From assembly GCA_963770835.1 (NCBI GenBank), contig CAVYRH010000005.1, positions 327,794 to 391,793 on the forward strand: a DNA stretch of 64,000 bases, written 5' to 3'. The stretch is from an uncultured Pseudomonadota bacterium. Its GTDB lineage: Bacteria; Oederibacteriota; Muellerivitia; Muellerivitales; Muellerivitaceae. How positions within the stretch are numbered: the first letter of the stretch is position 1; each line of letters begins with the position of its first letter. Positions 1 to 64,000 of the stretch are shown piece after piece. The notes under the pieces were generated by a model. It did not search any database. It had not been told where the DNA came from and saw only the letters and a program-made list of their open reading frames with translations. Made by a program: the position numbers and the translations under genes.

Positions 1-18
1 AACCAAAAGAAGGTTCCC

Positions 19-1878
19 TTGGACGACCTTTACCGATGGGTGGTTCATCCCGCCTTTTCCATTTCCCTGTCCGCGCTTTTCGTCCTGGCCTTCATTTTGG
101 GGTGGCCCATAACTTCCTCCGCCTCGGATGGGTTCATCCTGGCGATGACCGTGGTCATCGGGGCCTTGGTTGTGGCGGTGACCGTCATCTTCATCAGCAT
201 TGCCATCCGTTTCCATGGGTGGTTTTTCCTGTTATTTACCGCCATGGGCTTCGCGATCATCGCGGTCATCTTTTTGACTTTTTTCAATTACTTGATTCCC
301 CCCTTGTACCTGTTCGGTATCGCGGCCTTTTTCGTGGCCATGGCCATCCTGCCCCGCATTTTCGGGTGGATCAATTCCATCCGCGCCATGGTTTTCGGGA
401 CCATCCCCCTGTCGGTTTATTTGTTCATGCCGATCCGTTCGGTGCAGAACCCCCTAGTGAACTGGTGGAACCCGGATAACTGGCAGCGGCTCAAGGAAAC
501 GATCCTTCGCAAGGGCTACCAGGACATTGGGGACAAGGATTTTTGGGCTTCCTACACCCGCAACGTCAAACGGTTTTGGTTCCACGCCCAGGACCAATAC
601 GGGGCGATTTTCACCATCTTGGTCATTCTTCTCCTCATTTGGGGCCTTTATTGGCTTTTAAAGCGCCAAAAAACCACTCCGCCGGGTATTGTCTTGATGG
701 CCGGTGGAATCCTGATGGGCGTTTGGATGTATTGCAAGCCGCTGGAAGGCTACCAGTGGACCTTGGACAACTTTTTTTCCACGATCTTCCTGATTATGGC
801 CTTGTTCGCCGCCGCAGGCGTGGCGGGAATCCTGGAATGGATCGCCAAGGAACTCCCCTACCGCCAGACGGGTATTTTCGCGGGGGCTTTCTGCATGTCC
901 CTGGCTTTGATGCCCCTGATCCTGAATTACCACGCCGACGACCAAAGCCGTTACGTCAGCTCCTACGACGAGGGCATGAACATGCTCAAGACCGTCAACC
1001 GCGACGGCGTCATTCTTTGCAACGGCGATATCGACATTCTCCCGCTGTGGTACCTGCAGTTCGTTGAGGGTAAAAGGCAAGAGGTTGTCAGCTTCACCAT
1101 GCAGCTGATTCCCTACGATTGGTACAGGGACCCTCTTTTCAAACGCTGGCCCTTCCTTTATGTCCCCATGCGCAAGGACGTTTACGGCCGGGAGGACATC
1201 CGCCCCGACACGGTCGTGCAGGATATGATCGACCAGCATTCCAAGGACCGTTCCTTTTACTTTACCAACATCTTCACCGCGCCCTGGATGCGGGAGAAAA
1301 ACCAGGCCCTGCCCGAGGGGTTCCTTTGGCGAATGGTAAACACCAAGGACCTCAGCTATCCCATCACTTCCGAGCGGATCAACCAGCTTTGGGATACCTA
1401 CCGCCTGCGGTATTTGGACGCGCCCGACCGGGGTTATTGGGATGAGTACACGGATGTCATGAAGGACTCCTACGGTATCGGCTACGATTTCACAGGTTAT
1501 TTCGCCTACATGAATAAGATGCCGGACCTGGCCCTTTGGAGCTTCAACAACGCTCTCAAGTACCGGCAACCCCAGACCTTGGGGCGTATTTACATGATGC
1601 TGGGTGAAACCTACCTGGGGATGAACGATTTCGCGGCGGCGGTCAACAATTACCAGGAATCCCTGAAGCGGGACTCGCGGAACCCCGGCGTACCCTATAT
1701 TTTTGCCCGGATGGGCGACGCCTACCGGCTAATGAATGATTACTCCAACGCCGATGCGGCCTACCACCAGTCCCTTCAGTTTAATCCCCAGCAAAAGGAA
1801 GCCTTGGACGGCCTTCAGCTGCTGAACAGCGGTAAAAAAGAAATGCCAACAGGGGCGCAGGGATTCATTCGTCCGTGA
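19..1878 (+). CDS. Polytopic membrane protein with C-terminal TPR repeats (GT-C / PMT-like, DUF2723-like architecture); probably 5'-truncated at the window edge
   Basis: 619-aa ORF starting with TTG at 19, with an open frame upstream to base 1. The N-terminal half has many hydrophobic helices; the C-terminal ~120 aa has TPR-like repeats (YMMLGETYLGMNDFAAAVNNYQESL..., ARMGDAYRLMNDYSNADAAYHQSLQFNP). Confidence 0.5.
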   Translation: MDDLYRWVVHPAFSISLSALFVLAFILGWPITSSASDGFILAMTVVIGALVVAVTVIFISIAIRFHGWFFLLFTAMGFAIIAVIFLTFFNYLIPPLYLFGIAAFFVAMAILPRIFGWINSIRAMVFGTIPLSVYLFMPIRSVQNPLVNWWNPDNWQRLKETILRKGYQDIGDKDFWASYTRNVKRFWFHAQDQYGAIFTILVILLLIWGLYWLLKRQKTTPPGIVLMAGGILMGVWMYCKPLEGYQWTLDNFFSTIFLIMALFAAAGVAGILEWIAKELPYRQTGIFAGAFCMSLALMPLILNYHADDQSRYVSSYDEGMNMLKTVNRDGVILCNGDIDILPLWYLQFVEGKRQEVVSFTMQLIPYDWYRDPLFKRWPFLYVPMRKDVYGREDIRPDTVVQDMIDQHSKDRSFYFTNIFTAPWMREKNQALPEGFLWRMVNTKDLSYPITSERINQLWDTYRLRYLDAPDRGYWDEYTDVMKDSYGIGYDFTGYFAYMNKMPDLALWSFNNALKYRQPQTLGRIYMMLGETYLGMNDFAAAVNNYQESLKRDSRNPGVPYIFARMGDAYRLMNDYSNADAAYHQSLQFNPQQKEALDGLQLLNSGKKEMPTGAQGFIRP

Positions 1879-2666
1879 GTGAGCGCAACATCCGTCTCAC
1901 CGTCGAATACGACGGGACGGCTTACTCAGGCTGGCAAAAACAGCCCCAGGCCCCCACGGTCCAGGGAGCCCTGGAGGACCGCTTAAAACTGATCTCCGGC
2001 CATCCGGTGGACCTTTTGGTGGCGGGCCGCACGGACGCCGGGGTGCATGCCCTGGGCCAGACCGCCAATTTCCACACCCGTTCCCCCCTGTCCGTCGGCC
2101 GCATCTACCAAGTGTTGAACCAGCTTTTGCCCCATGACATCCGCATCGTGAAGGCGGAGGAAGTTCCCGCCACTTTCCACGCCACCTATCACGCCTCGGC
2201 CAAGCTGTACCGCTACGTCATCCGCAACGCCAAGGACTATACGGTCTTCGACCGCCACACCTATCATCACTTGCGCCTGCCGTTGGACCTTCCGGCCATG
2301 CGGGAGGCCGCCCGGCACTTGGTGGGAACCCATGACTTCACGGCCTTCCGGGGAACACTAGGGAAACGGGCAAACCCAAAGCGCACCTTATTGAAGATTG
2401 AGATCAAAAAGAAGGGCCCGGATGTGATCCTGGATTTCACCGGGGAGTCCTTCCTCCACCAAATGGTGCGCATCTTGAGCGGGACCCTGGTGTACGCGGG
2501 GACGGGAAAGATCGCCCCCGGGGACATACCGGCCATCCTGAAGTCCAAGGACCGGAAAAAAGCCGGGCCGACCCTGCCGCCCAACGGGCTTTTTTTGGTG
2601 AAGGTGTTCTACCCCAAAGTTTTCCCGCCGGTGAAAAAGCACAGGCCGCGAGAGGTGGAGGAATGA
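1875..2666 (+). CDS. truA: tRNA pseudouridine(38-40) synthase TruA
   Basis: N-terminal RLTVEYDGTAYSGWQKQ and the catalytic motif VAGRTDAGVHALGQ. Length 263 aa. GTG start overlaps the upstream stop by 4 nt. Confidence 0.9.
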   Translation: MSERNIRLTVEYDGTAYSGWQKQPQAPTVQGALEDRLKLISGHPVDLLVAGRTDAGVHALGQTANFHTRSPLSVGRIYQVLNQLLPHDIRIVKAEEVPATFHATYHASAKLYRYVIRNAKDYTVFDRHTYHHLRLPLDLPAMREAARHLVGTHDFTAFRGTLGKRANPKRTLLKIEIKKKGPDVILDFTGESFLHQMVRILSGTLVYAGTGKIAPGDIPAILKSKDRKKAGPTLPPNGLFLVKVFYPKVFPPVKKHRPREVEE

Positions 2667-3259
2667 AGCCGTCCATGGTTCTTTACCGGCTGGGAGCCCT
2701 GGGGGTTTTCTTGACCTTCGGCGTTTTGGGGGAGGAACCGCTGGCGGGATCCCTGCGGCAGGATCCTTCCGTTTGGCTGGGAACCGCCATCCTTTTCGGG
2801 TTCGCCGGATTAGCCGGGTTGTTTCTTCTCTCGGTGCGTTATGACTGGCTTCGGCGGGAGAACCGGACCTTGATGTTCTTTTCCCACGGCGCGGCCCTGA
2901 TCGCCGTGCTTTGGCTGATCCTCTGGTGTTTTGTCTGGCTGGCGAAGATGATGGCCATGGGCGACAACGCGGAAATGTACATCAAGCACACCGCCTACCT
3001 GCACCTGTTCGGCGTGAGCTTCGCCATGGCGGGCTACGCCACGGGTTGGATGGCCCCCCGGCTGGGGGAGCGTTCGGCGAGGTTTTTGATGACCGTGGGC
3101 TGGGCCGTCAGCTACATGGCTTGGTTCAACCTGTTTTTGCAGCCCGCCCTGAAGTGGCTCTGGGCCCCCGCCATCGGCGGCCTTTTGGCGGCCTTGGGTG
3201 CCTTTTTGATGTCCCGGGAGCCAAAAAGCAACATTGTGACGGCAAAGTCACTGACGTAG
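2663..3259 (+). CDS. Hypothetical integral membrane protein
   Basis: 198-aa ORF with 5-6 predicted TM helices. Start is ATGA-overlapped with the truA stop. No recognisable catalytic motif. Confidence 0.45.
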   Translation: MKPSMVLYRLGALGVFLTFGVLGEEPLAGSLRQDPSVWLGTAILFGFAGLAGLFLLSVRYDWLRRENRTLMFFSHGAALIAVLWLILWCFVWLAKMMAMGDNAEMYIKHTAYLHLFGVSFAMAGYATGWMAPRLGERSARFLMTVGWAVSYMAWFNLFLQPALKWLWAPAIGGLLAALGAFLMSREPKSNIVTAKSLT

Positions 3260-3350
3260 AATGATCCGTCCAAAACACCAAAAAGCTTTATTAGCCACAG
3301 ATGCACACGGATAAACACAGATTAGAATTTTAAGAAAATCCGGTTTGTCG

Positions 3351-3405
3351 TCCGTGTGAATCCGTGTTCATCCGTGGCAAATCATTTTAAAGGATTTTCC
3401 GTGGC
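3351..3405 (+). promoter_or_regulatory. Phased direct repeats TCCGTG x4 (three in perfect 10-bp register), immediately upstream of or overlapping the UbiD-like start
   Basis: tccgtgtgaa / tccgtgttca / tccgtggcaa at 3351, 3361 and 3371, and again at 3397. An inverted copy (cacggat) sits at 3306, and a cacagat direct repeat is at 3297 and 3316. Confidence 0.35.
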
Positions 3406-4852
3406 CTATGCTTCTTTAGTGGAATTTGTCGAATTCCTCGAAAAAAAAGACGAACTGGTCCGCATCCAAGACGAGGTGGATCCGGTCCTGGAAATCACGG
3501 CTATCGCCGACAAGGTTTCCAAGTCCCCCCAGGGCGGCAAGGCGCTTCTTTTCGAGAAGCCCAAGGGAAGTTCCTATCCTGTCCTCATCAACGCTTTTGG
3601 TTCCTACAAACGCATGAGCTGGGCCTTGGGTGTGGAGGATCTGGAGGAACACGCCGAGGCACTACGGGAACTTTTAGAGTTGAAGCCTCCCAAAGGTTTC
3701 GTCGAAAAGCTGAAATTCCTGCCCAAGTTGGCCGACATCGCCAAGTTCCCGCCGACGGAAGTGGGAAAGGGCGCCTGCCAGGAGGTAGTCGAAAACAAGC
3801 CGGATTTGACGACCCTTCCGGTTTTGAAATGCTGGCCCCAGGACGGGGGCCGGTTCATCACTTTTCCATTGGTCTATACCCAGGACCCGGAAACGGGCGT
3901 CCGCAACATCGGTATGTACCGCATGCAGGTCTATGACGCTACCACTACCGGCATGCATTGGCAGGTGCACCACGGCGGGGCGGGGCACCACCGCAAGGCG
4001 GAGAAGATGGGGAAGCGACTGGAAGTGGCGGTGGCCTTGGGCGGCGATCCGGCCCTTACTTACGCGGCCACGGCGCCCTTGCCGGAAGGTATCGACGAAC
4101 TGCTCTTCGCGGGTTTTTTAAGGAAAAAAGCGGTGGAACTGGTCAAGTGCAAGACCGTCGACCTCATGGTCCACGCCGACGCTGATTTCGTGTTGGAAGG
4201 CTATGTTGAAGCCGGGGAACGCCGGTTGGAGGGGCCTTTCGGCGACCATACGGGCTATTACAGCCTGGCGGACCAATACCCGGTTTTCCACGTGACTTGC
4301 CTTACCCGCCGCAAAAACCCCGTTTATCCCACCACTATCGTGGGCAAGCCGCCCATGGAGGATGGTTATTTAGGGAAGGCCACGGAACGGTTGTTCTTAC
4401 CCCTAATGCGGAAGGTGCTTCCGGAGGTTGTGGATATGGACCTGCCGGTGGAAGGCATCTTCCACAATTTGGCGATCGTCTCCATCGACAAGCAGTATCC
4501 GATGCACGCCCGCAAGGTCATGTTCGCCCTTTGGGGCTTGGGGCAGATGATGCTCAATAAAATCCTGGTGATCGTGGACAAGGATACGAACGTGCATGAC
4601 TACGGCCAGGTGCTGTGGCGGGTCGGCAATTGCATGGACGCCAAAAGGGATGTGGTGATTACCGAAGGTCCCCTGGACGTGCTGGACCACACCTCGCCCA
4701 TGTGGGCCTGGGGCGGGAAGATGGGAATTGACGCCACGAAGAAATGGAAAGAAGAGGGGTTTAACCGGGAGTGGCCGGAAGAGTTGGTGATGAGCCAGGA
4801 TGTCGAGAATAAAGTAATGCCGATCCTCAAAAAATATGGATTAATCAAGTAA
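3398..4852 (+). CDS. UbiD-family (de)carboxylase, likely the menaquinone late-step decarboxylase (MqnM-like)
   Basis: LFEKPKGSSYPVLINAFGSYKRMSWALG, ...GGRFITFPLVYTQDPETGVRNIGMYRMQV, and the overall UbiD fold signature. The ORF is open from 3356; the likely true start is GTG at 3398, preceded by AAAGGA. Confidence 0.8.
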   Translation, partial: SVAYASLVEFVEFLEKKDELVRIQDEVDPVLEITAIADKVSKSPQGGKALLFEKPKGSSYPVLINAFGSYKRMSWALGVEDLEEHAEALRELLELKPPKGFVEKLKFLPKLADIAKFPPTEVGKGACQEVVENKPDLTTLPVLKCWPQDGGRFITFPLVYTQDPETGVRNIGMYRMQVYDATTTGMHWQVHHGGAGHHRKAEKMGKRLEVAVALGGDPALTYAATAPLPEGIDELLFAGFLRKKAVELVKCKTVDLMVHADADFVLEGYVEAGERRLEGPFGDHTGYYSLADQYPVFHVTCLTRRKNPVYPTTIVGKPPMEDGYLGKATERLFLPLMRKVLPEVVDMDLPVEGIFHNLAIVSIDKQYPMHARKVMFALWGLGQMMLNKILVIVDKDTNVHDYGQVLWRVGNCMDAKRDVVITEGPLDVLDHTSPMWAWGGKMGIDATKKWKEEGFNREWPEELVMSQDVENKVMPILKKYGLIK

Positions 4853-4863
4853 AGGAACCTGAA

Positions 4864-5553
4864 ATGAGCCAGCAAATTCAGACGATGTTTTCGAATATAG
4901 CATCTACCTACGACCGGGCGAACCACGTCTTGTCGTTCAATAAGGACGTCCAATGGCGCAAGGATGCGGTTCAACAGATGCTCAAGGACGGGTTCAAACC
5001 CAACCGCGTGTTGGACCTCTGCGCCGGCACGGGGGATTTCGCCCTGGCGGTCAGGGAGCAGGTGCCTGGCGCCCAGGTGATCCTGGCTGACTTTTCCAAG
5101 CCCATGCTTCTTTTGGCTAAACAAAAAACAGGGATGACACAGGGTTTTGAAATCCTGGAGGCTGATGCTTTGAAACTGCCTTTCCAGGACATGACCTTTG
5201 ACGCGGTGGTTTGCGGGTTCGGCGTCAGGAACCTGGACGTATTGGAGAAGGGTTTGAGGGAAATTGCCCGAGTCTTGAAGCCCGGCGGGAAAGCCGCCAT
5301 CCTGGAGTTTTTTAAACCGACGGGCTTCCTCAACCGGCTCGCCCATGCCTTTTACGTGGGAACCATTGTCCCAATTCGGGGCGGTGTCATTTCCGGCAAC
5401 AAGGAAGCCTATGACTACCTCCAAAAATCCGCGAAGAATTTCACTTCCCTTAATGAATTCAAGGGACTCATGGAAAAATGCGGGTTCAAGGACGTTGCCT
5501 CTGAAAGCAAAACCATGGGGGTAGCCGTCAGCATCGTTGGGATTCGAAAGTAG
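4864..5553 (+). CDS. ubiE: Demethylmenaquinone / ubiquinone C-methyltransferase UbiE/MenG
   Basis: MFSNIASTYDRANHVLSFNKDVQWR (UbiE signature) and the class I SAM motif LDLCAGTGD. Confidence 0.85.
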   Translation: MSQQIQTMFSNIASTYDRANHVLSFNKDVQWRKDAVQQMLKDGFKPNRVLDLCAGTGDFALAVREQVPGAQVILADFSKPMLLLAKQKTGMTQGFEILEADALKLPFQDMTFDAVVCGFGVRNLDVLEKGLREIARVLKPGGKAAILEFFKPTGFLNRLAHAFYVGTIVPIRGGVISGNKEAYDYLQKSAKNFTSLNEFKGLMEKCGFKDVASESKTMGVAVSIVGIRK

Positions 5554-5560
5554 GAGCCGC

Positions 5561-6142
5561 ATGAAGAAAATACTTGTCGCAGTCACCGGGGCTTCGGGCA
5601 CCATCTATGCCCGCAGGTTTTTCCAGCATTTTCCCTACGACGATTGGGAAGCGCACGCGGTGGTTTCCGAATCGGCGCGGATCGTGGCTTCCCACGAGGG
5701 TGGGCTGAATCTGCCACCCCATGTGAAGGAATGGGAAGAAAAGGATTTGACTGCCCCCTCAGCCAGCGGCTCCAACAAGTTCGAGGCCATGGTGGTTATT
5801 CCTTGTTCCACCACCACCCTGGGGAAATTAGCCCACGGCATCGCGGACAATTTGATTACCCGTTCCGGGGAGGTCTTCCTGAAAGAACGCCGCAAGCTCA
5901 TCCTGGTGCCCCGCGAAACGCCCCTCTCCCTCATTCAGATCAAGAATATGGAGCTACTTACATTGGCAGGTGCCCATGTCATACCCGCCACTCCCAGCTT
6001 TTACGGTAACCCCAAAACCATTGAGGATGTGGTGGATACGGTGATCGCCCGGGTTTATGACCATGCGGGTATCCAGGCGGAAGTATCGAAACGTTGGAGG
6101 GAAGAAGAAACAGAGAAAAAAGAAAAACATTTGGAAGCTTAA
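5561..6142 (+). CDS. ubiX: UbiX-family flavin prenyltransferase (MqnL-like)
   Basis: MKKILVAVTGASGTIYARRF..., VIPCSTTTLGKLAHGIADNLITR, and ~190 aa length. The ORF is open from 5537. Confidence 0.85.
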   Translation: MKKILVAVTGASGTIYARRFFQHFPYDDWEAHAVVSESARIVASHEGGLNLPPHVKEWEEKDLTAPSASGSNKFEAMVVIPCSTTTLGKLAHGIADNLITRSGEVFLKERRKLILVPRETPLSLIQIKNMELLTLAGAHVIPATPSFYGNPKTIEDVVDTVIARVYDHAGIQAEVSKRWREEETEKKEKHLEA

Positions 6143-6159
6143 TTTTTCAGGGGAAAAGT

Positions 6160-6873
6160 ATGAAAAGGTTATTTTTTACTTTTGCTGTGATGTTGTTTAC
6201 TTTTCCCGTTTCGGCGGATGATTTGCAGCCTGAACCTCTAAACCAGGCGATCAAGGAATACAAGAAATTCTCTAAAACCGACGATGTTGATCCGGCGAAT
6301 GACGTAATTTGGAAACTTTATGTTCTCTTCAATGTAGGCTCGAATGCATCTTATGGATCGATTACGTCCGGTTCGTTATTCTTGGGAGCCGCTTCGTCTG
6401 GGATATCTTCGCTTGTGATTTTTCAGAAAACGGATAGTTATTCAAATCCTGACACTTTGTTGGCAGGATTGACCTCGGAACCTGATTTTTTTGTCTTGCT
6501 TCCCGTCAACAATCTTTATAACTATTTTCGTCCCATTCCCAAACCGGGTGATGTTATTGTCTTAAAGGGGAGAATTTCGGGCCATTTCAATTATCAAACT
6601 CATGCTGGTCAAAAAGTTTTTATCTTAAGCGCCCTCAATCTTTATTTGGAAGATGGGAAAAAACTTCCATTCGAACATTTTGACCCTCCGAGGGACTATT
6701 CTATAATGCCTTCGGTTACGCCTGCGATTTTGACCCCCGAACCGGTGCCTGCTTCGATGGCTGGCCCGACAACGACTTCGACTAGTGTGGTTTTTACACC
6801 AGCTTCGCCAACGGCTGTTGCTTCATTTACTGCGACTCCAGGCTTCTTCAAATCCAGAACCGTAAACCAATAA
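6160..6873 (+). CDS. Hypothetical secreted protein, AT-rich gene with a Thr/Pro/Ser-rich C-terminus
   Basis: Signal peptide MKRLFFTFAVMLFTFPVSADD. The C-terminal TPEPVPASMAGPTTTSTSVVFTPASPTAVASFTATPG is low-complexity. The gene is visibly AT-richer than the flanking mqn genes. Confidence 0.45.
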   Translation: MKRLFFTFAVMLFTFPVSADDLQPEPLNQAIKEYKKFSKTDDVDPANDVIWKLYVLFNVGSNASYGSITSGSLFLGAASSGISSLVIFQKTDSYSNPDTLLAGLTSEPDFFVLLPVNNLYNYFRPIPKPGDVIVLKGRISGHFNYQTHAGQKVFILSALNLYLEDGKKLPFEHFDPPRDYSIMPSVTPAILTPEPVPASMAGPTTTSTSVVFTPASPTAVASFTATPGFFKSRTVNQ

Positions 6874-6899
6874 ACCATTTTGAATAAAGGCATAGCAGG

Positions 6900-7772
6900 G
6901 TGACTCTTCAAAAACTCAAAACCCTTTCCGATCTTGTGGTTTTGCCCCACTCCGTATTCGCCCTTCCGTTCGCTTTGGCGAGTCTTTTGACCGCTACCCA
7001 CGGCAGGCCGTCCCTTCACGTCCTATTTTGGGTCATTGTGTGTATGGTTTTGGCCCGGACAACGGCCATGGCTTATAACCGGCTGGTGGACGCGGACATC
7101 GACGCTAAAAATCCCCGGACCCAAAACCGGGACATTCCAGCGGGGCGCATTAAGCCCTGGCAGGTACGGCTTATGACGGTCATTTGTTCCCTTTGTTTTG
7201 TGCTGGCCTGTTATCCCTTGAATGTCCTGGCATTTAAGTTGTCCCCCCTGGCGCTCGTCATTGTCTTCTTTTATTCCCATACCAAGCGTTTCACTTGGGC
7301 TTCCCATTTGTTCCTGGGGTTGGCGTTGGGGGTTGCCCCGGTCGGGGCCTGGATCGCGGCCACGGGTGCTTTCGCACCGGAACCTTTCTGGTTGATGGCC
7401 GCCGTTATCTGTTTCCTGGCGGGTTTTGACATTCTCTACGCCACGCAAGATGAGGCTTTCGACAGGAAAGAGGGGCTCCAGTCCTGGGTCGTGCGCTGGG
7501 GCTTGCCTAATAGCCTGAAAGCCTCTCGATTCTTCCATGCCTGTATGTTAGGATTTCTGGCCGGTTTCGGGGTTCAGGCCGGGTTTTCGCCCATCTATTA
7601 CTGGGGAATCGGCGTTATCGGGGCGGTCCTGCTTTACCAACATAAAAATGCTTACAAGTTGGAAGCCGTCGGCGGCAGTTCGCAGTTTACCCTTTCTCCT
7701 TCCATGATGAAGATGAACGGGTGGATTTCCATCCTCTATTTCGCTGTCGTAGGAGTCACCATTTGGTTCTGA
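6900..7772 (+). CDS. UbiA-family aromatic polyprenyltransferase (MqnP/MenA-like)
   Basis: ARTTAMAYNRLVDADIDAKNPRT (the N/D-x-x-D-x-x-x-D prenyl-diphosphate motif), a second Asp-rich motif YATQDEAFD, and 8-9 TM helices. Confidence 0.8.
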   Translation: MTLQKLKTLSDLVVLPHSVFALPFALASLLTATHGRPSLHVLFWVIVCMVLARTTAMAYNRLVDADIDAKNPRTQNRDIPAGRIKPWQVRLMTVICSLCFVLACYPLNVLAFKLSPLALVIVFFYSHTKRFTWASHLFLGLALGVAPVGAWIAATGAFAPEPFWLMAAVICFLAGFDILYATQDEAFDRKEGLQSWVVRWGLPNSLKASRFFHACMLGFLAGFGVQAGFSPIYYWGIGVIGAVLLYQHKNAYKLEAVGGSSQFTLSPSMMKMNGWISILYFAVVGVTIWF

Positions 7773-8887
7773 AAAAGCTTTTAAACCAGTCGCCCCTCAA
7801 AGACATCTATGAGAAAGTTGAAAAAAGCATCCGAATCACGGATGAGGATGCCCTCCGTCTTTACCAGACCAACGATCTTTATATTTTGGGAGCCATAGCC
7901 AACCTGGTTCGGGAAAGAAAAAACGGGAACGACACTTACTACAACATCAACCGGCATATCGACTACACCAACGTCTGCGCCACCACCTGCAAGTTCTGCG
8001 CTTTTTCCAGGTTTGAGGGGGAAGAAGGCGCCTTTGAGTTTACCCACCAGCAGATCGCCCAAAAAGCCAAGGAAGCCTTCGAAAAGGAACATATTACGGA
8101 GCTGCACATCGTCGGAGGCCTCCACCCGACTTATGATTTCGAGTGGTACGAGGACATGCTACGGCTCTTGAAGAAAACCGTGCCCAGTGTGCACCTGAAG
8201 TGCTTCACGGCCGTGGAAATCAACTTCTTCGCCGACAAGTACAATCTGTCCTACGGGGAAGTGTTGAGCCGGTTAAAAGCGGCGGGGTTGGATTCCATGC
8301 CCGGCGGCGGAGCCGAGATTTTCCACCCAGAGGTAAGGGAGCAGATCTGCCCCGGCAAGGCTACGGCGGACCAATGGATTGAAGTACACCGCACCGCCCA
8401 CGGTCTGGGGTTCAAGACCAACGCCACCATGCTTTACGGCCATATCGAGAAATACGAGCACCGGGTGGACCATATGCGGCGCTTGAGGGAACTGCAGGAC
8501 GAGACCGGCGGCTTCCAAACTTTTATCCCCCTGGCCTTTCACCCCGACCACACGGCCATGGACCATTTCGCCCGGCCCTCTGGCATGGAAGACCTGAAAA
8601 CCCTGGCCGTTGCCCGGGTTTACCTGGACAATTTTCCCCATATCAAGGCCTATTGGATCATGTTGGGCGTGAAGCTGTCCCAGCTTTCCCTTTCCTACGG
8701 CGTGGACGACATCGATGGAACGGTGATCGAAGAAAAAATTTATCATATGGCCGGAGCGGATACCCCGGAGATCATGACGGTGGGGGACCTGCGGCGCCTG
8801 ATCCGGGAAGCGGGCCGCACACCCGTGGAACGGGACACGTTGTACAAGGAACTTAAAACCATTCAGGAACCGGCACTCTCGAAGTAA
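7763..8887 (+). CDS. Radical SAM enzyme of the MqnC/MqnE family (aminofutalosine synthase or cyclic dehypoxanthinyl-futalosine synthase)
   Basis: NYTNVCATTCKFCAF (CxxxCxxC), LKDIYEKV...DALRLY N-terminus, and GGGAEIF. The likely start is TTG at 7763 behind AGGAG; the ORF is open from GTG 7721. Confidence 0.75.
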   Translation: MVLKKLLNQSPLKDIYEKVEKSIRITDEDALRLYQTNDLYILGAIANLVRERKNGNDTYYNINRHIDYTNVCATTCKFCAFSRFEGEEGAFEFTHQQIAQKAKEAFEKEHITELHIVGGLHPTYDFEWYEDMLRLLKKTVPSVHLKCFTAVEINFFADKYNLSYGEVLSRLKAAGLDSMPGGGAEIFHPEVREQICPGKATADQWIEVHRTAHGLGFKTNATMLYGHIEKYEHRVDHMRRLRELQDETGGFQTFIPLAFHPDHTAMDHFARPSGMEDLKTLAVARVYLDNFPHIKAYWIMLGVKLSQLSLSYGVDDIDGTVIEEKIYHMAGADTPEIMTVGDLRRLIREAGRTPVERDTLYKELKTIQEPALSK

Positions 8888-8911
8888 ATTTCAAGTTAAA
8901 GAGGATATGGA

Positions 8912-9832
8912 ATGAGCGATACCACTGCCGATACCCCAGCTGCCGCGCCTGCCCCGGCGCCAAAACCGGCGGTGACGCCCGCACCTGTGGCGACAGCAAC
9001 TCCCGCTGCGGCTCCCGCAGCCACTGCCACTGCGGCTCCGCCAACGGCTGCACAGCCGGTTAAATTCATTGCGAAGCCCATGAATATCGGCGTCATACCC
9101 TTCCTCAACGTCCAGCCACTGATCTGGGATATGAAAAACCACCATCATTTATTTCCCGTTCCCCCCAGCCAAATGGGCGCCTTGCTCAAAAAAGGCCAAC
9201 TGGATGTGGCCATTGCTCCCGTCGTGGTGAAATTCCTGAATCCGGAGCTCCAGATTGTTCCGGTGGCGGCCATCGGCTGCAAGGGGCCGGTCAAAAGTGT
9301 CCGCCTACTGTCCCACGTTCCATTAGATCAAGTGACCCGGCTTTTCGCCGATTCGCGTTCCCAAACTTCGGTCCTTTTGACCCGTTTGATCCTGAAAAAA
9401 TGGTATGGGGTCAAGAAACTGGAGGTGAAGCACGTGGAGACGGAAAGCTTTAAGCCCAACCAAACCAAGCCCTGGGAAGCATCCCTGCAGATTGGGGACA
9501 TTGCTTTGGAATCAGCCCCTTCCGGCATGAACGTTTTGGACCTGGGCGAGGAATGGTTCCTTCGTACCCAAAAACCCTTCGTCTTCGCCGTCTGGATGGC
9601 CCGTAACGTACAGGTTGCCCGTGAGATCGAAATGGACCTTTTGGCCGCCAAGACCGAGGGTCTCAAGCATATTCTGGAGATCGTCGATGGTTACCATGGC
9701 ATCTGGGTTTTCCACCGGCCCCAAGCCAAGGAATACCTGGAAAAGAACATCGATTTCACCTATACCGCTAAAGAGGTCCAAGGCCAGTTGGAATTCGAGA
9801 AACTGCTGAAAGAAGAAGGTTTAATCCTTTAA
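8912..9832 (+). CDS. MqnA/MqnD-family menaquinone (futalosine pathway) protein with an N-terminal Pro/Ala/Thr-rich extension
   Basis: IGVIPFLNVQPLIW...LDVAIAPVV...VKSVRLL matches the MqnA/MqnD (periplasmic-binding-protein-like) family. The first ~55 aa are low-complexity (PAAAPAPAPKPAVTPAPVATATPAAAP). A strong RBS (AAAGAGGA) precedes the ATG at 8912. Confidence 0.7.
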   Translation: MSDTTADTPAAAPAPAPKPAVTPAPVATATPAAAPAATATAAPPTAAQPVKFIAKPMNIGVIPFLNVQPLIWDMKNHHHLFPVPPSQMGALLKKGQLDVAIAPVVVKFLNPELQIVPVAAIGCKGPVKSVRLLSHVPLDQVTRLFADSRSQTSVLLTRLILKKWYGVKKLEVKHVETESFKPNQTKPWEASLQIGDIALESAPSGMNVLDLGEEWFLRTQKPFVFAVWMARNVQVAREIEMDLLAAKTEGLKHILEIVDGYHGIWVFHRPQAKEYLEKNIDFTYTAKEVQGQLEFEKLLKEEGLIL

Positions 9833-9849
9833 TACCGAGGAAACGTTGA

Positions 9850-10926
9850 ATGTCCCTAGCCACCGTTGAAATGCTGCAAGAGAGGGTTTTAGACGGCCAC
9901 GTGGTGGACCGCCAGGAAGCGCTGGAGTTGTTCCAGGGTTCCAGCTTGAACGAACTGGGGGCCATCGCCGACACCCTGAAGGTCCGTTCCAAGGGCGACA
10001 AGATCGCCACCTACCTCATCGACCGCAACATCAATTACACCAATGTCTGCGTGACCTATTGCAAGTTCTGCGCCTTCTACCGAGAGCCCGGCGACACGAA
10101 GGAAGGCTACGTCAACGAGGCGGATAAGATCATCCACAAGATCGCGGAAGCCAAGGAAAAGGGCTGCACGCAGATTTTGCTGCAGGGCGGCCACCACCCG
10201 GATTTGACGCTGGACTGGTACTTGAGCATGCTGTCGAAGGTCAAAAAGGCCCATCCGGATATCACCCTACATTCTTTCTCCCCCCCGGAACTGGTGCATT
10301 TCTCCGGTCTTTTCGGGATGACAGTTATCGAAATTCTTAAGAAATTCAAGGAAGCGGGCATGGACTCCATGCCGGGCGGCGGGGCCGAGATATTAGTGGA
10401 CCGGGTGCGCAAGGAAATCGCGCCCCTGAAGGCTTCCACCGAGGAATGGCTGGGCGTCATGCGCGACGTGCATTCCCTGGGCATGCGTTCCACGGCCACA
10501 ATGATGTTCGGCCACGTGGAAACCATCGAGGACCGTATTGAACACATTTTTCATATACGGGAACTTCAAGAGGAAACGGGCGGATTCCTGGGTTTCATCC
10601 CCTGGCTTTACCAGCCGGGCAACGAAAGCCTGGGGCTAAAAAGCGCCAGCGGTCAAGAATACCTGAAGACCCTGGCCCTTTCCCGCGTCATCCTCAACCA
10701 TTGCCTGCCCAACCTGCAGGCTTCCTGGGTCACGCCTGGCAAAAAGATCGGCCAAATCGGCCTCAAGTACGGGGCCAACGACCTGGGCAGCATCATGCTG
10801 GAAGAAAACGTAGTGGCTTCTACGGGCCTCAAATACCTGATGAGTCTGGAGGAAATGCGGCGCCTGATCAAGGAAATGGGTTATGAGCCCCATCAGCGCG
10901 ATACTTTTTATAACCTGGTCAATTGA
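9850..10926 (+). CDS. Radical SAM enzyme of the MqnC/MqnE family (paralog of 7763..8887)
   Basis: NYTNVCVTYCKFCAF, GGAEIL, and the same domain order as the first paralog. Confidence 0.75.
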   Translation: MSLATVEMLQERVLDGHVVDRQEALELFQGSSLNELGAIADTLKVRSKGDKIATYLIDRNINYTNVCVTYCKFCAFYREPGDTKEGYVNEADKIIHKIAEAKEKGCTQILLQGGHHPDLTLDWYLSMLSKVKKAHPDITLHSFSPPELVHFSGLFGMTVIEILKKFKEAGMDSMPGGGAEILVDRVRKEIAPLKASTEEWLGVMRDVHSLGMRSTATMMFGHVETIEDRIEHIFHIRELQEETGGFLGFIPWLYQPGNESLGLKSASGQEYLKTLALSRVILNHCLPNLQASWVTPGKKIGQIGLKYGANDLGSIMLEENVVASTGLKYLMSLEEMRRLIKEMGYEPHQRDTFYNLVN

Positions 10927-10951
10927 CGGAATTCCCAAGAAAGAAAAATTA

Positions 10952-11344
10952 ATGAAGGAATATAACGAGAGCCACGCCAAGTCGGGGCTCAACATAAAGC
11001 TTCCCAGTATTGAGACCTTTCCCAACCAGTTTCCGGCTTATACTATCCGTATCGAAATTCCCGAATATACGGCGGTTTGCCCCAAGACCGGCCTGCCGGA
11101 TTTCGGCACCATCATCTTGGAATATGAACCGGTGAAGAATGTTTTGGAATTGAAATCCCTGAAGGGCTATATCCTGGCTTACCGGAACATCGGCATTTTT
11201 TACGAGAACGCCGTCAACCGAATGCTGCGGGATTTCGTGGCCGCCGCCAAGCCCAAATGGTGCCGGGTGACGGGGCAATTCGCCACCCGAGGTGGTATGC
11301 ATTCCACTATCTCAGTCCTTTACGGGAAACCGGTCAAGCGCTAA
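10952..11344 (+). CDS. queF: NADPH-dependent 7-cyano-7-deazaguanine reductase QueF (type I)
   Basis: EYTAVCPKTGLPDFGTIILEY matches the QueF E(F/Y)TxxCPxTGxPDF motif. Length is ~130 aa from MKEYNES with an AAGAAAGAAAA upstream; the ORF is open from 10883. Confidence 0.85.
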   Translation: MKEYNESHAKSGLNIKLPSIETFPNQFPAYTIRIEIPEYTAVCPKTGLPDFGTIILEYEPVKNVLELKSLKGYILAYRNIGIFYENAVNRMLRDFVAAAKPKWCRVTGQFATRGGMHSTISVLYGKPVKR

Positions 11345-11560
11345 CGTTTTTGGCGGTCTTTTGGGCCCTTTAAGCCTTGGATTAAATCGGATGAAAACCG
11401 TCTATAAGCCGAAGACCAACACTCCCTATTTAATTCCTGAAATGGTTCGCTCGAAAATCCGAAGGGGTGTATGATCTTTCCCATAGACCGGAAAAGGCTG
11501 ACTTGTACAATTGGCTGAAAACGTTTTTTGCCAATTTTTTGATGGTGGGAGTTTATTGAG

Positions 11561-11977
11561 ATGAAAAATTCCAAAATCCTTCTTCTGATCGGTATAGCCG
11601 TCCTGGCTCCCGCTTTTCTGTGGGCGGGGTCCACCATTACCCCTGAAAACGACTATCGCAAAGGGCTCGACCTTTACGCCAAGGGTAAGTATGAGGCGGC
11701 ATTGGAACGCTTCCAATTGGCCATCGATGAAAATTGGAACTTCTGGCAGTCCTATCAAATGGTGGGTTATTGCTATTTTGAACTGAGGGATAAAGAAAGT
11801 GCTCTCAATGCCTTCGAAGAAAGCCTCAAAATCAAGCCCGACAATCCCAAATTGGTGAAGATCATCAACGATTTAAAAGCCGGAACCCTCGATATCCCCG
11901 TCCGGCCCGTGGAAGCTGAGGTCCAGCCTGTCGGGACCCCGGTTTATCTCCAGACGTATTACACCTATAACAAATAG
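11561..11977 (+). CDS. Secreted TPR-repeat protein
   Basis: Signal peptide MKNSKILLLIGIAVLAPAFLWAG, then two TPR-like units (YRKGLDLYAKGKYEAALERFQLAI..., YQMVGYCYFELRDKESALNAFEESLKIKP). Confidence 0.55.
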   Translation: MKNSKILLLIGIAVLAPAFLWAGSTITPENDYRKGLDLYAKGKYEAALERFQLAIDENWNFWQSYQMVGYCYFELRDKESALNAFEESLKIKPDNPKLVKIINDLKAGTLDIPVRPVEAEVQPVGTPVYLQTYYTYNK

Positions 11978-12023
11978 TTTCCGCCCTTCCAAACCCCCTT
12001 TGGAATTTTCCCGTTTCGGCTAT

Positions 12024-12029
12024 AATTCC
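12024..12029 (+). promoter_or_regulatory. Candidate -10 element (TATAAT) with upstream TTGGAA, ahead of the speE-like gene
   Basis: ttggaattttcccgtttcggcTATAATtcc at 11999-12032. A strong RBS AAGGAGAA lies 7 nt before ATG 12064. Confidence 0.3.
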
Positions 12030-12063
12030 CCCATTCTTGAACTCCCCGTAAGGAGAACACTCC

Positions 12064-12963
12064 ATGGCCACTAAAACCGAATGGACCACCGACAGCTTTG
12101 GGCATGTTTACAAAGGCCACTCCCTTTACAAAGGAAGGACTCCCTTCCAGTCCATGGAGATTTTCGAGGACAAGACGTTCGGAACCCTGCTCTTTCTGGA
12201 CGGTAAAATCCAAATCTCCGACGGGGATGAAAACCGTTACCATCAGTACCTGGTGTCGGCTCCGCTTTTGGCCCACCGGAACCCCCAAAGCATCTGCATC
12301 ATCGGTGGCGGGGACTGTTTCGCGATCGAGGAAGCCGCCAAGTTCAAGAGCCTGAAACGCATTCTGATGGTGGAGATCGACAAGGGAGTTGTGGATTTCT
12401 GCCGGAAGAATTATCCGGAAATCGGAAGATGCCTGAGGGATGAGCGGGTGGAGATCATCTACAAGGATGCCCGCAGATGGTTGCAAGACCATCCCGAAAC
12501 CTTCGACGTGCTCATCATCGACTTAACCGAGCCCCATGGGCCTTCCAAGATGCTTTACACCCAAGAATTCTACCGGCTTTGCAAGAAACGGATGAACCCC
12601 CAGGGACTCATCGCCATTCACACGGACAACTATTATTTGTTTCCCGATTCTTTTGCCACCATCTATAAGACCTTCCGTTCCGTGTTCCCGAACATTCTGA
12701 CCGCTCGGGTGGACATGCCTTGCTTCGGCATGGGCTGGACCTATCGCATCGCCTCCTCTTCGCCCATTTCGGTGAAACTGATGGAAACCAATATCAAGAA
12801 GCTGAAGAAGCAGGGAATCACCTTTGATTATTTCACACCTTCGACCTACTTGGTCCAGCCGACCAGTGAGGAATTAAAAAACCTTAAGACCCGGGGCCGT
12901 ATTTCAACGGACAAGAAGCCCTTCGATAAGTTCGAGAAGATGGAAAAATACGTAACGAAGTGA
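12064..12963 (+). CDS. speE: Spermidine synthase-like polyamine aminopropyltransferase
   Basis: ICIIGGGDCFAIEE (the SpeE GGGDG-type motif), LIIDLTEP, and ~300 aa length. Confidence 0.7.
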   Translation: MATKTEWTTDSFGHVYKGHSLYKGRTPFQSMEIFEDKTFGTLLFLDGKIQISDGDENRYHQYLVSAPLLAHRNPQSICIIGGGDCFAIEEAAKFKSLKRILMVEIDKGVVDFCRKNYPEIGRCLRDERVEIIYKDARRWLQDHPETFDVLIIDLTEPHGPSKMLYTQEFYRLCKKRMNPQGLIAIHTDNYYLFPDSFATIYKTFRSVFPNILTARVDMPCFGMGWTYRIASSSPISVKLMETNIKKLKKQGITFDYFTPSTYLVQPTSEELKNLKTRGRISTDKKPFDKFEKMEKYVTK

Positions 12964-13038
12964 ATCCGGAAATATCAAATATCCGTTTCGGAAATTATTT
13001 TTCCTTTATTGAAAAAACTCTAATTGTGGGGGAATGGG

Positions 13039-13479
13039 ATGGATACCATCGGAAGCCTTGTTGACAAATTGTCGATTTTGGAAATCAGGAAGGACCATAC
13101 AAAGGATTCTGATTCGATAAGGGTATTAAATGAATCAGCCGAACGGCTAAAAAACGAGATTAATGAAATTATTTTAAAGATACTTAAAGGCGAAATTTGT
13201 GATGAATGGACGATTAAACAGCCTAAACTTAAAAATTATGCCCACCAAGACAATAACATGGAAAAGTCCGAAGGTTTGGCAAAAGTAATACAGAATCTTA
13301 TCGTGGCCAACATACAGCTATGGAATATTGAGGATACAAGACGAAACAAAAGTTTGGCCGATAATGTCAGGCTTGGAGCGGCCGACCAAGTATCCGTGTG
13401 GAATAAAAAACGCAATGACGCAATGGATAATATTGACAAAGAAATATGGCTATTGGTGGTTGCCAAAAAAGGTAAATGA
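13039..13479 (+). CDS. Hypothetical protein encoded by an AT-rich gene next to the IS
   Basis: 147-aa ORF from MDTIGSLVDKLSILEIRK..., hydrophilic and Lys/Glu/Asn-rich. The gene and its flanks (12960-13560) are markedly AT-richer than the window average. Confidence 0.4.
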   Translation: MDTIGSLVDKLSILEIRKDHTKDSDSIRVLNESAERLKNEINEIILKILKGEICDEWTIKQPKLKNYAHQDNNMEKSEGLAKVIQNLIVANIQLWNIEDTRRNKSLADNVRLGAADQVSVWNKKRNDAMDNIDKEIWLLVVAKKGK

Positions 13480-13562
13480 TCCTGAAGCCGCCGAATCGGC
13501 AGTTGACCCAAGGGCGTATTGCTATCCCCCATCCAGCCAATCACCAGATGGGGCATTACAAT

Positions 13563-13583
13563 TTGTAACCTCTGAAAAACTCC
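13563..13583. repeat. Left terminal inverted repeat of the IS
   Basis: ttgtaacctctgaaaaactcc is the reverse complement of 16658-16678. Confidence 0.7.
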
Positions 13584-13727
13584 CTGTTTTGGTTTGAAAC
13601 TCTTCTCACCAGGGTTTTCAACCCCGCTTGGAGATGTTTTTGTTTCTCCAAAGGTGTTGCACTTACTCCTAGAACTCCTTTTTCGACCCTTCTTGCGTCA
13701 TCTGCCTCTGAAAAAACTCCCCTTAGC

Positions 13728-14388
13728 TCAGGCCGCCGCCAACTTTACGGCTCTTTTCCCATTAAATGCGATGCCACAGATCAACACCCAAATCTTGTTT
13801 CGGGCCATCCCGTAGTACCTCATTCGTCCCATCGAACACCACCGCTTCAAGGTACTCATTGTCGCCTCGATCCCGCACCTCACACGGCCCCAAACCTTGT
13901 TTTGCTTTAATTGCCTCTGGGTCAGCTTCTGTCCCCGCCAAACACGATGTAACACTCGATTCCGAATCCCTCGTTCCTCCAAATATTCATCGTGTTGCGC
14001 CGACCGGTAAGCCTTGTCAGCAAATGCCTGTTCTACCCCGCGAGGAACCATGTCTTTGAAATGTTCGTGATCGTGTTCCTCAATATGACTTAGATCCATC
14101 TTTCGAATCAGGCCGCTTTTCTCGTCCTGACCCACATGAACCTTCATCCCATCCACGGCTTTTCCTTGCCGGGAGGTGTAATGAACATCTTCATCCACCG
14201 GCTTTCCCTCTTGATCCTTGGATTCCGGTTTACAGGCTCCTTCCACCAGGGTGGAGTCCACAATGGCCCCTTTCTTGACCAAAAGGCCCTTCCGGTCCAA
14301 ACCCTGTTGCACTGCCCCCCAAACCCGGTCTATCAAACCGGCTTCCCGAAGTCTTTCCCGAAACTTCACCAAAGTGGTGTCGTCGACG
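13728..14388 (-). pseudogene. IS5-family DDE transposase, C-terminal ~220 codons (downstream half of a gene split by the antisense group II intron)
   Basis: VDDTTLVKFRERLREAGLIDRVWGAVQQG..., DSTLVEGA..., AFADKAYRSAQHDE..., GIEATMSTLKRW are IS5/IS4-type DDE motifs. The ORF-track N-terminal extension to 15008 is read-through into intron sequence and is not real. Confidence 0.75.
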
Positions 14389-14901
14389 GTGCGTCCAGAA
14401 AAGGCAGGTGTGTTCAGCAAGAGATAGTCTTGCATGGGTAATAGCCAAAGCCCATTAGCTAGGATGGCAGGCAAGCGGGAAACCAAATGCCTGAAGCCCA
14501 TCAACAAAGCCATCGAAAGGATGGTGAGCGAGTCGTCGGGCCGTAACGAAAGTAAATGCACAGGTGGCCCCGAAAACACTTGCCTCGGAGGCTGAGTCCG
14601 CCGTCGTGGGACGAAAGCATCATGGGACAGCGCGGAGAAATGGCTGAAGCGCTGGAACACTCCGACGGGGTGATAGCAACGGCACGAAGACAAGGACACG
14701 CCAAGCAACTGGAGAAACCCTCCTTGCCCCAGGCAGAAATGCTTGGAGAAAGGTAGGCCGTATAACCGTGACGCGGGAAAACGGTCGAAGGTGAGAGGGT
14801 TTAGGATGGGTTCATGGTAGCGATGAAGCGGGGTAATGCCCGTGGAGCGAAGGAACCCTGCTGTTGTTAAGTCCCTCGACAAAACGGAAGGCAGTGACGG
14901 T

Positions 14902-16203
14902 ATGAAAAAGACGTCAATTAACCTGCAAGACCTGAGACGAGAGATATACGTCAAAGCGAAGGCTGAAAAGAACTGGAGTTTCTGGGGACTGTACACCCAT
15001 GTTTGCAAGATGGAAACGCTTCAACAGGCTTACCGAATGGCTAAGGTAAATAACGGAGCCCCTGGAATAGATGGGGTGACGTTTGATGCCATTGAGGAGG
15101 CCGGAGTGGAGTCGTTTCTGGAAAGCATCCGGGGTGAATTAGTTCAAGGCACGTATAAGCCCGTTCGAAACCGGAAGAAGGAAATACCCAAGGGAAATGG
15201 GAAGGTAAGAGTCCTTGGGATACCCAACATTCGGGATAGAGTAGTCCAGGGAGCACTGAAGTTTATTCTGGAACCGATTTTTGAGGCCGATTTTCAAGAA
15301 GGGTCCTATGGGTATCGACCCAAGCGGACCGCTCATGCGGCTGTGAACAGGGTAGCATCGGCAATCGTCTGTAGAAAAACCCGAGTCATTGATGTAGACC
15401 TCAAGGCATATTTCGACACGGTAAGGCACGACCTTCTGATGAAGAAAGTTGCCCGAAGGGTTGAGGATGAAACGGTGTTGAGATTGTTGAGGATGATCCT
15501 GAAGGCCAGCGGCAAAAGAGGAGTCCCGCAGGGAGGGGTTATTTCCCCTCTTCTGGCTAATCTCTACCTCAACGAGGTGGATAAGATGCTGGAAAAGGCA
15601 AAAGAAGTGACTCGGCAAGGGAAGAACAACTATATCGAATATGCGAGGTTCGCTGACGATATGGTGATCCTTGTTAATGGATATCCGCAATGGGAATGGT
15701 TGGCAAAGGCTGCCTACCGAAGGTTACTTGAAGAATTGACCAAGCTCGACTTGCAAATCAACACGGACAAGACGCGGATAGCAGACTTAACGAAAGGTGA
15801 AAGTTTCGGGTTTCTGGGGTTTGACTTTCGACAGGTGAAAACCCGTCGAGGGAAATGGGGGGTGAAGTTCACGCCGAAAATGAAGGCGCGAGCAACACTT
15901 CTGGGTAAGCTCAAGGAAACATTTGGAAGCTTCCAATCTCAGCCGGTGCAGAGGGTGATTGAGATTATCAATCCCAAACTGCGTGGGTGGGTGAATTACT
16001 TTCGGATAGGGAATTCTAGGCGCTGTTTTAACTACGTGGAAAGATGGGTCGAGAATAAAATCAGACGGCATATGATGCGTGCGAAGAAGCTCGACGGTTT
16101 TGGGCGGGATAGGTGGAGTAGGGAGTGGATATATAAGTATCTGGGGTTGTACAGAAGCTACCAAATACGATATTACCAAGAACCGAAAGCGCTACCCGTC
16201 TGA
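14902..16203 (+). CDS. Group II intron-encoded reverse transcriptase / maturase
   Basis: NNGAPGIDGVTFDAIEE (RT0/1), PKGNGKVRVLGIPNIRDRVVQGAL (RT2), RFADDMVILV (the YADD-type RT5 motif) and a C-terminal maturase X domain (RGWVNYFRIGNSRR). No HNH endonuclease domain. The ORF is open from 14836. Confidence 0.85.
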   Translation: MKKTSINLQDLRREIYVKAKAEKNWSFWGLYTHVCKMETLQQAYRMAKVNNGAPGIDGVTFDAIEEAGVESFLESIRGELVQGTYKPVRNRKKEIPKGNGKVRVLGIPNIRDRVVQGALKFILEPIFEADFQEGSYGYRPKRTAHAAVNRVASAIVCRKTRVIDVDLKAYFDTVRHDLLMKKVARRVEDETVLRLLRMILKASGKRGVPQGGVISPLLANLYLNEVDKMLEKAKEVTRQGKNNYIEYARFADDMVILVNGYPQWEWLAKAAYRRLLEELTKLDLQINTDKTRIADLTKGESFGFLGFDFRQVKTRRGKWGVKFTPKMKARATLLGKLKETFGSFQSQPVQRVIEIINPKLRGWVNYFRIGNSRRCFNYVERWVENKIRRHMMRAKKLDGFGRDRWSREWIYKYLGLYRSYQIRYYQEPKALPV

Positions 16204-16237
16204 TAGGTCACATAAACTTTGACAGGAAAGCAACAGG

Positions 16238-16271
16238 TGAGCGTAGTGCGGGAAATCCGCACGCTACGTTC
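16238..16271 (+). ncRNA. Group II intron domain V
   Basis: GAGCGTAGTGCGGGAAATCCGCACGCTACGTTC has the AGC triad, a 2-nt bulge, a GAAA tetraloop and a G-U pair in the consensus positions. Confidence 0.7.
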
Positions 16272-16329
16272 GAGGAGGCGGGGACTGGAAACGGAGCCAG
16301 AAGGCCACCGCACCAGTCCTCGACCCTAC

Positions 16330-16607
16330 TGGTACTCCCGGACCCCTTCACCCACGAACCGCTCAAAACTGCGCCGGTCGTGGATTTCTTGGACTACTTC
16401 CACATCCGACAGGCCGTACCAGGATTCCAGCAAAAGGCATTTAAACAAGATCAAAGGCGGGATGGGAGGTCTCCCCGTGTTGCCCCGGTACATTTCCATC
16501 AGCAATTTCTCGATCTTCGGAAAGTCCAGAACCTTATCCACTTCCTCTAGCATGGTCTTTTTGAGTCGCCGGTTCTTGTCCTCGTACATCCCGAAGCTGA
16601 TTTGCAT
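16330..16607 (-). pseudogene. IS5-family transposase N-terminal ~92 codons (upstream half of the split gene)
   Basis: MYRGNTGRPPIPPLILFKCLLLESWYGLSDVEVVQEIHDRRSFERFVG is the classic IS5-family N-terminal (DUF4096-like) region. The reading frame terminates at a TAG formed by the last intron nucleotides. Confidence 0.75.
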
Positions 16608-16657
16608 GGAATCCCTCCGTCTGGAATGCTGCTATTATATTTCAGCATTTAGACGAA

Positions 16658-16678
16658 GGAGTTTTTCAGAGGTTACAA
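16658..16678. repeat. Right terminal inverted repeat of the IS
   Basis: ggagtttttcagaggttacaa. It supplies the TAA stop codon of the adjacent GT9 gene on the minus strand. Confidence 0.7.
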
Positions 16679-17971
16679 TTTATTTAATCTTTCCAGGTGC
16701 AGCTTAACATCCGCGACGATTTTCCCGACGTCCAGCGCCTCATAACATCTCACCTTTTGACAGGTCTTTGCCATCTTGTTAACGCAAGTGATATTGCGGC
16801 AGGGGCTTTCGGAAACGTAGGTTTTGGACCACACGTCCTGGTTGGCGGGAGGGAAGAGTGGATTGGTCGAATCATACCCCGACATACGGGCTGGGGTTGC
16901 GCCAAAAACCGAGATGACAAAGGTTCGGTTCCTGAATTTCACATTTCCCGTTCTGGAGTATTTGCGAGCCGCCGCAATATGCAAGGGACCGGTATCACCG
17001 GAAATGAATACATCGGCGAAATCCACTAAGGCGGCGTAAGCATCGATTGGCAGGGTAGACGGGACGACGACAACCTTCTTTTTTTCATCCGCCGACAATG
17101 TTTCCAAAAGTTTTTTTTCGACGTCCTTATGGACGAAAGCGGTTCCGAAAAGAACTATCGAATCTGTTTCCAGTATTTGTTTTAGCATGGCAGCTTGGTG
17201 CTCAAAAGGCATTAGGGTATACCGGGAGGCCGTGTCCGGGTTCATGAACACCAGGGGTTTCCCCGTGGGAACGCCGGATTCGCTTAATAAGGTCTTAGCT
17301 TTTTCGTGAGCTTCGTCGGAAAGAGTGACCGGGACGCCCGGAAAAGGCTTGTCGGGAAGGAAAGAAATCGTTTCCCTTAGGAGCTTTTCCACGAATAAGT
17401 AGGATTGGAAAAGAAAGTGGTTGATACCTGTTTGGTCGATCTCGTTTCTTACCAATTGGGGGGCGACGGTCAAGAAATTTAATATCTTCTGTCCTTGCGG
17501 GAAAAGACGATCATCCTCAAAAAAAGGCGAGCAGTTAAAGCATAGGTCGTATTGATTCTCAACCACCAACTTTTGGATGCTTTCGATGTCGTTGGGATCC
17601 GGAAAAACGCCGCCCGTGAAAACCGGGTAGAGGTTTGAAATGGCGGGGTTTCCCTCAATAAGACAGGCCACCGATTTCTTGATGACGTAATCGATACGAG
17701 CCGCAGGGAAGAAATCCCGGAAGGCTTGGACCGCGCCTTGCATCATGACCGCATCTCCGATGTGGATGTCAGGAATGACGAGGATTTTTTTGAATTGGGG
17801 AACGCCGCGAAGGTTTCTGAGGTTTTTGTGCCGGATGTGCTGGACCAAGAGCTTGTTTCCCAGGATGGGCGGGATCGTGCTGTTAAAAAACCAGGCCCCC
17901 CCCCGGGGAAACCAGGTGGTCAAAAGGCTCGTCCAATGGAAAATGGTTTTTTGTAATTTGTTGTCGAGCAT
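16673..17971 (-). CDS. Glycosyltransferase family 9 (ADP-heptose:LPS heptosyltransferase-like)
   Basis: GTAFVHKD..., ADVFISGDTGPLHIAAA (the GT9 C-terminal nucleotide-sugar motif), and ~430 aa length. A Cys-rich C-terminal tail CRNITCVNKMAKTCQKVRC follows. The last codons and the stop lie in the TSD / IS end. Confidence 0.75.
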   Translation of the reverse strand: MLDNKLQKTIFHWTSLLTTWFPRGGAWFFNSTIPPILGNKLLVQHIRHKNLRNLRGVPQFKKILVIPDIHIGDAVMMQGAVQAFRDFFPAARIDYVIKKSVACLIEGNPAISNLYPVFTGGVFPDPNDIESIQKLVVENQYDLCFNCSPFFEDDRLFPQGQKILNFLTVAPQLVRNEIDQTGINHFLFQSYLFVEKLLRETISFLPDKPFPGVPVTLSDEAHEKAKTLLSESGVPTGKPLVFMNPDTASRYTLMPFEHQAAMLKQILETDSIVLFGTAFVHKDVEKKLLETLSADEKKKVVVVPSTLPIDAYAALVDFADVFISGDTGPLHIAAARKYSRTGNVKFRNRTFVISVFGATPARMSGYDSTNPLFPPANQDVWSKTYVSESPCRNITCVNKMAKTCQKVRCYEALDVGKIVADVKLHLERLNKL

Positions 17972-18081
17972 AGGAGCTTCGCTACTTTAAGGAACCCGGC
18001 CAATTGGGTCAATACTTACCCGGCGGTTTGGGACGTAAAATTGCCTATAATCGTTTTTTTGCGGATGTTAACCTATAACCC

Positions 18082-19386
18082 ATGAGTCAGCGTCTCGTTC
18101 TTTTTTCCAAATACATCCTCACGATGGACCGGCCCCAGCCCATTGAGGATGGCTTTGTCCTGATCCAGGGCTCTCGCATCCTCCAAGTGGGAAAACGGAA
18201 GGACCTTTTTTTTCTCCCCTCGGTACGCATGCTGGACCTGGGCGACACGATCCTCCTACCCGGGTTCATCAACGCTCATTGCCATTTGGATTTCACTGGT
18301 TTCAAGGGTCGTGTGCGCTACCAGGGCGGCTTCCGGGAATGGCTGCGAAAAATGGCGGTCAAGTCCCGGGAAACAAGCCCCGCCGAATTCCGGCGGTCGA
18401 TCCAAAAGGGAATCAAGGAAAGCCTGGATTACGGCACGACCACGATTTGCGATGTGGCCACCAGTTGGGAAAGCTATCCTCTGCTTCGCCAATCCGGATT
18501 GCGGGCCTTTGTTTTCCTTGAAATGATCGACCTGGGACAATCCTCCACACCAGCTTATTGCCGGCAATTCCAGGAGAAATTGCGGGCCATCACGCACACG
18601 GCGCCGCCCACCCCCACTTTTCGCTGGGGCCTGAGCCCCCATACGCCTTTTACCGCCTCGAAGGAGTTACTGGAGTGGACAGGAAAATACCTGAACGATC
18701 ACCGGGACGTTCCCACCACCATCCATGTAGGTGAAAGCCGTGAGGAAGGGAATTACTTCAAAAAGGGGTCAGGCCCCATGGCCGACCGGATCCGGGTCCT
18801 AAACCCGGATTGGAATATTCCCCGGCGCACTACGCCCGTTCAATATTTAAATGATTGCGGCTGGCTGCCGAAACTGGACCTGGGAGTCCACTTGAACGTC
18901 CTGGACCAGAGGGATATTAAACTCCTGGCCAAAAACCGCATCACTGTCGTTCATTGCCCTGGAAGCCACGGTTATTTCCATCATCCGACCTTTAAGTATC
19001 ATTCTTTGCGCCGCCACCGAATTTCAGTGTGCTTGGGGACCGACAGCCTGGCGAGCAATCGATCCCTTTCCCTATTCCGCGAAATGAGGCTTTTTAAGAA
19101 GAACCAACCTATGGTGTCTTCGGAAGAAATCCTATCCATGGTCACGGTCAAACCCGCCCAGGCCTTGGGGCTAGGACACCAGCTAGGGCGCATCAAGCCC
19201 GGTTACCTGGCAGATTTGATCGGCCTTCCCGTTCCGGCCCGGAAAAGGGCCAAGAATATAAGCCTCTTTGACCAGGTTTTGCGGTATCGGGGCACGGTTT
19301 CCTTTGCCATGGTCCAAGGGGAGCCGCGGTTAAGATTGACCGGTGGATCAACGATTCGGGGGCTTACCAGTTCTTTCCGTTCTTGA
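18082..19386 (+). CDS. Amidohydrolase-family deaminase (MTA/SAH deaminase-like; candidate aminofutalosine deaminase)
   Basis: ILLPGFINAHCHLDFT (metal-binding HxH), the later HVGES and VCLGTDSLASN motifs, and ~430 aa length. Confidence 0.65.
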   Translation: MSQRLVLFSKYILTMDRPQPIEDGFVLIQGSRILQVGKRKDLFFLPSVRMLDLGDTILLPGFINAHCHLDFTGFKGRVRYQGGFREWLRKMAVKSRETSPAEFRRSIQKGIKESLDYGTTTICDVATSWESYPLLRQSGLRAFVFLEMIDLGQSSTPAYCRQFQEKLRAITHTAPPTPTFRWGLSPHTPFTASKELLEWTGKYLNDHRDVPTTIHVGESREEGNYFKKGSGPMADRIRVLNPDWNIPRRTTPVQYLNDCGWLPKLDLGVHLNVLDQRDIKLLAKNRITVVHCPGSHGYFHHPTFKYHSLRRHRISVCLGTDSLASNRSLSLFREMRLFKKNQPMVSSEEILSMVTVKPAQALGLGHQLGRIKPGYLADLIGLPVPARKRAKNISLFDQVLRYRGTVSFAMVQGEPRLRLTGGSTIRGLTSSFRS

Positions 19387-19410
19387 CACAATGACGAAAA
19401 CCCTTATAAT
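19383..19410 (+). promoter_or_regulatory. Near-consensus sigma-70 promoter for rplM-rpsI
   Basis: TTGACA (19383-19388), a 16-nt spacer, then TATAAT (19405-19410). The RBS GAGGAAAGAG precedes the rplM ATG. Confidence 0.5.
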
Positions 19411-19469
19411 TCAGGCCCTTGTCCCTCTTTGGGACATGATGATTTGAGGAAAGAGTAGGATTGGGTTAC

Positions 19470-19928
19470 ATGCAAAAGACAATGCTCGCATCGAAAAAGG
19501 ACATCCATCGCCAATGGTGGATCGTCGACGCCAAGGACCAGGTTTTGGGAAGGCTGACTTCCCAAGTAGCCGCCATCTTGAGGGGTAAGCACAAGCGTAC
19601 CTTTACGCCGCACGTGGAAAATGGGGACCATGTGGTCATCATCAATGCCGAGAAGATCGTCCTGACCGGTAATAAATGGGAAACGAAAGCCCACCACCGC
19701 ACCTCCGGCCGACCGGGGGGCTTGTCCACCGAAGAGTATAAGCAAATCCGCCACACCCGCCCCGAGCGGATTCTAGAATACGCCATCAAGGGAATGCTGC
19801 CCAAGACCTCCCAGGGTGACAAGATGTTCGGCCGCGTCAATATCTACAAGGGTGACACTCACCCCCACTCGGCCCAAAAGCCCCAGCCGCTGACCCTGGC
19901 TCACAACGCCAAAAGAGGAGACGCTTAA
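19470..19928 (+). CDS. rplM: 50S ribosomal protein L13
   Basis: [38 protein letters not shown] and ~150 aa length. The ORF is open from 19461. Confidence 0.9.
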
Positions 19929-20323
19929 TGCCCGCCACGAAGGAACAATTCGCCGCAACCGGACGCCGTAAAACCTCCGTTGCCCGGGTCATTTTAAGGC
20001 CGGGGAAGGGGCAATTCATCGTCAACGGCAAGCCTCTCGAGAAGTTTTTTCCCGAGATGAAACTAGCCGTCGTCCGGTCCCCCCTTGAAACCGTATCGGC
20101 CCTGGGAAAATACGACGTGTTCGCAAACCTGACCGGCGGCGGGGTCACGGGGCAGGCGGAAGCCTTGCGCCACGGTATCTCCCGCGCCCTCTTAAAAATC
20201 GACGCCGAGATGCGCAAGCCCTTGAAGGCCGCTGGATTCCTGACCCGCGACCCGCGCATGGTCGAGCGTAAGAAGTACGGGCGTAAGAAGGCTCGCCGCC
20301 GCTTCCAGTTCTCGAAGCGTTAA
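19928..20323 (+). CDS. rpsI: 30S ribosomal protein S9
   Basis: [17 protein letters not shown]... and the C-terminal [16 protein letters not shown]. The start overlaps the rplM stop. Confidence 0.9.
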
Positions 20324-20344
20324 TTTCGAGGACGTTTTTCCCGA

Positions 20345-20379
20345 TCCCGCGCATCTTTCAGGATGCGCGGGATTTTTTG
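20345..20379 (+). terminator. Rho-independent terminator after rpsI
   Basis: Perfect 11-bp stem tcccgcgcatc / gatgcgcggga with loop tttcag, followed by TTTTTT. Confidence 0.75.
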
Positions 20380-20394
20380 TTTAAGAACATCGCC

Positions 20395-20841
20395 ATGGAC
20401 CAAAAAGAACATAAACCCCAAGTGACGCCCAAGATCGCGGTGAATGCCGTAATTTTTAACGGCAAGGATGAGGTTCTTTTGGCCAAGCGCACGGACAACG
20501 GCCTTTGGTGCATCCCGGGCGGGCATGTGGATTTGGGGGAGACGCTGGCCCAGGCCTGCTTGAGAGAACTTTACGAGGAAACGGGTTTGAGGGCCGAGGT
20601 GGTCCGTCTGGTGGGGATTTACTCGGACACGAAGGGCTCCCTTCATATTGCCCAGGGGGCCGAATGGCACACGGTCCGGGTTTCCTTCCTCTGCAAGGTG
20701 ACGGGCGGATCCATTCAGCCCAGCGAGGAAACCAGCGAGATCCGCTATTTCGACGTCAAGAAGTTGCCCCCGTTGATCACTGACCACGCAAGGCGTGTCC
20801 AGGACGCCTTGGAAAACAAGAGCGAAGCGGTCATCGCATAA
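20395..20841 (+). CDS. NUDIX hydrolase
   Basis: Nudix box GGHVDLGETLAQACLRELYEETGL. The ORF is open from 20377. Confidence 0.8.
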   Translation: MDQKEHKPQVTPKIAVNAVIFNGKDEVLLAKRTDNGLWCIPGGHVDLGETLAQACLRELYEETGLRAEVVRLVGIYSDTKGSLHIAQGAEWHTVRVSFLCKVTGGSIQPSEETSEIRYFDVKKLPPLITDHARRVQDALENKSEAVIA

Positions 20842-20861
20842 AACGCCCAAGGAAGGCCAAC

Positions 20862-21593
20862 ATGTCAAAGTCCAAATCCAAACCCCGCGTCGAAAGGCGG
20901 GCCATCGCCCGGCCCAAGAACGGGTTCTCCTCTCAGAACCCTTACATCGCCAACGACTTCAAGGAGCAGGATACCTGGCGGATGTTTCGCATCATGTCCG
21001 AGTTCGTGGAAGGCTTCGAGGCCCTGCGCAATATCCGTCCCGCCGTGACCATTTTCGGCTCGGCCCGCACGCTCCAAAACGCGGAGGATTTTCAATTGGC
21101 CCGCCTGATTGGCTACAGCCTTTCCAAGAAGGGCTTTTCCATCATCACCGGCGGGGGCCCGGGCATCATGGAGGCGGCCAATATGGGGGCCCATGAGGCG
21201 GGGGGACGATCGGTGGGCTGCAACATCGAACTGCCTTTCGAGCAAAAGCCCAATCCCTATATCAACCTGCCGGTGAACTTTCATTATTTCTTCATCCGCA
21301 AGGTCATGTTCCTGCGCTACACTTCGGCGGTGGTTGTGATGCCGGGCGGGTTCGGTACCATGGATGAGTTGTTCGAGACACTAACCCTGGTACAAACCCA
21401 CAAGATCGATCCCATGCCCATCATCCTGGTCGATAAAAAGTATTGGCAGGGGGGAATTGATTGGATCAAAAACACGATCCTGGGGGACCGCCATTACATC
21501 GACAAGGACGACATGAACATCTTCCATGTGGTGGACAAACCTGAGGAAGTTGTCCAAATCATCACCAAGTATTACCGCTATAAAAAACTGTAG
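20862..21593 (+). CDS. LOG-family (TIGR00730) nucleotide 5'-monophosphate nucleosidase
   Basis: ITGGGPGIMEAANMGA..., PGGFGTMDELFE and IILVD. An N-terminal Lys-rich tail is present. Confidence 0.75.
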   Translation: MSKSKSKPRVERRAIARPKNGFSSQNPYIANDFKEQDTWRMFRIMSEFVEGFEALRNIRPAVTIFGSARTLQNAEDFQLARLIGYSLSKKGFSIITGGGPGIMEAANMGAHEAGGRSVGCNIELPFEQKPNPYINLPVNFHYFFIRKVMFLRYTSAVVVMPGGFGTMDELFETLTLVQTHKIDPMPIILVDKKYWQGGIDWIKNTILGDRHYIDKDDMNIFHVVDKPEEVVQIITKYYRYKKL

Positions 21594-21603
21594 AATCCAG
21601 GTT

Positions 21604-23769
21604 ATGCGCCAATCGCTATCCGCCACCCTCCTTTTCCTGGCCTTCCTAGTCGCTGTGGTTTCTCCAGTCCGGGCTGGCATTTCGTTCATCGACCTTTCCA
21701 AGGCCGCCAACATGGGTCCGGCCCAATCCTTCGATGAGGCCGTTCCGGGTGGGGAGGACCTCAAGGAGAAGGAAGGTTTTGCCAACATTCCGCAAGGACC
21801 TCAGACCTTGCGGGGCATCCCTTTTCTAATGCTGGAAACGGACGCCAACCAGGGCAACTCCTTTATTGCCTTGTATGGACGGCGGCACGGCATTTTTCCC
21901 CAGGCGGTAGCGATTAACGTCGGGGGCATCAAGGCCAAAAACCTTTATTTCCTCCATTCCTGCCGTTGGGGGGGAACGGCCTCCAACATCGCGGTGGCCG
22001 AATACGACATTGTTTACGGGGACGGCCAAGTGGACGTCATCCCCCTGAAAGTAGGGGCGGAGCTGACGAATTTCACGGGTTCAGACGACACCCCCGAGAG
22101 TTACCTGGCCTGGTGGCACAAATACAAAAACATCGATATGGGCCTTAATTTGTTCGCATGGAAAAACCCCCAGCCGGACGTTCCCATCCAGACCATCCTC
22201 TTCAAATCTATGAACAAAGCCCCGGTGCCCATGTTGTTCGCCATCACGGCTTCGGATATGGAAATCCCTATTTCTCCCACCTCGCCGAAACCGGAAAAAA
22301 CCTTCCAGACCGACACCCGGGGCTGGTTTCCTTTCCAACCTTCGGACGCCTCCCCGGTGGGCACATCTATCGACATGAGCTTTCTCCTGGACGCGCCCGC
22401 CGGAAAGCACGGCGGTGTGACAACGGAGGGCGAGAAACTGGTTTTCGCGGACGGTACGGAGGCCCGCTTCTGGGGAACCCAGCTTTTGGGGGACTGGTGG
22501 AACCAAACGGACGAACAATTGGCCGGGACCGCCGAACGGCTGGCGGCTTATGGTTGCAACCTCGTAATGTTCGACACGCTGCCCGATGGAGCCGGGGGAC
22601 GGTTGCAGGATTTGTTGGCGGCCCTTAAACCCAGGGGAATTTACTTGGACCTGACCAGCTTGGTGAACCAAGAACTTCCGGACGGACTAGTAGCGGACCC
22701 GGCTGTTTTGAAGGATGGGGTGGATTGGACCATGACGGATGATTCTTTCAGCGCGGCCTCCCACAACCCCTCTGCCACCGGTGAGTTCCAGGACCTTCCC
22801 ACGGTTTTAATGTCCAATATGCGCAATCCGTTGTTTTTGATCCTGGGCCGCCTGTTTGGAAGTCCCTATCGGGCTGGATGGAGCGAAGACTGGCCGAACG
22901 AATATTTGGGCGAGATCCCCCCCCTGATGGCCGCTTACGGATCCTTCGATGACTGGACTGCCTGTGTTGGAATGGGAATGGGTGGGACCCATTGGGGGGG
23001 CAGCCTCTCCCCGGCAGTGTCCCTTTACGATACGCCTCAACTTTTGATCCAATGGCCCGCTGCGGCCCTGGCCTTTTTGAGAAAAGACGTCAAACAAGGG
23101 CGATTTTATGACCTGGAAAACGCCAAAGGAATGCTGGGTGACATGATCGGCGCGAATCAGGCCCCGGATATGGAAGACCTTCTGAAAGCTCTTGCCCATT
23201 GTTCCGGGGTCAACAAAAACGATCCTCGATTTAAGACCGATAGCGCGGGAACTTTAAAGGCGAAAATCAACCTCAAGCAGAAAAGCTTTGTTTCCGACAC
23301 GGGCCAGATCAGCTGGCAGGGAAACGTCGGGGTATTCCAAGTTTCCAGCCCGCGCTTTCAGGCGGCCGTTGGTTTCTTGGGGAACCGGAAACTGGTGAGC
23401 CCCGTTTGGCAAGTGGAGACCCCCAATTTCTTTGCGTCCCTATCCCTCGTTTCGCTGACCAAGACGAACCTTTGGGCTTCGGACCACATGCTTTTAACCG
23501 GGGTTACGCGCATGGAAAACACCGGCCAGGTTTATAACGCGGCCAAGACGAAATTGATTTCCCTGGGGAAGGGTCCGATCCTTGTGGAACCTTTGCAGGC
23601 CAAGATCACTCTTTTTCGTTATATGGCGGATCCCAAGCTCAGAATCCGTGCGTTGGATGCGAACGGTCAAAGCCTCCAAACAAAAGTTCACGTAAAATGG
23701 GTAAAAAACAATCTGGTCTTTTCATGGGTTCCGGGAGCCTTTTACTTGGAAATATTTAATATCAAATAA
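21604..23769 (+). CDS. Large secreted hypothetical protein (~720 aa), possibly with a glycoside-hydrolase-like core
   Basis: Signal peptide MRQSLSATLLFLAFLVAVVSPVRA. No confident family motif. The segment ARFWGTQLLGDWW...ERLAAYGCNLVMFD is vaguely TIM-barrel glycosidase-like. The ORF is open from 21526. Confidence 0.4.
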   Translation: MRQSLSATLLFLAFLVAVVSPVRAGISFIDLSKAANMGPAQSFDEAVPGGEDLKEKEGFANIPQGPQTLRGIPFLMLETDANQGNSFIALYGRRHGIFPQAVAINVGGIKAKNLYFLHSCRWGGTASNIAVAEYDIVYGDGQVDVIPLKVGAELTNFTGSDDTPESYLAWWHKYKNIDMGLNLFAWKNPQPDVPIQTILFKSMNKAPVPMLFAITASDMEIPISPTSPKPEKTFQTDTRGWFPFQPSDASPVGTSIDMSFLLDAPAGKHGGVTTEGEKLVFADGTEARFWGTQLLGDWWNQTDEQLAGTAERLAAYGCNLVMFDTLPDGAGGRLQDLLAALKPRGIYLDLTSLVNQELPDGLVADPAVLKDGVDWTMTDDSFSAASHNPSATGEFQDLPTVLMSNMRNPLFLILGRLFGSPYRAGWSEDWPNEYLGEIPPLMAAYGSFDDWTACVGMGMGGTHWGGSLSPAVSLYDTPQLLIQWPAAALAFLRKDVKQGRFYDLENAKGMLGDMIGANQAPDMEDLLKALAHCSGVNKNDPRFKTDSAGTLKAKINLKQKSFVSDTGQISWQGNVGVFQVSSPRFQAAVGFLGNRKLVSPVWQVETPNFFASLSLVSLTKTNLWASDHMLLTGVTRMENTGQVYNAAKTKLISLGKGPILVEPLQAKITLFRYMADPKLRIRALDANGQSLQTKVHVKWVKNNLVFSWVPGAFYLEIFNIK

Positions 23770-23925
23770 AAGTGAATATTGGGTCATGCTATTTATCTGG
23801 AAACGCTTGCATGTATATTTTTCATACCAAAATCAAATCGATTTAACATCCCAGTTTGATTAAGGTATCATCTGTTTACCGTTTTATCTTCAATGGAAAA
23901 CGCAGCAACCCGTCGAGGCAAAAAG

Positions 23926-24285
23926 ATGAACCAGCCTTTTAATCCCAAACCTGAGCGGCGCAAGCATCCGAGGGCCAAATTCCAGGAAACTGTCGTAATC
24001 CACAATGTCGTGGAATCGAAATCAGGGAACGTTTTTGAGGTTCAAGGCACCCCCCTCATGGCAAAGGCCCAGGATGTCAGTGAAGGCGGTATCCGGTTAG
24101 AAATCGGAAACACGACGACCCTGAACAGGATCTTCAAACTGAATTTTCAAGTCCAAAAAGACAAGTCGGTGGACGTTTATTCCAAGCTGGCTTGGGCCAG
24201 TGAGGGCATATTAGGCCTTCAATTCATCGTGGCGGACGAGGAAATCCGCCGGATGATCCGCGGTTTCGTGGAGAAAAGCAGGTAG
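23926..24285 (+). CDS. PilZ-domain protein (c-di-GMP receptor-like)
   Basis: RKHPRAKF (RxxxR) and DVSEGGIRLE (DxSxGG) at PilZ-typical spacing. ~120 aa; the ORF is open from 23893. Confidence 0.65.
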   Translation: MNQPFNPKPERRKHPRAKFQETVVIHNVVESKSGNVFEVQGTPLMAKAQDVSEGGIRLEIGNTTTLNRIFKLNFQVQKDKSVDVYSKLAWASEGILGLQFIVADEEIRRMIRGFVEKSR

Positions 24286-24311
24286 CTTTTAACCTGTGTT
24301 TATAAGACAAT

Positions 24312-24352
24312 TCCGAATCCCGCTCCCCGCAAGGAGGGCGGAATTTTTTATT
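24312..24352 (+). terminator. Probable rho-independent terminator after the PilZ gene
   Basis: GC-rich imperfect hairpin cccgctcc-ccgcaa-ggagggcgg followed by ttttttattttt. Confidence 0.5.
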
Positions 24353-24381
24353 TTTACTACAAAATTTCTAAAAATTTTATT

Positions 24382-24536
24382 GCTGTCATTGCGAGCCTCG
24401 AATTTTGAGGCGAAGCAAACTAAGTTTATGGGCGGTTTTGTCCGTGCTTATGTATTCTTTGTAACGGCATATTTAAACTGTGGTTGCTTCGTCATAGGCG
24501 ACCGCCTATTCGGCGGTCATTCCTCGCAATGACAGC
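24382..24536. repeat. ~155-bp element closed by a perfect 14-bp inverted repeat (GCTGTCATTGCGAG ... CTCGCAATGACAGC) with internal hairpins; candidate structured ncRNA or MITE
   Basis: The IR arms lie at 24383-24396 and 24523-24536. Internal local hairpins are gcctcgaattttgaggc and gaccgcctattcggcggtc, and a second tier of pairing links gcgaagcaa to ttgcttcg. It sits between the PilZ terminator and the helicase start at 24561. Confidence 0.5.
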
Positions 24537-24560
24537 TATTTTTGATTTAATGGATTCTCA

Positions 24561-26765
24561 ATGAAACGCACCTACCGGGATCTAAACGAAGAACAACGTG
24601 AAGCGGTTGTCCACAACGCCGGCCCAGCCCTGATTTTGGCGGGGGCGGGTTCGGGCAAGACCCGTGTCATCACTTATCGCATCCTCCGCCTTATGGAGGA
24701 AATGAAGGTCCCTTCCTTCCGGATCCTGGCGGTCACCTTTACCAACAAGGCGGCCCAGGAGATGAAGGACCGAGTGGCCAACCTGGCGGGCCACCAGCAG
24801 GCGAGGGAAGTTTTCATCGGCACTTTTCACCGCCTTTGCCTCCAAATCCTGAAGCTCCACGCGGAGAAGCTGGGTTACCAGCCAGGGTTCACCATTTACG
24901 ACGACTCCGACCAGAAGGCGCTCATCAAGGAATGCCTCTGGGACCTCAAATGGGACGAGAAGCAAGTCCATCCTTATGCGGTGCATTCCCATATCAGCGC
25001 GGCCAAGAATGAGTTGAAGAATCCCAAGGAGTACGAGGAACTGGTGGCGGGTGTTTTCCAAGAACGGGTGGCCCAGCTTTACCCCCGATACCAGCAGAAG
25101 CTTAAAGAAAACAACGCCATGGATTTCGACGACCTGTTGTTCAACGCCGTCCTCCTCATGAAACAAAACCCCGATATCCTGGAAGGCTACCGGAAGCGCT
25201 TCGAGTACATCCAGGTGGATGAGTACCAGGACATCAACACGGCCCAATACCAGCTCATCTCCTCCATCGCCCATCCCCTGAACAACCTCTACGTCGTGGG
25301 GGACCCGGACCAGTCCATTTACGGCTGGCGGGGAGCGGATATCCGCAACATCCTGCGTTTCGAGCACGACTTTCCAGGCGCCCGTATTTTCAAACTCCAG
25401 CAGAATTACCGCTCCACGAAGTCCATTATCCAGGCCGCCCAGGCGGTCATCCGCAACAACTCCCAGCGCAAGGAAAAGGAACTTTTTTCATTGCGGGAAA
25501 TGGGGGAGACACCCACCTATTACCAGGCGGAGGACGATAAGGACGAGGCGGAATTCGTGGTGAAAACCCTATATGAGCGGCTGGCCCAACCGGGCCGGTC
25601 CTTCCGGCACGTGGCCATTCTTTACCGCACGAACGCCCAGTCGCGCGTATTGGAAGACTCCTGCCGCAGGCACAATATTCCCTACATCATTGTGGGTGGG
25701 CTGAAATTCTACGACCGCAAGGAAGTAAAGGACCTGCTGGCTTACCTGCACGTGCTGGTAAACCCCAAGGATTCGGTGTCCCTGCGCCGCATGATCAATA
25801 CCCCCATCCGGGGCATCGGCAGCGGCACGGTGGCCAAGCTGGAGGAAAGTGCTAAGGGGCAGGACCTCACCTTGTTGGAAGCGGCCCGGCAAGCTTCCCA
25901 GAACGGCGAATTCCCTAAAAAAGCCACCCAAGCCCTGGCCAACTTCGTGGCCATGATGGACAGCCTCATCGCCGAGAGGGATTTGATTGCCCCCTCCGAG
26001 TTCGTGAAGCATGTGTTGGAAAGGTCGGGTTACCTGACCGATTTGGCAACGGAAGACACCTTGGAAGCCAAGATGCGGGCCGAGAACCTGAAGGAACTGG
26101 TGAATTCCGTGGTGGATTACCAGAAGAGCGCCGAAAAACCGACCCTGGAGGGCTACTTGGACCAGGTTTCACTCGTTGCCGATATAGACAAGCTGGAGGA
26201 TAAGAGGAACTGCGTGACCCTCATGACCATGCATAACGCCAAGGGCCTGGAATTCCCAATCGTTTTCATCACCGGCATGGAGGAGGGGCTGTTTCCGCAT
26301 AAAAATTCTATGGAAGAGGACAACCAAGTCCAGGAGGAGCGACGCCTCTGTTATGTGGGAATGACCCGGGCCATGGACATACTCTATCTTACAGGCGCTT
26401 CCTCCCGCATGGTCTATGGCACCCTTCAGTGGCGGACTCCCTCCCGGTTTCTTTCTGAAATCCCGAAGGAAATGATCCAGACGACCGGCAAGGCGGCAAA
26501 TATTGTTGCTACTGAGGGAGGACTTTACGAGGTCAAGGACGTCAAAAAGAAGGAGTTCGACGAGCTCAAGGACCCCGAATGGGACGATGAACCGGTGATG
26601 GTTCCCTATGGATTGAAAGATACTGTTCGGCACAAGATGTACGGGAAGGGAATAGTATTGGGCTTTATCGGATCCGGGGATAGCCTAAAGGTGACGGTTT
26701 CTTTCCCCAATCACGGCAAGAAAGACATTTTTGTTAATATGAATAAACTGGAGAAGGTCGAATAA
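24561..26765 (+). CDS. UvrD/PcrA/Rep-family ATP-dependent DNA helicase
   Basis: Walker A ILAGAGSGKTRVITYRI, motifs YIQVDEYQDIN and VGDPDQSIYGWRGA, and the C-terminal LTTMHNAKGLEF. 734 aa. Confidence 0.9.
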   Translation: MKRTYRDLNEEQREAVVHNAGPALILAGAGSGKTRVITYRILRLMEEMKVPSFRILAVTFTNKAAQEMKDRVANLAGHQQAREVFIGTFHRLCLQILKLHAEKLGYQPGFTIYDDSDQKALIKECLWDLKWDEKQVHPYAVHSHISAAKNELKNPKEYEELVAGVFQERVAQLYPRYQQKLKENNAMDFDDLLFNAVLLMKQNPDILEGYRKRFEYIQVDEYQDINTAQYQLISSIAHPLNNLYVVGDPDQSIYGWRGADIRNILRFEHDFPGARIFKLQQNYRSTKSIIQAAQAVIRNNSQRKEKELFSLREMGETPTYYQAEDDKDEAEFVVKTLYERLAQPGRSFRHVAILYRTNAQSRVLEDSCRRHNIPYIIVGGLKFYDRKEVKDLLAYLHVLVNPKDSVSLRRMINTPIRGIGSGTVAKLEESAKGQDLTLLEAARQASQNGEFPKKATQALANFVAMMDSLIAERDLIAPSEFVKHVLERSGYLTDLATEDTLEAKMRAENLKELVNSVVDYQKSAEKPTLEGYLDQVSLVADIDKLEDKRNCVTLMTMHNAKGLEFPIVFITGMEEGLFPHKNSMEEDNQVQEERRLCYVGMTRAMDILYLTGASSRMVYGTLQWRTPSRFLSEIPKEMIQTTGKAANIVATEGGLYEVKDVKKKEFDELKDPEWDDEPVMVPYGLKDTVRHKMYGKGIVLGFIGSGDSLKVTVSFPNHGKKDIFVNMNKLEKVE

Positions 26766-26782
26766 TTTCGAGGAGGGTTTGA

Positions 26783-27490
26783 ATGACGAAGCTTATTGAA
26801 AACACGGTCCAACTTAAGGTTTCCGACGGTACCGAAATGCAAGCATTCGTGGCCAAGCCGGAGGGGCCTTCCAAATCCGGAGTCCTGGTGTTCCAGGAAG
26901 CTTTCGGCGTAAACGTGCATATCCAGGAAGTGACGCGGCGATTGGCCCGGGAAGGCTACTTAGCCGTAGCCCCCGAGCTTTTCCACCGCACCCTGCCGCC
27001 GGGCGGCACACTACCCTATCCAACTAACAACGATTGGTCCTACATCATGCCCCATTTCAACGCCATCACCCGGGAAGGTTCCCTGGCGGATTACCAAGCC
27101 GCCTTTGATTGGTTGAAGGGTGAACTGAAGTCCGACAAGATCGGTTGCGTCGGTTTTTGCTTGGGTGGATACTCCTCCTTCACCGCCAACAGCCGCCTTC
27201 CCCTGAGGGCCGCGGTTTCCTTTTACGGCAGCCGCATCATGCAAAGCTTCGACTTGGCGCCGGAGCAAAAGGCGCCCCTTCTCCTCATCTGGGGTGGTAA
27301 AGACCAAAGCTCCACGCCGGAAAAACTGACGGAACTCGCCACAGCCTTAGAGGGAAAGAACTATGTCCAGGCCGTCTTTTCCGAGGCCGGACACGCCTTT
27401 AATTGCGACGACCGGCCGGCTTATCATGCCGCTTCCGCCGCCACGGCCTGGGCCATGACTTTGGGGTTCTTCAAGCACCACTTGGCTTAA
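26783..27490 (+). CDS. Dienelactone hydrolase-family protein
   Basis: GVLVFQEAFGVNVHIQEVTRRLAREGYLAVAPELFHR, and the nucleophile elbow GCVGFCLGG. Confidence 0.7.
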   Translation: MTKLIENTVQLKVSDGTEMQAFVAKPEGPSKSGVLVFQEAFGVNVHIQEVTRRLAREGYLAVAPELFHRTLPPGGTLPYPTNNDWSYIMPHFNAITREGSLADYQAAFDWLKGELKSDKIGCVGFCLGGYSSFTANSRLPLRAAVSFYGSRIMQSFDLAPEQKAPLLLIWGGKDQSSTPEKLTELATALEGKNYVQAVFSEAGHAFNCDDRPAYHAASAATAWAMTLGFFKHHLA

Positions 27491-27495
27491 CAGGA

Positions 27496-27639
27496 TGTAA
27501 CCCTGAAAAAGGGTTTTGTAGGGGCGGCCCTCTGTGGCCGCCCGGCATAAAACCGTTGAAAACAAAGGCTGAGCGATCACGATGGATCGCCCCTACAACT
27601 GCTAGACCACAAATCGAATCAAGTTTTTCAGAGGTAACA
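27496..27639. mobile_element. MITE-like non-autonomous element with ends related to the IS5-family element at 13.5-16.7 kb
   Basis: Left end TGTAACCCTGAAAAAGGG, right end AGTTTTTCAGAGGTAACA. The right-end reverse complement matches 17 of 18 nt of the IS terminal repeat. It is flanked by GGA/GGA and carries a palindrome (ttgtaggggcg...cgcccctacaa plus ggcggcc-ctctgt-ggccgcc). It lies directly after the stop of the dienelactone hydrolase gene, between convergent genes. Confidence 0.6.
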
Positions 27640-27662
27640 GGATGCTAAAAAGTTCAAAAGAT

Positions 27663-28775
27663 TTACGGGTTTAAGAGGTTTAACTGGGCGGTGCCGTCCA
27701 GGGACATCTGGACCTGGATGCCGTCCCGGTCCACAAAAGCATCCAGGACCCGGAACGAATCCACTTGGGTCACGAGACGGCTGTATTCCCCCACCGGGCG
27801 GGTCAAGACGGCGTTCATCCGTTCCCTCAATTGGTTCAGTTTCCCGCCGATAGGGATGTGGGCCTTCTTACGAAGGGCATTGAGGATGTCGGACTTCAAG
27901 ATCCAACTGGCTACCTGCATGAGAAGGTCCCCGGTTTTCACGTCGAAATCCAAGTGCCTCAAGTAAAACATTTCCTCCGCCGCATTGTATTGCGGGACAC
28001 CCCGGAAATAAATCGTCATTTGGGAAGGGCGTCCCCCGAGGTTGATGAACGGGTAGTACTCGATCCGGGTCTCGGCGATCACCTGCCCGGCCGCGCCGTA
28101 GAGTCTTACCCCCTTCACCCGCAAGTGGTAACTACCCGTCCCCCGGATGGGATAATTCACCAGGCCGCTTTTAGGATCGGCAAGGATGCGGTTGGCTTCC
28201 GCGAAGCTGATGGAAGTATTTCCGACGGCGTGGAACCCGGTGGAGCCGGGTTTGTAGGGCCGCAAGGGTGGAAGTACTTTCTTGACCAAGGCGGGTTTTT
28301 CCCCGAACGTTAAAATGGGGTAAGCCGTCATTTCAAGGACCATGTTCCAAAACAGGGGATTATGTTTATCGGTTTGGGCTAGACCGCTGCTCAGGGCTTC
28401 GGGCCGGATCAACAGCCAAATATTCTTGTCAATGAAGATGGGTTCCTGCATGGCGTCCCAAAGCTTGGTGATGCTTTCCAGCCCTGAAACTTCCATCACT
28501 GGAGGGGTAAGCCAGTGAAAGTCCCCGGGCTTTTGAACAGCGCTTCCTATTTTGTGGATCTCATGATCCACCCATAGGGTCAAATCCTTGGGGATTGAGC
28601 TTATTTTCGGCAACTTCACCGGAAGGCGGATGATGGCGGGCGGAGGAGGGCTAAAGGTGCGGGCTGCCGAGTCTGAAGGGGAGATGTAAAGGGACGATGC
28701 GGTGGTGGCACAACCCGAGAGTGCCAGTTCCAAGGCTGACAAAAGGGCGAAAAGAGAAAATCGTTGCGATAGCAT
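27663..28775 (-). CDS. Hypothetical lipoprotein
   Basis: Lipobox LALSGCATT after the signal peptide MLSQRFSLFALLSALE. 370 aa with no family motif recognised. Confidence 0.5.
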   Translation of the reverse strand: MLSQRFSLFALLSALELALSGCATTASSLYISPSDSAARTFSPPPPAIIRLPVKLPKISSIPKDLTLWVDHEIHKIGSAVQKPGDFHWLTPPVMEVSGLESITKLWDAMQEPIFIDKNIWLLIRPEALSSGLAQTDKHNPLFWNMVLEMTAYPILTFGEKPALVKKVLPPLRPYKPGSTGFHAVGNTSISFAEANRILADPKSGLVNYPIRGTGSYHLRVKGVRLYGAAGQVIAETRIEYYPFINLGGRPSQMTIYFRGVPQYNAAEEMFYLRHLDFDVKTGDLLMQVASWILKSDILNALRKKAHIPIGGKLNQLRERMNAVLTRPVGEYSRLVTQVDSFRVLDAFVDRDGIQVQMSLDGTAQLNLLNP

Positions 28776-28880
28776 GCCTTTAATATAAAACAGCCCGGGT
28801 CCGGTATTGGCCGAAAATATTGAGCTTTTGGGGTTCTTCTGGCAAGATAAGCGGCCCCAACTAATTAGGAGAAATGAACA

Positions 28881-29165
28881 ATGGCCCTATCCGAAAAAGA
28901 CGTCCAATACGTCGCCAAGCTGGCCCGCCTGGAAGTCACCGACCAGGAAGTGGCCAAATACACCCAACAATTGGCGAATATCCTCGAGTATGTCGAGCAG
29001 TTGAACAAGCTCGACACTTCCAACGTGGAGCCCTTGACCCACCCCCTGGACGTGAAGAACGTCTTCCGCCCGGATGAGCTGGTGCCGTCGCTGACCCAGG
29101 CGGAAGTGCTGTCCAATGGGCCTGAGGTCCAGTCGGGTCATTTTAAAGTTCCCAAGATCATGTGA
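28881..29165 (+). CDS. gatC: Asp/Glu-tRNA amidotransferase subunit C
   Basis: VQYVAKLARLEVTDQEVAKYTQQLANILEYVEQLNKLDTSNVEP. 94 aa, immediately upstream of gatA. Confidence 0.85.
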   Translation: MALSEKDVQYVAKLARLEVTDQEVAKYTQQLANILEYVEQLNKLDTSNVEPLTHPLDVKNVFRPDELVPSLTQAEVLSNGPEVQSGHFKVPKIM

Positions 29166-29171
29166 TTTGAA

Positions 29172-30644
29172 ATGAAAAACGAACTACTCGAAAAAACCAT
29201 CCACGAAGTCTCGTCAGACCTTAAGGCCAAAAAGGTCTCCGCAGTCGAACTGACCAAATCCGCGATGGATTACCTGGAAGAAATCGAGCCCAAAGTCCAA
29301 TCCTTCATCACCATCACCCGGGACGAGGCATTGAAACAGGCTGCTGAAGCCGACAAACGCCTGGCTTCCGGCAAGGATATTCCCCCCCTTACCGGCGTGC
29401 CTATCGCCATCAAAGACTTGCTTTGCACCAAGGGCATCCGCACTACCTGCGCCTCCCGGATGCTGGAAACCTTCAAACCACCCTATAACGCCACGGTGGT
29501 GGAGAAGCTTTATGGGGCGGGGGCCGTTTCCGTCGGCAAAACCAACATGGACGAATTCGCCATGGGCTCCTCTACCGAGACTTCCTTTTACAAAAAGACA
29601 AGAAACCCCTGGAACCTCAACTGCGTCCCGGGAGGCTCCTCCGGCGGTTCGGCGGCTTGCGTTTCCGCCGACCAGGCTTTCGCCTCCTTGGGGTCCGACA
29701 CCGGCGGTTCCATCCGCCAGCCGGCCGCCCTTTGCGGAATCGTTGGATTAAAGCCTACCTATGGCCGGGTTTCGCGCTATGGCCTGATCGCTTTCGCCTC
29801 CTCCCTGGACCAGGTGGGTCCCTTTGGCAAGGACGTCGAGGATTGCGCCCTCATGTTGGGGGTCATCGCGGGCCACGACGCCAAGGATTCCACCTCCGCC
29901 GACCTGCCGGTACCTGATTACGTGGCCGAGGCGAAGAAGGGCGTCAAAGGCTTGAAGATCGGTTTGCCCAAGGAATTTTTCCCCGAGGGGTTGAACCGCG
30001 AAGTGTCGGTGGCGGTGAAAGACGCCATTGCCAAATTACAAAGCCTGGGCGCGGAAGTGATGGAAGTCTCCCTGCCTTCGTCCCCTTACGGATTGGCGGC
30101 TTATTACGTCTTAGCCCCCTCGGAAGCCTCTTCCAACCTGGCCCGTTACGATGGCGTCCGTTATGGCTTGAGGGAACCGGGCGAAAACATAATGGAAATG
30201 TATTCCAAGACCCGCGCTGCGGGGTTTGGCTCCGAAGTCAAGCGCCGCATCATGTTGGGCACTTACGCGCTTTCGTCCGGTTACTACGACGCCTACTACT
30301 TGAAGGCCCTCAAAGTACGACGCCTGATCAAGCAGGACTACGATAAGGCTTTCGAAAAGGTGGATGTCATTGCCACCCCCACAGCCCCCAACCCGGCTTT
30401 CCGGTTCGGGGAAAAGACCGGAGATCCCCTTTCCATGTACCTGGAGGACGTCTTCACAGTCTCCATCAATATTACCGGCCTCCCGGGGTTGTCGGTACCA
30501 TGCGGAATGTCCAAGAGCGGGCTCCCCATTGGGTTGCAGTTAATCGGCAAGGCCTTTGACGAAGCCACGCTATTACGCGCGGCTTATGCTTACGAGCAGG
30601 CCACACCCTGGCATAAACAAAAGCCGTCGTTGAAAGAGGATTAA
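29172..30644 (+). CDS. gatA: Asp/Glu-tRNA amidotransferase subunit A
   Basis: Amidase signature [11 protein letters not shown], with [18 protein letters not shown]. Confidence 0.9.
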
Positions 30645-30753
30645 ATGGCGACCGCACCGACGCAAAACAGCGTCGGCGCCATGAAAATGATGATTATTTA
30701 TCCATTCTTGAATAAGAATTATTCAAGAATGGAAAGACATTTGGAGAATTTCC

Positions 30754-32205
30754 ATGGAATATGAACCAGTAATTGGGCTTGAGGTTCATTGCGAGCTCAA
30801 AACTGTCACAAAGCTCTTTTGCGGCTGCCGCACGACCTTTGGCAACGAAGCCAACACCCAGGTTTGTCCCGTTTGTTTAGGTTTGCCGGGTACCTTGCCG
30901 GTCATGAACCAGAAGGCGGTGGAATATGCCGTTAAGATCGGCCTAGCCCTCAACTGCACGATCGCCAAGTACGCCAAGATGGATCGGAAAAACTATTACT
31001 ATCCGGACCTGCCCAAGGCCTATCAAATTTCCCAGTACGACAAACCTCTTAACTATGGCGGTTACCTGGAAGTGCCGCTTAAAGATGGGATCAAAAGAAT
31101 CGGGATAACCCGAGCCCACCTGGAAGAGGACGCCGGCAAGTTGGTGCACGCGGGCGGCAAGGCAGGACGTTTGGATTCCTCCGATTATTCCCTGGCCGAC
31201 TACAACCGGGGTGGCATTCCGCTGGTGGAGATCGTCTCCGAACCTGATATCCGAAGCGCCGATGAGGCCTATGCCTACCTAACCGAATTAAAGAACATCC
31301 TGCTTTATATCGACGTTTCGGACTGCAATATGGAAGAGGGTTCCTTGCGTTGCGACGCTAACGTGTCCATCCGCCCGAAGGGAACCGAGAAATTCGGCAC
31401 CAGGACTGAAATTAAAAACATGAACAGTTTTAAATTCGCCAAGCAGGCCATGGAATATGAAATCAAGCGCCAGGCCGCCCTGCTGGATAAGGGCGAAAGG
31501 GTAGTCCAGGAATCCCGCCTTTGGGACGTGACCGAGAACAAGACCAAAACCATGCGCTCCAAGGAAGAAGCCCACGATTACCGCTATTTTCCCGAACCGG
31601 ACCTGGTACCAATCATCCTTTCTGAGGATTACATCAAGAAGATTAAGGACCAGCTCCCCGAACTGCCGGGCGCAAAGCGGGCCCGTTTTGCATCCAAATA
31701 CGGCTTGACCACTTATGACGCAGGGGTTTTGACCGCCGAACAGGAATTGGCCCATTGGTTTGAGGAAGGGGCCAAACACACGAAGAGCCCCAAGGGGCTC
31801 GCTAATTGGATGATGGGCGATATGACCGCCAAGATGAAGGAACAAGAAAAGGAACTCAAGGACCTCAAGTTCGACCAGAAGAAGCTATGTGAACTGGTGG
31901 ACTTAGTGGAAGCGGGCACGATCAATTCAAAGCAGGCCAAGGAAGTCTTCGCCGAGATGTTCGATATGGGGGTTTCCCCGGCGGAAGTGGTGAAATCCCG
32001 TGGCATGGCCCAGGTCTCAGACCCCAAGGCCATTGAAGGTGCTGTGGACAAGGTCTTGGCCGAAAATCCAAGTGTTGTGGCCGATTACAAGGGCGGAAAA
32101 CAGGGTGTGATAGGGTTCCTGGTCGGCAAGGTCATGCAGTCTACCCAGGGCAAGGCTAATCCCAAATTAGTGAATGAGATTTTAAAGAAAAAGTTAGATT
32201 CCTAA
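30754..32205 (+). CDS. gatB: Asp/Glu-tRNA amidotransferase subunit B
   Basis: YEPVIGLEVHCELKTVTKLFCGC, and the C-terminal GatB/YqeY domain. Confidence 0.9.
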   Translation: MEYEPVIGLEVHCELKTVTKLFCGCRTTFGNEANTQVCPVCLGLPGTLPVMNQKAVEYAVKIGLALNCTIAKYAKMDRKNYYYPDLPKAYQISQYDKPLNYGGYLEVPLKDGIKRIGITRAHLEEDAGKLVHAGGKAGRLDSSDYSLADYNRGGIPLVEIVSEPDIRSADEAYAYLTELKNILLYIDVSDCNMEEGSLRCDANVSIRPKGTEKFGTRTEIKNMNSFKFAKQAMEYEIKRQAALLDKGERVVQESRLWDVTENKTKTMRSKEEAHDYRYFPEPDLVPIILSEDYIKKIKDQLPELPGAKRARFASKYGLTTYDAGVLTAEQELAHWFEEGAKHTKSPKGLANWMMGDMTAKMKEQEKELKDLKFDQKKLCELVDLVEAGTINSKQAKEVFAEMFDMGVSPAEVVKSRGMAQVSDPKAIEGAVDKVLAENPSVVADYKGGKQGVIGFLVGKVMQSTQGKANPKLVNEILKKKLDS

Positions 32206-32340
32206 GATTTCGCCAAGAGCTCAATGAGTTCCAACTGCTTTTGGTTTCCGTAGGGTTTTTTACCCACTGTTTTCGTTTATGGGCCTTCCTTCCGGGTGTA
32301 GGCTGGTGGGGTTTCCGAAAGTCATTCTAAAAGAGGTGCT

Positions 32341-33204
32341 TTGATGATCAACTATATTTCTGGGCTCATTTTCGTCATCCTGCTCATCGTGGGCGGGATT
32401 GTTTCTTTCACGCTGGGCACGGCCAACGTGGGTCTGGGCGTTCTGGTGGGCATTCTTTGGCTGGGGATGGATATCATCATTTCCTCCGGCTGCCAGCTGG
32501 CGGCCCAATGGGAAAGAGGCGTGATTTTCCGCTTGGGCCAGTTCAGCGGCATCAAGGGACCTGGCTTGTTCTTCATCATTCCCCTGGTGGACCAGGTCAG
32601 ACTGGTGGACACCCGCATCCGGGCCGTGGACATCCCGGCCCAACAGGCCATCACCAAGGACAACGTGCCGGTTAAGATCAACGGCGTCATTTTCTTCAAG
32701 GTGGATAAGGCCGAGGATGCCATCATCAAGGTGCAGGACTACCGCTACGCCATTTCCCAGTACGCCCAGACGGCCTTGAGGGACGTGATCGGCCAGATGA
32801 CCCTGGACCAGATCTTGAGCGAAAGGGAAAAGATCAGCAAAATGATCCAGGCGGCGGTGGAGAAGGACACGGAAGGCTGGGGATTGGAAGTGACCGGGAT
32901 CAACATCCTCGACATCGACATGCCCGAGGAACTCAAGAAGATGATGTCCCGCCAGGCCTCAGCGGAGCGGGAAAAGCGCGCCACCATCACCAAGGCCGAG
33001 GGTGACAAGGAAGCGTCCATAAACCTGGCTGCGGCAGCCGCCACCATGGCCACCAGCCCTGGCGCCATGCAGTTGCGGACGCTGCAGACCATCGACGGCC
33101 TGGGGCCGACGGCTTCCAACACAGTCGTGATCGCCGTGCCGGTTGACCTGATGGACGCCCTGCAGTCGGTGGCGAAATCCCTCAAAGCCAAACAACAGGG
33201 GTGA
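32341..33204 (+). CDS. SPFH/band-7 (stomatin-like) membrane protein
   Basis: An N-terminal TM helix then QWERGVIFRLGQFSGIKGPGLFFIIPLVDQVRLVDTRI, followed by a coiled-coil C-terminus. Confidence 0.8.
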   Translation: MMINYISGLIFVILLIVGGIVSFTLGTANVGLGVLVGILWLGMDIIISSGCQLAAQWERGVIFRLGQFSGIKGPGLFFIIPLVDQVRLVDTRIRAVDIPAQQAITKDNVPVKINGVIFFKVDKAEDAIIKVQDYRYAISQYAQTALRDVIGQMTLDQILSEREKISKMIQAAVEKDTEGWGLEVTGINILDIDMPEELKKMMSRQASAEREKRATITKAEGDKEASINLAAAAATMATSPGAMQLRTLQTIDGLGPTASNTVVIAVPVDLMDALQSVAKSLKAKQQG

Positions 33205-33214
33205 TCCGGCTGCC

Positions 33215-33805
33215 ATGAGCCCTGTTTCTTACGGTCCTTCGGACGTCATCAACCCCCGCGGAAACCCTTTCGCGGGCCCCGTGCCGGAAAGCTTCTGGCT
33301 GACTAAGGCCCTTTTGTTCGACTTCGACTGGGTGATGGCCGAATCCAAGAACCTCCATTACAACAAAAAGGACTACGAGGACCCGACCCCCATCACGGCT
33401 TTAAAGGATTGCTTCCGCACGCTGCGCAGTTATGAAATCCGCCTGTCCCTTACCTCTAACCGGAAGAACAGTGACATCGTCCCGGAATTGGCCCGCCTGA
33501 ACCTGGTGGAGGATTTCGACAACATCCGCTGCTTTGACGACGTCAAGGAAGTGAAACCATCCCCCGAAATGCACCAGCTTTCCATTGATATGTTGGGGGT
33601 GAGGTCCTGGCGGGCGGTGGCTTTTGAGACGACCCTGGAAGGAGTGCAGGCCGCCAAGGCCGCTGGTATTTTTTGTGTGGGAATGCCTCCTGCGGTCAAT
33701 GGCCAGGCGGATATGAAGATGGATTCTTTCCTGGATACCCCGCTTATTCACGTTCTTGAAAAAATCGACCAGCTCAAACGCTCAGCCATTTCCCAAGCCC
33801 GTTAA
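33215..33805 (+). CDS. HAD-superfamily hydrolase-like protein (divergent motif I)
   Basis: LFDFDWVMAES (DxD with W replacing G) and the C-terminal AFETTLEGVQAAKAAGIFCVGMP (HAD motif III-like). Confidence 0.5.
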   Translation: MSPVSYGPSDVINPRGNPFAGPVPESFWLTKALLFDFDWVMAESKNLHYNKKDYEDPTPITALKDCFRTLRSYEIRLSLTSNRKNSDIVPELARLNLVEDFDNIRCFDDVKEVKPSPEMHQLSIDMLGVRSWRAVAFETTLEGVQAAKAAGIFCVGMPPAVNGQADMKMDSFLDTPLIHVLEKIDQLKRSAISQAR

Positions 33806-33985
33806 AGCCCTCAATTTTTCCCGGCAGTTTCATCTTCCCACAAAACATGCGTTTTTAGCCTTTGGCATTACGGCTCTATTTTTGACCGGTTAATGTTTTC
33901 CTAAAATTCGGGCAAGCACCCAAGAAAAATACAGCGAAAGGGAGTAGGGTTGAATGAAAGACCGATCGTTTTCGGGAGGGGGAAC

Positions 33986-34225
33986 ATGAAAAAGGAATGG
34001 GCGGTCATCATATGCTTGACCATCATGGGATGCCTGGGAGGGGTTGTGGGCTGCTTGAACGAAAATAACACCTCAACGCCCAAGGGGGGGAATTATGGCT
34101 TGGGAGGGCCCAACCCAACGTTCACTCCGGCTCCTTCCTTGACGCCGACAGCGACCGTAACGGCCACGCCGACCGCCACCCCGATGTTATTCTTTCCTAC
34201 TCCCACGCCGACCCCCACTTTGTGA
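33986..34225 (+). CDS. Small lipoprotein with a Thr/Pro-rich tail
   Basis: MKKEWAVIICLTIMGCLGG (lipobox) then TPAPSLTPTATVTATPTATP...PTPTPTPTL. The ORF is open from 33950. Confidence 0.45.
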   Translation: MKKEWAVIICLTIMGCLGGVVGCLNENNTSTPKGGNYGLGGPNPTFTPAPSLTPTATVTATPTATPMLFFPTPTPTPTL

Positions 34226-34233
34226 ATTGATTT

Positions 34234-35070
34234 TTATTTTTTTCTAAGGCAGGATTTTTCAAAATCCTGAATTGGCTTTTCATATTGGTAGGCCACACTG
34301 GGAAAGTCGTTATGGTTGATTCCCTTAATCACCAGCCATTCTTTCGGTTCCACCGCTTCCTCGAAAACCTTCTGGCCCAACTCAATCGGAATAATCGTGT
34401 CTTTTTCGGCGTGGGTTTCCAGCAAAGGGCAGGACCGTTCGGCCACATATTTGCCCGTCTCGAACTCGTCCCGAATCATGAAGGGAAAAACCAGGAGCCA
34501 GGGGTTCCTTTGCCGGCTGACGGCGTAAATGGAAGGGAAGGCTCCCTCCAGGATCAGCCCGGCGGGATGGGTTTGGGTGGCTAGCTCCGCCGCCACGGAA
34601 GAACCGAGGGAGTGGCCCCAGATCAGAATCCGGTTGTCCGGGATTCCCTTGTATCGGAGCCATTGATAGGCGGCGAAGGCATCGCCATCCACGGCCTTTT
34701 CGCTTAAGGGGGCCTTTTGGCTGCCACCATAACTTCGGTAGTCAAAAATGAGGGTGTCGAAGCCAAAATCATAAAAGATTTTTGAAACTTCCGCCAATTG
34801 AGAAAGACAGTCGGCATTCCCGTGGCAATAAAGAAGAACCGGCCGATGGTAATCCTTTTGGGGATGCTCGATCCACCAACCCGTCAGGGTGACGCCATCA
34901 AAGGAAGGAAAGGAAACGTCCTTGAAGTTCTTCAGGTGAAAATCGGCAGGAGTGGCGCCCGTCAGGCCGACGGGGTGAAAGACCAGTTTGCCTTGAAAAA
35001 CAACGTAAAGACCCAGAATGGACAAATAAGCCGAAACAAGCGGTAGCAGGACGATGCGGAGTTGTTTCAT
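34234..35070 (-). CDS. Alpha/beta-hydrolase-fold esterase/lipase
   Basis: Nucleophile elbow GHSLGSSVA, with an N-terminal signal/TM segment. Confidence 0.7.
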   Translation of the reverse strand: MKQLRIVLLPLVSAYLSILGLYVVFQGKLVFHPVGLTGATPADFHLKNFKDVSFPSFDGVTLTGWWIEHPQKDYHRPVLLYCHGNADCLSQLAEVSKIFYDFGFDTLIFDYRSYGGSQKAPLSEKAVDGDAFAAYQWLRYKGIPDNRILIWGHSLGSSVAAELATQTHPAGLILEGAFPSIYAVSRQRNPWLLVFPFMIRDEFETGKYVAERSCPLLETHAEKDTIIPIELGQKVFEEAVEPKEWLVIKGINHNDFPSVAYQYEKPIQDFEKSCLRKK

Positions 35071-35202
35071 TATTTCTCTTTTGGACAGGGATTTATCAAT
35101 TGGGTATAAACCTCAAATCAAAAAGCAATTTAGCCACGGATGAATGGGATTCACAGGATGGTTTAAAAGCAAAAAATCAAAGGAACTTAAAGTTTTAGTT
35201 TA

Positions 35203-35354
35203 GGGCACCTCTAATAATTCATGCTTCACCCTCACCCCGCCCTCTCCCCTCAAGGGAGAGGGTGCAAAAGATAAGCAAATTCCACATTCCCCTCGCCCCT
35301 TGGGGGAGAGGGTTAGGGTGAGGGGTGCCGTTAGTTTTATTTTTAGAGGTGCCT
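35203..35354. repeat. Nested GC-rich palindromic element: two inverted copies of a ~38-bp hairpin unit enclosed by an outer 11/12-bp inverted repeat
   Basis: Outer IR gggcacctctaa / ttagaggtgcc. Inner units are caccctcaccccgccctctcccctcaagggagagggtg and cccctcgccccttgggggagagggttagggtgaggggtg. Located downstream of the cytochrome c gene. Confidence 0.55.
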
Positions 35355-35400
35355 TTTATCCAATGTATCCCATGCATCTGTGGCTCATAAGCCGTTGTTC

Positions 35401-35922
35401 TCAGCTTTTAGCGCTGGGGACCGACTTCCAAACCTTGTCCACTCCGGCGGGCAGGGAATCCATGTGCTTCAAAAACAGGACCACCTGCCAAACCTGTTCC
35501 TCCGTCAGGGTTCCGCTGAAGGCGGGCATGCCGGTCAACCGGATGCCGTGCTTTACCTTCCAATAAATGACCCCCTCGGGATCGTCCTCTACTCCATCAT
35601 CGGCCAACTGGGGGGCATGCTGATATAGGCCCATAGCGATGTTGGAGGCCTTGGCGTCCGAGGCTCCATGGCAGGCCGCGCAGTTTTGGGCGTAAAGCTT
35701 TATTCCAACTGTGAGGTTGGCGTCGTTTAGGGCAACGGGGACGGGCCCCTTGGGGGCTTCCCGTTGGATAGACGCATGAAGGGATTTGCGGGCCATCCAT
35801 TTTTCAATCCATGGGGGTTTCCCGTCCGCGTTCGCCGGCATGCATCCGAAGGAAATAAAGGCATAGGCTCCAACCACCAGTGCAACCAAGGTCACGATGA
35901 CTCCAGCCAGGAACTTCTTCAT
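35401..35922 (-). CDS. Mono-heme c-type cytochrome (class I)
   Basis: Signal/TM anchor, a single CAACH heme-binding motif, and a distal Met in HGIRLTGMPAF. Confidence 0.75.
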   Translation of the reverse strand: MKKFLAGVIVTLVALVVGAYAFISFGCMPANADGKPPWIEKWMARKSLHASIQREAPKGPVPVALNDANLTVGIKLYAQNCAACHGASDAKASNIAMGLYQHAPQLADDGVEDDPEGVIYWKVKHGIRLTGMPAFSGTLTEEQVWQVVLFLKHMDSLPAGVDKVWKSVPSAKS

Positions 35923-36082
35923 GGTTCAGCCTCCTTAGGCGTTCAGCAAAGAAAACCGCTTCCTAAGATTGCAAACTCAAGGAAAGATGGCAAGTTCTTC
36001 TTGATCGTAAGGACGAATCATGGGCCTGAAAAGTTTTGAGACGGGCTTGAACGGGTTAAGGCCGGTAAAGGGAAAAGTCTTC

Positions 36083-36769
36083 TTACTGGGCTGCGCCCAA
36101 GTGGACTTCTTGGCGGAGAACCTTCGAGCCGGAGGTTACGACCAGGTAATAAGTTCCCGGAGAAGCCACGGAGCCGTTCATATCCTTGCCGTCCCAGGTA
36201 AAGGTCCGTTTTCCCGCTGGGAGAATACCAGCGAAAAGAATGCGCATTTCCTTCTCCTGTGGGTCCATTACCTTTACCGTCACAAGGCCCTGCTGGGGAT
36301 GAGTCACCACAACGGAAAGCTCCTCGTGGATTTTTCCGCTTTGGCCCGAATTAGGGGAGGGTGCCGTGGAATGTTTTTTCGCATGGGCGGGTTTAGAGGA
36401 CTGGGACTTGGGTGATTCACGGGAATGGGTCGGCTGAGGCGTAAAAAGGGTGGAAGGGGTTTGGACCCGGAACAACCAACGGTAAAGGCAATAACCCGAC
36501 CAGGCCAGGAACAGGAATAAAAGGGACCAGAGAAGGATGCGGAATGGACGGAAGCCGGATTTAGGGAAGAAGGGGGGCAAAGGCTTCTCCATCCACTTGG
36601 GCTCCGGAAGGCCGAGTGATCGGTAGTGCGCTTCCATCAATTCGACGAAACGCTGGGCGTCTTCCGGCGAGGAAGAAAGCCCTTGGGCCATTTGTTCTTC
36701 CTCGGACTCGGTCAGGTCCCTCTTGAAATATTCGTCCAACAGCGGATTCACGATTTCTCCCCTTTCCAC
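36083..36769 (-). CDS. Anti-sigma factor (single-pass membrane) with a C-terminal Ig-like β-domain
   Basis: Overlaps the stop of the ECF sigma gene. The N-terminal cytoplasmic domain is acidic, with one TM helix (ILLWSLLFLFLAWSGYCLY). The C-terminal VTVKVMDPQ...GTYYLVVTSGSKVLRQEVHLG is FlgD-Ig / CTD-like. Confidence 0.55.
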   Translation of the reverse strand: MERGEIVNPLLDEYFKRDLTESEEEQMAQGLSSSPEDAQRFVELMEAHYRSLGLPEPKWMEKPLPPFFPKSGFRPFRILLWSLLFLFLAWSGYCLYRWLFRVQTPSTLFTPQPTHSRESPKSQSSKPAHAKKHSTAPSPNSGQSGKIHEELSVVVTHPQQGLVTVKVMDPQEKEMRILFAGILPAGKRTFTWDGKDMNGSVASPGTYYLVVTSGSKVLRQEVHLGAAQ

Positions 36770-37320
36770 TCACCCTCAAAAAGGTTTCTCAAAGCTTTCC
36801 GGCAGCGCGCTAACGGGGACATCACCGTCCCCATGGGAATTTTCAGGGTCCGGGAGATATTGATATAGCTCTCGCCTTTTTTGTCGCGCAATTCCAGGAC
36901 TTTGCGGCACCTTTCGCTCAAAGAGTTGGTGATTCGGCCCAGAAGCGCCAGACGAGCCTGTTTTTCCTCTTCGACTTCTCTTTCCTCCCCCGGCGAAAGG
37001 GATTGGGGAAGGGCCAACCTTTCCAAGTCCTCGTGGAGGGACGCCAAGACCTTCTTTTTCCGCCTCAGCCTTTCATAGCAGAGGTTGGCGCAAATATTGG
37101 ATAGCCAGGTGTAAAGGGTGGACCGGAATTCAAATTCCCGCAGCTTCCCCAGGGCAATGAGGAAGGTTTGCTGAAGGATATCCTCGGCGTCATCGTCCTC
37201 CGGACCCAAAAAGTGGATGCAAGTGTGGAAAAGGCGGCGGGAGTTTTCCCTATAAAAAACGGTTTGGGCCTCCACGTCGCCCGCCAGGATCCTTTTGACC
37301 AACTGCCTTTCGTCGGACAT
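36748..37320 (-). CDS. ECF-family RNA polymerase sigma factor (sigma-24 type)
   Basis: Region 2 (FYRENSRRLFHTCIHFLG...DILQQTFLIAL...YTWLSNICANLCYERLRRKK) and region 4 (LSERCRKVLELRDKKGESYINISRTLKIPMGTVMS). Confidence 0.85.
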   Translation of the reverse strand: MSDERQLVKRILAGDVEAQTVFYRENSRRLFHTCIHFLGPEDDDAEDILQQTFLIALGKLREFEFRSTLYTWLSNICANLCYERLRRKKKVLASLHEDLERLALPQSLSPGEEREVEEEKQARLALLGRITNSLSERCRKVLELRDKKGESYINISRTLKIPMGTVMSPLARCRKALRNLFEGEWKGEKS

Positions 37321-37355
37321 TCTTTCCTCGTAAATGTAGTGAATGGGGCGGCGGT

Positions 37356-38867
37356 TTATTCCCCCCCGGGGCTCACCGGGTGGGATTGTCGGTACCGGGC
37401 CATCCAGTCTTTCAAGGCCTGTGCACCGGGTTTCAAGCGTAAAACCTCAGTAAAGCATTGTATGGCGTAATCGGGCTGACCCGACTGCCAATAGAGGTTT
37501 CCAAGATCCATCCAGGCTTGGGCATCATTGGGGTTTTGCCCCACCTTCTGCCCTGCCTCATCCAGGGCCTTTTCCAGTTCGGGGGATGGCGTGGAGGAAG
37601 CGGATACCGGGGATTCCACCGTGTCGGGGATTTGAAAAAAGGTTTCAACCTTCACCACTTGGTCGGAAGGAAGCTGCGTTGAGGAAGGACTGAAATTGAG
37701 TGAGGTTATAGTGGGTGAGGGAGAGGGTTTATTGGAAACCACGGCCGTATTTGTCGGGCTCGGGACCTGAAGGTTTTCCGGGCTTGGGGTAACAGAAGGG
37801 GAAGCGGGGGTTGGGAGACGTGTGGAAACCGGCGTGGGGGAAGGGAAAAGGAAGGTTTTTGCCGGAACCGGAGTGGGTTTCGGGGTTTGGGTGGGAGAAG
37901 GAGTGGAAACCGGGGTGGGGTGGGGGATTGGGGGCCTTGAAGCTGGACTGGGCAGGCGGTAAGTGAGGCCGACCATTTGGGAAAACCCCAGGTCGCCGTC
38001 CGGCGCGTAACTGTAGTCCAGGCTGAAATCCTGAAAATCGAAACCCAAGCCACCGGTCAGGCCCCGGAATCCCGCAATGTAATTGTTATTCAATTCCCAT
38101 TGGTAGCCCAAGCGGGCGACCAGGACATTTAAAAAAGGCTGTTCCGCCCCGAATTGAAGCCTCGCTACGTTGTAAAGAGGAAGGGAAAAAGTGGATTCCA
38201 GGAGGGTTGGATTTTTAAAGAGCAAGAGGGTAGACCAGGATGCCCCAACGCCCAAAAAGCCGACCCCAAGCTGGGAGTCCGTATTCAAAAAGGTATAGGA
38301 GGCTCCCAAATCGAAGTTTGAAAAGGGATTCCAGAGCGCTCCGGCTTGCAAGGAAGAAGACAGGTTGGAGATGCCGGGGGCCAGGGATTGGAAAAGACCC
38401 TGGACTGAAAGCCCAACTGAGAAGCCGGAAAACCAGGGACTGCCCCATCCCAATGAAAGGGAACCCCTAAAAGGATGGTTGGAAGAAGTCGGGTTTCCCA
38501 ATGCGTCATAACCCTCTAGCGGCCCAAAGTCGAGGTAGTTCGCGCCAAGTGCGAAACCGCCGATTTTTCCGGTTGGAAAGCCGGCCAGGAGGGTTTCCTG
38601 GGAAATGCCGGCGATCCAGTCCTCGTGGACCAGGGACAACTGGAAGGAATCCAGCCCGCCCAAACCGGCGGGATTGTAAAAGAGGCAGGCGGGGTCCCCC
38701 GATACCGCCGTGAAAGCCTCACCCAGCGCGGAAGCCCGGGGGGAATGGCCCAGGTTTTCCAACGGGTAAGGTGTATTAGCGGTGGTATAAATCGTCTGAC
38801 TGAAGGAGAGCGCCGGGAGGGAGAGAACGCCTCCCAAGACGCAAGGCAGAAGCTTCTTGGGAACCAT
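37356..38867 (-). CDS. Putative outer-membrane β-barrel protein with a Pro/Thr-rich linker and C-terminal TPR
   Basis: Signal peptide MVPKKLLPCVLGGVLSLPALSFS. An alternating β-strand-like N-terminal ~330 aa is rich in G/S/F/L/N. A PTPVSTPSPTQTPKPTPVP linker follows, then C-terminal TPR (AWMDLGNLYWQSGQPDYAIQCFTEVLRLKP). The ORF is open to 38924. Confidence 0.45.
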   Translation of the reverse strand: MVPKKLLPCVLGGVLSLPALSFSQTIYTTANTPYPLENLGHSPRASALGEAFTAVSGDPACLFYNPAGLGGLDSFQLSLVHEDWIAGISQETLLAGFPTGKIGGFALGANYLDFGPLEGYDALGNPTSSNHPFRGSLSLGWGSPWFSGFSVGLSVQGLFQSLAPGISNLSSSLQAGALWNPFSNFDLGASYTFLNTDSQLGVGFLGVGASWSTLLLFKNPTLLESTFSLPLYNVARLQFGAEQPFLNVLVARLGYQWELNNNYIAGFRGLTGGLGFDFQDFSLDYSYAPDGDLGFSQMVGLTYRLPSPASRPPIPHPTPVSTPSPTQTPKPTPVPAKTFLFPSPTPVSTRLPTPASPSVTPSPENLQVPSPTNTAVVSNKPSPSPTITSLNFSPSSTQLPSDQVVKVETFFQIPDTVESPVSASSTPSPELEKALDEAGQKVGQNPNDAQAWMDLGNLYWQSGQPDYAIQCFTEVLRLKPGAQALKDWMARYRQSHPVSPGGE

Positions 38868-38935
38868 GGGTTTAAAATCTTTCAAAGCGCGGAACATGCG
38901 ATCAACCTTTTGGGTGCCGTGCACAGGCGTGTTTT

Positions 38936-39313
38936 TTATTTGGAGACGATGAACTTGAAAAGTGGGAGGGCCGATCCCCCTCCCGAGTCCAGGGTTAAAA
39001 CCACGCGGCAGATGTAAACGCCGGGACGGTAATGGGTTAGGTCCAAGTAAACCTGTTGGACGCCAGCGTTGTTCGATTGTTGGGTTTGGGCCGCCAGGTC
39101 GCCGGCCTCGTTAAAGATGTAGACGGTGGCGGTTCCGCTTTCGGGAAGGTTGTAGACGACCCAGGCGGAGCTTCCTTGGGATGGGGAAGGATAGACGAAA
39201 CACTGGCCTTCGGCCGGCACCTGTAAAGCGGAGGCTTTGGAAAGTAACAGGAAAAAAACCACGAAGGTTTTCGCCCAAAATTCGAGTCGCCAGATGGATG
39301 AGAAAAGTTTCAT
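38936..39313 (-). CDS. Small secreted protein ending in a T9SS-type (Por_Secre_tail-like) C-terminal domain
   Basis: Signal peptide, then the C-terminus THYRPGVYICRVVLTLDSGGGSALPLFKFIVSK, which fits the GvYfvrv...KlvK sorting-domain pattern. Confidence 0.45.
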   Translation of the reverse strand: MKLFSSIWRLEFWAKTFVVFFLLLSKASALQVPAEGQCFVYPSPSQGSSAWVVYNLPESGTATVYIFNEAGDLAAQTQQSNNAGVQQVYLDLTHYRPGVYICRVVLTLDSGGGSALPLFKFIVSK

Positions 39314-39599
39314 AAGGTCTTTAGGGAAAGGAATTGAAATAACTCGGAAACCCTGGAAAAGCAAATCCAGCCAGCCTTTTGAACGAAAATTATTTTATCT
39401 TTTGTCTGGTCAAATGAAAGACATCTCTTTGGGAAAATTATTTTGAGTTAGGGAATAAAAAGGCGGGCCGATCACAATACTTTCATTCGAAGGCGCAGGC
39501 CGGTTTTTGGCTAGTTGTGATAAGCTTTGGCAATTAGGGAATAAAACCCACGTTTTGACACTATACGGTTGAAGGAAAAAAGGCGTGGAGGGATATGTT

Positions 39600-41246
39600 A
39601 TGAAACGCTTCATTATTCCAATGTTTTTATGTCTTTTGGTCTCGAACCTGGCCTGCAGGGGCACCTATCCACCTACCTCTCCGTCGGGCCCCATTACTTT
39701 GACTCCCTCAGGTACTGTTACGCAAACTGTCACCCAAACAGTGCCCGTAACTCTTACGGGTACTCCTAGCCCCTCCGGGACCATTCCCGTGACGGTGACC
39801 GTGACCTCGACGGTTACATGGACTCCAACAGCCACCCTGCCCGTTACTTTAACGGGTACGCCAATCCCTTCCCCAACCAATTCGATCACAGCCACTTGGA
39901 CTCCCACGTCAACAATGCCCGTTACTTTAACAAGCACACCCAGTTCTACTGCAACCATTCCAGTCACGGTGACTTTGATTCCCACAAGCACGGCCACTCC
40001 CACCGGGACGTCAACGGCTTCGCTACCTACCCCCTCCTGCGGCACGACATGGTATTTAGGATTCCCCGCGAACCAGAACTCCTTTTCCATATCAGGAATA
40101 ACCGACGCTTATGACCAAAGTACCGCCCCATATTCTGGAATGGTCTCCAGCCTTCATTTTTACGTTCCATCCGGTGGAGTGACGGCCAACGTCGGGATTT
40201 ACTCCGATAACGGCGGCCAGCCGGGGACGCAGTTGTCCTCATCTAATGTTTTCATCGACGGTAGCGGGTGGAATACAGTCTCCCTGAACACCCCTGTTAA
40301 TGTAACCGGCGGGACCAACTATTGGCTGGCCGTTTGCTTCGGCTCCTTCACGACGATCGGGGGCGGGAACAATGCTAGTTACAGTTATCTTACCCAACCA
40401 GTAAGTTCGCTCATCCTTCCTTCCTCCTATGGCGGGGGAGCCGCTTCAAATATTGGATGGCTGGCAATTTACGCGGACATCTGCCCCTCCGCTGGAACCC
40501 CGACCTCGACACCAACCTCCACCGCCACGCTAACCGGCTTGGATATTTCGGGCCCTGTTACTCTTTCCGGAGGAAATTACGACTATTCCTATGTTCATGT
40601 TCACTCAAACACTCTTTATCTCGGCGGTCCGGTAACCTTTAGCCTAACGGGATATTTCGCTCTGGATGCTGGAGCATCCATCACAGGATGGGCGGGCTAT
40701 TCCGTGACTGAGCCAGGAGTGCCTTCTAATTTTGCTTCCGGCGGCGCCGGTGGAGGTCATGGCGGCACGGGCGGGGCGGATGCCCAGGGAAATAGCGGTG
40801 GGTCGGCTTATGACAATATCCTGGCGCCAACCCTTCCGGGAAGCTGGGGAGGAGGGGGCAGCTGCAGCCAGCAAGGATTCGCCGGCGATTTGATTCAGGT
40901 TAACGTAGTGAATGGCCCTGCGACATTGAATGGTATCATTTTCGCGAGCGGGGGTGCTGGTACTGTTTCTAATTGCGTTGGCGCCGCCATGGCTACAGGA
41001 GGGGCTTCGGGTGGAACCATCTTTATCCAGGCGGATACCATCGAAGGCAACGGCGCATTGTTGGCAGATGGCGGCGCGGGAGGCGCGGGCAGCACCTATA
41101 ACAGCGGCGGAGGAGGGGGAGGAATTATCCTTCTTTCTACCCATACGGCGAACAATTTCACTGGCACCAATTCCGTGCAAGGCGGAATAGCGTCCTCCCC
41201 CGCACAGGCTGGCCAGCCGGGTGCCTTTAACAACACGACTTATTAA
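39600..41246 (+). CDS. Large repetitive secreted / lipoprotein-like protein with Thr/Pro-rich tandem repeats and a Gly-rich C-terminal region
   Basis: MKRFIIPMFLCLLVSNLAC, then repeated (S/T)PxxT...PVTLTGTP units, a central β-rich domain, and GGAGGGHGGTGGADAQGNSGG... glycine-rich repeats. Confidence 0.55.
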   Translation: MKRFIIPMFLCLLVSNLACRGTYPPTSPSGPITLTPSGTVTQTVTQTVPVTLTGTPSPSGTIPVTVTVTSTVTWTPTATLPVTLTGTPIPSPTNSITATWTPTSTMPVTLTSTPSSTATIPVTVTLIPTSTATPTGTSTASLPTPSCGTTWYLGFPANQNSFSISGITDAYDQSTAPYSGMVSSLHFYVPSGGVTANVGIYSDNGGQPGTQLSSSNVFIDGSGWNTVSLNTPVNVTGGTNYWLAVCFGSFTTIGGGNNASYSYLTQPVSSLILPSSYGGGAASNIGWLAIYADICPSAGTPTSTPTSTATLTGLDISGPVTLSGGNYDYSYVHVHSNTLYLGGPVTFSLTGYFALDAGASITGWAGYSVTEPGVPSNFASGGAGGGHGGTGGADAQGNSGGSAYDNILAPTLPGSWGGGGSCSQQGFAGDLIQVNVVNGPATLNGIIFASGGAGTVSNCVGAAMATGGASGGTIFIQADTIEGNGALLADGGAGGAGSTYNSGGGGGGIILLSTHTANNFTGTNSVQGGIASSPAQAGQPGAFNNTTY

Positions 41247-41256
41247 CCCTTTACAA

Positions 41257-41289
41257 ACGGTCCAAGCCACTAGGTATGCCTGGTGGCTT
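41257..41289. terminator. Bidirectional hairpin between convergent genes
   Basis: 9-bp stem ccaagccac / gtggcttgg with a 12-nt loop. Confidence 0.4.
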
Positions 41290-41303
41290 GGCACAGCCGA
41301 TGA

Positions 41304-43127
41304 TTAATGCCCAGTAATGAGCTTTCTCCATTGTTTCCGCAGAACATGGGCCGCCAGTTTGGGACGCCGGTCGCGGGTGAAGACGCCCTTCCAGTTCATG
41401 GCGCCGGGCCGGTGGGGGGCCTGGGCGGTCTTGAAATCGCAAAGATTCCAAATATGGGCTCCAGCCACGTAGGGGAGCTTATCCAGGACCTTCAGGTAAC
41501 GTTCAATCATTTCGGCCTGGTATTCCTCCGAAAACATCTCCGGCGGTTCGGCATGATGGCCCGGTATGGCATCCGCGCCAAATTCGGTCAGGATCAGGGG
41601 TTTTTGAAAGCGGCGGTGGATGGTCTCCATGTCTTTGGGAAGCTTTTCGCAAGCCTTATCCAAGTCGCCTTCCTCGCTGTACCAACCGAAGTAACGGTTA
41701 ACGCAAACTGCGTCCAGGAACTGGAACGCTTCTTCCTTTAAACCGATATAGCTTGCGAGGGTGATGGGGCGGGTTTTATCAAGGCTCCGGGCCAAATCCG
41801 CCAGGTTCTTGAAAAAGCCCCTGGCAGCGGGCCGGTGGGAATGGGGCTCGTTGGCCAGACTCCACAGAATGACGCTGGGGTGGTTCTTATCGCGGTCGAT
41901 CAGTTCCTGCGTGTATTGGCTGCAAAGCTCAAGGCGTTTGCCCAAGCCCTCCTCGTTGAAAAAAAGGCCCACCGCGGGCGTTTCATCGATCACAAGGAAA
42001 CCCATCCGGTCGGCCAGGTCCAGGATTTCCTCCGAATAGGGGTAATGGGATGTCCGGAAGGAATTGGCGCCCACCCATTTCATCAATTCATAATCCTTGA
42101 CCACCACGGCGGCAGGTAGATGGCGGCCGGTAACGGGGAAATCCTCGTGGCGCCCGAAACCCCTCAGGTGGATGGGTTTTCCATTCAAAAGGAAACGGCT
42201 CCCCTTGACGCGGATGGTCCGAATGCCAACGGGCAAGTCGATTTGATCGATGATTTCATTGTTCTGGACCATCTCCACCTTGAGCTGGTAAAGATTCGGC
42301 GAACCTGGGGCCCAAAGCCTCGCATTGGGAACGCTCAAAAGAGCCGTGGTTTTCCCTGGGCCGATTGCTTTGACGGCGATTACTTTGCGGTCGAATCCTG
42401 TCAGGCAGAAACGCGCAGTAAGGGATTGGGAAGAATCGGTGGCCACTTCGACCTTTACCGCGCCCGTCTTGCCGGAGATATCCGTTATGACGGTTATATC
42501 CTGGATAGAGGTTTGGGGAGTTGCGACCAAAAGAACAGGCCGATGTATTCCGCAGTAAGGGAAGAAGTCGAACGAAGCGGGTGGGTTAAAAAAATTATTA
42601 AAACGATCCTTGGGATCGGGCGGGACATTGCCGGGAGGTACCCGGTTGGGGGCCAAAAGGCCTTCAACCCTTACCACCAAGAGGTTATCCTTGGGTTTTA
42701 AATGTGGAGTAGTTTCCAAAACAAAGGGCAGGTGTCCCCCTTCGTGTTCCCCTAATTTCGTCCCATTGAGCCAAACCTGGGCCAGGTAGTTCACCGAGCC
42801 GAACCGGATGGAAAGATGCTTGTCTTTAAATCCCCAAGGTAAGTCAAAACGAGTTTGGTACCAGGCCGGTCCCAGATAATCCCGCGTGTCCTGGTATTGA
42901 TCATTCCAGCTGGAAGGAACGGCGATGAGACGGTCCTGGGGGAAACCCTTGGACCAGCCTTTGGAAAGGCCCGAATCTTTCGGGTCCAGCCGGAAATCCC
43001 AAAAGCCCGAAAGGTCCTGGAATTGACGGAAGGAATTATTTTGGGGATAAATCACGGTTTTTTCTTGGGCTGCGGGTATTTGCTCTCGTAAGGATTTAAC
43101 ATGTTCCGATATGAAGGGTTTTTCCAA
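41304..43127 (-). CDS. Glycoside hydrolase family 2 (β-glucuronidase/β-galactosidase-like)
   Basis: NYLAQVWLNGTKLGEHEGGHLPF (the GH2 sugar-binding domain motif), HYPYSEE, and ILWSLANEP (acid/base region). Confidence 0.8.
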   Translation of the reverse strand: MEKPFISEHVKSLREQIPAAQEKTVIYPQNNSFRQFQDLSGFWDFRLDPKDSGLSKGWSKGFPQDRLIAVPSSWNDQYQDTRDYLGPAWYQTRFDLPWGFKDKHLSIRFGSVNYLAQVWLNGTKLGEHEGGHLPFVLETTPHLKPKDNLLVVRVEGLLAPNRVPPGNVPPDPKDRFNNFFNPPASFDFFPYCGIHRPVLLVATPQTSIQDITVITDISGKTGAVKVEVATDSSQSLTARFCLTGFDRKVIAVKAIGPGKTTALLSVPNARLWAPGSPNLYQLKVEMVQNNEIIDQIDLPVGIRTIRVKGSRFLLNGKPIHLRGFGRHEDFPVTGRHLPAAVVVKDYELMKWVGANSFRTSHYPYSEEILDLADRMGFLVIDETPAVGLFFNEEGLGKRLELCSQYTQELIDRDKNHPSVILWSLANEPHSHRPAARGFFKNLADLARSLDKTRPITLASYIGLKEEAFQFLDAVCVNRYFGWYSEEGDLDKACEKLPKDMETIHRRFQKPLILTEFGADAIPGHHAEPPEMFSEEYQAEMIERYLKVLDKLPYVAGAHIWNLCDFKTAQAPHRPGAMNWKGVFTRDRRPKLAAHVLRKQWRKLITGH

Positions 43128-43191
43128 AGGTCCTTTCCCTTATTGGGGGTCTTCTTGGTTTTGGGCTTCTTGAGCTTCATTGGGTGCGCTC

Positions 43192-44103
43192 CTAAAACAA
43201 AACTGCCGAAAGGCTGATGGCGCCCGTGACCGTCACGGCTGAAAGGAGGGTCGTGATAAACACTACGTCCGCCGTGAAAGTGGGCTCTTTATTATATTCG
43301 ATGCCGAATAAGACCACGGTTACGGCGGTGGGGAAGGCGCTGGAAACGAACAAAACTCGGGCCAAAAGGCCGTGGAGCCCCATGAGGTGAATCAAGCCGA
43401 AAGCCAGTAAAGGGCATAAAAGAAGCCGGGCCGCCACCGTTACCCAGACTTGCAGGGGATGGCGCAGCGAAATACCGCTTTGCCCCAATTGGGCTCCTAA
43501 CGTTAAAAGGGCGATCGGGGCCATGCTGTCCGCCACCCATTTTAACGGGGTCATCAGGGCGTCAGGCAGGTCCAGGTTGAAGCCACGGATCGCGAGGGCG
43601 AGAAAAAGGGCGTAAAGGATCGGGAGCTTGAGGATGGTCTTGACGCCCATTCTCCATTCGCTCCATCCCCCCACAACTAGGATCCCCAAGGTGTAAGTAA
43701 TGACATTCATGGCGGTGATGGTGAGAACCTGGATTGCGACCCCCTCCCCCTGAAAGGCAAGCATCACGACCGGTATGCCGTAATTGGCTGAATTAAAAAC
43801 CATGACGGCCAGGGTGGCGGCGGAGGCAAGATTGGTTTCGAACTTAAGCAGGCGGGTCAGCCCATACATGACCCCGAAAGTGAGGCAAGCCAATAAGATG
43901 TTGAAAAGGATAGTTTCCGCCATGGCCTGGTTGGCGGGTTTAAAGATGAGCAGGCTGTAAAACATGAAGACGGGGATAAAGATGTAAAAATTCAACTTGG
44001 AAAGGGAAGCCAGGTCCAATGTGAAATATTTGGAAACCAAAAAACCCAAACCCATGACGATGAAGATCGGAAGGATGACATTGACGGCGATAAAAAGGAA
44101 CAA
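43192..44103 (-). CDS. AEC-family (auxin efflux carrier / malate permease-like) transporter
   Basis: 303 aa, ~10 TM helices, and an AEC-type N-terminus MFLFIAVNVILPIFIVMGLGFL. Confidence 0.65.
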   Translation of the reverse strand: MFLFIAVNVILPIFIVMGLGFLVSKYFTLDLASLSKLNFYIFIPVFMFYSLLIFKPANQAMAETILFNILLACLTFGVMYGLTRLLKFETNLASAATLAVMVFNSANYGIPVVMLAFQGEGVAIQVLTITAMNVITYTLGILVVGGWSEWRMGVKTILKLPILYALFLALAIRGFNLDLPDALMTPLKWVADSMAPIALLTLGAQLGQSGISLRHPLQVWVTVAARLLLCPLLAFGLIHLMGLHGLLARVLFVSSAFPTAVTVVLFGIEYNKEPTFTADVVFITTLLSAVTVTGAISLSAVLF

Positions 44104-44535
44104 GAGAAACTCCAGTGAGAAATTTCCCGGCGTGTAGAACGGTTATTTTACTCGACGGTTCGAACACAACGGGCAACATTTATGTTCAAAATTTTCATTC
44201 CCATGGGCTATACTTTGATTCCAAGATGACATTCTCCACCGGAACTTCCCAGAAATACGATTTCCCAGGTTTCCCGCATCTTTTGAGGCGGGAATTCTGA
44301 TGGCCAAAGATGAACGCCACCATTTCCTGGTGGTTTTTCTTACCGGTAGCTTGGGTATTCTTCTCGGGCTATCCCTCATCCCCACGGGCGCGAAGCCAAA
44401 CCTCTTAGGAAACATTGGATCGGGCGCCTCTTTTTCCTTTATGACGGCTTCGGCCTTTGTGCCTGGGTTTTTCCGCTAGTTTTTTTCCGGTTCGCCGTTG
44501 CCCGATTCCAAAACGCCCCGCTTTCCAAACCCGGC

Positions 44536-46770
44536 TTGAAAATCATCGGTTTGTTTTTGGGGTTGGTATCCCTCTGCGCGGCCCTGCATGTCCTTTTTCC
44601 CAATATCCAAATGTTTTCCCCCGCGCAAATGCGGGAGGAGATCGAGTGGGGGGGCAAATTGGGCCAAGTGGTGGGGGACCGGATGGAAGCGGTCCTAACG
44701 CGCTTTGGCACCGTGGTCATCTGCCTGATGGTATTGGTGTTGGCCGCGTGGTTTTTGGAAAAGGAAGAACACCTGGTGAGGGCGGCTAAGGGGACCCTGG
44801 AAGGCTTTAGCCGGGGGGGAAAATGGTTCCAGGAACACGGTTTTGAGGCTTTCGCCCTTCTCCACGAGAAAGCCTTGGCCGCCTTTTCCGACTGGAAAAA
44901 CCGCAGGCAAGAAAAAAAAGTGGCCGACGAGGCAAGGCGGAAATTAAAAACCGGAACGGAAACCGTTAAATTCCCAACTCGAGAAGAGCCAGCTCCCCGG
45001 AAACCCAAACCCGCACCGATCGTGGCCACCGTGGAATTATCTTCCAAATCAGCCCTGCCGCAAAAGACCTCCGCCAAATCCAAGGGCTTTTTTACCGGGG
45101 AAGTGGAGCCCGAGGAACTTTCCCCTAACACTTTCCATCCCGCTGCGGATACAACGCCTGAAACCGAAGACGATGTTGTATCCGCGGCCATGGCTGAAGC
45201 CAAGGGACCCGATCCACTGACCCGCCGGCAAAAGATGGAAGCCGCCAGTATTGAGATTGCCGGGGAAGAAGAGGAAGCTGGGGAACCCGCCAAGCCCGTA
45301 CGCGTTATCCGCCAATGGCAGCTGCCGACCCCGCATATCCTCAAATCCGTGGAGGAATCCAAGGATTGGCCCACCGACGACTTTGAGGGGGTGAGCCGCA
45401 CCCTTAAGGAAAGTCTGACCAATTTCGGGGTGGACGCCAACGTGGTGGGGGTCAACCCCGGTCCGACCGTCACCCAATACGAAGTCCAACCCGCCGCCGG
45501 CGTGAAGATCACCCGCATCGCGTCCCTGGCGGACGATTTGGCCCTGGCCCTAAAATGCGGACATGTGCGCGTGGTGGCGCCTATTCCGGGCAAGGCCACC
45601 GTCGGCATTGAAGTTCCCAACGTCAAGGGGCGCATAGTCACTTTAAAGGAGCTTATTTCCCAGGAAAATTTTCTTTCCTCAAGCAAGAAGCTACTCGTGG
45701 CCCTGGGCAAGGACATCGCGGGCGACATCGTCTTGGCCCCCATCAGGGAACTGCCCCATGTCTTGATCGCCGGTTCCACGGGTTCGGGTAAGAGCGTTTG
45801 CGTGAACACCTTCATTGCCAGCCTCATCTTCAAATACAACCCTGAGGAACTCCGGATGGTGCTGATCGATCCCAAAAGGGTGGAAATGGCCATTTACCAG
45901 GGTTTGCCCCATTTGGCCCTACCGGTCGTCAACGACCCCAAGGAAGCCCACTTTGCCTTGAAATGGCTGGTGAGGGAAATGGAAGAACGCTATCAAGCGC
46001 TGGCTCACGCGGGCGCCCGGGATATCGACACCTACAACGCGAAAATTCTTCAAAAGCGAGCGGCGGGCGAAACAGACCAGTACCCGATGTATTACATCGT
46101 CGTGCTGGTGGACGAACTGGCGGACTTGATGATGGTCGCCAAGGACCAGGTGGAGGATTCCATCACCCGGCTAGCCCAGATGGCCCGGGCCGTTGGCATC
46201 CACCTGGTTCTGGCCACCCAGCGACCCAGCGTGGAAGTCATCACGGGAATCATCAAAGCCAACTTTCCCTCGCGCATCGCCTTCCAGGTTTTTTCCAAGG
46301 TGGATTCCCGAACCATTCTCGACATGAACGGCGCGGAAGCGCTTCTAGGGCGCGGCGACATGCTTTACCTGCCTTCGGGCGCCCCCAAACCCTTGCGGCT
46401 TCAGGGGGCCTATGTTACGTTGGAAGAAATCGAGCGGCTGGTGGATTTCTGGAAATCCCAGGGATCACCCCAATATTCGGCCGATTTAACCGCTTCCAAG
46501 TCCAAGGATGTTGTTACCGAGGATTCGGAGGACGAACTTTACGATGAGGCGGTGGAGATCGTTATGCGGGCCAAACAGGCCTCCACCTCCCTGCTCCAAC
46601 GGCGCCTGAAGGTTGGCTATGGCCGGGCGGCGCGGCTCCTGGATGACATGGAAGTGCGGGGAATCGTGGGTCCCGCCGACGGCAACAAACCCAGGAAGAT
46701 ACTCGCCCCCAGCGCGTCTAATCTTCCGATGGAAGACGATGAGGAAGCCCTTGATGAAAAAGTCGATTAA
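44536..46770 (+). CDS. ftsK: DNA translocase FtsK/SpoIIIE
   Basis: N-terminal TM helices, a Pro/Glu-rich linker, the motor domain with Walker A IAGSTGSGKSVCVN, and a C-terminal gamma-domain winged helix. Confidence 0.9.
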   Translation: MKIIGLFLGLVSLCAALHVLFPNIQMFSPAQMREEIEWGGKLGQVVGDRMEAVLTRFGTVVICLMVLVLAAWFLEKEEHLVRAAKGTLEGFSRGGKWFQEHGFEAFALLHEKALAAFSDWKNRRQEKKVADEARRKLKTGTETVKFPTREEPAPRKPKPAPIVATVELSSKSALPQKTSAKSKGFFTGEVEPEELSPNTFHPAADTTPETEDDVVSAAMAEAKGPDPLTRRQKMEAASIEIAGEEEEAGEPAKPVRVIRQWQLPTPHILKSVEESKDWPTDDFEGVSRTLKESLTNFGVDANVVGVNPGPTVTQYEVQPAAGVKITRIASLADDLALALKCGHVRVVAPIPGKATVGIEVPNVKGRIVTLKELISQENFLSSSKKLLVALGKDIAGDIVLAPIRELPHVLIAGSTGSGKSVCVNTFIASLIFKYNPEELRMVLIDPKRVEMAIYQGLPHLALPVVNDPKEAHFALKWLVREMEERYQALAHAGARDIDTYNAKILQKRAAGETDQYPMYYIVVLVDELADLMMVAKDQVEDSITRLAQMARAVGIHLVLATQRPSVEVITGIIKANFPSRIAFQVFSKVDSRTILDMNGAEALLGRGDMLYLPSGAPKPLRLQGAYVTLEEIERLVDFWKSQGSPQYSADLTASKSKDVVTEDSEDELYDEAVEIVMRAKQASTSLLQRRLKVGYGRAARLLDDMEVRGIVGPADGNKPRKILAPSASNLPMEDDEEALDEKVD

Positions 46771-47458
46771 ACCATTTCTTGGTCGTCAGTTCTCAGTCAT
46801 TAGCAAAGGCATCATCTTTGGTGTTTTTTCCTTGATGATAGCCTCAGGCGTTTGGGCTGATGCGGCGAAGGACTTGTCCGTCGACGAGGTTTCCAAAAAA
46901 GTGGAGGACGCCCAAGCTGTCGTCAAGGATGTCCAGATGGACTTAAGCATGGAAATGAAGGATTCCCTTTCGGGCACCCAACAAAAGGTGAAGGGCCAGA
47001 TCAAGATCAAGTCGCCGAATCTGGTTTATGTCCATTACACCCAGCCCACCGAACAATTCCTTTACGTAGCCGGGACCTCGGCGCAAATGTACCAACCGGC
47101 CCAAAAGATGGTTTACCAACAGCGCAATGGCAATGGAGCGCAAGCCGAGCCCGTCTACCTGGGAGTGGGTAAGGAATTAAAAAGGTATATTAGTATCAGC
47201 CGGGTTTCCATCATCAAGGACACCGAGAGTGAAATCGAACTGCTTTTTATCCCGGTGGTGGAAGACGCAGGTTTCGACAAGATGCGTGTTTCTATCCATA
47301 AAAAGGACTGGTGGCCCTACCAGATGGAAGTGGAAACGCCTTCCATGACCACCGAGGCCGTATTTTCCAATTTTTCCTTTAATCAGGGCCTGGCCGAAAG
47401 CCTCTTCCAATTCACCCCGCCCAAGAGCGCGCAGGTCGTGGAAGGAGCGGTTTTTTAA
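46754..47458 (+). CDS. lolA: LolA-like outer-membrane lipoprotein carrier protein
   Basis: Signal peptide then VKGQIKIKSPNLVYVHYTQPTEQFLYVAGTSAQMY, in the conserved ftsK-lolA arrangement. The start overlaps the ftsK stop; the ORF is open from 46613. Confidence 0.6.
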   Translation: MKKSIKPFLGRQFSVISKGIIFGVFSLMIASGVWADAAKDLSVDEVSKKVEDAQAVVKDVQMDLSMEMKDSLSGTQQKVKGQIKIKSPNLVYVHYTQPTEQFLYVAGTSAQMYQPAQKMVYQQRNGNGAQAEPVYLGVGKELKRYISISRVSIIKDTESEIELLFIPVVEDAGFDKMRVSIHKKDWWPYQMEVETPSMTTEAVFSNFSFNQGLAESLFQFTPPKSAQVVEGAVF

Positions 47459-48346
47459 ATGATCATCGGTACGGAATTAAAAGAAGCCCGGGAGTCCAAG
47501 AAGATATCCCTGGATACGGTTTCCAAACGGACCAAAATCCCCCCGAAATACCTGGAAGCCCTTGAGGAAAACCGGTTTGACATTTTCCCATCTCATACCT
47601 ATGCCAAGGGTTTCATCCGGGCCTACGCCAAAGTCGTAGGGTTGGATCCGGCAGTCCTGACCCGGCAATTCAACGTCGAGGTCCAGCCGGTGGAAATGCG
47701 CATCCAACCTAAAAATGCCGAAGCCGAATTGGAAAAAACCTTGGGTTGGCGGCCCACCCTGGACCGCCCGCCGGTCTTCCGTAAACATGACGAAGAACCC
47801 GACCTGAACTTGGAAATGGTGGAAGAGGAGGCGACCCAGCACAATCCATCGATCATACGCCGGAGGGACTTTGCCCTGCGGCGGGAGAAGTGGGCCCAGT
47901 GGAGCGGAAAGGCGGTTGTAACGCTTTTGGCCTTGGCACTGGTTGGAACGGTTGTGGTTTACGGCGTCAAATGGATTTCCAATATAAAATGGGGTGGAAC
48001 CAAGACTGAAGCCGTTTTGACGGACAACCCGGCTTATCAGCCGGTGGCGGTGGCAGATAAATACCAGCACCTCATTTTGAAAGGGTTGGACAAATCCTGG
48101 GTTCAAGTCACCATGGATGACGGCCAGTCCAGTTCCGAAGTGGACCTGGATCAGGGTGAAACCAAGACCTATAAAGCCCTCAAGAGTTTCAAGGTGAAAC
48201 TGGGGAATGCCGGGGGAGTGCAAATCCAATTCAACGGCAAGCCCTTGGGCATTTTGGGTGCCACTGGACAGGTTGTTGAAATTCAATTACCGCCCGGTTC
48301 GGGCGGATCCAGCGATACTTCCGATGGAGTCAATAACGGAACCTAA
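47459..48346 (+). CDS. rodZ: RodZ-like cytoskeleton protein (HTH_XRE + TM + DUF4115-like C-domain)
   Basis: ELKEARESKKISLDTVSKRTKIPPKYLEALEENRFDIFPSHTYAKGFIRAYAKVVGLD, one TM helix, and the C-terminal β-domain WVQVTMDDG...VKLGNAGGVQIQFNGKPL. Confidence 0.7.
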   Translation: MIIGTELKEARESKKISLDTVSKRTKIPPKYLEALEENRFDIFPSHTYAKGFIRAYAKVVGLDPAVLTRQFNVEVQPVEMRIQPKNAEAELEKTLGWRPTLDRPPVFRKHDEEPDLNLEMVEEEATQHNPSIIRRRDFALRREKWAQWSGKAVVTLLALALVGTVVVYGVKWISNIKWGGTKTEAVLTDNPAYQPVAVADKYQHLILKGLDKSWVQVTMDDGQSSSEVDLDQGETKTYKALKSFKVKLGNAGGVQIQFNGKPLGILGATGQVVEIQLPPGSGGSSDTSDGVNNGT

Positions 48347-48398
48347 ATCCCGTTCCTTTCCTTTGTGCTTAAAAGCGGTTTAAATTTAGGAGTTTTAA

Positions 48399-48899
48399 AT
48401 GGCGGACACCTATTCATTCGACGTGGTTTCGGACGTGGATCTGCAGGAAGTGGATAACGCGGTCAACCAGTCCATGAAAGAAATCTCCCAGCGTTATGAC
48501 TTTAAGGGGAGCATCAGCAAGGTCACCCTCAACAAGACCACCAAGGAACTGGAAATCGTTGCGGATAACGAATCCAGGCTCAACGCCGTGGTGGATATCC
48601 TCAAAGGAAAGTTCATCAAACGCAACATCTCCCCGAAAGCCCTGGATTTCCAAAAGATGGAGCCCGCCTTCAGTGGAACCGTGACCCAGAAGGTGAAGAT
48701 CATCAGTGGGATGCCTATGGAGGCCTGCAAGGACATCGTGAAGCGCATCAAGGATTCCAAACTCAAGGCACAAGTTTCCATTGTGGACGAGAAGGTGCGG
48801 GTTTCGGGCAAGTCCAAGGATGACCTCCAGGCGGTAATGCAGTTGCTGAGGTCGGCGACGGACATCAAGATTGCGCTTCAATTCAACAACTACCGTTGA
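48399..48899 (+). CDS. yajQ: YajQ-family (UPF0234) nucleotide-binding protein
   Basis: SFDVVSDVDLQEVDNAVNQSMKEISQRYDFKGS...IKDSKLKAQVSIVDEKVRVSGKSKDDLQAVMQLLR is colinear with E. coli YajQ. Confidence 0.85.
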   Translation: MADTYSFDVVSDVDLQEVDNAVNQSMKEISQRYDFKGSISKVTLNKTTKELEIVADNESRLNAVVDILKGKFIKRNISPKALDFQKMEPAFSGTVTQKVKIISGMPMEACKDIVKRIKDSKLKAQVSIVDEKVRVSGKSKDDLQAVMQLLRSATDIKIALQFNNYR

Positions 48900-49840
48900 A
48901 AAAGGCGGAAATGAAAAATATCAAAGCACCCTCCTCCGTCTTTGATGCCTATCCCTGGGTTTGGAAATCCTGTCTTACCCTTTGGCCCCTTTTCTTAGTC
49001 CAATTTCTTTTCTTGGTCCTCCAATACGCGACGTTTTTTTTGTGCCTAGCCGTGCTCTTTGGCCCCTTTATTACCCATAACATTGATCAAATCGCCGAAG
49101 GACTTAAACATCCCCAAGGCTATGATTGGACCCCCATTGTTTCCAACTGGGTTTCCACCGCCACCGACCCTACTTGGATTGCCATTGCGTTTGGGTTGGT
49201 GCTGCTCTACGTCACGTGGTGGTGCCTTCTTTCCGCGATGTCGGATGGAGGTGTTTTCAGGACGTTTTGGGACTACTTTGAGAACGGTAAGACTTTCGAC
49301 TGGGGTAATTTTTTTAAAAGCGCCTTCCATTGGATGATCCCCATGCTTTGGCTGCAGTTTTTCCTCTCGCTTTGGTTTTTAGGTGTATTTCTCGTTTGGC
49401 TGACACTCGTTGGCGTAGTCGCCGCGCTTCTGGCCTTAACCGGGGCAAGTGCTGGAGTAATTATTGTCGTTGCGGTTGTTTTGGGAATACCCTCCCTTCT
49501 TTTATGGATCCCATTTGGCATGGGGTTCACGGTTTTCAGTTTTTTGAGCAAGGCTTATCTGACGAAAGGTAGGACCGCCCAAGAAGCCATCCGCGAGGCC
49601 TTTCACAAATTCAAAGCCGATAACTGGCAAGTGGGCTTGGGACTTCTCGTGGCTTTTTTAATCTATGTGGGGGTAAGTGTTTTCTTGAGGATGGCATTGC
49701 AAGTCATGAGCATGATACCGATTTTGGGAGTCCTTTTTTCGCTCCTGGATATGGTCGTTGGTATCGGGTTGGTCATTCTGATGGTGATTTACCTCTCGGG
49801 CCTGTCGGTGGCCTACCTCCAGGATGAGGCCAAGGCTTGA
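48896..49840 (+). CDS. Hypothetical polytopic membrane protein
   Basis: 314 aa, 6-7 TM helices, no motif recognised. Its start overlaps the yajQ stop. Confidence 0.45.
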   Translation: MKKAEMKNIKAPSSVFDAYPWVWKSCLTLWPLFLVQFLFLVLQYATFFLCLAVLFGPFITHNIDQIAEGLKHPQGYDWTPIVSNWVSTATDPTWIAIAFGLVLLYVTWWCLLSAMSDGGVFRTFWDYFENGKTFDWGNFFKSAFHWMIPMLWLQFFLSLWFLGVFLVWLTLVGVVAALLALTGASAGVIIVVAVVLGIPSLLLWIPFGMGFTVFSFLSKAYLTKGRTAQEAIREAFHKFKADNWQVGLGLLVAFLIYVGVSVFLRMALQVMSMIPILGVLFSLLDMVVGIGLVILMVIYLSGLSVAYLQDEAKA

Positions 49841-50601
49841 ATTTTCAGTCCACGCGCGGATTCGTGCTGGCTTCCTTCCCCTACGCCGAAGCGGACAAGA
49901 TTGCCCAACTTTACACCCTGCAACTGGGCCGGGTAAAAGCCGTCGTCAAAGGCGCACGGAAACCCAAAAGTAAGCTGGCTTCGGCCTTGGATTTATTCAA
50001 CGAGTCCGGTTTTTCACTCCATAATGGGCGCTCGGGCGACCTGTTCATTCTTAGCCAAGCCAAAGTTCTTAATACTTATTCAGAGTTGAAAAAGGACTTC
50101 CCAAGCATCACCGCCCTTCAAATGCTGGCGGACATCCTGATTCAAACGATCCACGACTCGGAACCCCAGCCGGAAATTTATTCCCTGATCAAGAAAACTC
50201 TGGACGCACTGCGGGCCCAACCAGAACAGCCGGAGTTATTCTTGACGGCTTTTACCGTTAAATTGCTCGACCTTTCGGGTTATCCCCTCGAACTGGCCTT
50301 GTGCGCCGAATGTGGAACACCGCTGCAAAAAAAGAAGTCTTATCTTGTCCCCCATAGGGGAGGTGCGCTTTGCGAGGACTGTTGTCCCTCGGGGCCTGTC
50401 CGTCTCAAAGTTTCGGCCGCCGGCCTGGAGGTTTTAAAAAAAATCCGTAGTTTGCCTATGGAAAAAATCCACATCCTCAAATTAAAACCAGTTTTCCTCA
50501 GGGCGCTTTTCCGAACCCTCTTGGAATACCTGGAACGAACCATTGAAAAGCAGTTGAAGACAGTCGAATATTACCTGAAATTGGTACCTGTCGAACTATG
50601 A
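49837..50601 (+). CDS. recO: DNA repair protein RecO
   Basis: The N-terminal OB-fold RGFVLASFPYAEADKIAQLYT and the C-terminal zinc finger CAECG...CEDCC. TTG start. Confidence 0.8.
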   Translation: MNFQSTRGFVLASFPYAEADKIAQLYTLQLGRVKAVVKGARKPKSKLASALDLFNESGFSLHNGRSGDLFILSQAKVLNTYSELKKDFPSITALQMLADILIQTIHDSEPQPEIYSLIKKTLDALRAQPEQPELFLTAFTVKLLDLSGYPLELALCAECGTPLQKKKSYLVPHRGGALCEDCCPSGPVRLKVSAAGLEVLKKIRSLPMEKIHILKLKPVFLRALFRTLLEYLERTIEKQLKTVEYYLKLVPVEL

Positions 50602-51086
50602 TCATTGTGCTCATGGGAGTGATGGGGTCGGGCAAGACGACCATCGGTCGAAAGCTTGCTGAAGAGCTCGGCTTTCTTTTTTACGATGCAGATGATTTTC
50701 ATCCCCCGGCCAACAAAGAAAAGATGAATCGTGGTATTCCTTTGATGGATAAGGATCGGGCGCCCTGGCTTGGTATCCTCCGGGCTCAAATGGAAAAATG
50801 GAACAAGGAAGAGTCCAATGCGGTTTTGGCTTGCTCCGCCCTGAAACAAAAATACCGGGATTTTCTTTCGATGGGGCTTCGGGTTCAATGGGTTTACCTG
50901 AAGGGTGACCGGGAAATCCTGCGTCAAAGAATCGAAAAACGTACAGGCCACTTTGCCGGTTCACAATTGCTCGACAGCCAATTCGAGGCCCTGGAAGAAC
51001 CGAACGGCGCCCTCGTAGTTGACGTCCGGGAAGACCCTGATACGATTGTTCGCCGGATTTTCCAGCATTTGAAAAGAACGGATTAA
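50598..51086 (+). CDS. gntK: Gluconokinase (GntK / thermoresistant gluconokinase family)
   Basis: P-loop VLMGVMGSGKTTIG, FYDADDFHPPANKEKMNRGIPLMDKDRAPWL and ACSALKQKYRDFL are colinear with E. coli GntK. Confidence 0.8.
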   Translation: MIIVLMGVMGSGKTTIGRKLAEELGFLFYDADDFHPPANKEKMNRGIPLMDKDRAPWLGILRAQMEKWNKEESNAVLACSALKQKYRDFLSMGLRVQWVYLKGDREILRQRIEKRTGHFAGSQLLDSQFEALEEPNGALVVDVREDPDTIVRRIFQHLKRTD

Positions 51087-51384
51087 TATATGGGTAGTGG
51101 AAGGGGAGCACTTGCCATTTTCGCTGCCGTTTTATTGGTAGTCGTCCTGTGTTATCCGAGCCAAACGTTTTTCTTGCTGAATTTCGTTTGGGATATCATC
51201 CTTCGAAACCTCCAGCCGCTCTTTCAAGGTTTTCTTAGCTTTTTCAAACATATACTCCCTAATTGACGCCTGATTTTTCAAAAAAGCTTGATTTCATTGA
51301 ACTTCTGCCTATACTTGACTTTCTTTTCAACATTCAGCAGATTATAGAGGCAAAGGGTTTTTAGGGTTTTTTAGGGAGTTTTCG

Positions 51385-51903
51385 ATGAAATTTTCGTCCA
51401 CGGAAGAATACGGCTTAAGGTGCATGCTTCAAATGGCCAAGAAAGGCCATAAAGGTATGACCAACATCGTGGAATTGTCCCAGAAAGAGGATCTCACCAC
51501 GGCCTATGTCGCCAAAATCATGGGTACCTTGCGCAAGGGCGGATTGGTTCAAAGTATCCGGGGGCAAAGCGGAGGTTATCAACTAGCCCGGCCGCCCCAA
51601 GAGATCAACGTCAACGAGGTGTTGGAAGCTCTGGGAGGAAAATTCTTTTCCCGGGAGGAATACTGTCTGACGCCCTCCGGGGAGCACGAATGCTGTATCC
51701 ATTCCATGGATTGCGCCGTCCGGTCCCTCTGGACGGGACTCTCTATGACCATCACCAATTATTTGATGCGGTGCAAACTTTCCGACCTCGTGGCCACCGA
51801 GCCAGAAATGGAAAAATGGCTAAATCAAACCCACAAGCCGGCCCATCCTCCCCTTGCCGCAGCCCTTTCCGCGGAAACGCCCGTTGGGAAACAGGAGGCC
51901 TGA
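51385..51903 (+). CDS. Rrf2-family transcriptional regulator (IscR/SufR-like, three Cys)
   Basis: The Rrf2 w[65 protein letters not shown], and the Cys cluster C...CC...C. Immediately upstream of sufB. Confidence 0.8.
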
Positions 51904-51904
51904 G

Positions 51905-53353
<1,449 letters not shown>

Positions 53354-53404
53354 AGGCCACTTGGCTACAGATGCGCACCGATAAGAATTTTGGAGAAATC
53401 AAAA

Positions 53405-54163
53405 ATGCTAGAAATTAAGAACCTAAAGGTTAGGGTTGAAGAAAAAGAAATCCTGAAGGGCGTGGATCTGACGATCGAGGCGGGCGAAGTACACGCCGTC
53501 ATGGGACCCAACGGATCAGGCAAAAGCACCCTGGCCCACGTATTGGCAGGCCGGGAAGGCTACGAAATTACTGGCGGGCAAGTCCTTTTCGAGGGGCATG
53601 ACCTGCTGGCCATGAAACCCGAGGATCGGGCGCGGGCGGGCATCTTCTTGGCCTTTCAATATCCTGTGGAAATTCCAGGCGTCAACAACACCTATTTCCT
53701 CAAGGCAGCTCTCAACGCGATTCGCAAGTCCCGGGGTGAGGAGGAACTGGACGCCATGGATTTCTTAGAACTGGTCAAGGAGAAGCTTAAACCCCTCAAG
53801 ATGGAAGAGTCCATGCTTCAAAGGGCGGTTAATGAAGGTTTCTCGGGCGGCGAGAAGAAAAAAAATGAAATCCTCCAGATGGCGGTCTTGGAACCCAAGA
53901 TGGCTATCCTGGACGAGACGGACTCGGGGCTGGACATTGACGCCCTCAAAGTGGTGGCCGACGGCGTGAACGCTTTGCGCCACAAAGACCGAGCCATCTT
54001 GGCGGTCACCCACTACCAACGCCTTTTGAATTATATCGTGCCGGACCAGGTCCATGTCCTGGTGAACGGTCGCATCGTGAAGACGGGCGGCAAGGAACTG
54101 GCCTTGGAACTGGAGGAAAAGGGCTATGGCTGGATTACGGGGGCCGAGAAGGTGAAGGCATGA
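53405..54163 (+). CDS. sufC: Fe-S cluster assembly ATPase SufC
   Basis: Walker A GPNGSGKSTL, the ABC signature FSGGEKKKNEILQ, and Walker B AILDETDSGLD. Confidence 0.9.
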   Translation: MLEIKNLKVRVEEKEILKGVDLTIEAGEVHAVMGPNGSGKSTLAHVLAGREGYEITGGQVLFEGHDLLAMKPEDRARAGIFLAFQYPVEIPGVNNTYFLKAALNAIRKSRGEEELDAMDFLELVKEKLKPLKMEESMLQRAVNEGFSGGEKKKNEILQMAVLEPKMAILDETDSGLDIDALKVVADGVNALRHKDRAILAVTHYQRLLNYIVPDQVHVLVNGRIVKTGGKELALELEEKGYGWITGAEKVKA

Positions 54164-55497
54164 CGGAAGCGGTTGAAATGAAGGAACTTTACATCTCTAA
54201 CTTTGGGAAATCGGGAATAACAACCGGTGGAAAGGACGCCGCTTGGCTGAAGGACCTTCGGGAGAAGGCCCTGACTTCCTTCAAACATACAGGCTTTCCG
54301 ACGACGAAGGATGAGGTTTGGCGGTACACCGATTTAAGTACCAGCCTTCTTAAAGTTTCGTTTGGGTTTGAGGCCGAAACGGCCACCCGGACGGTCGTAA
54401 TGGCCAAATTGAAATCCATGGGATTTGCCACTGAGAAGGCCCATGTGATGGTTTTCGTGAATGGGCGCTTTTCCGCAGAGCTGTCCTCCTTACAAACAAT
54501 GCCCAAAGGCATGACGCTTCAAAACTTAGCCGGAGCCTTGGCTGACGATTCTTTACGGCCGTTCCTGAACCATATTCACCCCTTCGAGGGCCGCGCCTTC
54601 ACGGCTTTAAACATGGCTTTTTTCAATGATGGCCTGTTTCTGAGGATTCCCAAGGCCCAAACCTCCGCCGAACCCATCCATGTGGTTTATTTGTCCACAA
54701 ACGCGGGAAAGAACACTCAGTCCCATTTGCGGAACCTGGTCTTAATGGAAGACGATAGCAAAGCCACCTTGATTGAACATTACCTGGGAGACGCTGTGAG
54801 CCCCTACTTGACCAACGTGGCAACAGAAGTTCAACTTTCCCGTGGGGCGGAATTGGAACACATCAAAATCCAAGAGGAAGAGGCAAAAGCCTACCACATT
54901 GGAACCCTGGCCGTCCGGCAGGAGGAGGGGAGCCGACTGGTCTCCCGCATTTTCTCCTTCGGCGGGTTGCTGGCCCGCAATGAGGTGGAGACTGTATTGG
55001 CGGACAAGAAGGCCGAGTGTTCCCTGGAAGGTCTTTTCCTGGTGAAAGGAAAGCAACATTCGGACAACCGCACCTTCATTGACCACATGTCACCTGCCTG
55101 CAAGAGCGAGGAGTTCTTCAAGGGCGTCCTGGACGATGAAGGAACGGGCATTATGGACGGCCATATCCTGGTCCGGGAAAACGCCCAGAAAACCGACGCC
55201 CGCCAGAGGGCCCATAACCTCCAGCTTTCCAATACCACCAAGGTTTACTCCAAGCCCCAGCTTCACATTTACGCCGACGACGTGAAGTGTTCCCACGGCT
55301 CGGCCACGGGACAGCTGGCGGAGGAGGCGTTTTTTTACCTGCAGTCGCGCGGTATCGGCCGTGAAGAAGCCAAAAGGATGCTGGTTTACGCTTTCGCGGG
55401 AGAGGTGCTGGAACGTGTCAAGGATGATTACGTGAAGGCCCCCTTAAGGCAAATGATCCAAGTTTGGATGGAAGGAGATAAAGGGAAGAGGCTATGA
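54160..55497 (+). CDS. sufD: Fe-S cluster assembly protein SufD
   Basis: SufBD-fold C-terminal β-helix region (…HIYADDVKCSHGSATGQL…). ATGA overlap with the sufC stop. Confidence 0.85.
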   Translation: MTEAVEMKELYISNFGKSGITTGGKDAAWLKDLREKALTSFKHTGFPTTKDEVWRYTDLSTSLLKVSFGFEAETATRTVVMAKLKSMGFATEKAHVMVFVNGRFSAELSSLQTMPKGMTLQNLAGALADDSLRPFLNHIHPFEGRAFTALNMAFFNDGLFLRIPKAQTSAEPIHVVYLSTNAGKNTQSHLRNLVLMEDDSKATLIEHYLGDAVSPYLTNVATEVQLSRGAELEHIKIQEEEAKAYHIGTLAVRQEEGSRLVSRIFSFGGLLARNEVETVLADKKAECSLEGLFLVKGKQHSDNRTFIDHMSPACKSEEFFKGVLDDEGTGIMDGHILVRENAQKTDARQRAHNLQLSNTTKVYSKPQLHIYADDVKCSHGSATGQLAEEAFFYLQSRGIGREEAKRMLVYAFAGEVLERVKDDYVKAPLRQMIQVWMEGDKGKRL

Positions 55498-56780
55498 AGA
55501 CCAAAATCAAACCGAAAAAACAAAAGCCTTTGTCCGTTCCCCCACGCTCCAGGAGAAACGCGGCTTATGACGTTACGAAAGTACGAAAAGATTTTCCCAT
55601 CCTCCGGGAAAAGGTCCACGGTAAGCCGCTGGTTTACCTGGACAACGCCGCCACTACCCAAAAACCTCTTTCCGTCATCGAAGCCTTGGACAAGTATTAC
55701 CGGGAATACAACTCCAACATCCACCGGGGCCTTCACCTTTTAAGCGAAAGGGCCACCGAAGCCTATGAGGCCTCCCGCATTAAGGTCCAAAAATTCATGA
55801 ACGCCGCCGATTCGCGGGAAATCATCTTTACCCGGGGGGCAACCGAAGGAATCAACTTGGTGGCTCAAACCTGGGGACGGCAGAGCGTGAAGGCCGGGGA
55901 TGAGGTGTTGGTGACGAACATGGAGCATCATTCCAACATTGTGCCCTGGCAGATGCTCTGCGGGGAAAAGGGCGCAACCCTGAAAGTGGTGCCCATCAAT
56001 GACGACGGCGAATTAATTCTTAAGGAATTTCACAAACTTCTTACCTCCAAAACCAAAATTTTGGCGGTCACCCACGTTTCCAACGCCCTGGGCACGGTGA
56101 ACCCCCTCGCGGAAATCATCAAGGCGGCCCACGAAAAGGGCATAAAAGTCTTGGCGGACGGGGCCCAGTCGATTCCCCATTTGGCCGTTGATGTCCAAGA
56201 ACTGGATTGCGACTTTTATGTTTTCTCGGGTCACAAGATCTACGGCCCCACGGGCATCGGGGTTTTGTACGGGAAGTACGCCTTGCTGGATTCCATGCCA
56301 CCTTACCAGGGTGGGGGCGACATGATTTCCTCCGTCACCTTCGAGAGGACCCTTTACAAAAAACCGCCCCATAAGTTCGAGGCGGGGACGCCTCATATCG
56401 CGGGCGTTATCGGCTTGGGTTCGGCCTTGGACTATGTGATGAATATCGGGCTCGGCGATATCGCGGCCCATGAGCACGACCTATTGGTTTATGGAACCCA
56501 AAAGCTAAAAGAAATACCAGAATTGAAATTGATCGGGACGGCCCGGAACAAGGCAGGGGTCCTATCCTTCACCCTAGGGGAAATCCATCCCCATGATATC
56601 GGCACCATCTTGGACCGGCAGGGAGTGGCTATCCGTGCCGGGCATCATTGTGCCCAGCCGGTGATGGAAAGGTTCCAGATCCCGGCCACGGCCCGGGCCT
56701 CCCTAGGGCTCTACAACACCCGGGAAGAAATTGATGCCCTGGTGAAGGCTCTTCGGAAAGTTTTGGAGGTATTCGGCTGA
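55494..56780 (+). CDS. sufS: Cysteine desulfurase SufS (class V aminotransferase, group II)
   Basis: PLVYLDNAATTQKP, the PLP-Lys region SGHKIYGPTGIGVLYGK, and the catalytic-Cys loop RAGHHCAQP. Confidence 0.9.
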   Translation: MKTKIKPKKQKPLSVPPRSRRNAAYDVTKVRKDFPILREKVHGKPLVYLDNAATTQKPLSVIEALDKYYREYNSNIHRGLHLLSERATEAYEASRIKVQKFMNAADSREIIFTRGATEGINLVAQTWGRQSVKAGDEVLVTNMEHHSNIVPWQMLCGEKGATLKVVPINDDGELILKEFHKLLTSKTKILAVTHVSNALGTVNPLAEIIKAAHEKGIKVLADGAQSIPHLAVDVQELDCDFYVFSGHKIYGPTGIGVLYGKYALLDSMPPYQGGGDMISSVTFERTLYKKPPHKFEAGTPHIAGVIGLGSALDYVMNIGLGDIAAHEHDLLVYGTQKLKEIPELKLIGTARNKAGVLSFTLGEIHPHDIGTILDRQGVAIRAGHHCAQPVMERFQIPATARASLGLYNTREEIDALVKALRKVLEVFG

Positions 56781-57244
56781 TGTCGGATTTTAGCGATCTT
56801 TACCAGGACTTGATCCTCGACCACCAAAAAACCCCCCGCAATTTCGGGGATTTGGCCGACGCAAACCACCATGCGGACGGGTTTAACCCCTTATGCGGGG
56901 ACAAGATCACGCTGGACCTCAAGGTGAATCCGGAAGGTGTGATTGAGGATGTTAAATTCAAAGGGTCTGGCTGTGCCATCTCCAAAGCCTCCGCCTCTAT
57001 GATGACGGTCGCCCTTAAAGGGAAGAGAACCGCCGAGGCCGAGAAGATCTTCACCCAGTTTCACGATATGGTCATGGGCAAGGAAGGCGCCAAAACCACG
57101 GACCTGGGCAAACTCAAGGTTTTCGGGGGAGTCCGGGATTACCCTGCCCGCGTCAAGTGCGCCAGCCTGGCTTGGCATACCCTGGAAGCCGCCTTACACG
57201 ACGAGAAAGAGGTTATTTCCACCGAAAGCGGGGAGGAAAGCTGA
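56780..57244 (+). CDS. sufU: SufU-type (IscU-like, Zn-dependent) sulfur acceptor/scaffold
   Basis: NPLCGDKITL, GSGCAISKASASMM and ARVKCASLAWH give three conserved Cys and the SufU-type insertion. Confidence 0.8.
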   Translation: MSDFSDLYQDLILDHQKTPRNFGDLADANHHADGFNPLCGDKITLDLKVNPEGVIEDVKFKGSGCAISKASASMMTVALKGKRTAEAEKIFTQFHDMVMGKEGAKTTDLGKLKVFGGVRDYPARVKCASLAWHTLEAALHDEKEVISTESGEES

Positions 57245-57245
57245 A

Positions 57246-57812
57246 ATGGCTTACGAACTGGTCACCCTCAAGCGCGATTGTAAAGCCATCACCATCCCTT
57301 ACGGCACCGAAACGGTCGTGTTCAAGGATGAGAAGGTGTATATCACCCAAACGTTGGGCGGCAGTTTTACCATCCAACGCGATAACGGCCAATTGGTGCG
57401 CATCGACGGGCAGGACGCGGACGTGTTGGGAAAGGAAGTTCCCGCTGAAGCCAAGGTTTTCAAAATCGAATACGGGGACGAAGCGCCCCGGGACGACAAG
57501 GAAATCGAAAAGGATGTATGGGACCGCTTGAAAACCTGCTATGACCCGGAAATCCCGGTGGATATCGTGGAATTGGGTCTCATTTATAGTTGTAAGATCA
57601 CTCCCCATCCCCAAGGCGGCAAGAAAGTAGAAGTGGTTATGACGCTGACCGCACCTGGATGCGGCATGTCCACGGTCTTGAAAACCGAAATCGAACAAAA
57701 GCTCAGCCGCATCCCCGGCGTCAAGGAAGCCTACGTCGAAGTTACCTTCGATCCACCCTGGAACCAATCCCTCATGACGGAAGCCGCCCGGCTTCAATTG
57801 GGAATGATGTAA
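57246..57812 (+). CDS. sufT: SufT/DUF59 (MIP18-family) Fe-S assembly protein with an extra ~85-aa N-terminal domain
   Basis: The C-terminal ~105 aa (VWDRLKTCYDPEIPVDIVELGLIY...TLTAPGCGMS...) is a DUF59/SufT domain. The N-terminal 85 aa (MAYELVTLKRDCKAITIPYGTETVVFKDEKVYITQTLGG...) is an unrecognised β-rich domain. Confidence 0.7.
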   Translation: MAYELVTLKRDCKAITIPYGTETVVFKDEKVYITQTLGGSFTIQRDNGQLVRIDGQDADVLGKEVPAEAKVFKIEYGDEAPRDDKEIEKDVWDRLKTCYDPEIPVDIVELGLIYSCKITPHPQGGKKVEVVMTLTAPGCGMSTVLKTEIEQKLSRIPGVKEAYVEVTFDPPWNQSLMTEAARLQLGMM

Positions 57813-57947
57813 AAAGAATTTTCCCAAACAACGTTAAACCAAGTGAGGCCTTAAAGGAATCAACTGGCGGGGCGATAGGCTTTTTTTGAAAAAGATGCTA
57901 GGAACGTTTTGCTATTAAATATAAAATAACCCCGCTTTAAACAAATT

Positions 57948-58442
57948 TTGAAAAGCGGGATATTTATGGCCAACTTTAATCTGAAATCCATTTTGCGCGT
58001 CCTATTTATGAAAATGATTGGCGTAATTGTGGCCGTCATACTCCTCCCCATCGCCCTTCTTTTTCTTGCCTATCCCATTGTTTTATTGGCGACCTCTCAA
58101 GGAGGGATAGACGCCAAGGTCGCCCTGGTTTCGGACCATCTCAGTAAAATTAAAACCGGTTACCGGATCGGGGGGATCTTTACTGTGGCAGCGGAAAAGC
58201 CGGGAGTGAAAAAGGGCTCCAGCCCAAAGGCCGTTCTTGACGAAAATATCTACTGCCTTTATCCCGTTTTGCCGGACCAGTTGCAGCCAGTTAAGGGGGA
58301 CATCATTCGTGTTTGGCCCTCGAAGAGACCGCTCTTGGGGGATCCCTCCACCGAGGGGTGGGGATGGTTTATCGCCGGTACGGTTTTCGTATTAGGGCTT
58401 GTCCTGTTGGAATTTGTTTTTTTGGTCCTTACCATGGCCTGA
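57948..58442 (+). CDS. Hypothetical membrane protein (N-terminal TM anchor plus a small soluble domain)
   Basis: TM helix [25 protein letters not shown], and a second hydrophobic segment at the C-terminus. No motif recognised. Confidence 0.4.
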
Positions 58443-58581
58443 TTCCCGACAATTCTTCGTGACTTTCAAAAAATTTTATCTTTTTAAAAAAGTTTTCAAA
58501 GGCGGTGCTTTTGGATACTATGAGGGCCTTCCGGGACCCGCTCCCCGAAGGCTGTTAAATTTTATGGTAGAGGTTAGTCGA

Positions 58582-58782
58582 ATGGCTCAAGGGACCGTGA
58601 AGTGGTTTAAGAATGAAAAAGGTTTTGGCTTTATCTCCCAGGACGGCGGCGAGGACGTGTTCGTGCACTACTCCTCCATCCAGTCCGATGGGTTCAAGAC
58701 TTTGAATGAGGGGGACCGCGTGGAATTCGAAGTCACCCAAGGTGAAAAGGGCTTGAAGGCCGAAAACGTCCGCAAAATTTGA
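58582..58782 (+). CDS. cspA: Cold-shock protein (CspA family)
   Basis: [50 protein letters not shown] (RNP1/RNP2 motifs). 66 aa, with a long 5' leader. The ORF is open from 58399. Confidence 0.9.
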
Positions 58783-58798
58783 AGGATTTACCGCGCTT

Positions 58799-58832
58799 GA
58801 AAGCCCCTGAGTTCTCAGGGGCTTTTTTTTTG
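58799..58832 (+). terminator. Rho-independent terminator after cspA
   Basis: aagcccctgag-ttc-tcaggggctt followed by TTTTTTTTT. Confidence 0.8.
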
Positions 58833-58845
58833 GGATAATGGCTCA

Positions 58846-61041
58846 ATGGGTCTTCAATTAAAGAAAAGCCGCAACCTTGGGATAGGATTGGCCGTTTTCT
58901 TAGGCCTTCTTGGGGAAGAACTCATGTCCCGTCGTGAGGCCGAGTGGACCCTTTGGAGCGGGTTGGCGCTTTTAGGTTTATCCGCTTGGATTCTCCTCCG
59001 CTATATTCCCCCCCCGTCTGCCATTTCATCAGCCCCCAAGCCCTGGAGTCCTCCCCTGGAATGGGCTGCCTTTGTTTTCGCTTTAGGAATCGGCGCTTTT
59101 TGCCGGTGGTACCAACTGGACCGCATTCCGGCGGGCATTTTTATGGACGAAGGAAGCTGGGGATGGGGCGCGGAAAAAATCCTTTACGACGGATGGCGGC
59201 CGTTTTACGACCATCACCTGCGTCCCTTCTATGAAACTTCCGGTCTGGGAGTTTGGGAACTGTTTAGTTATTACTTCCTAGCCGCCTGGTTCTGGCTGGT
59301 CGAGCCTTCCCGCTGGTCCCTTTTTTCATTCTCCAATCTATTTTCCCTCCTGGGTGCAATGCTGGCTTATTGGGTTTTCCGCCAATGGACCAACGCCCGA
59401 ACGGCATGGGTGGGGCTTTTTTTCATGGTCACGCTCAGGTGGTACCTGAATTTCAGCCGTTGCGCCCATCCTGCTTATGACGTGCCCTTTTACCTTTGCG
59501 GCACCCTGGCCTTCTGGCTCTATTCCCATAAGACCGACCGCCTTTGGGCCTGGATCGCTTGCGCCATTTTCCTTTCCGCCGGTTTTTACGCCTACCCAGC
59601 CCTTCTGGTCATGCCTTTGCTGGTGGCCTTGTGGGCTTTTTATGAATGGAAGAAGCAAGTTTCGAACCGGCCAAAACTTTTCCGGCGATACCTTTTGGGG
59701 TTCGCAATGACACTTCTATTTAGTGCCCCCATATGGGTTGGGATGATCCTTCGCCACAGCTTGGGCGCACGGGAAGAACAAGACTGGTTTTTTTCGAAGG
59801 CTCAGTCGGATGCAGGGATCGCTTTCCTGCGGCATTTTTTCCATTTTGCCCTGATGTTTGACCGGCAAGGCGACTGGTGGCCCATTCATAATTGGCCAAA
59901 TTACCGCATGTTGGACCCCGTCACAGGCTTCCTGTTTTTCATCGGTTTGATCTATGCCATTCGAAATTGGAAAGAACAGCCTTTCTTTTACTGCTTGTGC
60001 GGGATTTTTGTGATGGCTTTACCAGGACTTTTAACCGCGTCGGATGCCCCCGTCAGCCACGTCATCGGAATGATCCCATTCATTGTTTATCTCGCCGCCC
60101 AATCCTTCACTCGTTTATGGGACTCCTTGGATCTTAAAACCGCCTTTTCCCGGAAAACCTACTTTGGGATAGCTTTCCTCCTTCTCGCCGGCATGGGTTG
60201 GAGCAACTTTTACGACTACTTTTACCGGCAGGAAAGGGACCCAGTGGTATGTACCGCTTTTTATCCCGACGCGACGGCCGTGGGGGAACGGGTGCAACAA
60301 GGTGGGGAAAGTGAAGTGGTTCTTGTCCCTAAATTTTTTGGGAATTTCATCGTCAACTTCCTGGCTTACAAGAAAGCTGCCAACTTTCAATTATTGAATA
60401 CCTGGACCCTTTCCTGGGGTGGCTCAGGCAAAGTCGAAAAAACCTTATTGTTCGTACTGGATGAGGGAAAGACCGGGTTGCTTCCGCTGCTCCAAAAGAC
60501 ATATCCCGGTGGATCAACTGAGATTTACGAATACTTTAAAGGCTGGCCCTTGGTTTACTTTTACAGGGTTCCGGCAGGAAGCCCCCATTGGAAGGGAACT
60601 GTAGGAGGCATCCAGGGAGTCTACTGGGCCTCCGGCGATTGGAGTGGGCCGCCGGTTTTGGCCCGTGCCGACCCCATCCTGAATTTCACTTTCCGCAGCG
60701 ATTTCGGCTTGGCGGACTTTAAAACCCTTTCGGCCCGGTGGACGGGGTTCGTGGCGGTGCCCGAATCGGGCTCTTATTCCTTCCTCACCCTGACGACCGA
60801 CCAGTCGGCGGTCCGGGTGGACGGGCGGAAGGTCATGGAAGGGCATGGAACCCAGGAGGGGGTGGTTTTCCTCAAGCCGGGCCGCCATCCGATCCAGGTC
60901 GACTTCCAAAAAAATTCCGGCGTGGACACGGCTTTCAACCTTTTGTGGAAGATGCCGGGAAGCCAAAATTACCGGATTGTCCCTTTTTGGCAATGGAGCC
61001 AGCCGTTTCGGCGGCCACATCCCAGGGCTTCGAACACTTGA
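58846..61041 (+). CDS. GT-C fold membrane glycosyltransferase (GT39/GT83, PMT/ArnT-like) fused to a C-terminal PA14-like domain
   Basis: ~12 TM helices with an early loop motif FMDEGSWGWGAE (the acidic DE of PMT/ArnT-like enzymes). The C-terminal ~130 aa, FRSDFGLADFKTLSARWTGFVAVPESGSYSFLTLTTDQSAVRVDGRKV, is PA14-like. Confidence 0.6.
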   Translation: MGLQLKKSRNLGIGLAVFLGLLGEELMSRREAEWTLWSGLALLGLSAWILLRYIPPPSAISSAPKPWSPPLEWAAFVFALGIGAFCRWYQLDRIPAGIFMDEGSWGWGAEKILYDGWRPFYDHHLRPFYETSGLGVWELFSYYFLAAWFWLVEPSRWSLFSFSNLFSLLGAMLAYWVFRQWTNARTAWVGLFFMVTLRWYLNFSRCAHPAYDVPFYLCGTLAFWLYSHKTDRLWAWIACAIFLSAGFYAYPALLVMPLLVALWAFYEWKKQVSNRPKLFRRYLLGFAMTLLFSAPIWVGMILRHSLGAREEQDWFFSKAQSDAGIAFLRHFFHFALMFDRQGDWWPIHNWPNYRMLDPVTGFLFFIGLIYAIRNWKEQPFFYCLCGIFVMALPGLLTASDAPVSHVIGMIPFIVYLAAQSFTRLWDSLDLKTAFSRKTYFGIAFLLLAGMGWSNFYDYFYRQERDPVVCTAFYPDATAVGERVQQGGESEVVLVPKFFGNFIVNFLAYKKAANFQLLNTWTLSWGGSGKVEKTLLFVLDEGKTGLLPLLQKTYPGGSTEIYEYFKGWPLVYFYRVPAGSPHWKGTVGGIQGVYWASGDWSGPPVLARADPILNFTFRSDFGLADFKTLSARWTGFVAVPESGSYSFLTLTTDQSAVRVDGRKVMEGHGTQEGVVFLKPGRHPIQVDFQKNSGVDTAFNLLWKMPGSQNYRIVPFWQWSQPFRRPHPRASNT

Positions 61042-61122
61042 AAAGCCAGTATTTTAGGCTTGTTCGCCAATAGCAAATCCCTTATGTTAAATTTCCTGTT
61101 TTTCCAGAATTAAAGCCCGGAT

Positions 61123-62064
61123 TTGGACATTATGGCCCTTTCATTGCAAGACCTCATTCTTACCCTGGACCAGTATTGGAGCCGCCAGGGTTGCGTGATT
61201 CAACAACCTTACGACCTGGAAAAGGGCGCTGGCACCTTTAATCCCGCCACCTTTTTTCGTGTCTTGGGCCCCGAACCTTTCCATGTGGCCTACGTGGACC
61301 CCTGCCGCCGCCCCAAGGACGGACGGTACGGAGAAAACCCCAATCGCATGCAGCATTACTATCAGTACCAGATCATCCTCAAGCCCTCCCCAGAAAATAT
61401 GGTGGAGATGTACCTGGAAAGCCTGGAGGAAATCGGCATTCGGCAGGACGAACACGACATCCGCTTCGTGGAGGACGACTGGGAATCCCCCACTTTGGGC
61501 GCCTCAGGGCTGGGCTGGCAGGTTTGGATGGACGGCATTGAAATCACCCAATTCACTTTTTTCCAGACCACAGGCGGCCTGGAATTGAAACCCGTTTCGG
61601 GCGAAATCACCTTCGGCCTGGAGCGTATCGCCACCGTCATCCAAGGCGTCAACAGCGTTTGGGACCTCCATTACGGTGGAAAAAACATCACCTATCGGGA
61701 CATTTTCCTCCAGGCCGAGAAACAGTTCTCCGCTTTCAATTTTGAACAGGCCAACACCAAGATGCTATTGCGACATTTCAAGGACTACGAGGGAGAAGCC
61801 AAACGTCTGCTGGAACTGAAACTGACGGCCCCGGCTTATGATTACGTCATCAAGGCTTCCCACACCTTCAACCTGCTGGATGCCCGGGGCGCTATTTCAG
61901 TGGCGGAGCGCACAAACTATATCGCCCGCGTGAGGGGGATGGCCAAGGCTGTGGCGACGGCTTACGTGAAGGAAAGGGAAGAACTGGGTTTTCCCTTGCT
62001 GAGAAAGGTTCAAAAGAAAGAAAAAGAAGGGCAGGATCTGGCCCGTTATTTTGAAAATACTTAA
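61123..62064 (+). CDS. glyQ: Glycine--tRNA ligase alpha subunit
   Basis: [45 protein letters not shown]...[10 protein letters not shown] is near-identical in pattern to bacterial GlyQ. Confidence 0.9.
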
Positions 62065-62103
62065 GCGACTTTCCATTTTGTTGTCAGGGCTACAGGGACT
62101 TTA

Positions 62104-64000
62104 ATGATCTTAAAAGACGCAGTGCTTGAAATCGGATGCGAGGAGCTTCCTTCTTCCTATATCCGCCCGGCCATCGACCAGATGGTGGTAGCCGCGGAAG
62201 CTTCCCTCAAGGACCACCGCATTTCCTACCAGCACCTCTATACCTATTACACTCCACGCCGACTGGCGCTTTTCTTCAAGGGCCTTCCCGAAATGCAGCA
62301 GGATTCCAGCAAGGAAGTCACCGGGCCCCTGGTATCGGTGGCTTTCGACGAGCACGGCCTTCCCACCCGGGCCGGGGAGGGGTTCGCCAAGGCCCAGGGT
62401 GTTTCGGCGGCGTCCCTGAAGCGAAAAATGACCCCCAAGGGCGAAGTCGTGGTGGCCCTTAAAAAGGGCGGAGGACGGCTCACTTGCGAGATCCTGGCGG
62501 AAGTTTTTCCCGAGGTCATCAAGAAAATCCGCTTCCCCAAGGTTCAGCGCTGGGGAAACGGCGATTTCCTTTTCGCCCGGCCCATCCGCTGGATCTGCGC
62601 GGTCTTTTCCCGTTCCGTCATCGCCTTTGAGATCGCCGGTCTTTACAGCAGCCGCGAGACGCGAGGTTTACGGGCCTTGAAACAAGGGCCTTTGGACGTG
62701 GTGGAAGCGGGGGATTACCTGGAAGTCCTCAAACAGGCGGGCGTGATCGCAGACCCCGATGAGCGCCGCCAGATGATTTGGAACAGGGTGCAACTGGCCG
62801 CGGCGGAAAAAGAGACCCTCGTCATTCCCGATCCGGACCTCTTGGGTGATGTAAATAACCTCATTGAATCGCCAGATGTGATCATGGGTTCCTTCGACCC
62901 GAAATACCTCGAACTTCCGGAACAAGTCATTGTGACCGCCATGCGAGAACACCAAAAATACTTTGCCGCGCGTGATAGGGAAGGGGTCCTGGTCCCCTGT
63001 TTCATCGGCGTCATCAACGGCACGCCGAGGGACAAAAGTGTCGTAATCCGGGCCAATGAGGGTGTGTTAAAGGCCCGTTTGGAGGATGCCCGGTTCTTCG
63101 TGGCCGAAGACATGAAGGTTCCCCTGGAAACCTGGGCAGAAAAACTTTCCGGCATCACTTGGCTGGAGGGAATGGGAAGCATGGCTTACAAATCCCAAAG
63201 GCTCTCGAGTTTGACCCGGAAATTGGGACCTCTTTGTGGGATACCAGCTGAAAAAGTAAAAATTGCCGAAGAAGCAGCGCTTTTGTGCAAGGCGGACTTA
63301 GCCACCAACATTATCCGCGAGAAGGAATTCAACAGCCTTCAGGGATATATGGGAGGTTATTACGTGATCCGACAAGGAAAACAAGAAGTGGGCGAAGCTA
63401 TTCAACGGCATTATTGGCCGCGTTTTTCCGGCGACAAACTTCCTGGTACAAAGGAATCATCCCTTTTGAGCATGGCGGACAAGCTGGATACCATCGTGGG
63501 TTGTTTCAAGGCGCGGATTATCCCCACCGGATCCCAGGACCCCTTCGCCCTGAGGCGCCAGGCCTTGGGCGTGCTCCAAATCCTGCTTGAGAATAAATAC
63601 AAGGTTTCCCTGGAAGACTTAGTCAAGGCGGTGGAAAAGCAATACGGGGAAAAGTCCAAAGGCAAGGAAATTCCGGAAATTCTGGATTTCCTCAAGGGTC
63701 GGCTGCAAACGGTGCTCGAAGCCAAGGGGCTTTCCTACGACGTGATCAATGCCGTTACCGCCACCGAAGCGCCGACCCTTATTGAAATGGTCGCAAAGGC
63801 CGAGACGGTCCAGAAGAACAAGATGGACTTGGATTTTCAAAAACTGGTCACCGCCGCGGGCCGGGTACTGCGCATCCTTCCTGAGAAAAAAGTTTCGGAC
63901 AAGGTGTCCAAGCTTCTTTTGAAGTTGGAAGAAGAAAAAGACCTCTATGAAAAGATTCAATTCGCCCAGAAATTAGTCGGGGATACGGACCATGACAGCG
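62104..64000 (+). CDS. glyS: Glycine--tRNA ligase beta subunit (3'-partial, runs off the window)
   Basis: MILKDAVLEIGCEELPSSYIRPAIDQM..., and an open frame with no stop before 64000. Confidence 0.85.
   Translation, partial: MILKDAVLEIGCEELPSSYIRPAIDQMVVAAEASLKDHRISYQHLYTYYTPRRLALFFKGLPEMQQDSSKEVTGPLVSVAFDEHGLPTRAGEGFAKAQGVSAASLKRKMTPKGEVVVALKKGGGRLTCEILAEVFPEVIKKIRFPKVQRWGNGDFLFARPIRWICAVFSRSVIAFEIAGLYSSRETRGLRALKQGPLDVVEAGDYLEVLKQAGVIADPDERRQMIWNRVQLAAAEKETLVIPDPDLLGDVNNLIESPDVIMGSFDPKYLELPEQVIVTAMREHQKYFAARDREGVLVPCFIGVINGTPRDKSVVIRANEGVLKARLEDARFFVAEDMKVPLETWAEKLSGITWLEGMGSMAYKSQRLSSLTRKLGPLCGIPAEKVKIAEEAALLCKADLATNIIREKEFNSLQGYMGGYYVIRQGKQEVGEAIQRHYWPRFSGDKLPGTKESSLLSMADKLDTIVGCFKARIIPTGSQDPFALRRQALGVLQILLENKYKVSLEDLVKAVEKQYGEKSKGKEIPEILDFLKGRLQTVLEAKGLSYDVINAVTATEAPTLIEMVAKAETVQKNKMDLDFQKLVTAAGRVLRILPEKKVSDKVSKLLLKLEEEKDLYEKIQFAQKLVGDTDHDS

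Follow-up and report, generated by a model that had tools for sequence, protein, structure and literature searches.

How does a transposase gene come to be divided by a group II intron that lies in it the wrong way round, and is the interrupted element a target that such an intron would normally seek? These questions are raised by positions 13564-16677 of the window, i.e. the whole 64-kb stretch of DNA that was analysed. The locus had been read from its letters and open reading frames in a first-pass annotation as an insertion sequence (IS) split by an antisense intron, and we compared it with relatives of both elements, with RNA and protein models and with the sites that the intron occupies elsewhere.

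The IS5-family element and its intact relatives

Positions 13564-16677, the intron included, are an IS5-family insertion sequence. Its ends are formed by 20-bp terminal inverted repeats, TGTAACCTCTGAAAAACTCC at 13564-13583 on the plus strand and its perfect reverse complement at 16658-16677 on the minus strand, and it is flanked by two copies of the 3-bp target-site duplication ATT at 13561-13563 and 16678-16680; the inverted repeats and the flanking ATT repeats are as first annotated. Shuffling of the window gave 0 matches equal to these repeats, and zero are expected by chance. The element shares with the IS5 family a single DDE transposase (312 aa), a length of 1173 bp, 20-bp terminal inverted repeats and a short A/T-rich duplication (ATT here, AAT in a relative). 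The A/T-rich duplication of 3 bp presumably fits the ISL2/IS1031-type subgroups.

The two parts of the transposase gene lie on the minus strand at the coordinates originally given for them: the 5' part at 16330-16607 holds codons 1-92 and the first two bases of the codon at the junction, and the 3' part at 13728-14388 comprises the third base of this codon, a His codon, followed by codons 94-312 and the stop codon. In situ, the 5' part runs to a stop codon within the intron (ORF 16326-16607), giving a product of 93 aa. The DDE catalytic domain is in the 3' part, for which tblastn gave 100% for residues 94-312. Deletion of 14389-16329 in silico resulted in a 1173-bp IS with an ORF of 312 aa (313 codons including the stop) and a junction codon CA|C formed across 14388|16330. 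The in-frame fusion into 313 codons claimed in the first-pass annotation is therefore correct, but the junction His had been omitted from its peptide; two uninterrupted homologues, P0231 and P0232, carry the junction peptide exactly as …GVREY-H-VDDTT…. The fused transposase gave a single uninterrupted match, over residues 21-302, to the profile NF033581 ('IS5 family transposase'), with 192.9 bits (cutoff 140) and coverage of profile positions 3-283 of 285, in support of the family assignment made earlier. Pfam recognised DUF772 at residues 45-116, a domain that is itself cut by the intron, and DDE_Tnp_1 at residues 132-302. The motifs IVDST, ADKAY and RxxxE(x6)K, picked out by eye from the IS5 motif, hold candidates for the catalytic residues.

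Two intact relatives of the IS, L048 (98% nucleotide identity) and L005 (85-92%), are contiguous and colinear across 14388|16330 and thereby fix both intron boundaries to the base, at 14389 and 16329, the positions at which the transposase halves fuse in frame. Intact copies elsewhere measure 1173 or 1174 bp and agree with the element described here in terminal repeats and junction peptide, and uninterrupted transposase homologues of 312 aa were found at 95% identity. The target duplication is AAT/AAT in L048, whereas the flanks of L005 are ACT/ACC and thus not a clean duplication. Near relatives of the IS (85-98%) came from environmental assemblies only; the closest plasmid-borne relatives of the transposase have approximately 31-35% protein identity.

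Anatomy of the intron and its protein

The 1941 nt at 14389-16329 are a complete group II intron on the plus strand, antisense to the transposase gene, with its extent given by the empty-site comparison. Matches to RF02003, RF00029 and TIGR04416 bear out the earlier identification of this insert. The first bases, GTGCG from 14389, and the last, CTAC up to 16329, agree with the group II consensus 5' GUGYG … AY 3'. Domain I (14389-14718), which starts with 5' GUGCG, domain II (14719-14799) and domain III (14808-14858) were delimited by a consensus fold of 14 related introns, in which 124 pairs were obtained for the three domains, 37 of them with compensatory changes. Domain I contains the match to RF02003 (group-II-D1D4-4; 121 bits at 14415-14551, plus strand; gathering score 49) as well as EBS1 (CGUCGUG, 14602-14608), which lies in the loop formed by the hairpin 14596-14612 and pairs with exon positions -7 to -1. 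Domain V, GAGCGUAGUGCGGGAAAUCCGCACGCUACGUUC at 16239-16271, is a GAGC…GUUC hairpin with a GAAA loop according to the minimum-energy fold, consistent with the length of approximately 34 nt and the catalytic AGC triad of this domain in group II introns. The corresponding match to RF00029 (domains V/VI) at 16237-16313 scored 39.9 bits (E = 7.7e-06), 0.1 bit under the gathering score of 40. In domain VI (16277-16325), a basal helix of 12 bp joins 16277-16288 with 16313-16325, and the branch-site A bulges out at 16323, position -7 relative to the 3' end. Of the eight introns checked, seven form all 12 pairs of this helix and the remaining one 11, and the clades differ by compensatory changes. The canonical domain V and the bulged A noted before both held up in this analysis.

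An alternative 3' end at 16313, suggested by the Rfam alignment of domains V and VI, was rejected, as the fused ORF would retain a stop codon and as both the empty sites and the conserved domain VI helix contradict it. What looks like a '16-nt 3' extension' arises from misalignment and is no real feature, and the end at 16329 originally proposed stands.

The intron encodes a reverse transcriptase/maturase in domain IV (14836-16203, plus strand; 455 aa from the first ATG), as had been recognised, with the active-site motif FADD of the reverse transcriptase at 15649-15660. Translation more likely begins at the ATG at 14902, which lies 3' of domain III and would give 433 aa; many homologues have 433-434 aa. 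The protein matched TIGR04416 (group II reverse transcriptase/maturase) with 378 bits (cutoff 300), and its Pfam domains are RVT_1 and GIIM only, with no endonuclease domain. Among proteins of solved structure, the best relatives were class C reverse transcriptases with 191 and 175 bits, and the closest annotated relatives, at only 62-64% identity, are from plasmids of Caballeronia, Cupriavidus and Bradyrhizobium. An identical protein, P0093, was found on 10 contigs.

Copies of the intron that are 100% identical along all 1941 nt were present in L001 and L002. A 654-nt copy in L027, L036 and L041 was considered as an ORF-less mini-intron and dismissed, as it represents an internal deletion that leaves domain I fused to the central part of the protein gene. 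Seven further sequences (L006, L009, L012, L028, L030, L044 and L045) matched a 20-nt search pattern only and are not introns of this type.

The usual target of the intron and its site in the IS

Elsewhere, this intron and its relatives of at least 89% identity were found at 22 distinct insertion sites, and at 21 of these the target was a 28-nt imperfect palindrome, TGTCCACGACG|GGGACCC…GTGGACA, which is repeated behind genes and into which the intron has inserted on either strand. The insertion point at the junction of 5' arm and loop was constant to the base at the 21 distinct sites. EBS1 covaries with the 5' exon (IBS1) across three intron clades, with 83% of cells paired and six of the seven pairs changed on both sides, compared to 32-50% paired when the partner was slid. 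A search for EBS2 and EBS3 found no segment covarying convincingly with exon positions -8 to -13 or +1.

The site in the IS, TGTCgtCGACG|T, agrees with the usual target at -1 to -5 and -8 to -11 only, i.e. at nine of 11 positions, and has T at +1 where the usual target has G. Five of the seven EBS1-IBS1 pairs form there, contiguous and adjoining the insertion point, with mismatches at -6 and -7. Because just five pairs form, we call this site ectopic: the insertion resembles an ectopic retrotransposition, and the IS is probably not the homing site of the intron.

With regard to the nature of the palindrome, the toxin-antitoxin pairs present between the repeats gave rise to the idea of an integron attC array, which was not supported. 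Such arrays are defined by R''/R' core sites (RYYYAAC … GTTRRRY) in elements of 55-140 nt, an integron integrase nearby and single-gene cassettes in between. Conserved attC core boxes were not found beside the palindrome, nor was a tyrosine integrase in the 21 kb of L049, and some of the units between palindromes are multi-gene operons of 4.8 kb. The 28-nt palindrome looks more like a REP-type element than like attC. Relatives of the intron with approximately 62-68% identity have gone into other group II introns, where they sit at the 3' end of domain V, itself a hairpin.

Endonuclease-less bacterial group II introns comprise classes C, D, E and F and the later g1-g4 groups, and their priming depends on replication (PMC4424553, PMC3552965). 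The intron shares with them the ends 5' GUGCG…AC 3', six domains and a reverse transcriptase and maturase without D/En, while no class could be assigned from Rfam family names, the solved-structure search or the literature looked at. Class C (IIC) introns insert directly 3' of a terminator or attC stem-loop; their IBS1 is very short and their domain I reduced. Despite the class C relatives of its protein, our intron departs from this pattern: its RNA has a domain I of approximately 330 nt and a 7-nt EBS1 that forms a 7-bp EBS1-IBS1 pairing, and it inserts inside a palindrome, on either strand. It may tentatively be placed in an endonuclease-less lineage that is undescribed, lies outside class C and has specialised in DNA able to form hairpins, a reading to which we give clearly less than even weight. 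A preference for hairpins is suggested by the fixed position of close copies inside the palindrome and by the relatives inserted at domain V. If it were true, the copy in the IS would be an off-target record of the minimum that the intron requires, namely five EBS1 pairs plus TGTC at -8 to -11, without a hairpin and without the cognate +1 base.

History of the locus and comparison with known systems

We are confident that the locus is best explained by insertion of the IS followed by ectopic, antisense insertion of the intron, which disabled the transposase. The 1173-bp IS would first have inserted, with a 3-bp duplication, immediately 3' of a family-9 glycosyltransferase gene, just past its stop codon; this site is in a chromosomal housekeeping region. 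The endonuclease-less intron would later have reverse-spliced into the plus strand of the IS, i.e. the antisense strand of the transposase gene, where the five contiguous EBS1-IBS1 pairs and the upstream TGTC mimicked part of its usual target, and would have separated the N-terminal DUF772 region of the transposase from its DDE catalytic domain. Priming may have occurred on single-stranded DNA at a replication fork with the nascent strand as primer, a known route for endonuclease-less introns. The Pfam-identified flanking genes at 7721-13479 and 18082-27490 are on the plus strand like the intron, whose orientation is weakly suggestive of insertion into the lagging-strand template; GC skew over the window is too flat for replication strands to be assigned.

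Since the intron is antisense, splicing is unable to restore the transposase mRNA, as the first-pass annotation had stated and as is plain from the strands. Judging from the sequence, the IS is no longer able to make its own transposase. The earlier claim that it is disabled is valid in this respect but not for mobility in trans: because its terminal repeats are perfect, it could still be moved by another copy. A MITE-like miniature element of 144 bp with ends similar to those of the IS is located at 27496-27639 and points to transposase activity in trans in this genome; apart from it, the 64-kb window contains no other copies of IS, intron or palindrome.

As for the intron, none of its recognisable functional parts is missing and its sequence is the same as that of copies elsewhere; the dispersal of these 100% identical copies hints indirectly at self-splicing and retromobility. 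It is conceivable, if rather doubtful, that the copy in the IS has reached a dead end and is unable to splice or to move from its site, as the two EBS1-IBS1 mismatches and the non-cognate +1 base would suggest; moreover, no convincing plus-strand promoter was found upstream (six promoter-like sites in a scan compared to 3.5 expected). The five pairs adjoining the splice site are contiguous, however, and read-through is possible from the plus-strand gene at 13024-13479, with no terminator-like site on this strand between gene and intron. This alternative is about present activity alone and can hold alongside an IS insertion followed by ectopic antisense entry of the intron, which could move again if transcribed from the plus strand.

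RmInt1 of Sinorhizobium meliloti homes into ISRm2011-2, its cognate, repeatedly used site, and insertion sequences are a frequent location of group II introns. By analogy, the IS could be a regular secondary homing site of the intron lineage, which would then routinely enter this conserved part of the IS5-type transposase gene, and the nine positions common to both targets would fit this, as would P0228, a protein from a 412-kb contig of another assembly that reads through the same IS::intron junction. Yet this type of intron lies in an IS at none of its 22 other distinct flanks, the site is unoccupied in both L048 (same site) and L005 (a variant one base nearer to the usual target), and the mismatches at -6 and -7 and the T at +1 argue in the same direction, so that we regard this explanation as improbable. 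The junction in P0228 may represent the same locus or a second copy, independent or transposed; a search of other assemblies with the fragment proteins of the IS::intron locus gave no record of the locus of the window itself. In the public gene calls, P0228 (326 aa) and the 235-aa P0011 are chimeric proteins, each with an N-terminus of antisense intron sequence. Least credible of all is an assembly artefact in which the repeated intron made unrelated contigs join: the window does come from a metagenome-derived contig and several 100% identical intron copies are the type of repeat that confuses assemblers, but a chimeric join would not yield flanks that are two halves of one IS, joining in frame to the base with the length of intact relatives, together with perfect terminal repeats and a matching target duplication, and the same junction is present in the second assembly.

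In annotations, the locus should be entered as a single disrupted IS together with a single intact group II intron. Nature provides here a clean case of one selfish element inactivating another, and each base of the event can be retraced because a 98% identical intact IS is available, as are 100% identical donor-type introns that occupy their usual site. Nested mobile elements are well known already, and this clean but ordinary example leaves the current understanding of group II introns and IS elements unchanged. What is new here, on the evidence of the target-site comparison, is that the IS is not the normal target of the intron; usual and ectopic site together form a natural experiment on the target match needed by an endonuclease-less intron, and the palindromic repeat that is normally used may merit a study of its own.

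Class C/IIC-attC introns such as B.h.I1 and S.ma.I2 (PMC4424553, PMC1702495, PMC3001079) and attC-adjoining group IIB introns (PMC7923331) use hairpin targets behind genes, where insertion is harmless, and the palindrome used here is found behind genes as well. Mobile elements that target REP sequences insert, as here, in short intergenic palindromic repeats. In Pseudomonas putida KT2440, two of nine group II intron copies are REP-associated (PMC1525189); that report concerns association alone, whereas the 21 distinct sites compared here agree to the base in where the repeat is entered. RmInt1 (mentioned in PMC4615759 and PMC4496777) is likewise an endonuclease-less group II intron inside an insertion sequence, but there the IS is cognate and repeatedly used, whereas here it served as an imperfect target on a single occasion, for an intron that runs antisense to the transposase.

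The interrupted insertion sequence and its intron

As described in the first-pass annotation, the IS5-family element at 13564-16677 ends in 20-bp terminal inverted repeats, TGTAACCTCTGAAAAACTCC (13564-13583) being the perfect reverse complement of 16658-16677, with ATT immediately outside both; shuffles of the window gave zero inverted-repeat pairs comparable to these ends. On the minus strand, the N-terminal half of the transposase gene starts at 16607 and stops at 16326-16328, and a second open stretch encoding the C-terminal half ends at 13728. Without 14389-16329, the IS measures 1173 bp and carries a 312-aa ORF, in which the two halves are fused in frame, as had been proposed, through a His junction codon (CA|C; …GVREY-H-VDDTT…). 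The NCBIfam model NF033581 (IS5 family transposase) aligns as one stretch to residues 21-302 of the fused protein, with 192.9 bits (cutoff 140), and its Pfam matches are DUF772 and DDE_Tnp_1.

Empty sites and uninterrupted transposases support the intron boundaries beyond the reading frame. Intact relatives of the IS are present in an environmental contig (L005; 1173-bp uninterrupted relative, 85-92% identity), where window positions 14388 and 16330 align to neighbouring bases, and in a 330-kb contig (L048; 1174 bp, 98.0% identity, AAT/AAT duplication in the flanks), which is likewise colinear over the intron junction. Three protein records (P0001-P0003) are uninterrupted 312-aa transposases with 93-95% identity, and two more (P0231, P0232), near-identical to the window halves, read the junction continuously as REYHVDDTT. 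A 426-aa minus-strand ORF (13728-15008) leads from antisense intron sequence into the C-terminal part of the transposase, and the gene calls that public records derive from it, P0011 (235 aa) and P0228 (326 aa), are chimeric artefacts.

The intervening 1941 nt (plus strand; 5' GTGCG, 3' CTAC) are a structurally complete group II intron, as claimed earlier, matching Rfam RF02003 (group-II-D1D4-4) at 14415-14551 with 121 bits and, just below the gathering score of 40, the domain V/VI model RF00029 with 39.9 bits (E = 7.7e-06). Folding 14 related introns to a consensus gave domains I (14389-14718), II (14719-14799) and III (14808-14858) and the beginning of domain IV, with 124 pairs, 37 of which show compensatory changes. 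Domain V lies at 16239-16271, and the bulged A of domain VI is at 16323 (position -7) in a 12-bp helix (16277-16288/16313-16325). Among eight related introns checked from three clades, including two plasmid-borne relatives, this helix forms 12/12 pairs in seven and 11/12 in the remaining one, with compensatory changes; it contradicts the domain VI end at 16313 in the Rfam alignment (16 surplus bases), which is a misalignment. The intron ORF (14836-16203, 455 aa) contains the FADD active-site motif and is recognised by TIGR04416 'group II intron reverse transcriptase/maturase' with 378 bits; no nuclease domain was found in its Pfam matches, which are RVT_1 and GIIM only. Among proteins of solved structure, class C reverse transcriptases are its best relatives (191 and 175 bits). 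The true start is likely the ATG at 14902, since a start at 14836 overlaps domain III and lengths of 433-434 aa are common among the homologues. All 1941 nt are 100% identical in two other contigs (L001, L002), and a protein identical to the intron-encoded one is on record for 10 contigs.

The usual target and the site in the IS

For a survey of flanks, the first 20 nt of the intron were scanned against genome and metagenome collections. Introns at least 89% identical over the first 100 nt yielded 22 distinct flanks, excluding the window and a 23rd listed flank, L016 (37-nt fragment, different clade). The 5' flanks end in TGTCCACGACG (at most two mismatches) in 21 of the 22, and the 3' exon, where available, is GGGACCCGTCGTGGACA or a variant; the intron is therefore placed where the 5' arm meets the loop of an imperfect palindrome of 28 nt, TGTCCACGACG|GGGACCCGTCGTGGACA. 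In L034 and L039, the 3' exon GGTCCCC… indicates insertion into the opposite palindrome strand. This palindrome, and not the IS, is the intron's usual target.

The repeat has the form TGTCCACGACGGGGACCC-N3-5-GTGGACA in L015, L026, L027, L036, L041 and L049 (e.g. L015 at 4576, 5277, 10061 and 10820; L049 at 6806, 12899 and 13670), with well conserved 5' 18 nt and a variable 3' arm. Empty copies recur in the same contigs immediately behind co-oriented genes, often toxin-antitoxin pairs (MazF, RelE/MqsA-like), in other cases a five-gene operon or genes for large secreted proteins; the 64-kb window contains zero copies. A canonical integron attC site was considered, but core boxes were not found, 21 kb of sequence showed no integrase, and the units exceed the size of cassettes. 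As the repeat has no T run, it is not an obvious terminator either; REP-like would be the better description.

Three further loci were observed. A 654-nt intron copy with an internal deletion occupies the palindrome site at L027 6744-7397 (also in L036 and L041); its deletion joins domain I to mid-gene sequence of the protein ORF, and it is a dead remnant rather than a ribozyme without an ORF. A different group II intron at L049 6806-6850 and 7359-8657 (432-aa protein, ~38% identical to the window's) appears to begin right after an unoccupied-looking palindrome copy; if so, the repeat is used by two introns in two different ways. The sole intron of the window type outside the palindrome (84% identical) is in L008, a candidate division FCPU426 MAG (5' exon …CCCGGTGGCGGCGC|, 3' exon |GGGTTTTTT); EBS1 and 5' exon are not complementary here, and the site, which resembles a terminator stem with a T run behind it, may be rearranged or ectopic.

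In the window intron, the loop of a hairpin at 14596-14612 holds CGUCGUG (14602-14608), complementary to exon positions -7 to -1 (CACGACG) of the usual target. In two further clades with the same 5' end, the loops read ACGAAAG and AACUGAG and the 5' exons CTTTCGT and CTCGGTT, respectively. Across 17 sequences, the helix has 83% of its cells paired and 6/7 pairs changed on both sides; when the partner was slid by 1-3 columns, pairing fell from 88% to 32-50% (two tested helices combined). This covariation with the 5' exons of three clades and the loss of pairing on sliding identify CGUCGUG as EBS1.

The window 5' exon GTGTCGTCGACG matches the usual target at -1 to -5 and -8 to -11 and differs at -6, -7 and -12; the mismatches at -6 and -7 leave five pairs with EBS1. 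The 3' exon begins with T, where the usual target has G. The corresponding stretch is unoccupied in the intact relatives in L005 and L048, the L005 version being one base nearer the usual target. On the simplest reading, the intron reached a look-alike site by one retrotransposition event rather than by homing. A second near-match, ATCCACGACCGG (16373-16384, minus strand), on the transposase sense strand in the DUF772 region, shares TCCACGAC with the usual 5' exon, has C for G at -1 and is unoccupied.

Genomic setting and consequences of the insertion

The window around the IS is ordinary chromosome, with futalosine-pathway menaquinone genes, spermidine synthase, PcrA/UvrD and an amidase (Pfam Amidase family). 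The IS neighbours are a DUF4254 gene and a family-9 glycosyltransferase gene (16673-17971, minus strand), whose TAA stop lies within the final 5 nt of the right repeat. As these equal the 5 nt preceding the left target duplication, TTACAATT occurs at both junctions (16673-16680 and 13556-13563); the pre-insertion TTACAATT would have supplied the same stop, and the glycosyltransferase protein is therefore unchanged.

Introns without endonuclease reverse-splice into transient single-stranded DNA at replication forks and use the nascent strand as primer (PMC4424553, PMC6698660). The intron may have entered the IS in this way. Its entry strand, which is antisense to the transposase by chance, was probably set by the location of the IBS-like sequence. 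The Pfam-identified neighbour genes are on the plus strand, as is the intron; this fits insertion into the lagging-strand template, the GC skew of the window being too flat to confirm it.

In situ, a 93-aa N-terminal fragment and a catalytic domain without a start remain, and splicing of the antisense intron cannot rescue them, so that the IS is disabled, as had been inferred, for the production of its own transposase. Since the terminal repeats are still perfect, mobilisation of the IS in trans is possible. Overall, the first-pass observation was confirmed and its interpretation is supported, with the junction His codon as a small correction and the probably ectopic site and possible trans mobilisation as refinements.

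A 144-bp miniature element (27496-27639), intergenic between two genes and flanked by GGA/GGA, has ends (TGTAACCCTGAAAAAGGG … AGTTTTTCAGAGGTAACA) similar to those of the IS. A related IS was probably the source of this MITE-like element, which suggests past action in trans by a matching transposase in this genome.

Comparison with known systems

It has long been recognised that group II introns can lie in other mobile DNA, IS elements among it, as well as outside genes or antisense to them, with RmInt1 in ISRm2011-2 as the standard example. The arrangement in the window belongs to these already known kinds. The RmInt1 insertion (PMC4615759), the hairpin targets of class C introns (PMC4424553, PMC1702495), group IIB introns loosely associated with attC sites (PMC7923331) and introns associated with REPs (PMC1525189) have all been described. 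Distant relatives of the intron (~62-68% identical) have another group II intron as their host and lie at the 3' end of its domain V (L037, in the intron's 5' exon; L050 1049; L051 1056), and L025 contains two introns directly in tandem. The fixed point of this lineage inside the palindrome and the insertion of relatives at the domain V end of other introns, both outside the window, may represent a new variation.

Follow-up and report, generated by a model that had tools for sequence, protein, structure and literature searches.

The question that this locus raises is what a 144-bp sequence between two convergent genes is, and how it came to lie there. We analysed it within a stretch of DNA of 64 kb, referred to here as the window. 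Our data indicate that positions 27496-27639 are very probably a non-autonomous DNA transposon (MITE) whose terminal inverted repeats (TIRs) of 15-18 nt are shared with an IS5-family insertion sequence (IS) also present in the window. Judged from its sequence, the element is a MITE and not a chance palindrome, and it is well supported as an ordinary kind of bacterial mobile DNA. The flanking genes encode a dienelactone hydrolase (DLH) and a DUF4403 protein, and they converge, as the earlier note had described. The coordinates of all features are collected in Table 1.

We found that both ends of the MITE resemble the 20-nt terminal repeat of the IS (TGTAACCTCTGAAAAACTCC, at 13564-13583 on the plus strand and 16658-16677 on the minus strand), as the earlier note had claimed. 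The left end of the MITE reads TGTAACCCTGAAAAAGGG (27496-27513) and its TIR agrees with the IS repeat at 15 of 16 positions, with a 1-nt deletion that is unique among the copies seen, while the right TIR agrees at 17 of 18 positions, with one substitution. Set against each other, TGTAACC-CTGAAAAA and TGTTACCTCTGAAAAA constitute a pair of terminal inverted repeats. The match of the right end had been called unlikely by chance in 64 kb, and shuffles bear this out: allowing up to three mismatches, the IS 20-mer occurs three times in the window, at either end of the IS and at the right end of the MITE, and not once in 100 dinucleotide shuffles. Furthermore, an edit-distance search of the 64 kb (16-mer, up to three edits) returned four sites only, one for each end of the IS and of the MITE. 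The GGA/GGA that flanks the MITE and the ATT/ATT that flanks the IS can both be read in the sequence, and no ORF was found within the 144 bp, again as first described. It is the other members of the family, rather than the window copy alone, that fix the length of the target-site duplication (TSD) at 3 bp. A longer direct repeat of 10 bp, TAACAGGATG, overlaps each boundary of the MITE; it was rejected as a longer TSD since the family-wide TSD is 3 bp, and it is also countered by relatives without the MITE, in which TTAAC, with the DLH stop codon in it, is likewise present.

Table 1. Coordinates of the MITE, its partner IS and neighbouring genes in the window, and of a motif associated with family A in other loci.
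Feature	Position	Strand	Description
MITE, family B, subfamily B1	27496..27639		144 bp, without ORF; nhmmer and alignment with 11 homologues
Left TSD copy, GGA	27493..27495		read from sequence; length set by family-wide duplications
Right TSD copy, GGA	27640..27642		read from sequence; family-wide duplications
Left TIR	27496..27510	+	TGTAACC-CTGAAAAA
Right TIR	27622..27639	-	reverse complement TGTTACCTCTGAAAAACT
REP-like module 1	27518..27543	+	GTAG (27518-27521) and hairpin 1, GGGCGGCC-CTCTGT-GGCCGCCC (27522-27543); fold -19.4 kcal/mol, stem covariation
A/T-rich spacer	27544..27570		family-conserved CGTTGAAAACAAAG motif, common to family A; alignment
REP-like module 2	27571..27596	-	GTAG (27596-27593) and hairpin 2, GGGCGATC-CATCGT-GATCGCTC (27592-27571); fold
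DLH (dienelactone hydrolase)	26783..27490	+	PF01738
DUF4403 protein	27663..28775	-	PF14356
IS5-family IS	13564..16677	-	same terminal repeats as MITE; 3,114 bp, 1,173 bp minus intron; NF033581
IS TSD left, ATT	13561..13563		sequence
IS TSD right, ATT	16678..16680		sequence
Group II intron, GTGCG...CTAC	14389..16329	+	1,941 nt; antisense in transposase gene; RF02003
Intron RT/maturase ORF	14836..16203
Rfam RF02003 match	14415..14551
CTTGGCG/GTGAAA motif sites, first part	L008 31-90 and 769-821; L048 5748-5800; L020 1968-2010; L057 5737-5779 and 5824-5875
CTTGGCG/GTGAAA motif sites, second part	L012 2821-2852; L059 4727-4767; L066 7554-7586; L015 5068-5119

The presumed autonomous partner of the MITE is an IS with matching ends and a 3-bp TSD, represented by the window IS and by relatives in two other loci. 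The transposase of the window IS lies on the minus strand and contains DUF772 (PF05598) and DDE_Tnp_1 (PF01609) domains, and its gene is interrupted by the group II intron. Removal of the intron in silico restored a 312-aa transposase ORF. Across the junction it reads GVREYHVDDTT, exactly as does P0121, a homologue of 312 aa at 95% identity that has no interruption. The restored protein scores 194.5 bits on the NCBIfam model NF033581 (IS5 family), above the cutoff of 140; with its TGT ends and 3-bp TSD, the partner is assigned at the family level only. Splicing cannot rescue the transposase mRNA, given the antisense orientation of the intron, and the window copy of the IS is probably inactive (most likely dead). 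An intact IS of 1,173 bp with the same ends is present in L105 (677-1849), and a more distant intact relative of 1,187 bp, with the same ends and an ACT/ACT TSD, in L106 (2436-3622). These intact copies were reached by way of homologues at the protein level; two further candidates, L028 and L068, were rejected because they are truncated or cut by the contig end. Adjoining the distant relative, positions 4513-5939 of L106 encode CD-NTase C-terminal and Cap15-type domains, as would be found in a CBASS-like defence locus.

Overall, the similarity between MITE and IS is confined to the ends. When the interior of the MITE was locally aligned to the IS, 258 of 300 shuffles scored at least as high as the real sequence. 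We therefore rejected the reading of the MITE as an internal-deletion derivative of the window IS. The earlier statement that the element derives from the IS family stands for the shared ends and fails for the interior, which is unrelated. Mobilisation by the IS transposase is what we infer from the shared ends and the common TSD length. By the route that is usual for MITEs, the DDE transposase from an intact IS copy would bind both ends of the MITE and move it in trans, and insertion at a staggered 3-bp cut would give rise to the GGA/GGA duplication. The window copy would have landed in a spacer of roughly 25 nt that separated the DLH gene from the convergent DUF4403 gene, and its interior would be a passenger, the ends alone being common to the IS. 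The window MITE is probably immobile now: its left end has lost a nucleotide that every other copy seen retains, and the intron has inactivated the one copy of the IS that the window contains.

A genome-wide search for the terminal repeat had been proposed as a check on this reading, and a scan across genomes did find other copies. Scanning one genome per species for TGTWACCTCTGAAAAACT, we obtained 68 loci, 27 of which lie in MAGs labelled candidate division FCPU426. The remaining loci are single and scattered over unrelated taxa, in about the number expected by chance for the length of the pattern. Most FCPU426 loci are short elements with paired, inverted ends 90-144 bp apart and 3-bp TSDs. 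The first of these families, family A, consists of 17 copies of 122 bp, of which MAG MFD04780.bin.2.20 contains 15. Comparison of TSDs among copies, likewise suggested beforehand, gave perfect 3-bp duplications for 16 of the 17 (tac, agt, att, gaa, aaa, gtt, aat, ggt, ttt, atc). Thirteen of the 17 copies have an identical score against the family profile (L008, L009, L012, L015, L019, L023, L026, L043, L048, L051, L059, L066, L070), and 12 of these 13 have a perfect 3-bp TSD (L043 matches at two of three bases; L019 and L070 share one site). By these sequence features, family A looks like the product of a recent transposition burst in MAG MFD04780.bin.2.20 and its relative MFD05580.bin.1.91.

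The window MITE belongs to a second family, family B, which is homologous to it throughout its length. Three copies of 142-144 bp are present in MAG palsa_1180 (L007, L016, L025), and a metagenome scan with the pattern CTGAAAAA-N(2-6)-TTTTGTAGGGGC added eight more (L081, L083, L086, L089, L094, L097, L100, L104; the longest is 147 bp). Family B therefore comprises 12 copies, the window MITE and 11 homologues, of 142-147 bp, which lie at unrelated loci and align over their full length. The window copy, L086, L089, L094 and L100 form subfamily B1, and the other seven form subfamily B2. The family-B profile matches the MITE at E=3.3e-34 (nhmmer, 64-kb window), and repeat search, motif searches and nhmmer found no second family-B copy in the window. 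Perfect 3-bp TSDs flank the window copy (gga), L007 (tgt), L016 (agg) and L104 (ggt); in the remaining copies one or two of three bases match or one end is lost, as expected of older insertions. Other interiors are enclosed by the same ends in types of 129-131 bp (L021, L027) and 90 bp (L024), so that at least four MITE families, family B included, carry these ends. The suggestion that the IS family has spawned non-autonomous derivatives in this lineage is thus borne out by several MITE families that share its ends, at least three in addition to family B. These data document an active system of an IS5-family IS and its MITEs in the uncultured candidate phylum FCPU426, a placement that we infer from where the relatives of the IS and of the MITE occur.

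The interior of the window MITE had been described as a GC-rich palindrome. The palindrome is present and the description is incomplete, since the interior holds two separate hairpins, each preceded by GTAG on its own strand and facing each other in inverted orientation (27522-27543 and 27571-27592). The core is thus a head-to-head heterodimer of inverted modules with a conserved spacer of 27 nt, following the definition in PMC3733652, and on the minus strand the A/T-rich spacer provides a T-tract after hairpin 2. All 24 modules in the 12 family-B copies fold with an 8-bp stem, and 22 of the 24 begin with GTAG. The stems are of four types with a common base, GGGCG/CGCCC, above which the inner three pairs change in a compensatory way (GCC/GGC, CGA/TCG, ATC/GAT, GGA/TCC). 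We scored covariation at six in-register stem pairs over 25 distinct modules, six of which come from unrelated contigs (L092, L093, L098). In this set 98.6% of cells pair, with one pair occurring as GC:9 CG:7 AU:6; the score was reached by 0 of 500 shuffles, and slid controls were 32-51% paired. This covariation, which extends across the subfamilies, suggests some constraint on the hairpins. The simplest candidate would be a role in forming or protecting RNA 3' ends, with protein recognition as the alternative. The covarying pair of GTAG hairpins carried as cargo is the sole feature of the MITE that goes beyond the routine. It links MITEs to REP-like elements, a link that has a few precedents, and it could help to separate retention for RNA 3'-end formation from protein recognition.

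The GTAG core raises the question whether a second transposition system is involved. One reading is that the MITE is a chimera open to two systems, with ends for an IS5-family DDE transposase and a GTAG dimer for a RAYT-type HUH transposase. We regard this as very unlikely; if it were true, IS5-driven MITEs would be vehicles that seed REP/REPIN-type hairpins in the candidate phylum, and the compensatory stem changes would reflect selection by a hairpin-recognising protein, beyond RNA folding alone. A REPIN-like core could also be the mobile unit itself, with the GTAG dimer moved by a RAYT (HUH/Y1) and the IS-like ends incidental, for instance a palindromic target or a small MITE that was already there when the dimer inserted. 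This second reading draws on the likeness of the core to a head-to-head GTAG REP heterodimer with a conserved spacer (PMC3733652) and on the GTAG-15 dimers of Anabaena, which are embedded in long palindromes (Di Nocera et al. 2013, PMC3733652). Furthermore, singlets and inverted dimers of GTAGGGGC plus hairpin occur without IS-type ends in L092 (about 50-95), L093 (3340-3398) and L098 (1086-1157 and 6928), so REP-like elements of the sequence type of the cargo occur free in metagenomic contigs elsewhere. However, in about 282 kb of FCPU426-lineage DNA there are no free GTAGGGGC-plus-hairpin modules, which are found there only inside family-B MITEs, and the TSDs flank the outer ends and not the GTAG modules. 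The same ends also move interiors that are unrelated, in families A and C and in the 90-bp type, and the inter-module spacer motif CGTTGAAAAYWAAAG is common to family A, which is free of hairpins, so the dimer did not arrive as a single unit with its own spacer. A tblastn search of the window and fetched loci gave no credible match to a RAYT-like ORF, a weak argument since the E. coli RayT query was approximate. On these grounds we did not file the core as a REP, and we consider it very unlikely that the core is what moves. Our preferred reading remains a MITE whose ends are recognised by the IS5-family transposase and whose hairpins are cargo.

Family B also bears on whether the locus holds only a one-off remnant, that is, a pair of solo IS ends that an inserted and then internally deleted IS left behind around local sequence. 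The single copy in the window and the deletion in its left end would fit such a remnant, but other MAGs and metagenomes contain, at unrelated loci, 11 full-length homologues whose interior is the same, and this interior does not resemble the IS, which makes this reading exceedingly improbable. A structured intergenic region evolved by the host, a terminator or sRNA gene that resembles IS ends by coincidence, would account for the stable fold and for one terminator-like site, but it has next to no probability in view of end similarity beyond chance, a dispersed family with TSDs, the lack of an Rfam match in the MITE and the absence of the MITE at the syntenic loci of relatives.

We found that the whole MITE folds more stably than its shuffles (z = -4.0 and -3.3), which is to be expected of any MITE with inverted ends. 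When the whole window was scanned against Rfam at gathering thresholds, the group II intron was the sole match. The element had also been proposed to act as a bidirectional terminator for the two flanking genes. A consensus terminator scan flagged one site in the MITE, formed by minus-strand hairpin 2 and the AGCCTTTGTT after it; this site is borderline terminator-like and has the orientation that suits the DUF4403 transcript; no plus-strand terminator for DLH was flagged in the MITE. Terminator-like sites in the region number 4, against a shuffle mean of 3.9. The proposal is therefore half supported at best, its minus-strand half being the one that finds a candidate. Hairpin 2 with the T-tract of the spacer looks like an intrinsic terminator that would serve the DUF4403 transcript, while hairpin 1 could at most protect the 3' end of the DLH mRNA. 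At the RNA level, the hairpins would probably serve the two converging transcripts as 3'-end structures, a functional reading that is weak.

The MITE starts 5 nt past the DLH stop codon, and the 172-nt spacer between the two stop codons consists of 144 nt of MITE and 28 nt of other sequence, which comes to 25 nt when one GGA is left out. In the closest relatives found (L075-L078, in which the DLH protein is 87% identical), the gene order PilZ, UvrD, DLH, convergent DUF4403, GatC, GatA is kept, the spacer is 27-29 nt and the MITE is absent. A comparison with empty sites in related genomes, as the earlier note envisaged, thus yielded syntenic loci without the MITE; at 87% protein identity, however, the spacers are too diverged for base-by-base alignment, and the comparison establishes the absence of the MITE but not the exact pre-insertion sequence. 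A precise empty-site junction at this locus would read TTAACAGGA joined directly to TGCTAAAAAG. All contigs that encode proteins identical to the window DLH or DUF4403 carry the adjoining part of the MITE, and no presence/absence polymorphism was seen among contigs with identical flanking proteins, so the MITE appears fixed in that population. For annotation, the MITE explains the structured 172-nt spacer between the convergent genes, and it may explain short-read assembly breaks at the locus.

Five Logan contigs from three sequencing runs (L001-L003, L004-L005) end in the hairpin-1 loop, at about 27528-27532 of the window. They approach the loop from either side and overlap by only 5 nt. This break may reflect sibling copies or strain variants, since other B1 copies differ at the next base (CTCCGT vs CTCTGT). 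When ORFs are called crudely from stop to stop, most family-B copies are close to the 3' end of a long ORF, at a distance of up to about 20 nt or with a slight overlap. The distances are 5 nt for the window copy, -5 for L086, 5 for L094, 2 for L016, 4 for L097, 18 for L104, -11 for L089 and -4 for L100, and in some copies the stop codon of the neighbouring ORF, by the same crude calls, lies inside the end of the MITE. The neighbouring genes occur in either orientation, according to crude ORF calls that mis-called the right-hand neighbour of the window copy itself and are too noisy to give a firm statistic on orientation.

Among known systems, MITEAba12 and ISAba12 of Acinetobacter, as described in the parts of PMC6382973 drawn on here, provide the closest parallel in the relation of a MITE to its IS. 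MITEAba12 is likewise short and without an ORF (113 bp, compared to 144 bp here), its identity to a co-resident IS with a DDE transposase is limited to TIRs of roughly 16 bp, and it has the TSD length of its partner and AT-rich targets; there, too, mobilisation in trans is deduced from ends and TSD (PMC6382973). It differs in its end sequences and in a TSD of 9 bp rather than 3 bp, and its transposition was caught in the laboratory whereas the window MITE is known from sequence alone; the same parts of PMC6382973 report no GTAG hairpin core for MITEAba12. A precedent for a REP inside a MITE-like unit is QMITE2 of Coxiella burnetii, which carries a GTAG REP and, in the portion of PMC5896051 used here, is found mainly in 3' UTRs and intergenic regions. 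QMITE2 has direct repeats of 7-11 nt compared to 3 here, and its REP is a target of IS1111, an insertion of which was not seen in the window MITE; that portion of PMC5896051 describes no end-matched partner IS, whereas the window MITE has one and carries two head-to-head GTAG modules.

The core of the window MITE shares with GTAG REP dimers and REPINs (Di Nocera et al. 2013; Bertels and Rainey 2011, as cited there) the GTAG at the outer end of each module, a GC-rich 8-bp stem with a loop of 4-6 nt, inverted modules 27 nt apart with a conserved spacer, stems that form a heterodimer, and a location downstream of convergent ORFs (PMC3733652). Unlike in these systems, the dimer of the window type is always enclosed by IS5-type TIRs and 3-bp TSDs, its copy number appears low, with no module free of a MITE in the lineage DNA covered above, and no RAYT was found in the window or fetched loci with the approximate query. 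The Correia or NEMIS elements of Neisseria are MITEs of 100-155 bp with terminal repeats and a TA TSD, which adjoin genes and are co-transcribed with them, and whose hairpins affect mRNA processing and stability. To our knowledge, Correia elements have no autonomous partner. They resemble the window MITE as small, gene-adjoining MITEs with terminal repeats and hairpins, and differ from it in the sequence of their ends, in the TA TSD and in the lack of a partner, whereas the window MITE has a matching IS. NEMIS are cited in PMC3733652.

A literature string search for GTAGGGGCG returned unrelated primer matches only. At several loci the terminal repeat stands at the head of repeated sequences in MAGs labelled as other phyla. 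In a 'Deltaproteobacteria' MAG it heads one sequence common to L047 (3282) and L055 (3442), and in an 'Alphaproteobacteria' MAG (L046, 4124) it occurs with the family-C type known from FCPU426. Such occurrences could be due to horizontal spread of the IS family or to mis-binned contigs. The interior of family A carries CTGGCGAACTTGGCGTCTTGGCGGTGAAA, a motif of about three CTTGGCG units followed by GTGAAA, which is absent from the window. This motif is also free-standing and intergenic in the FCPU426 MAG that holds family A (Table 1), and in L100, a family-B copy without its right end, it stands in place of that end.
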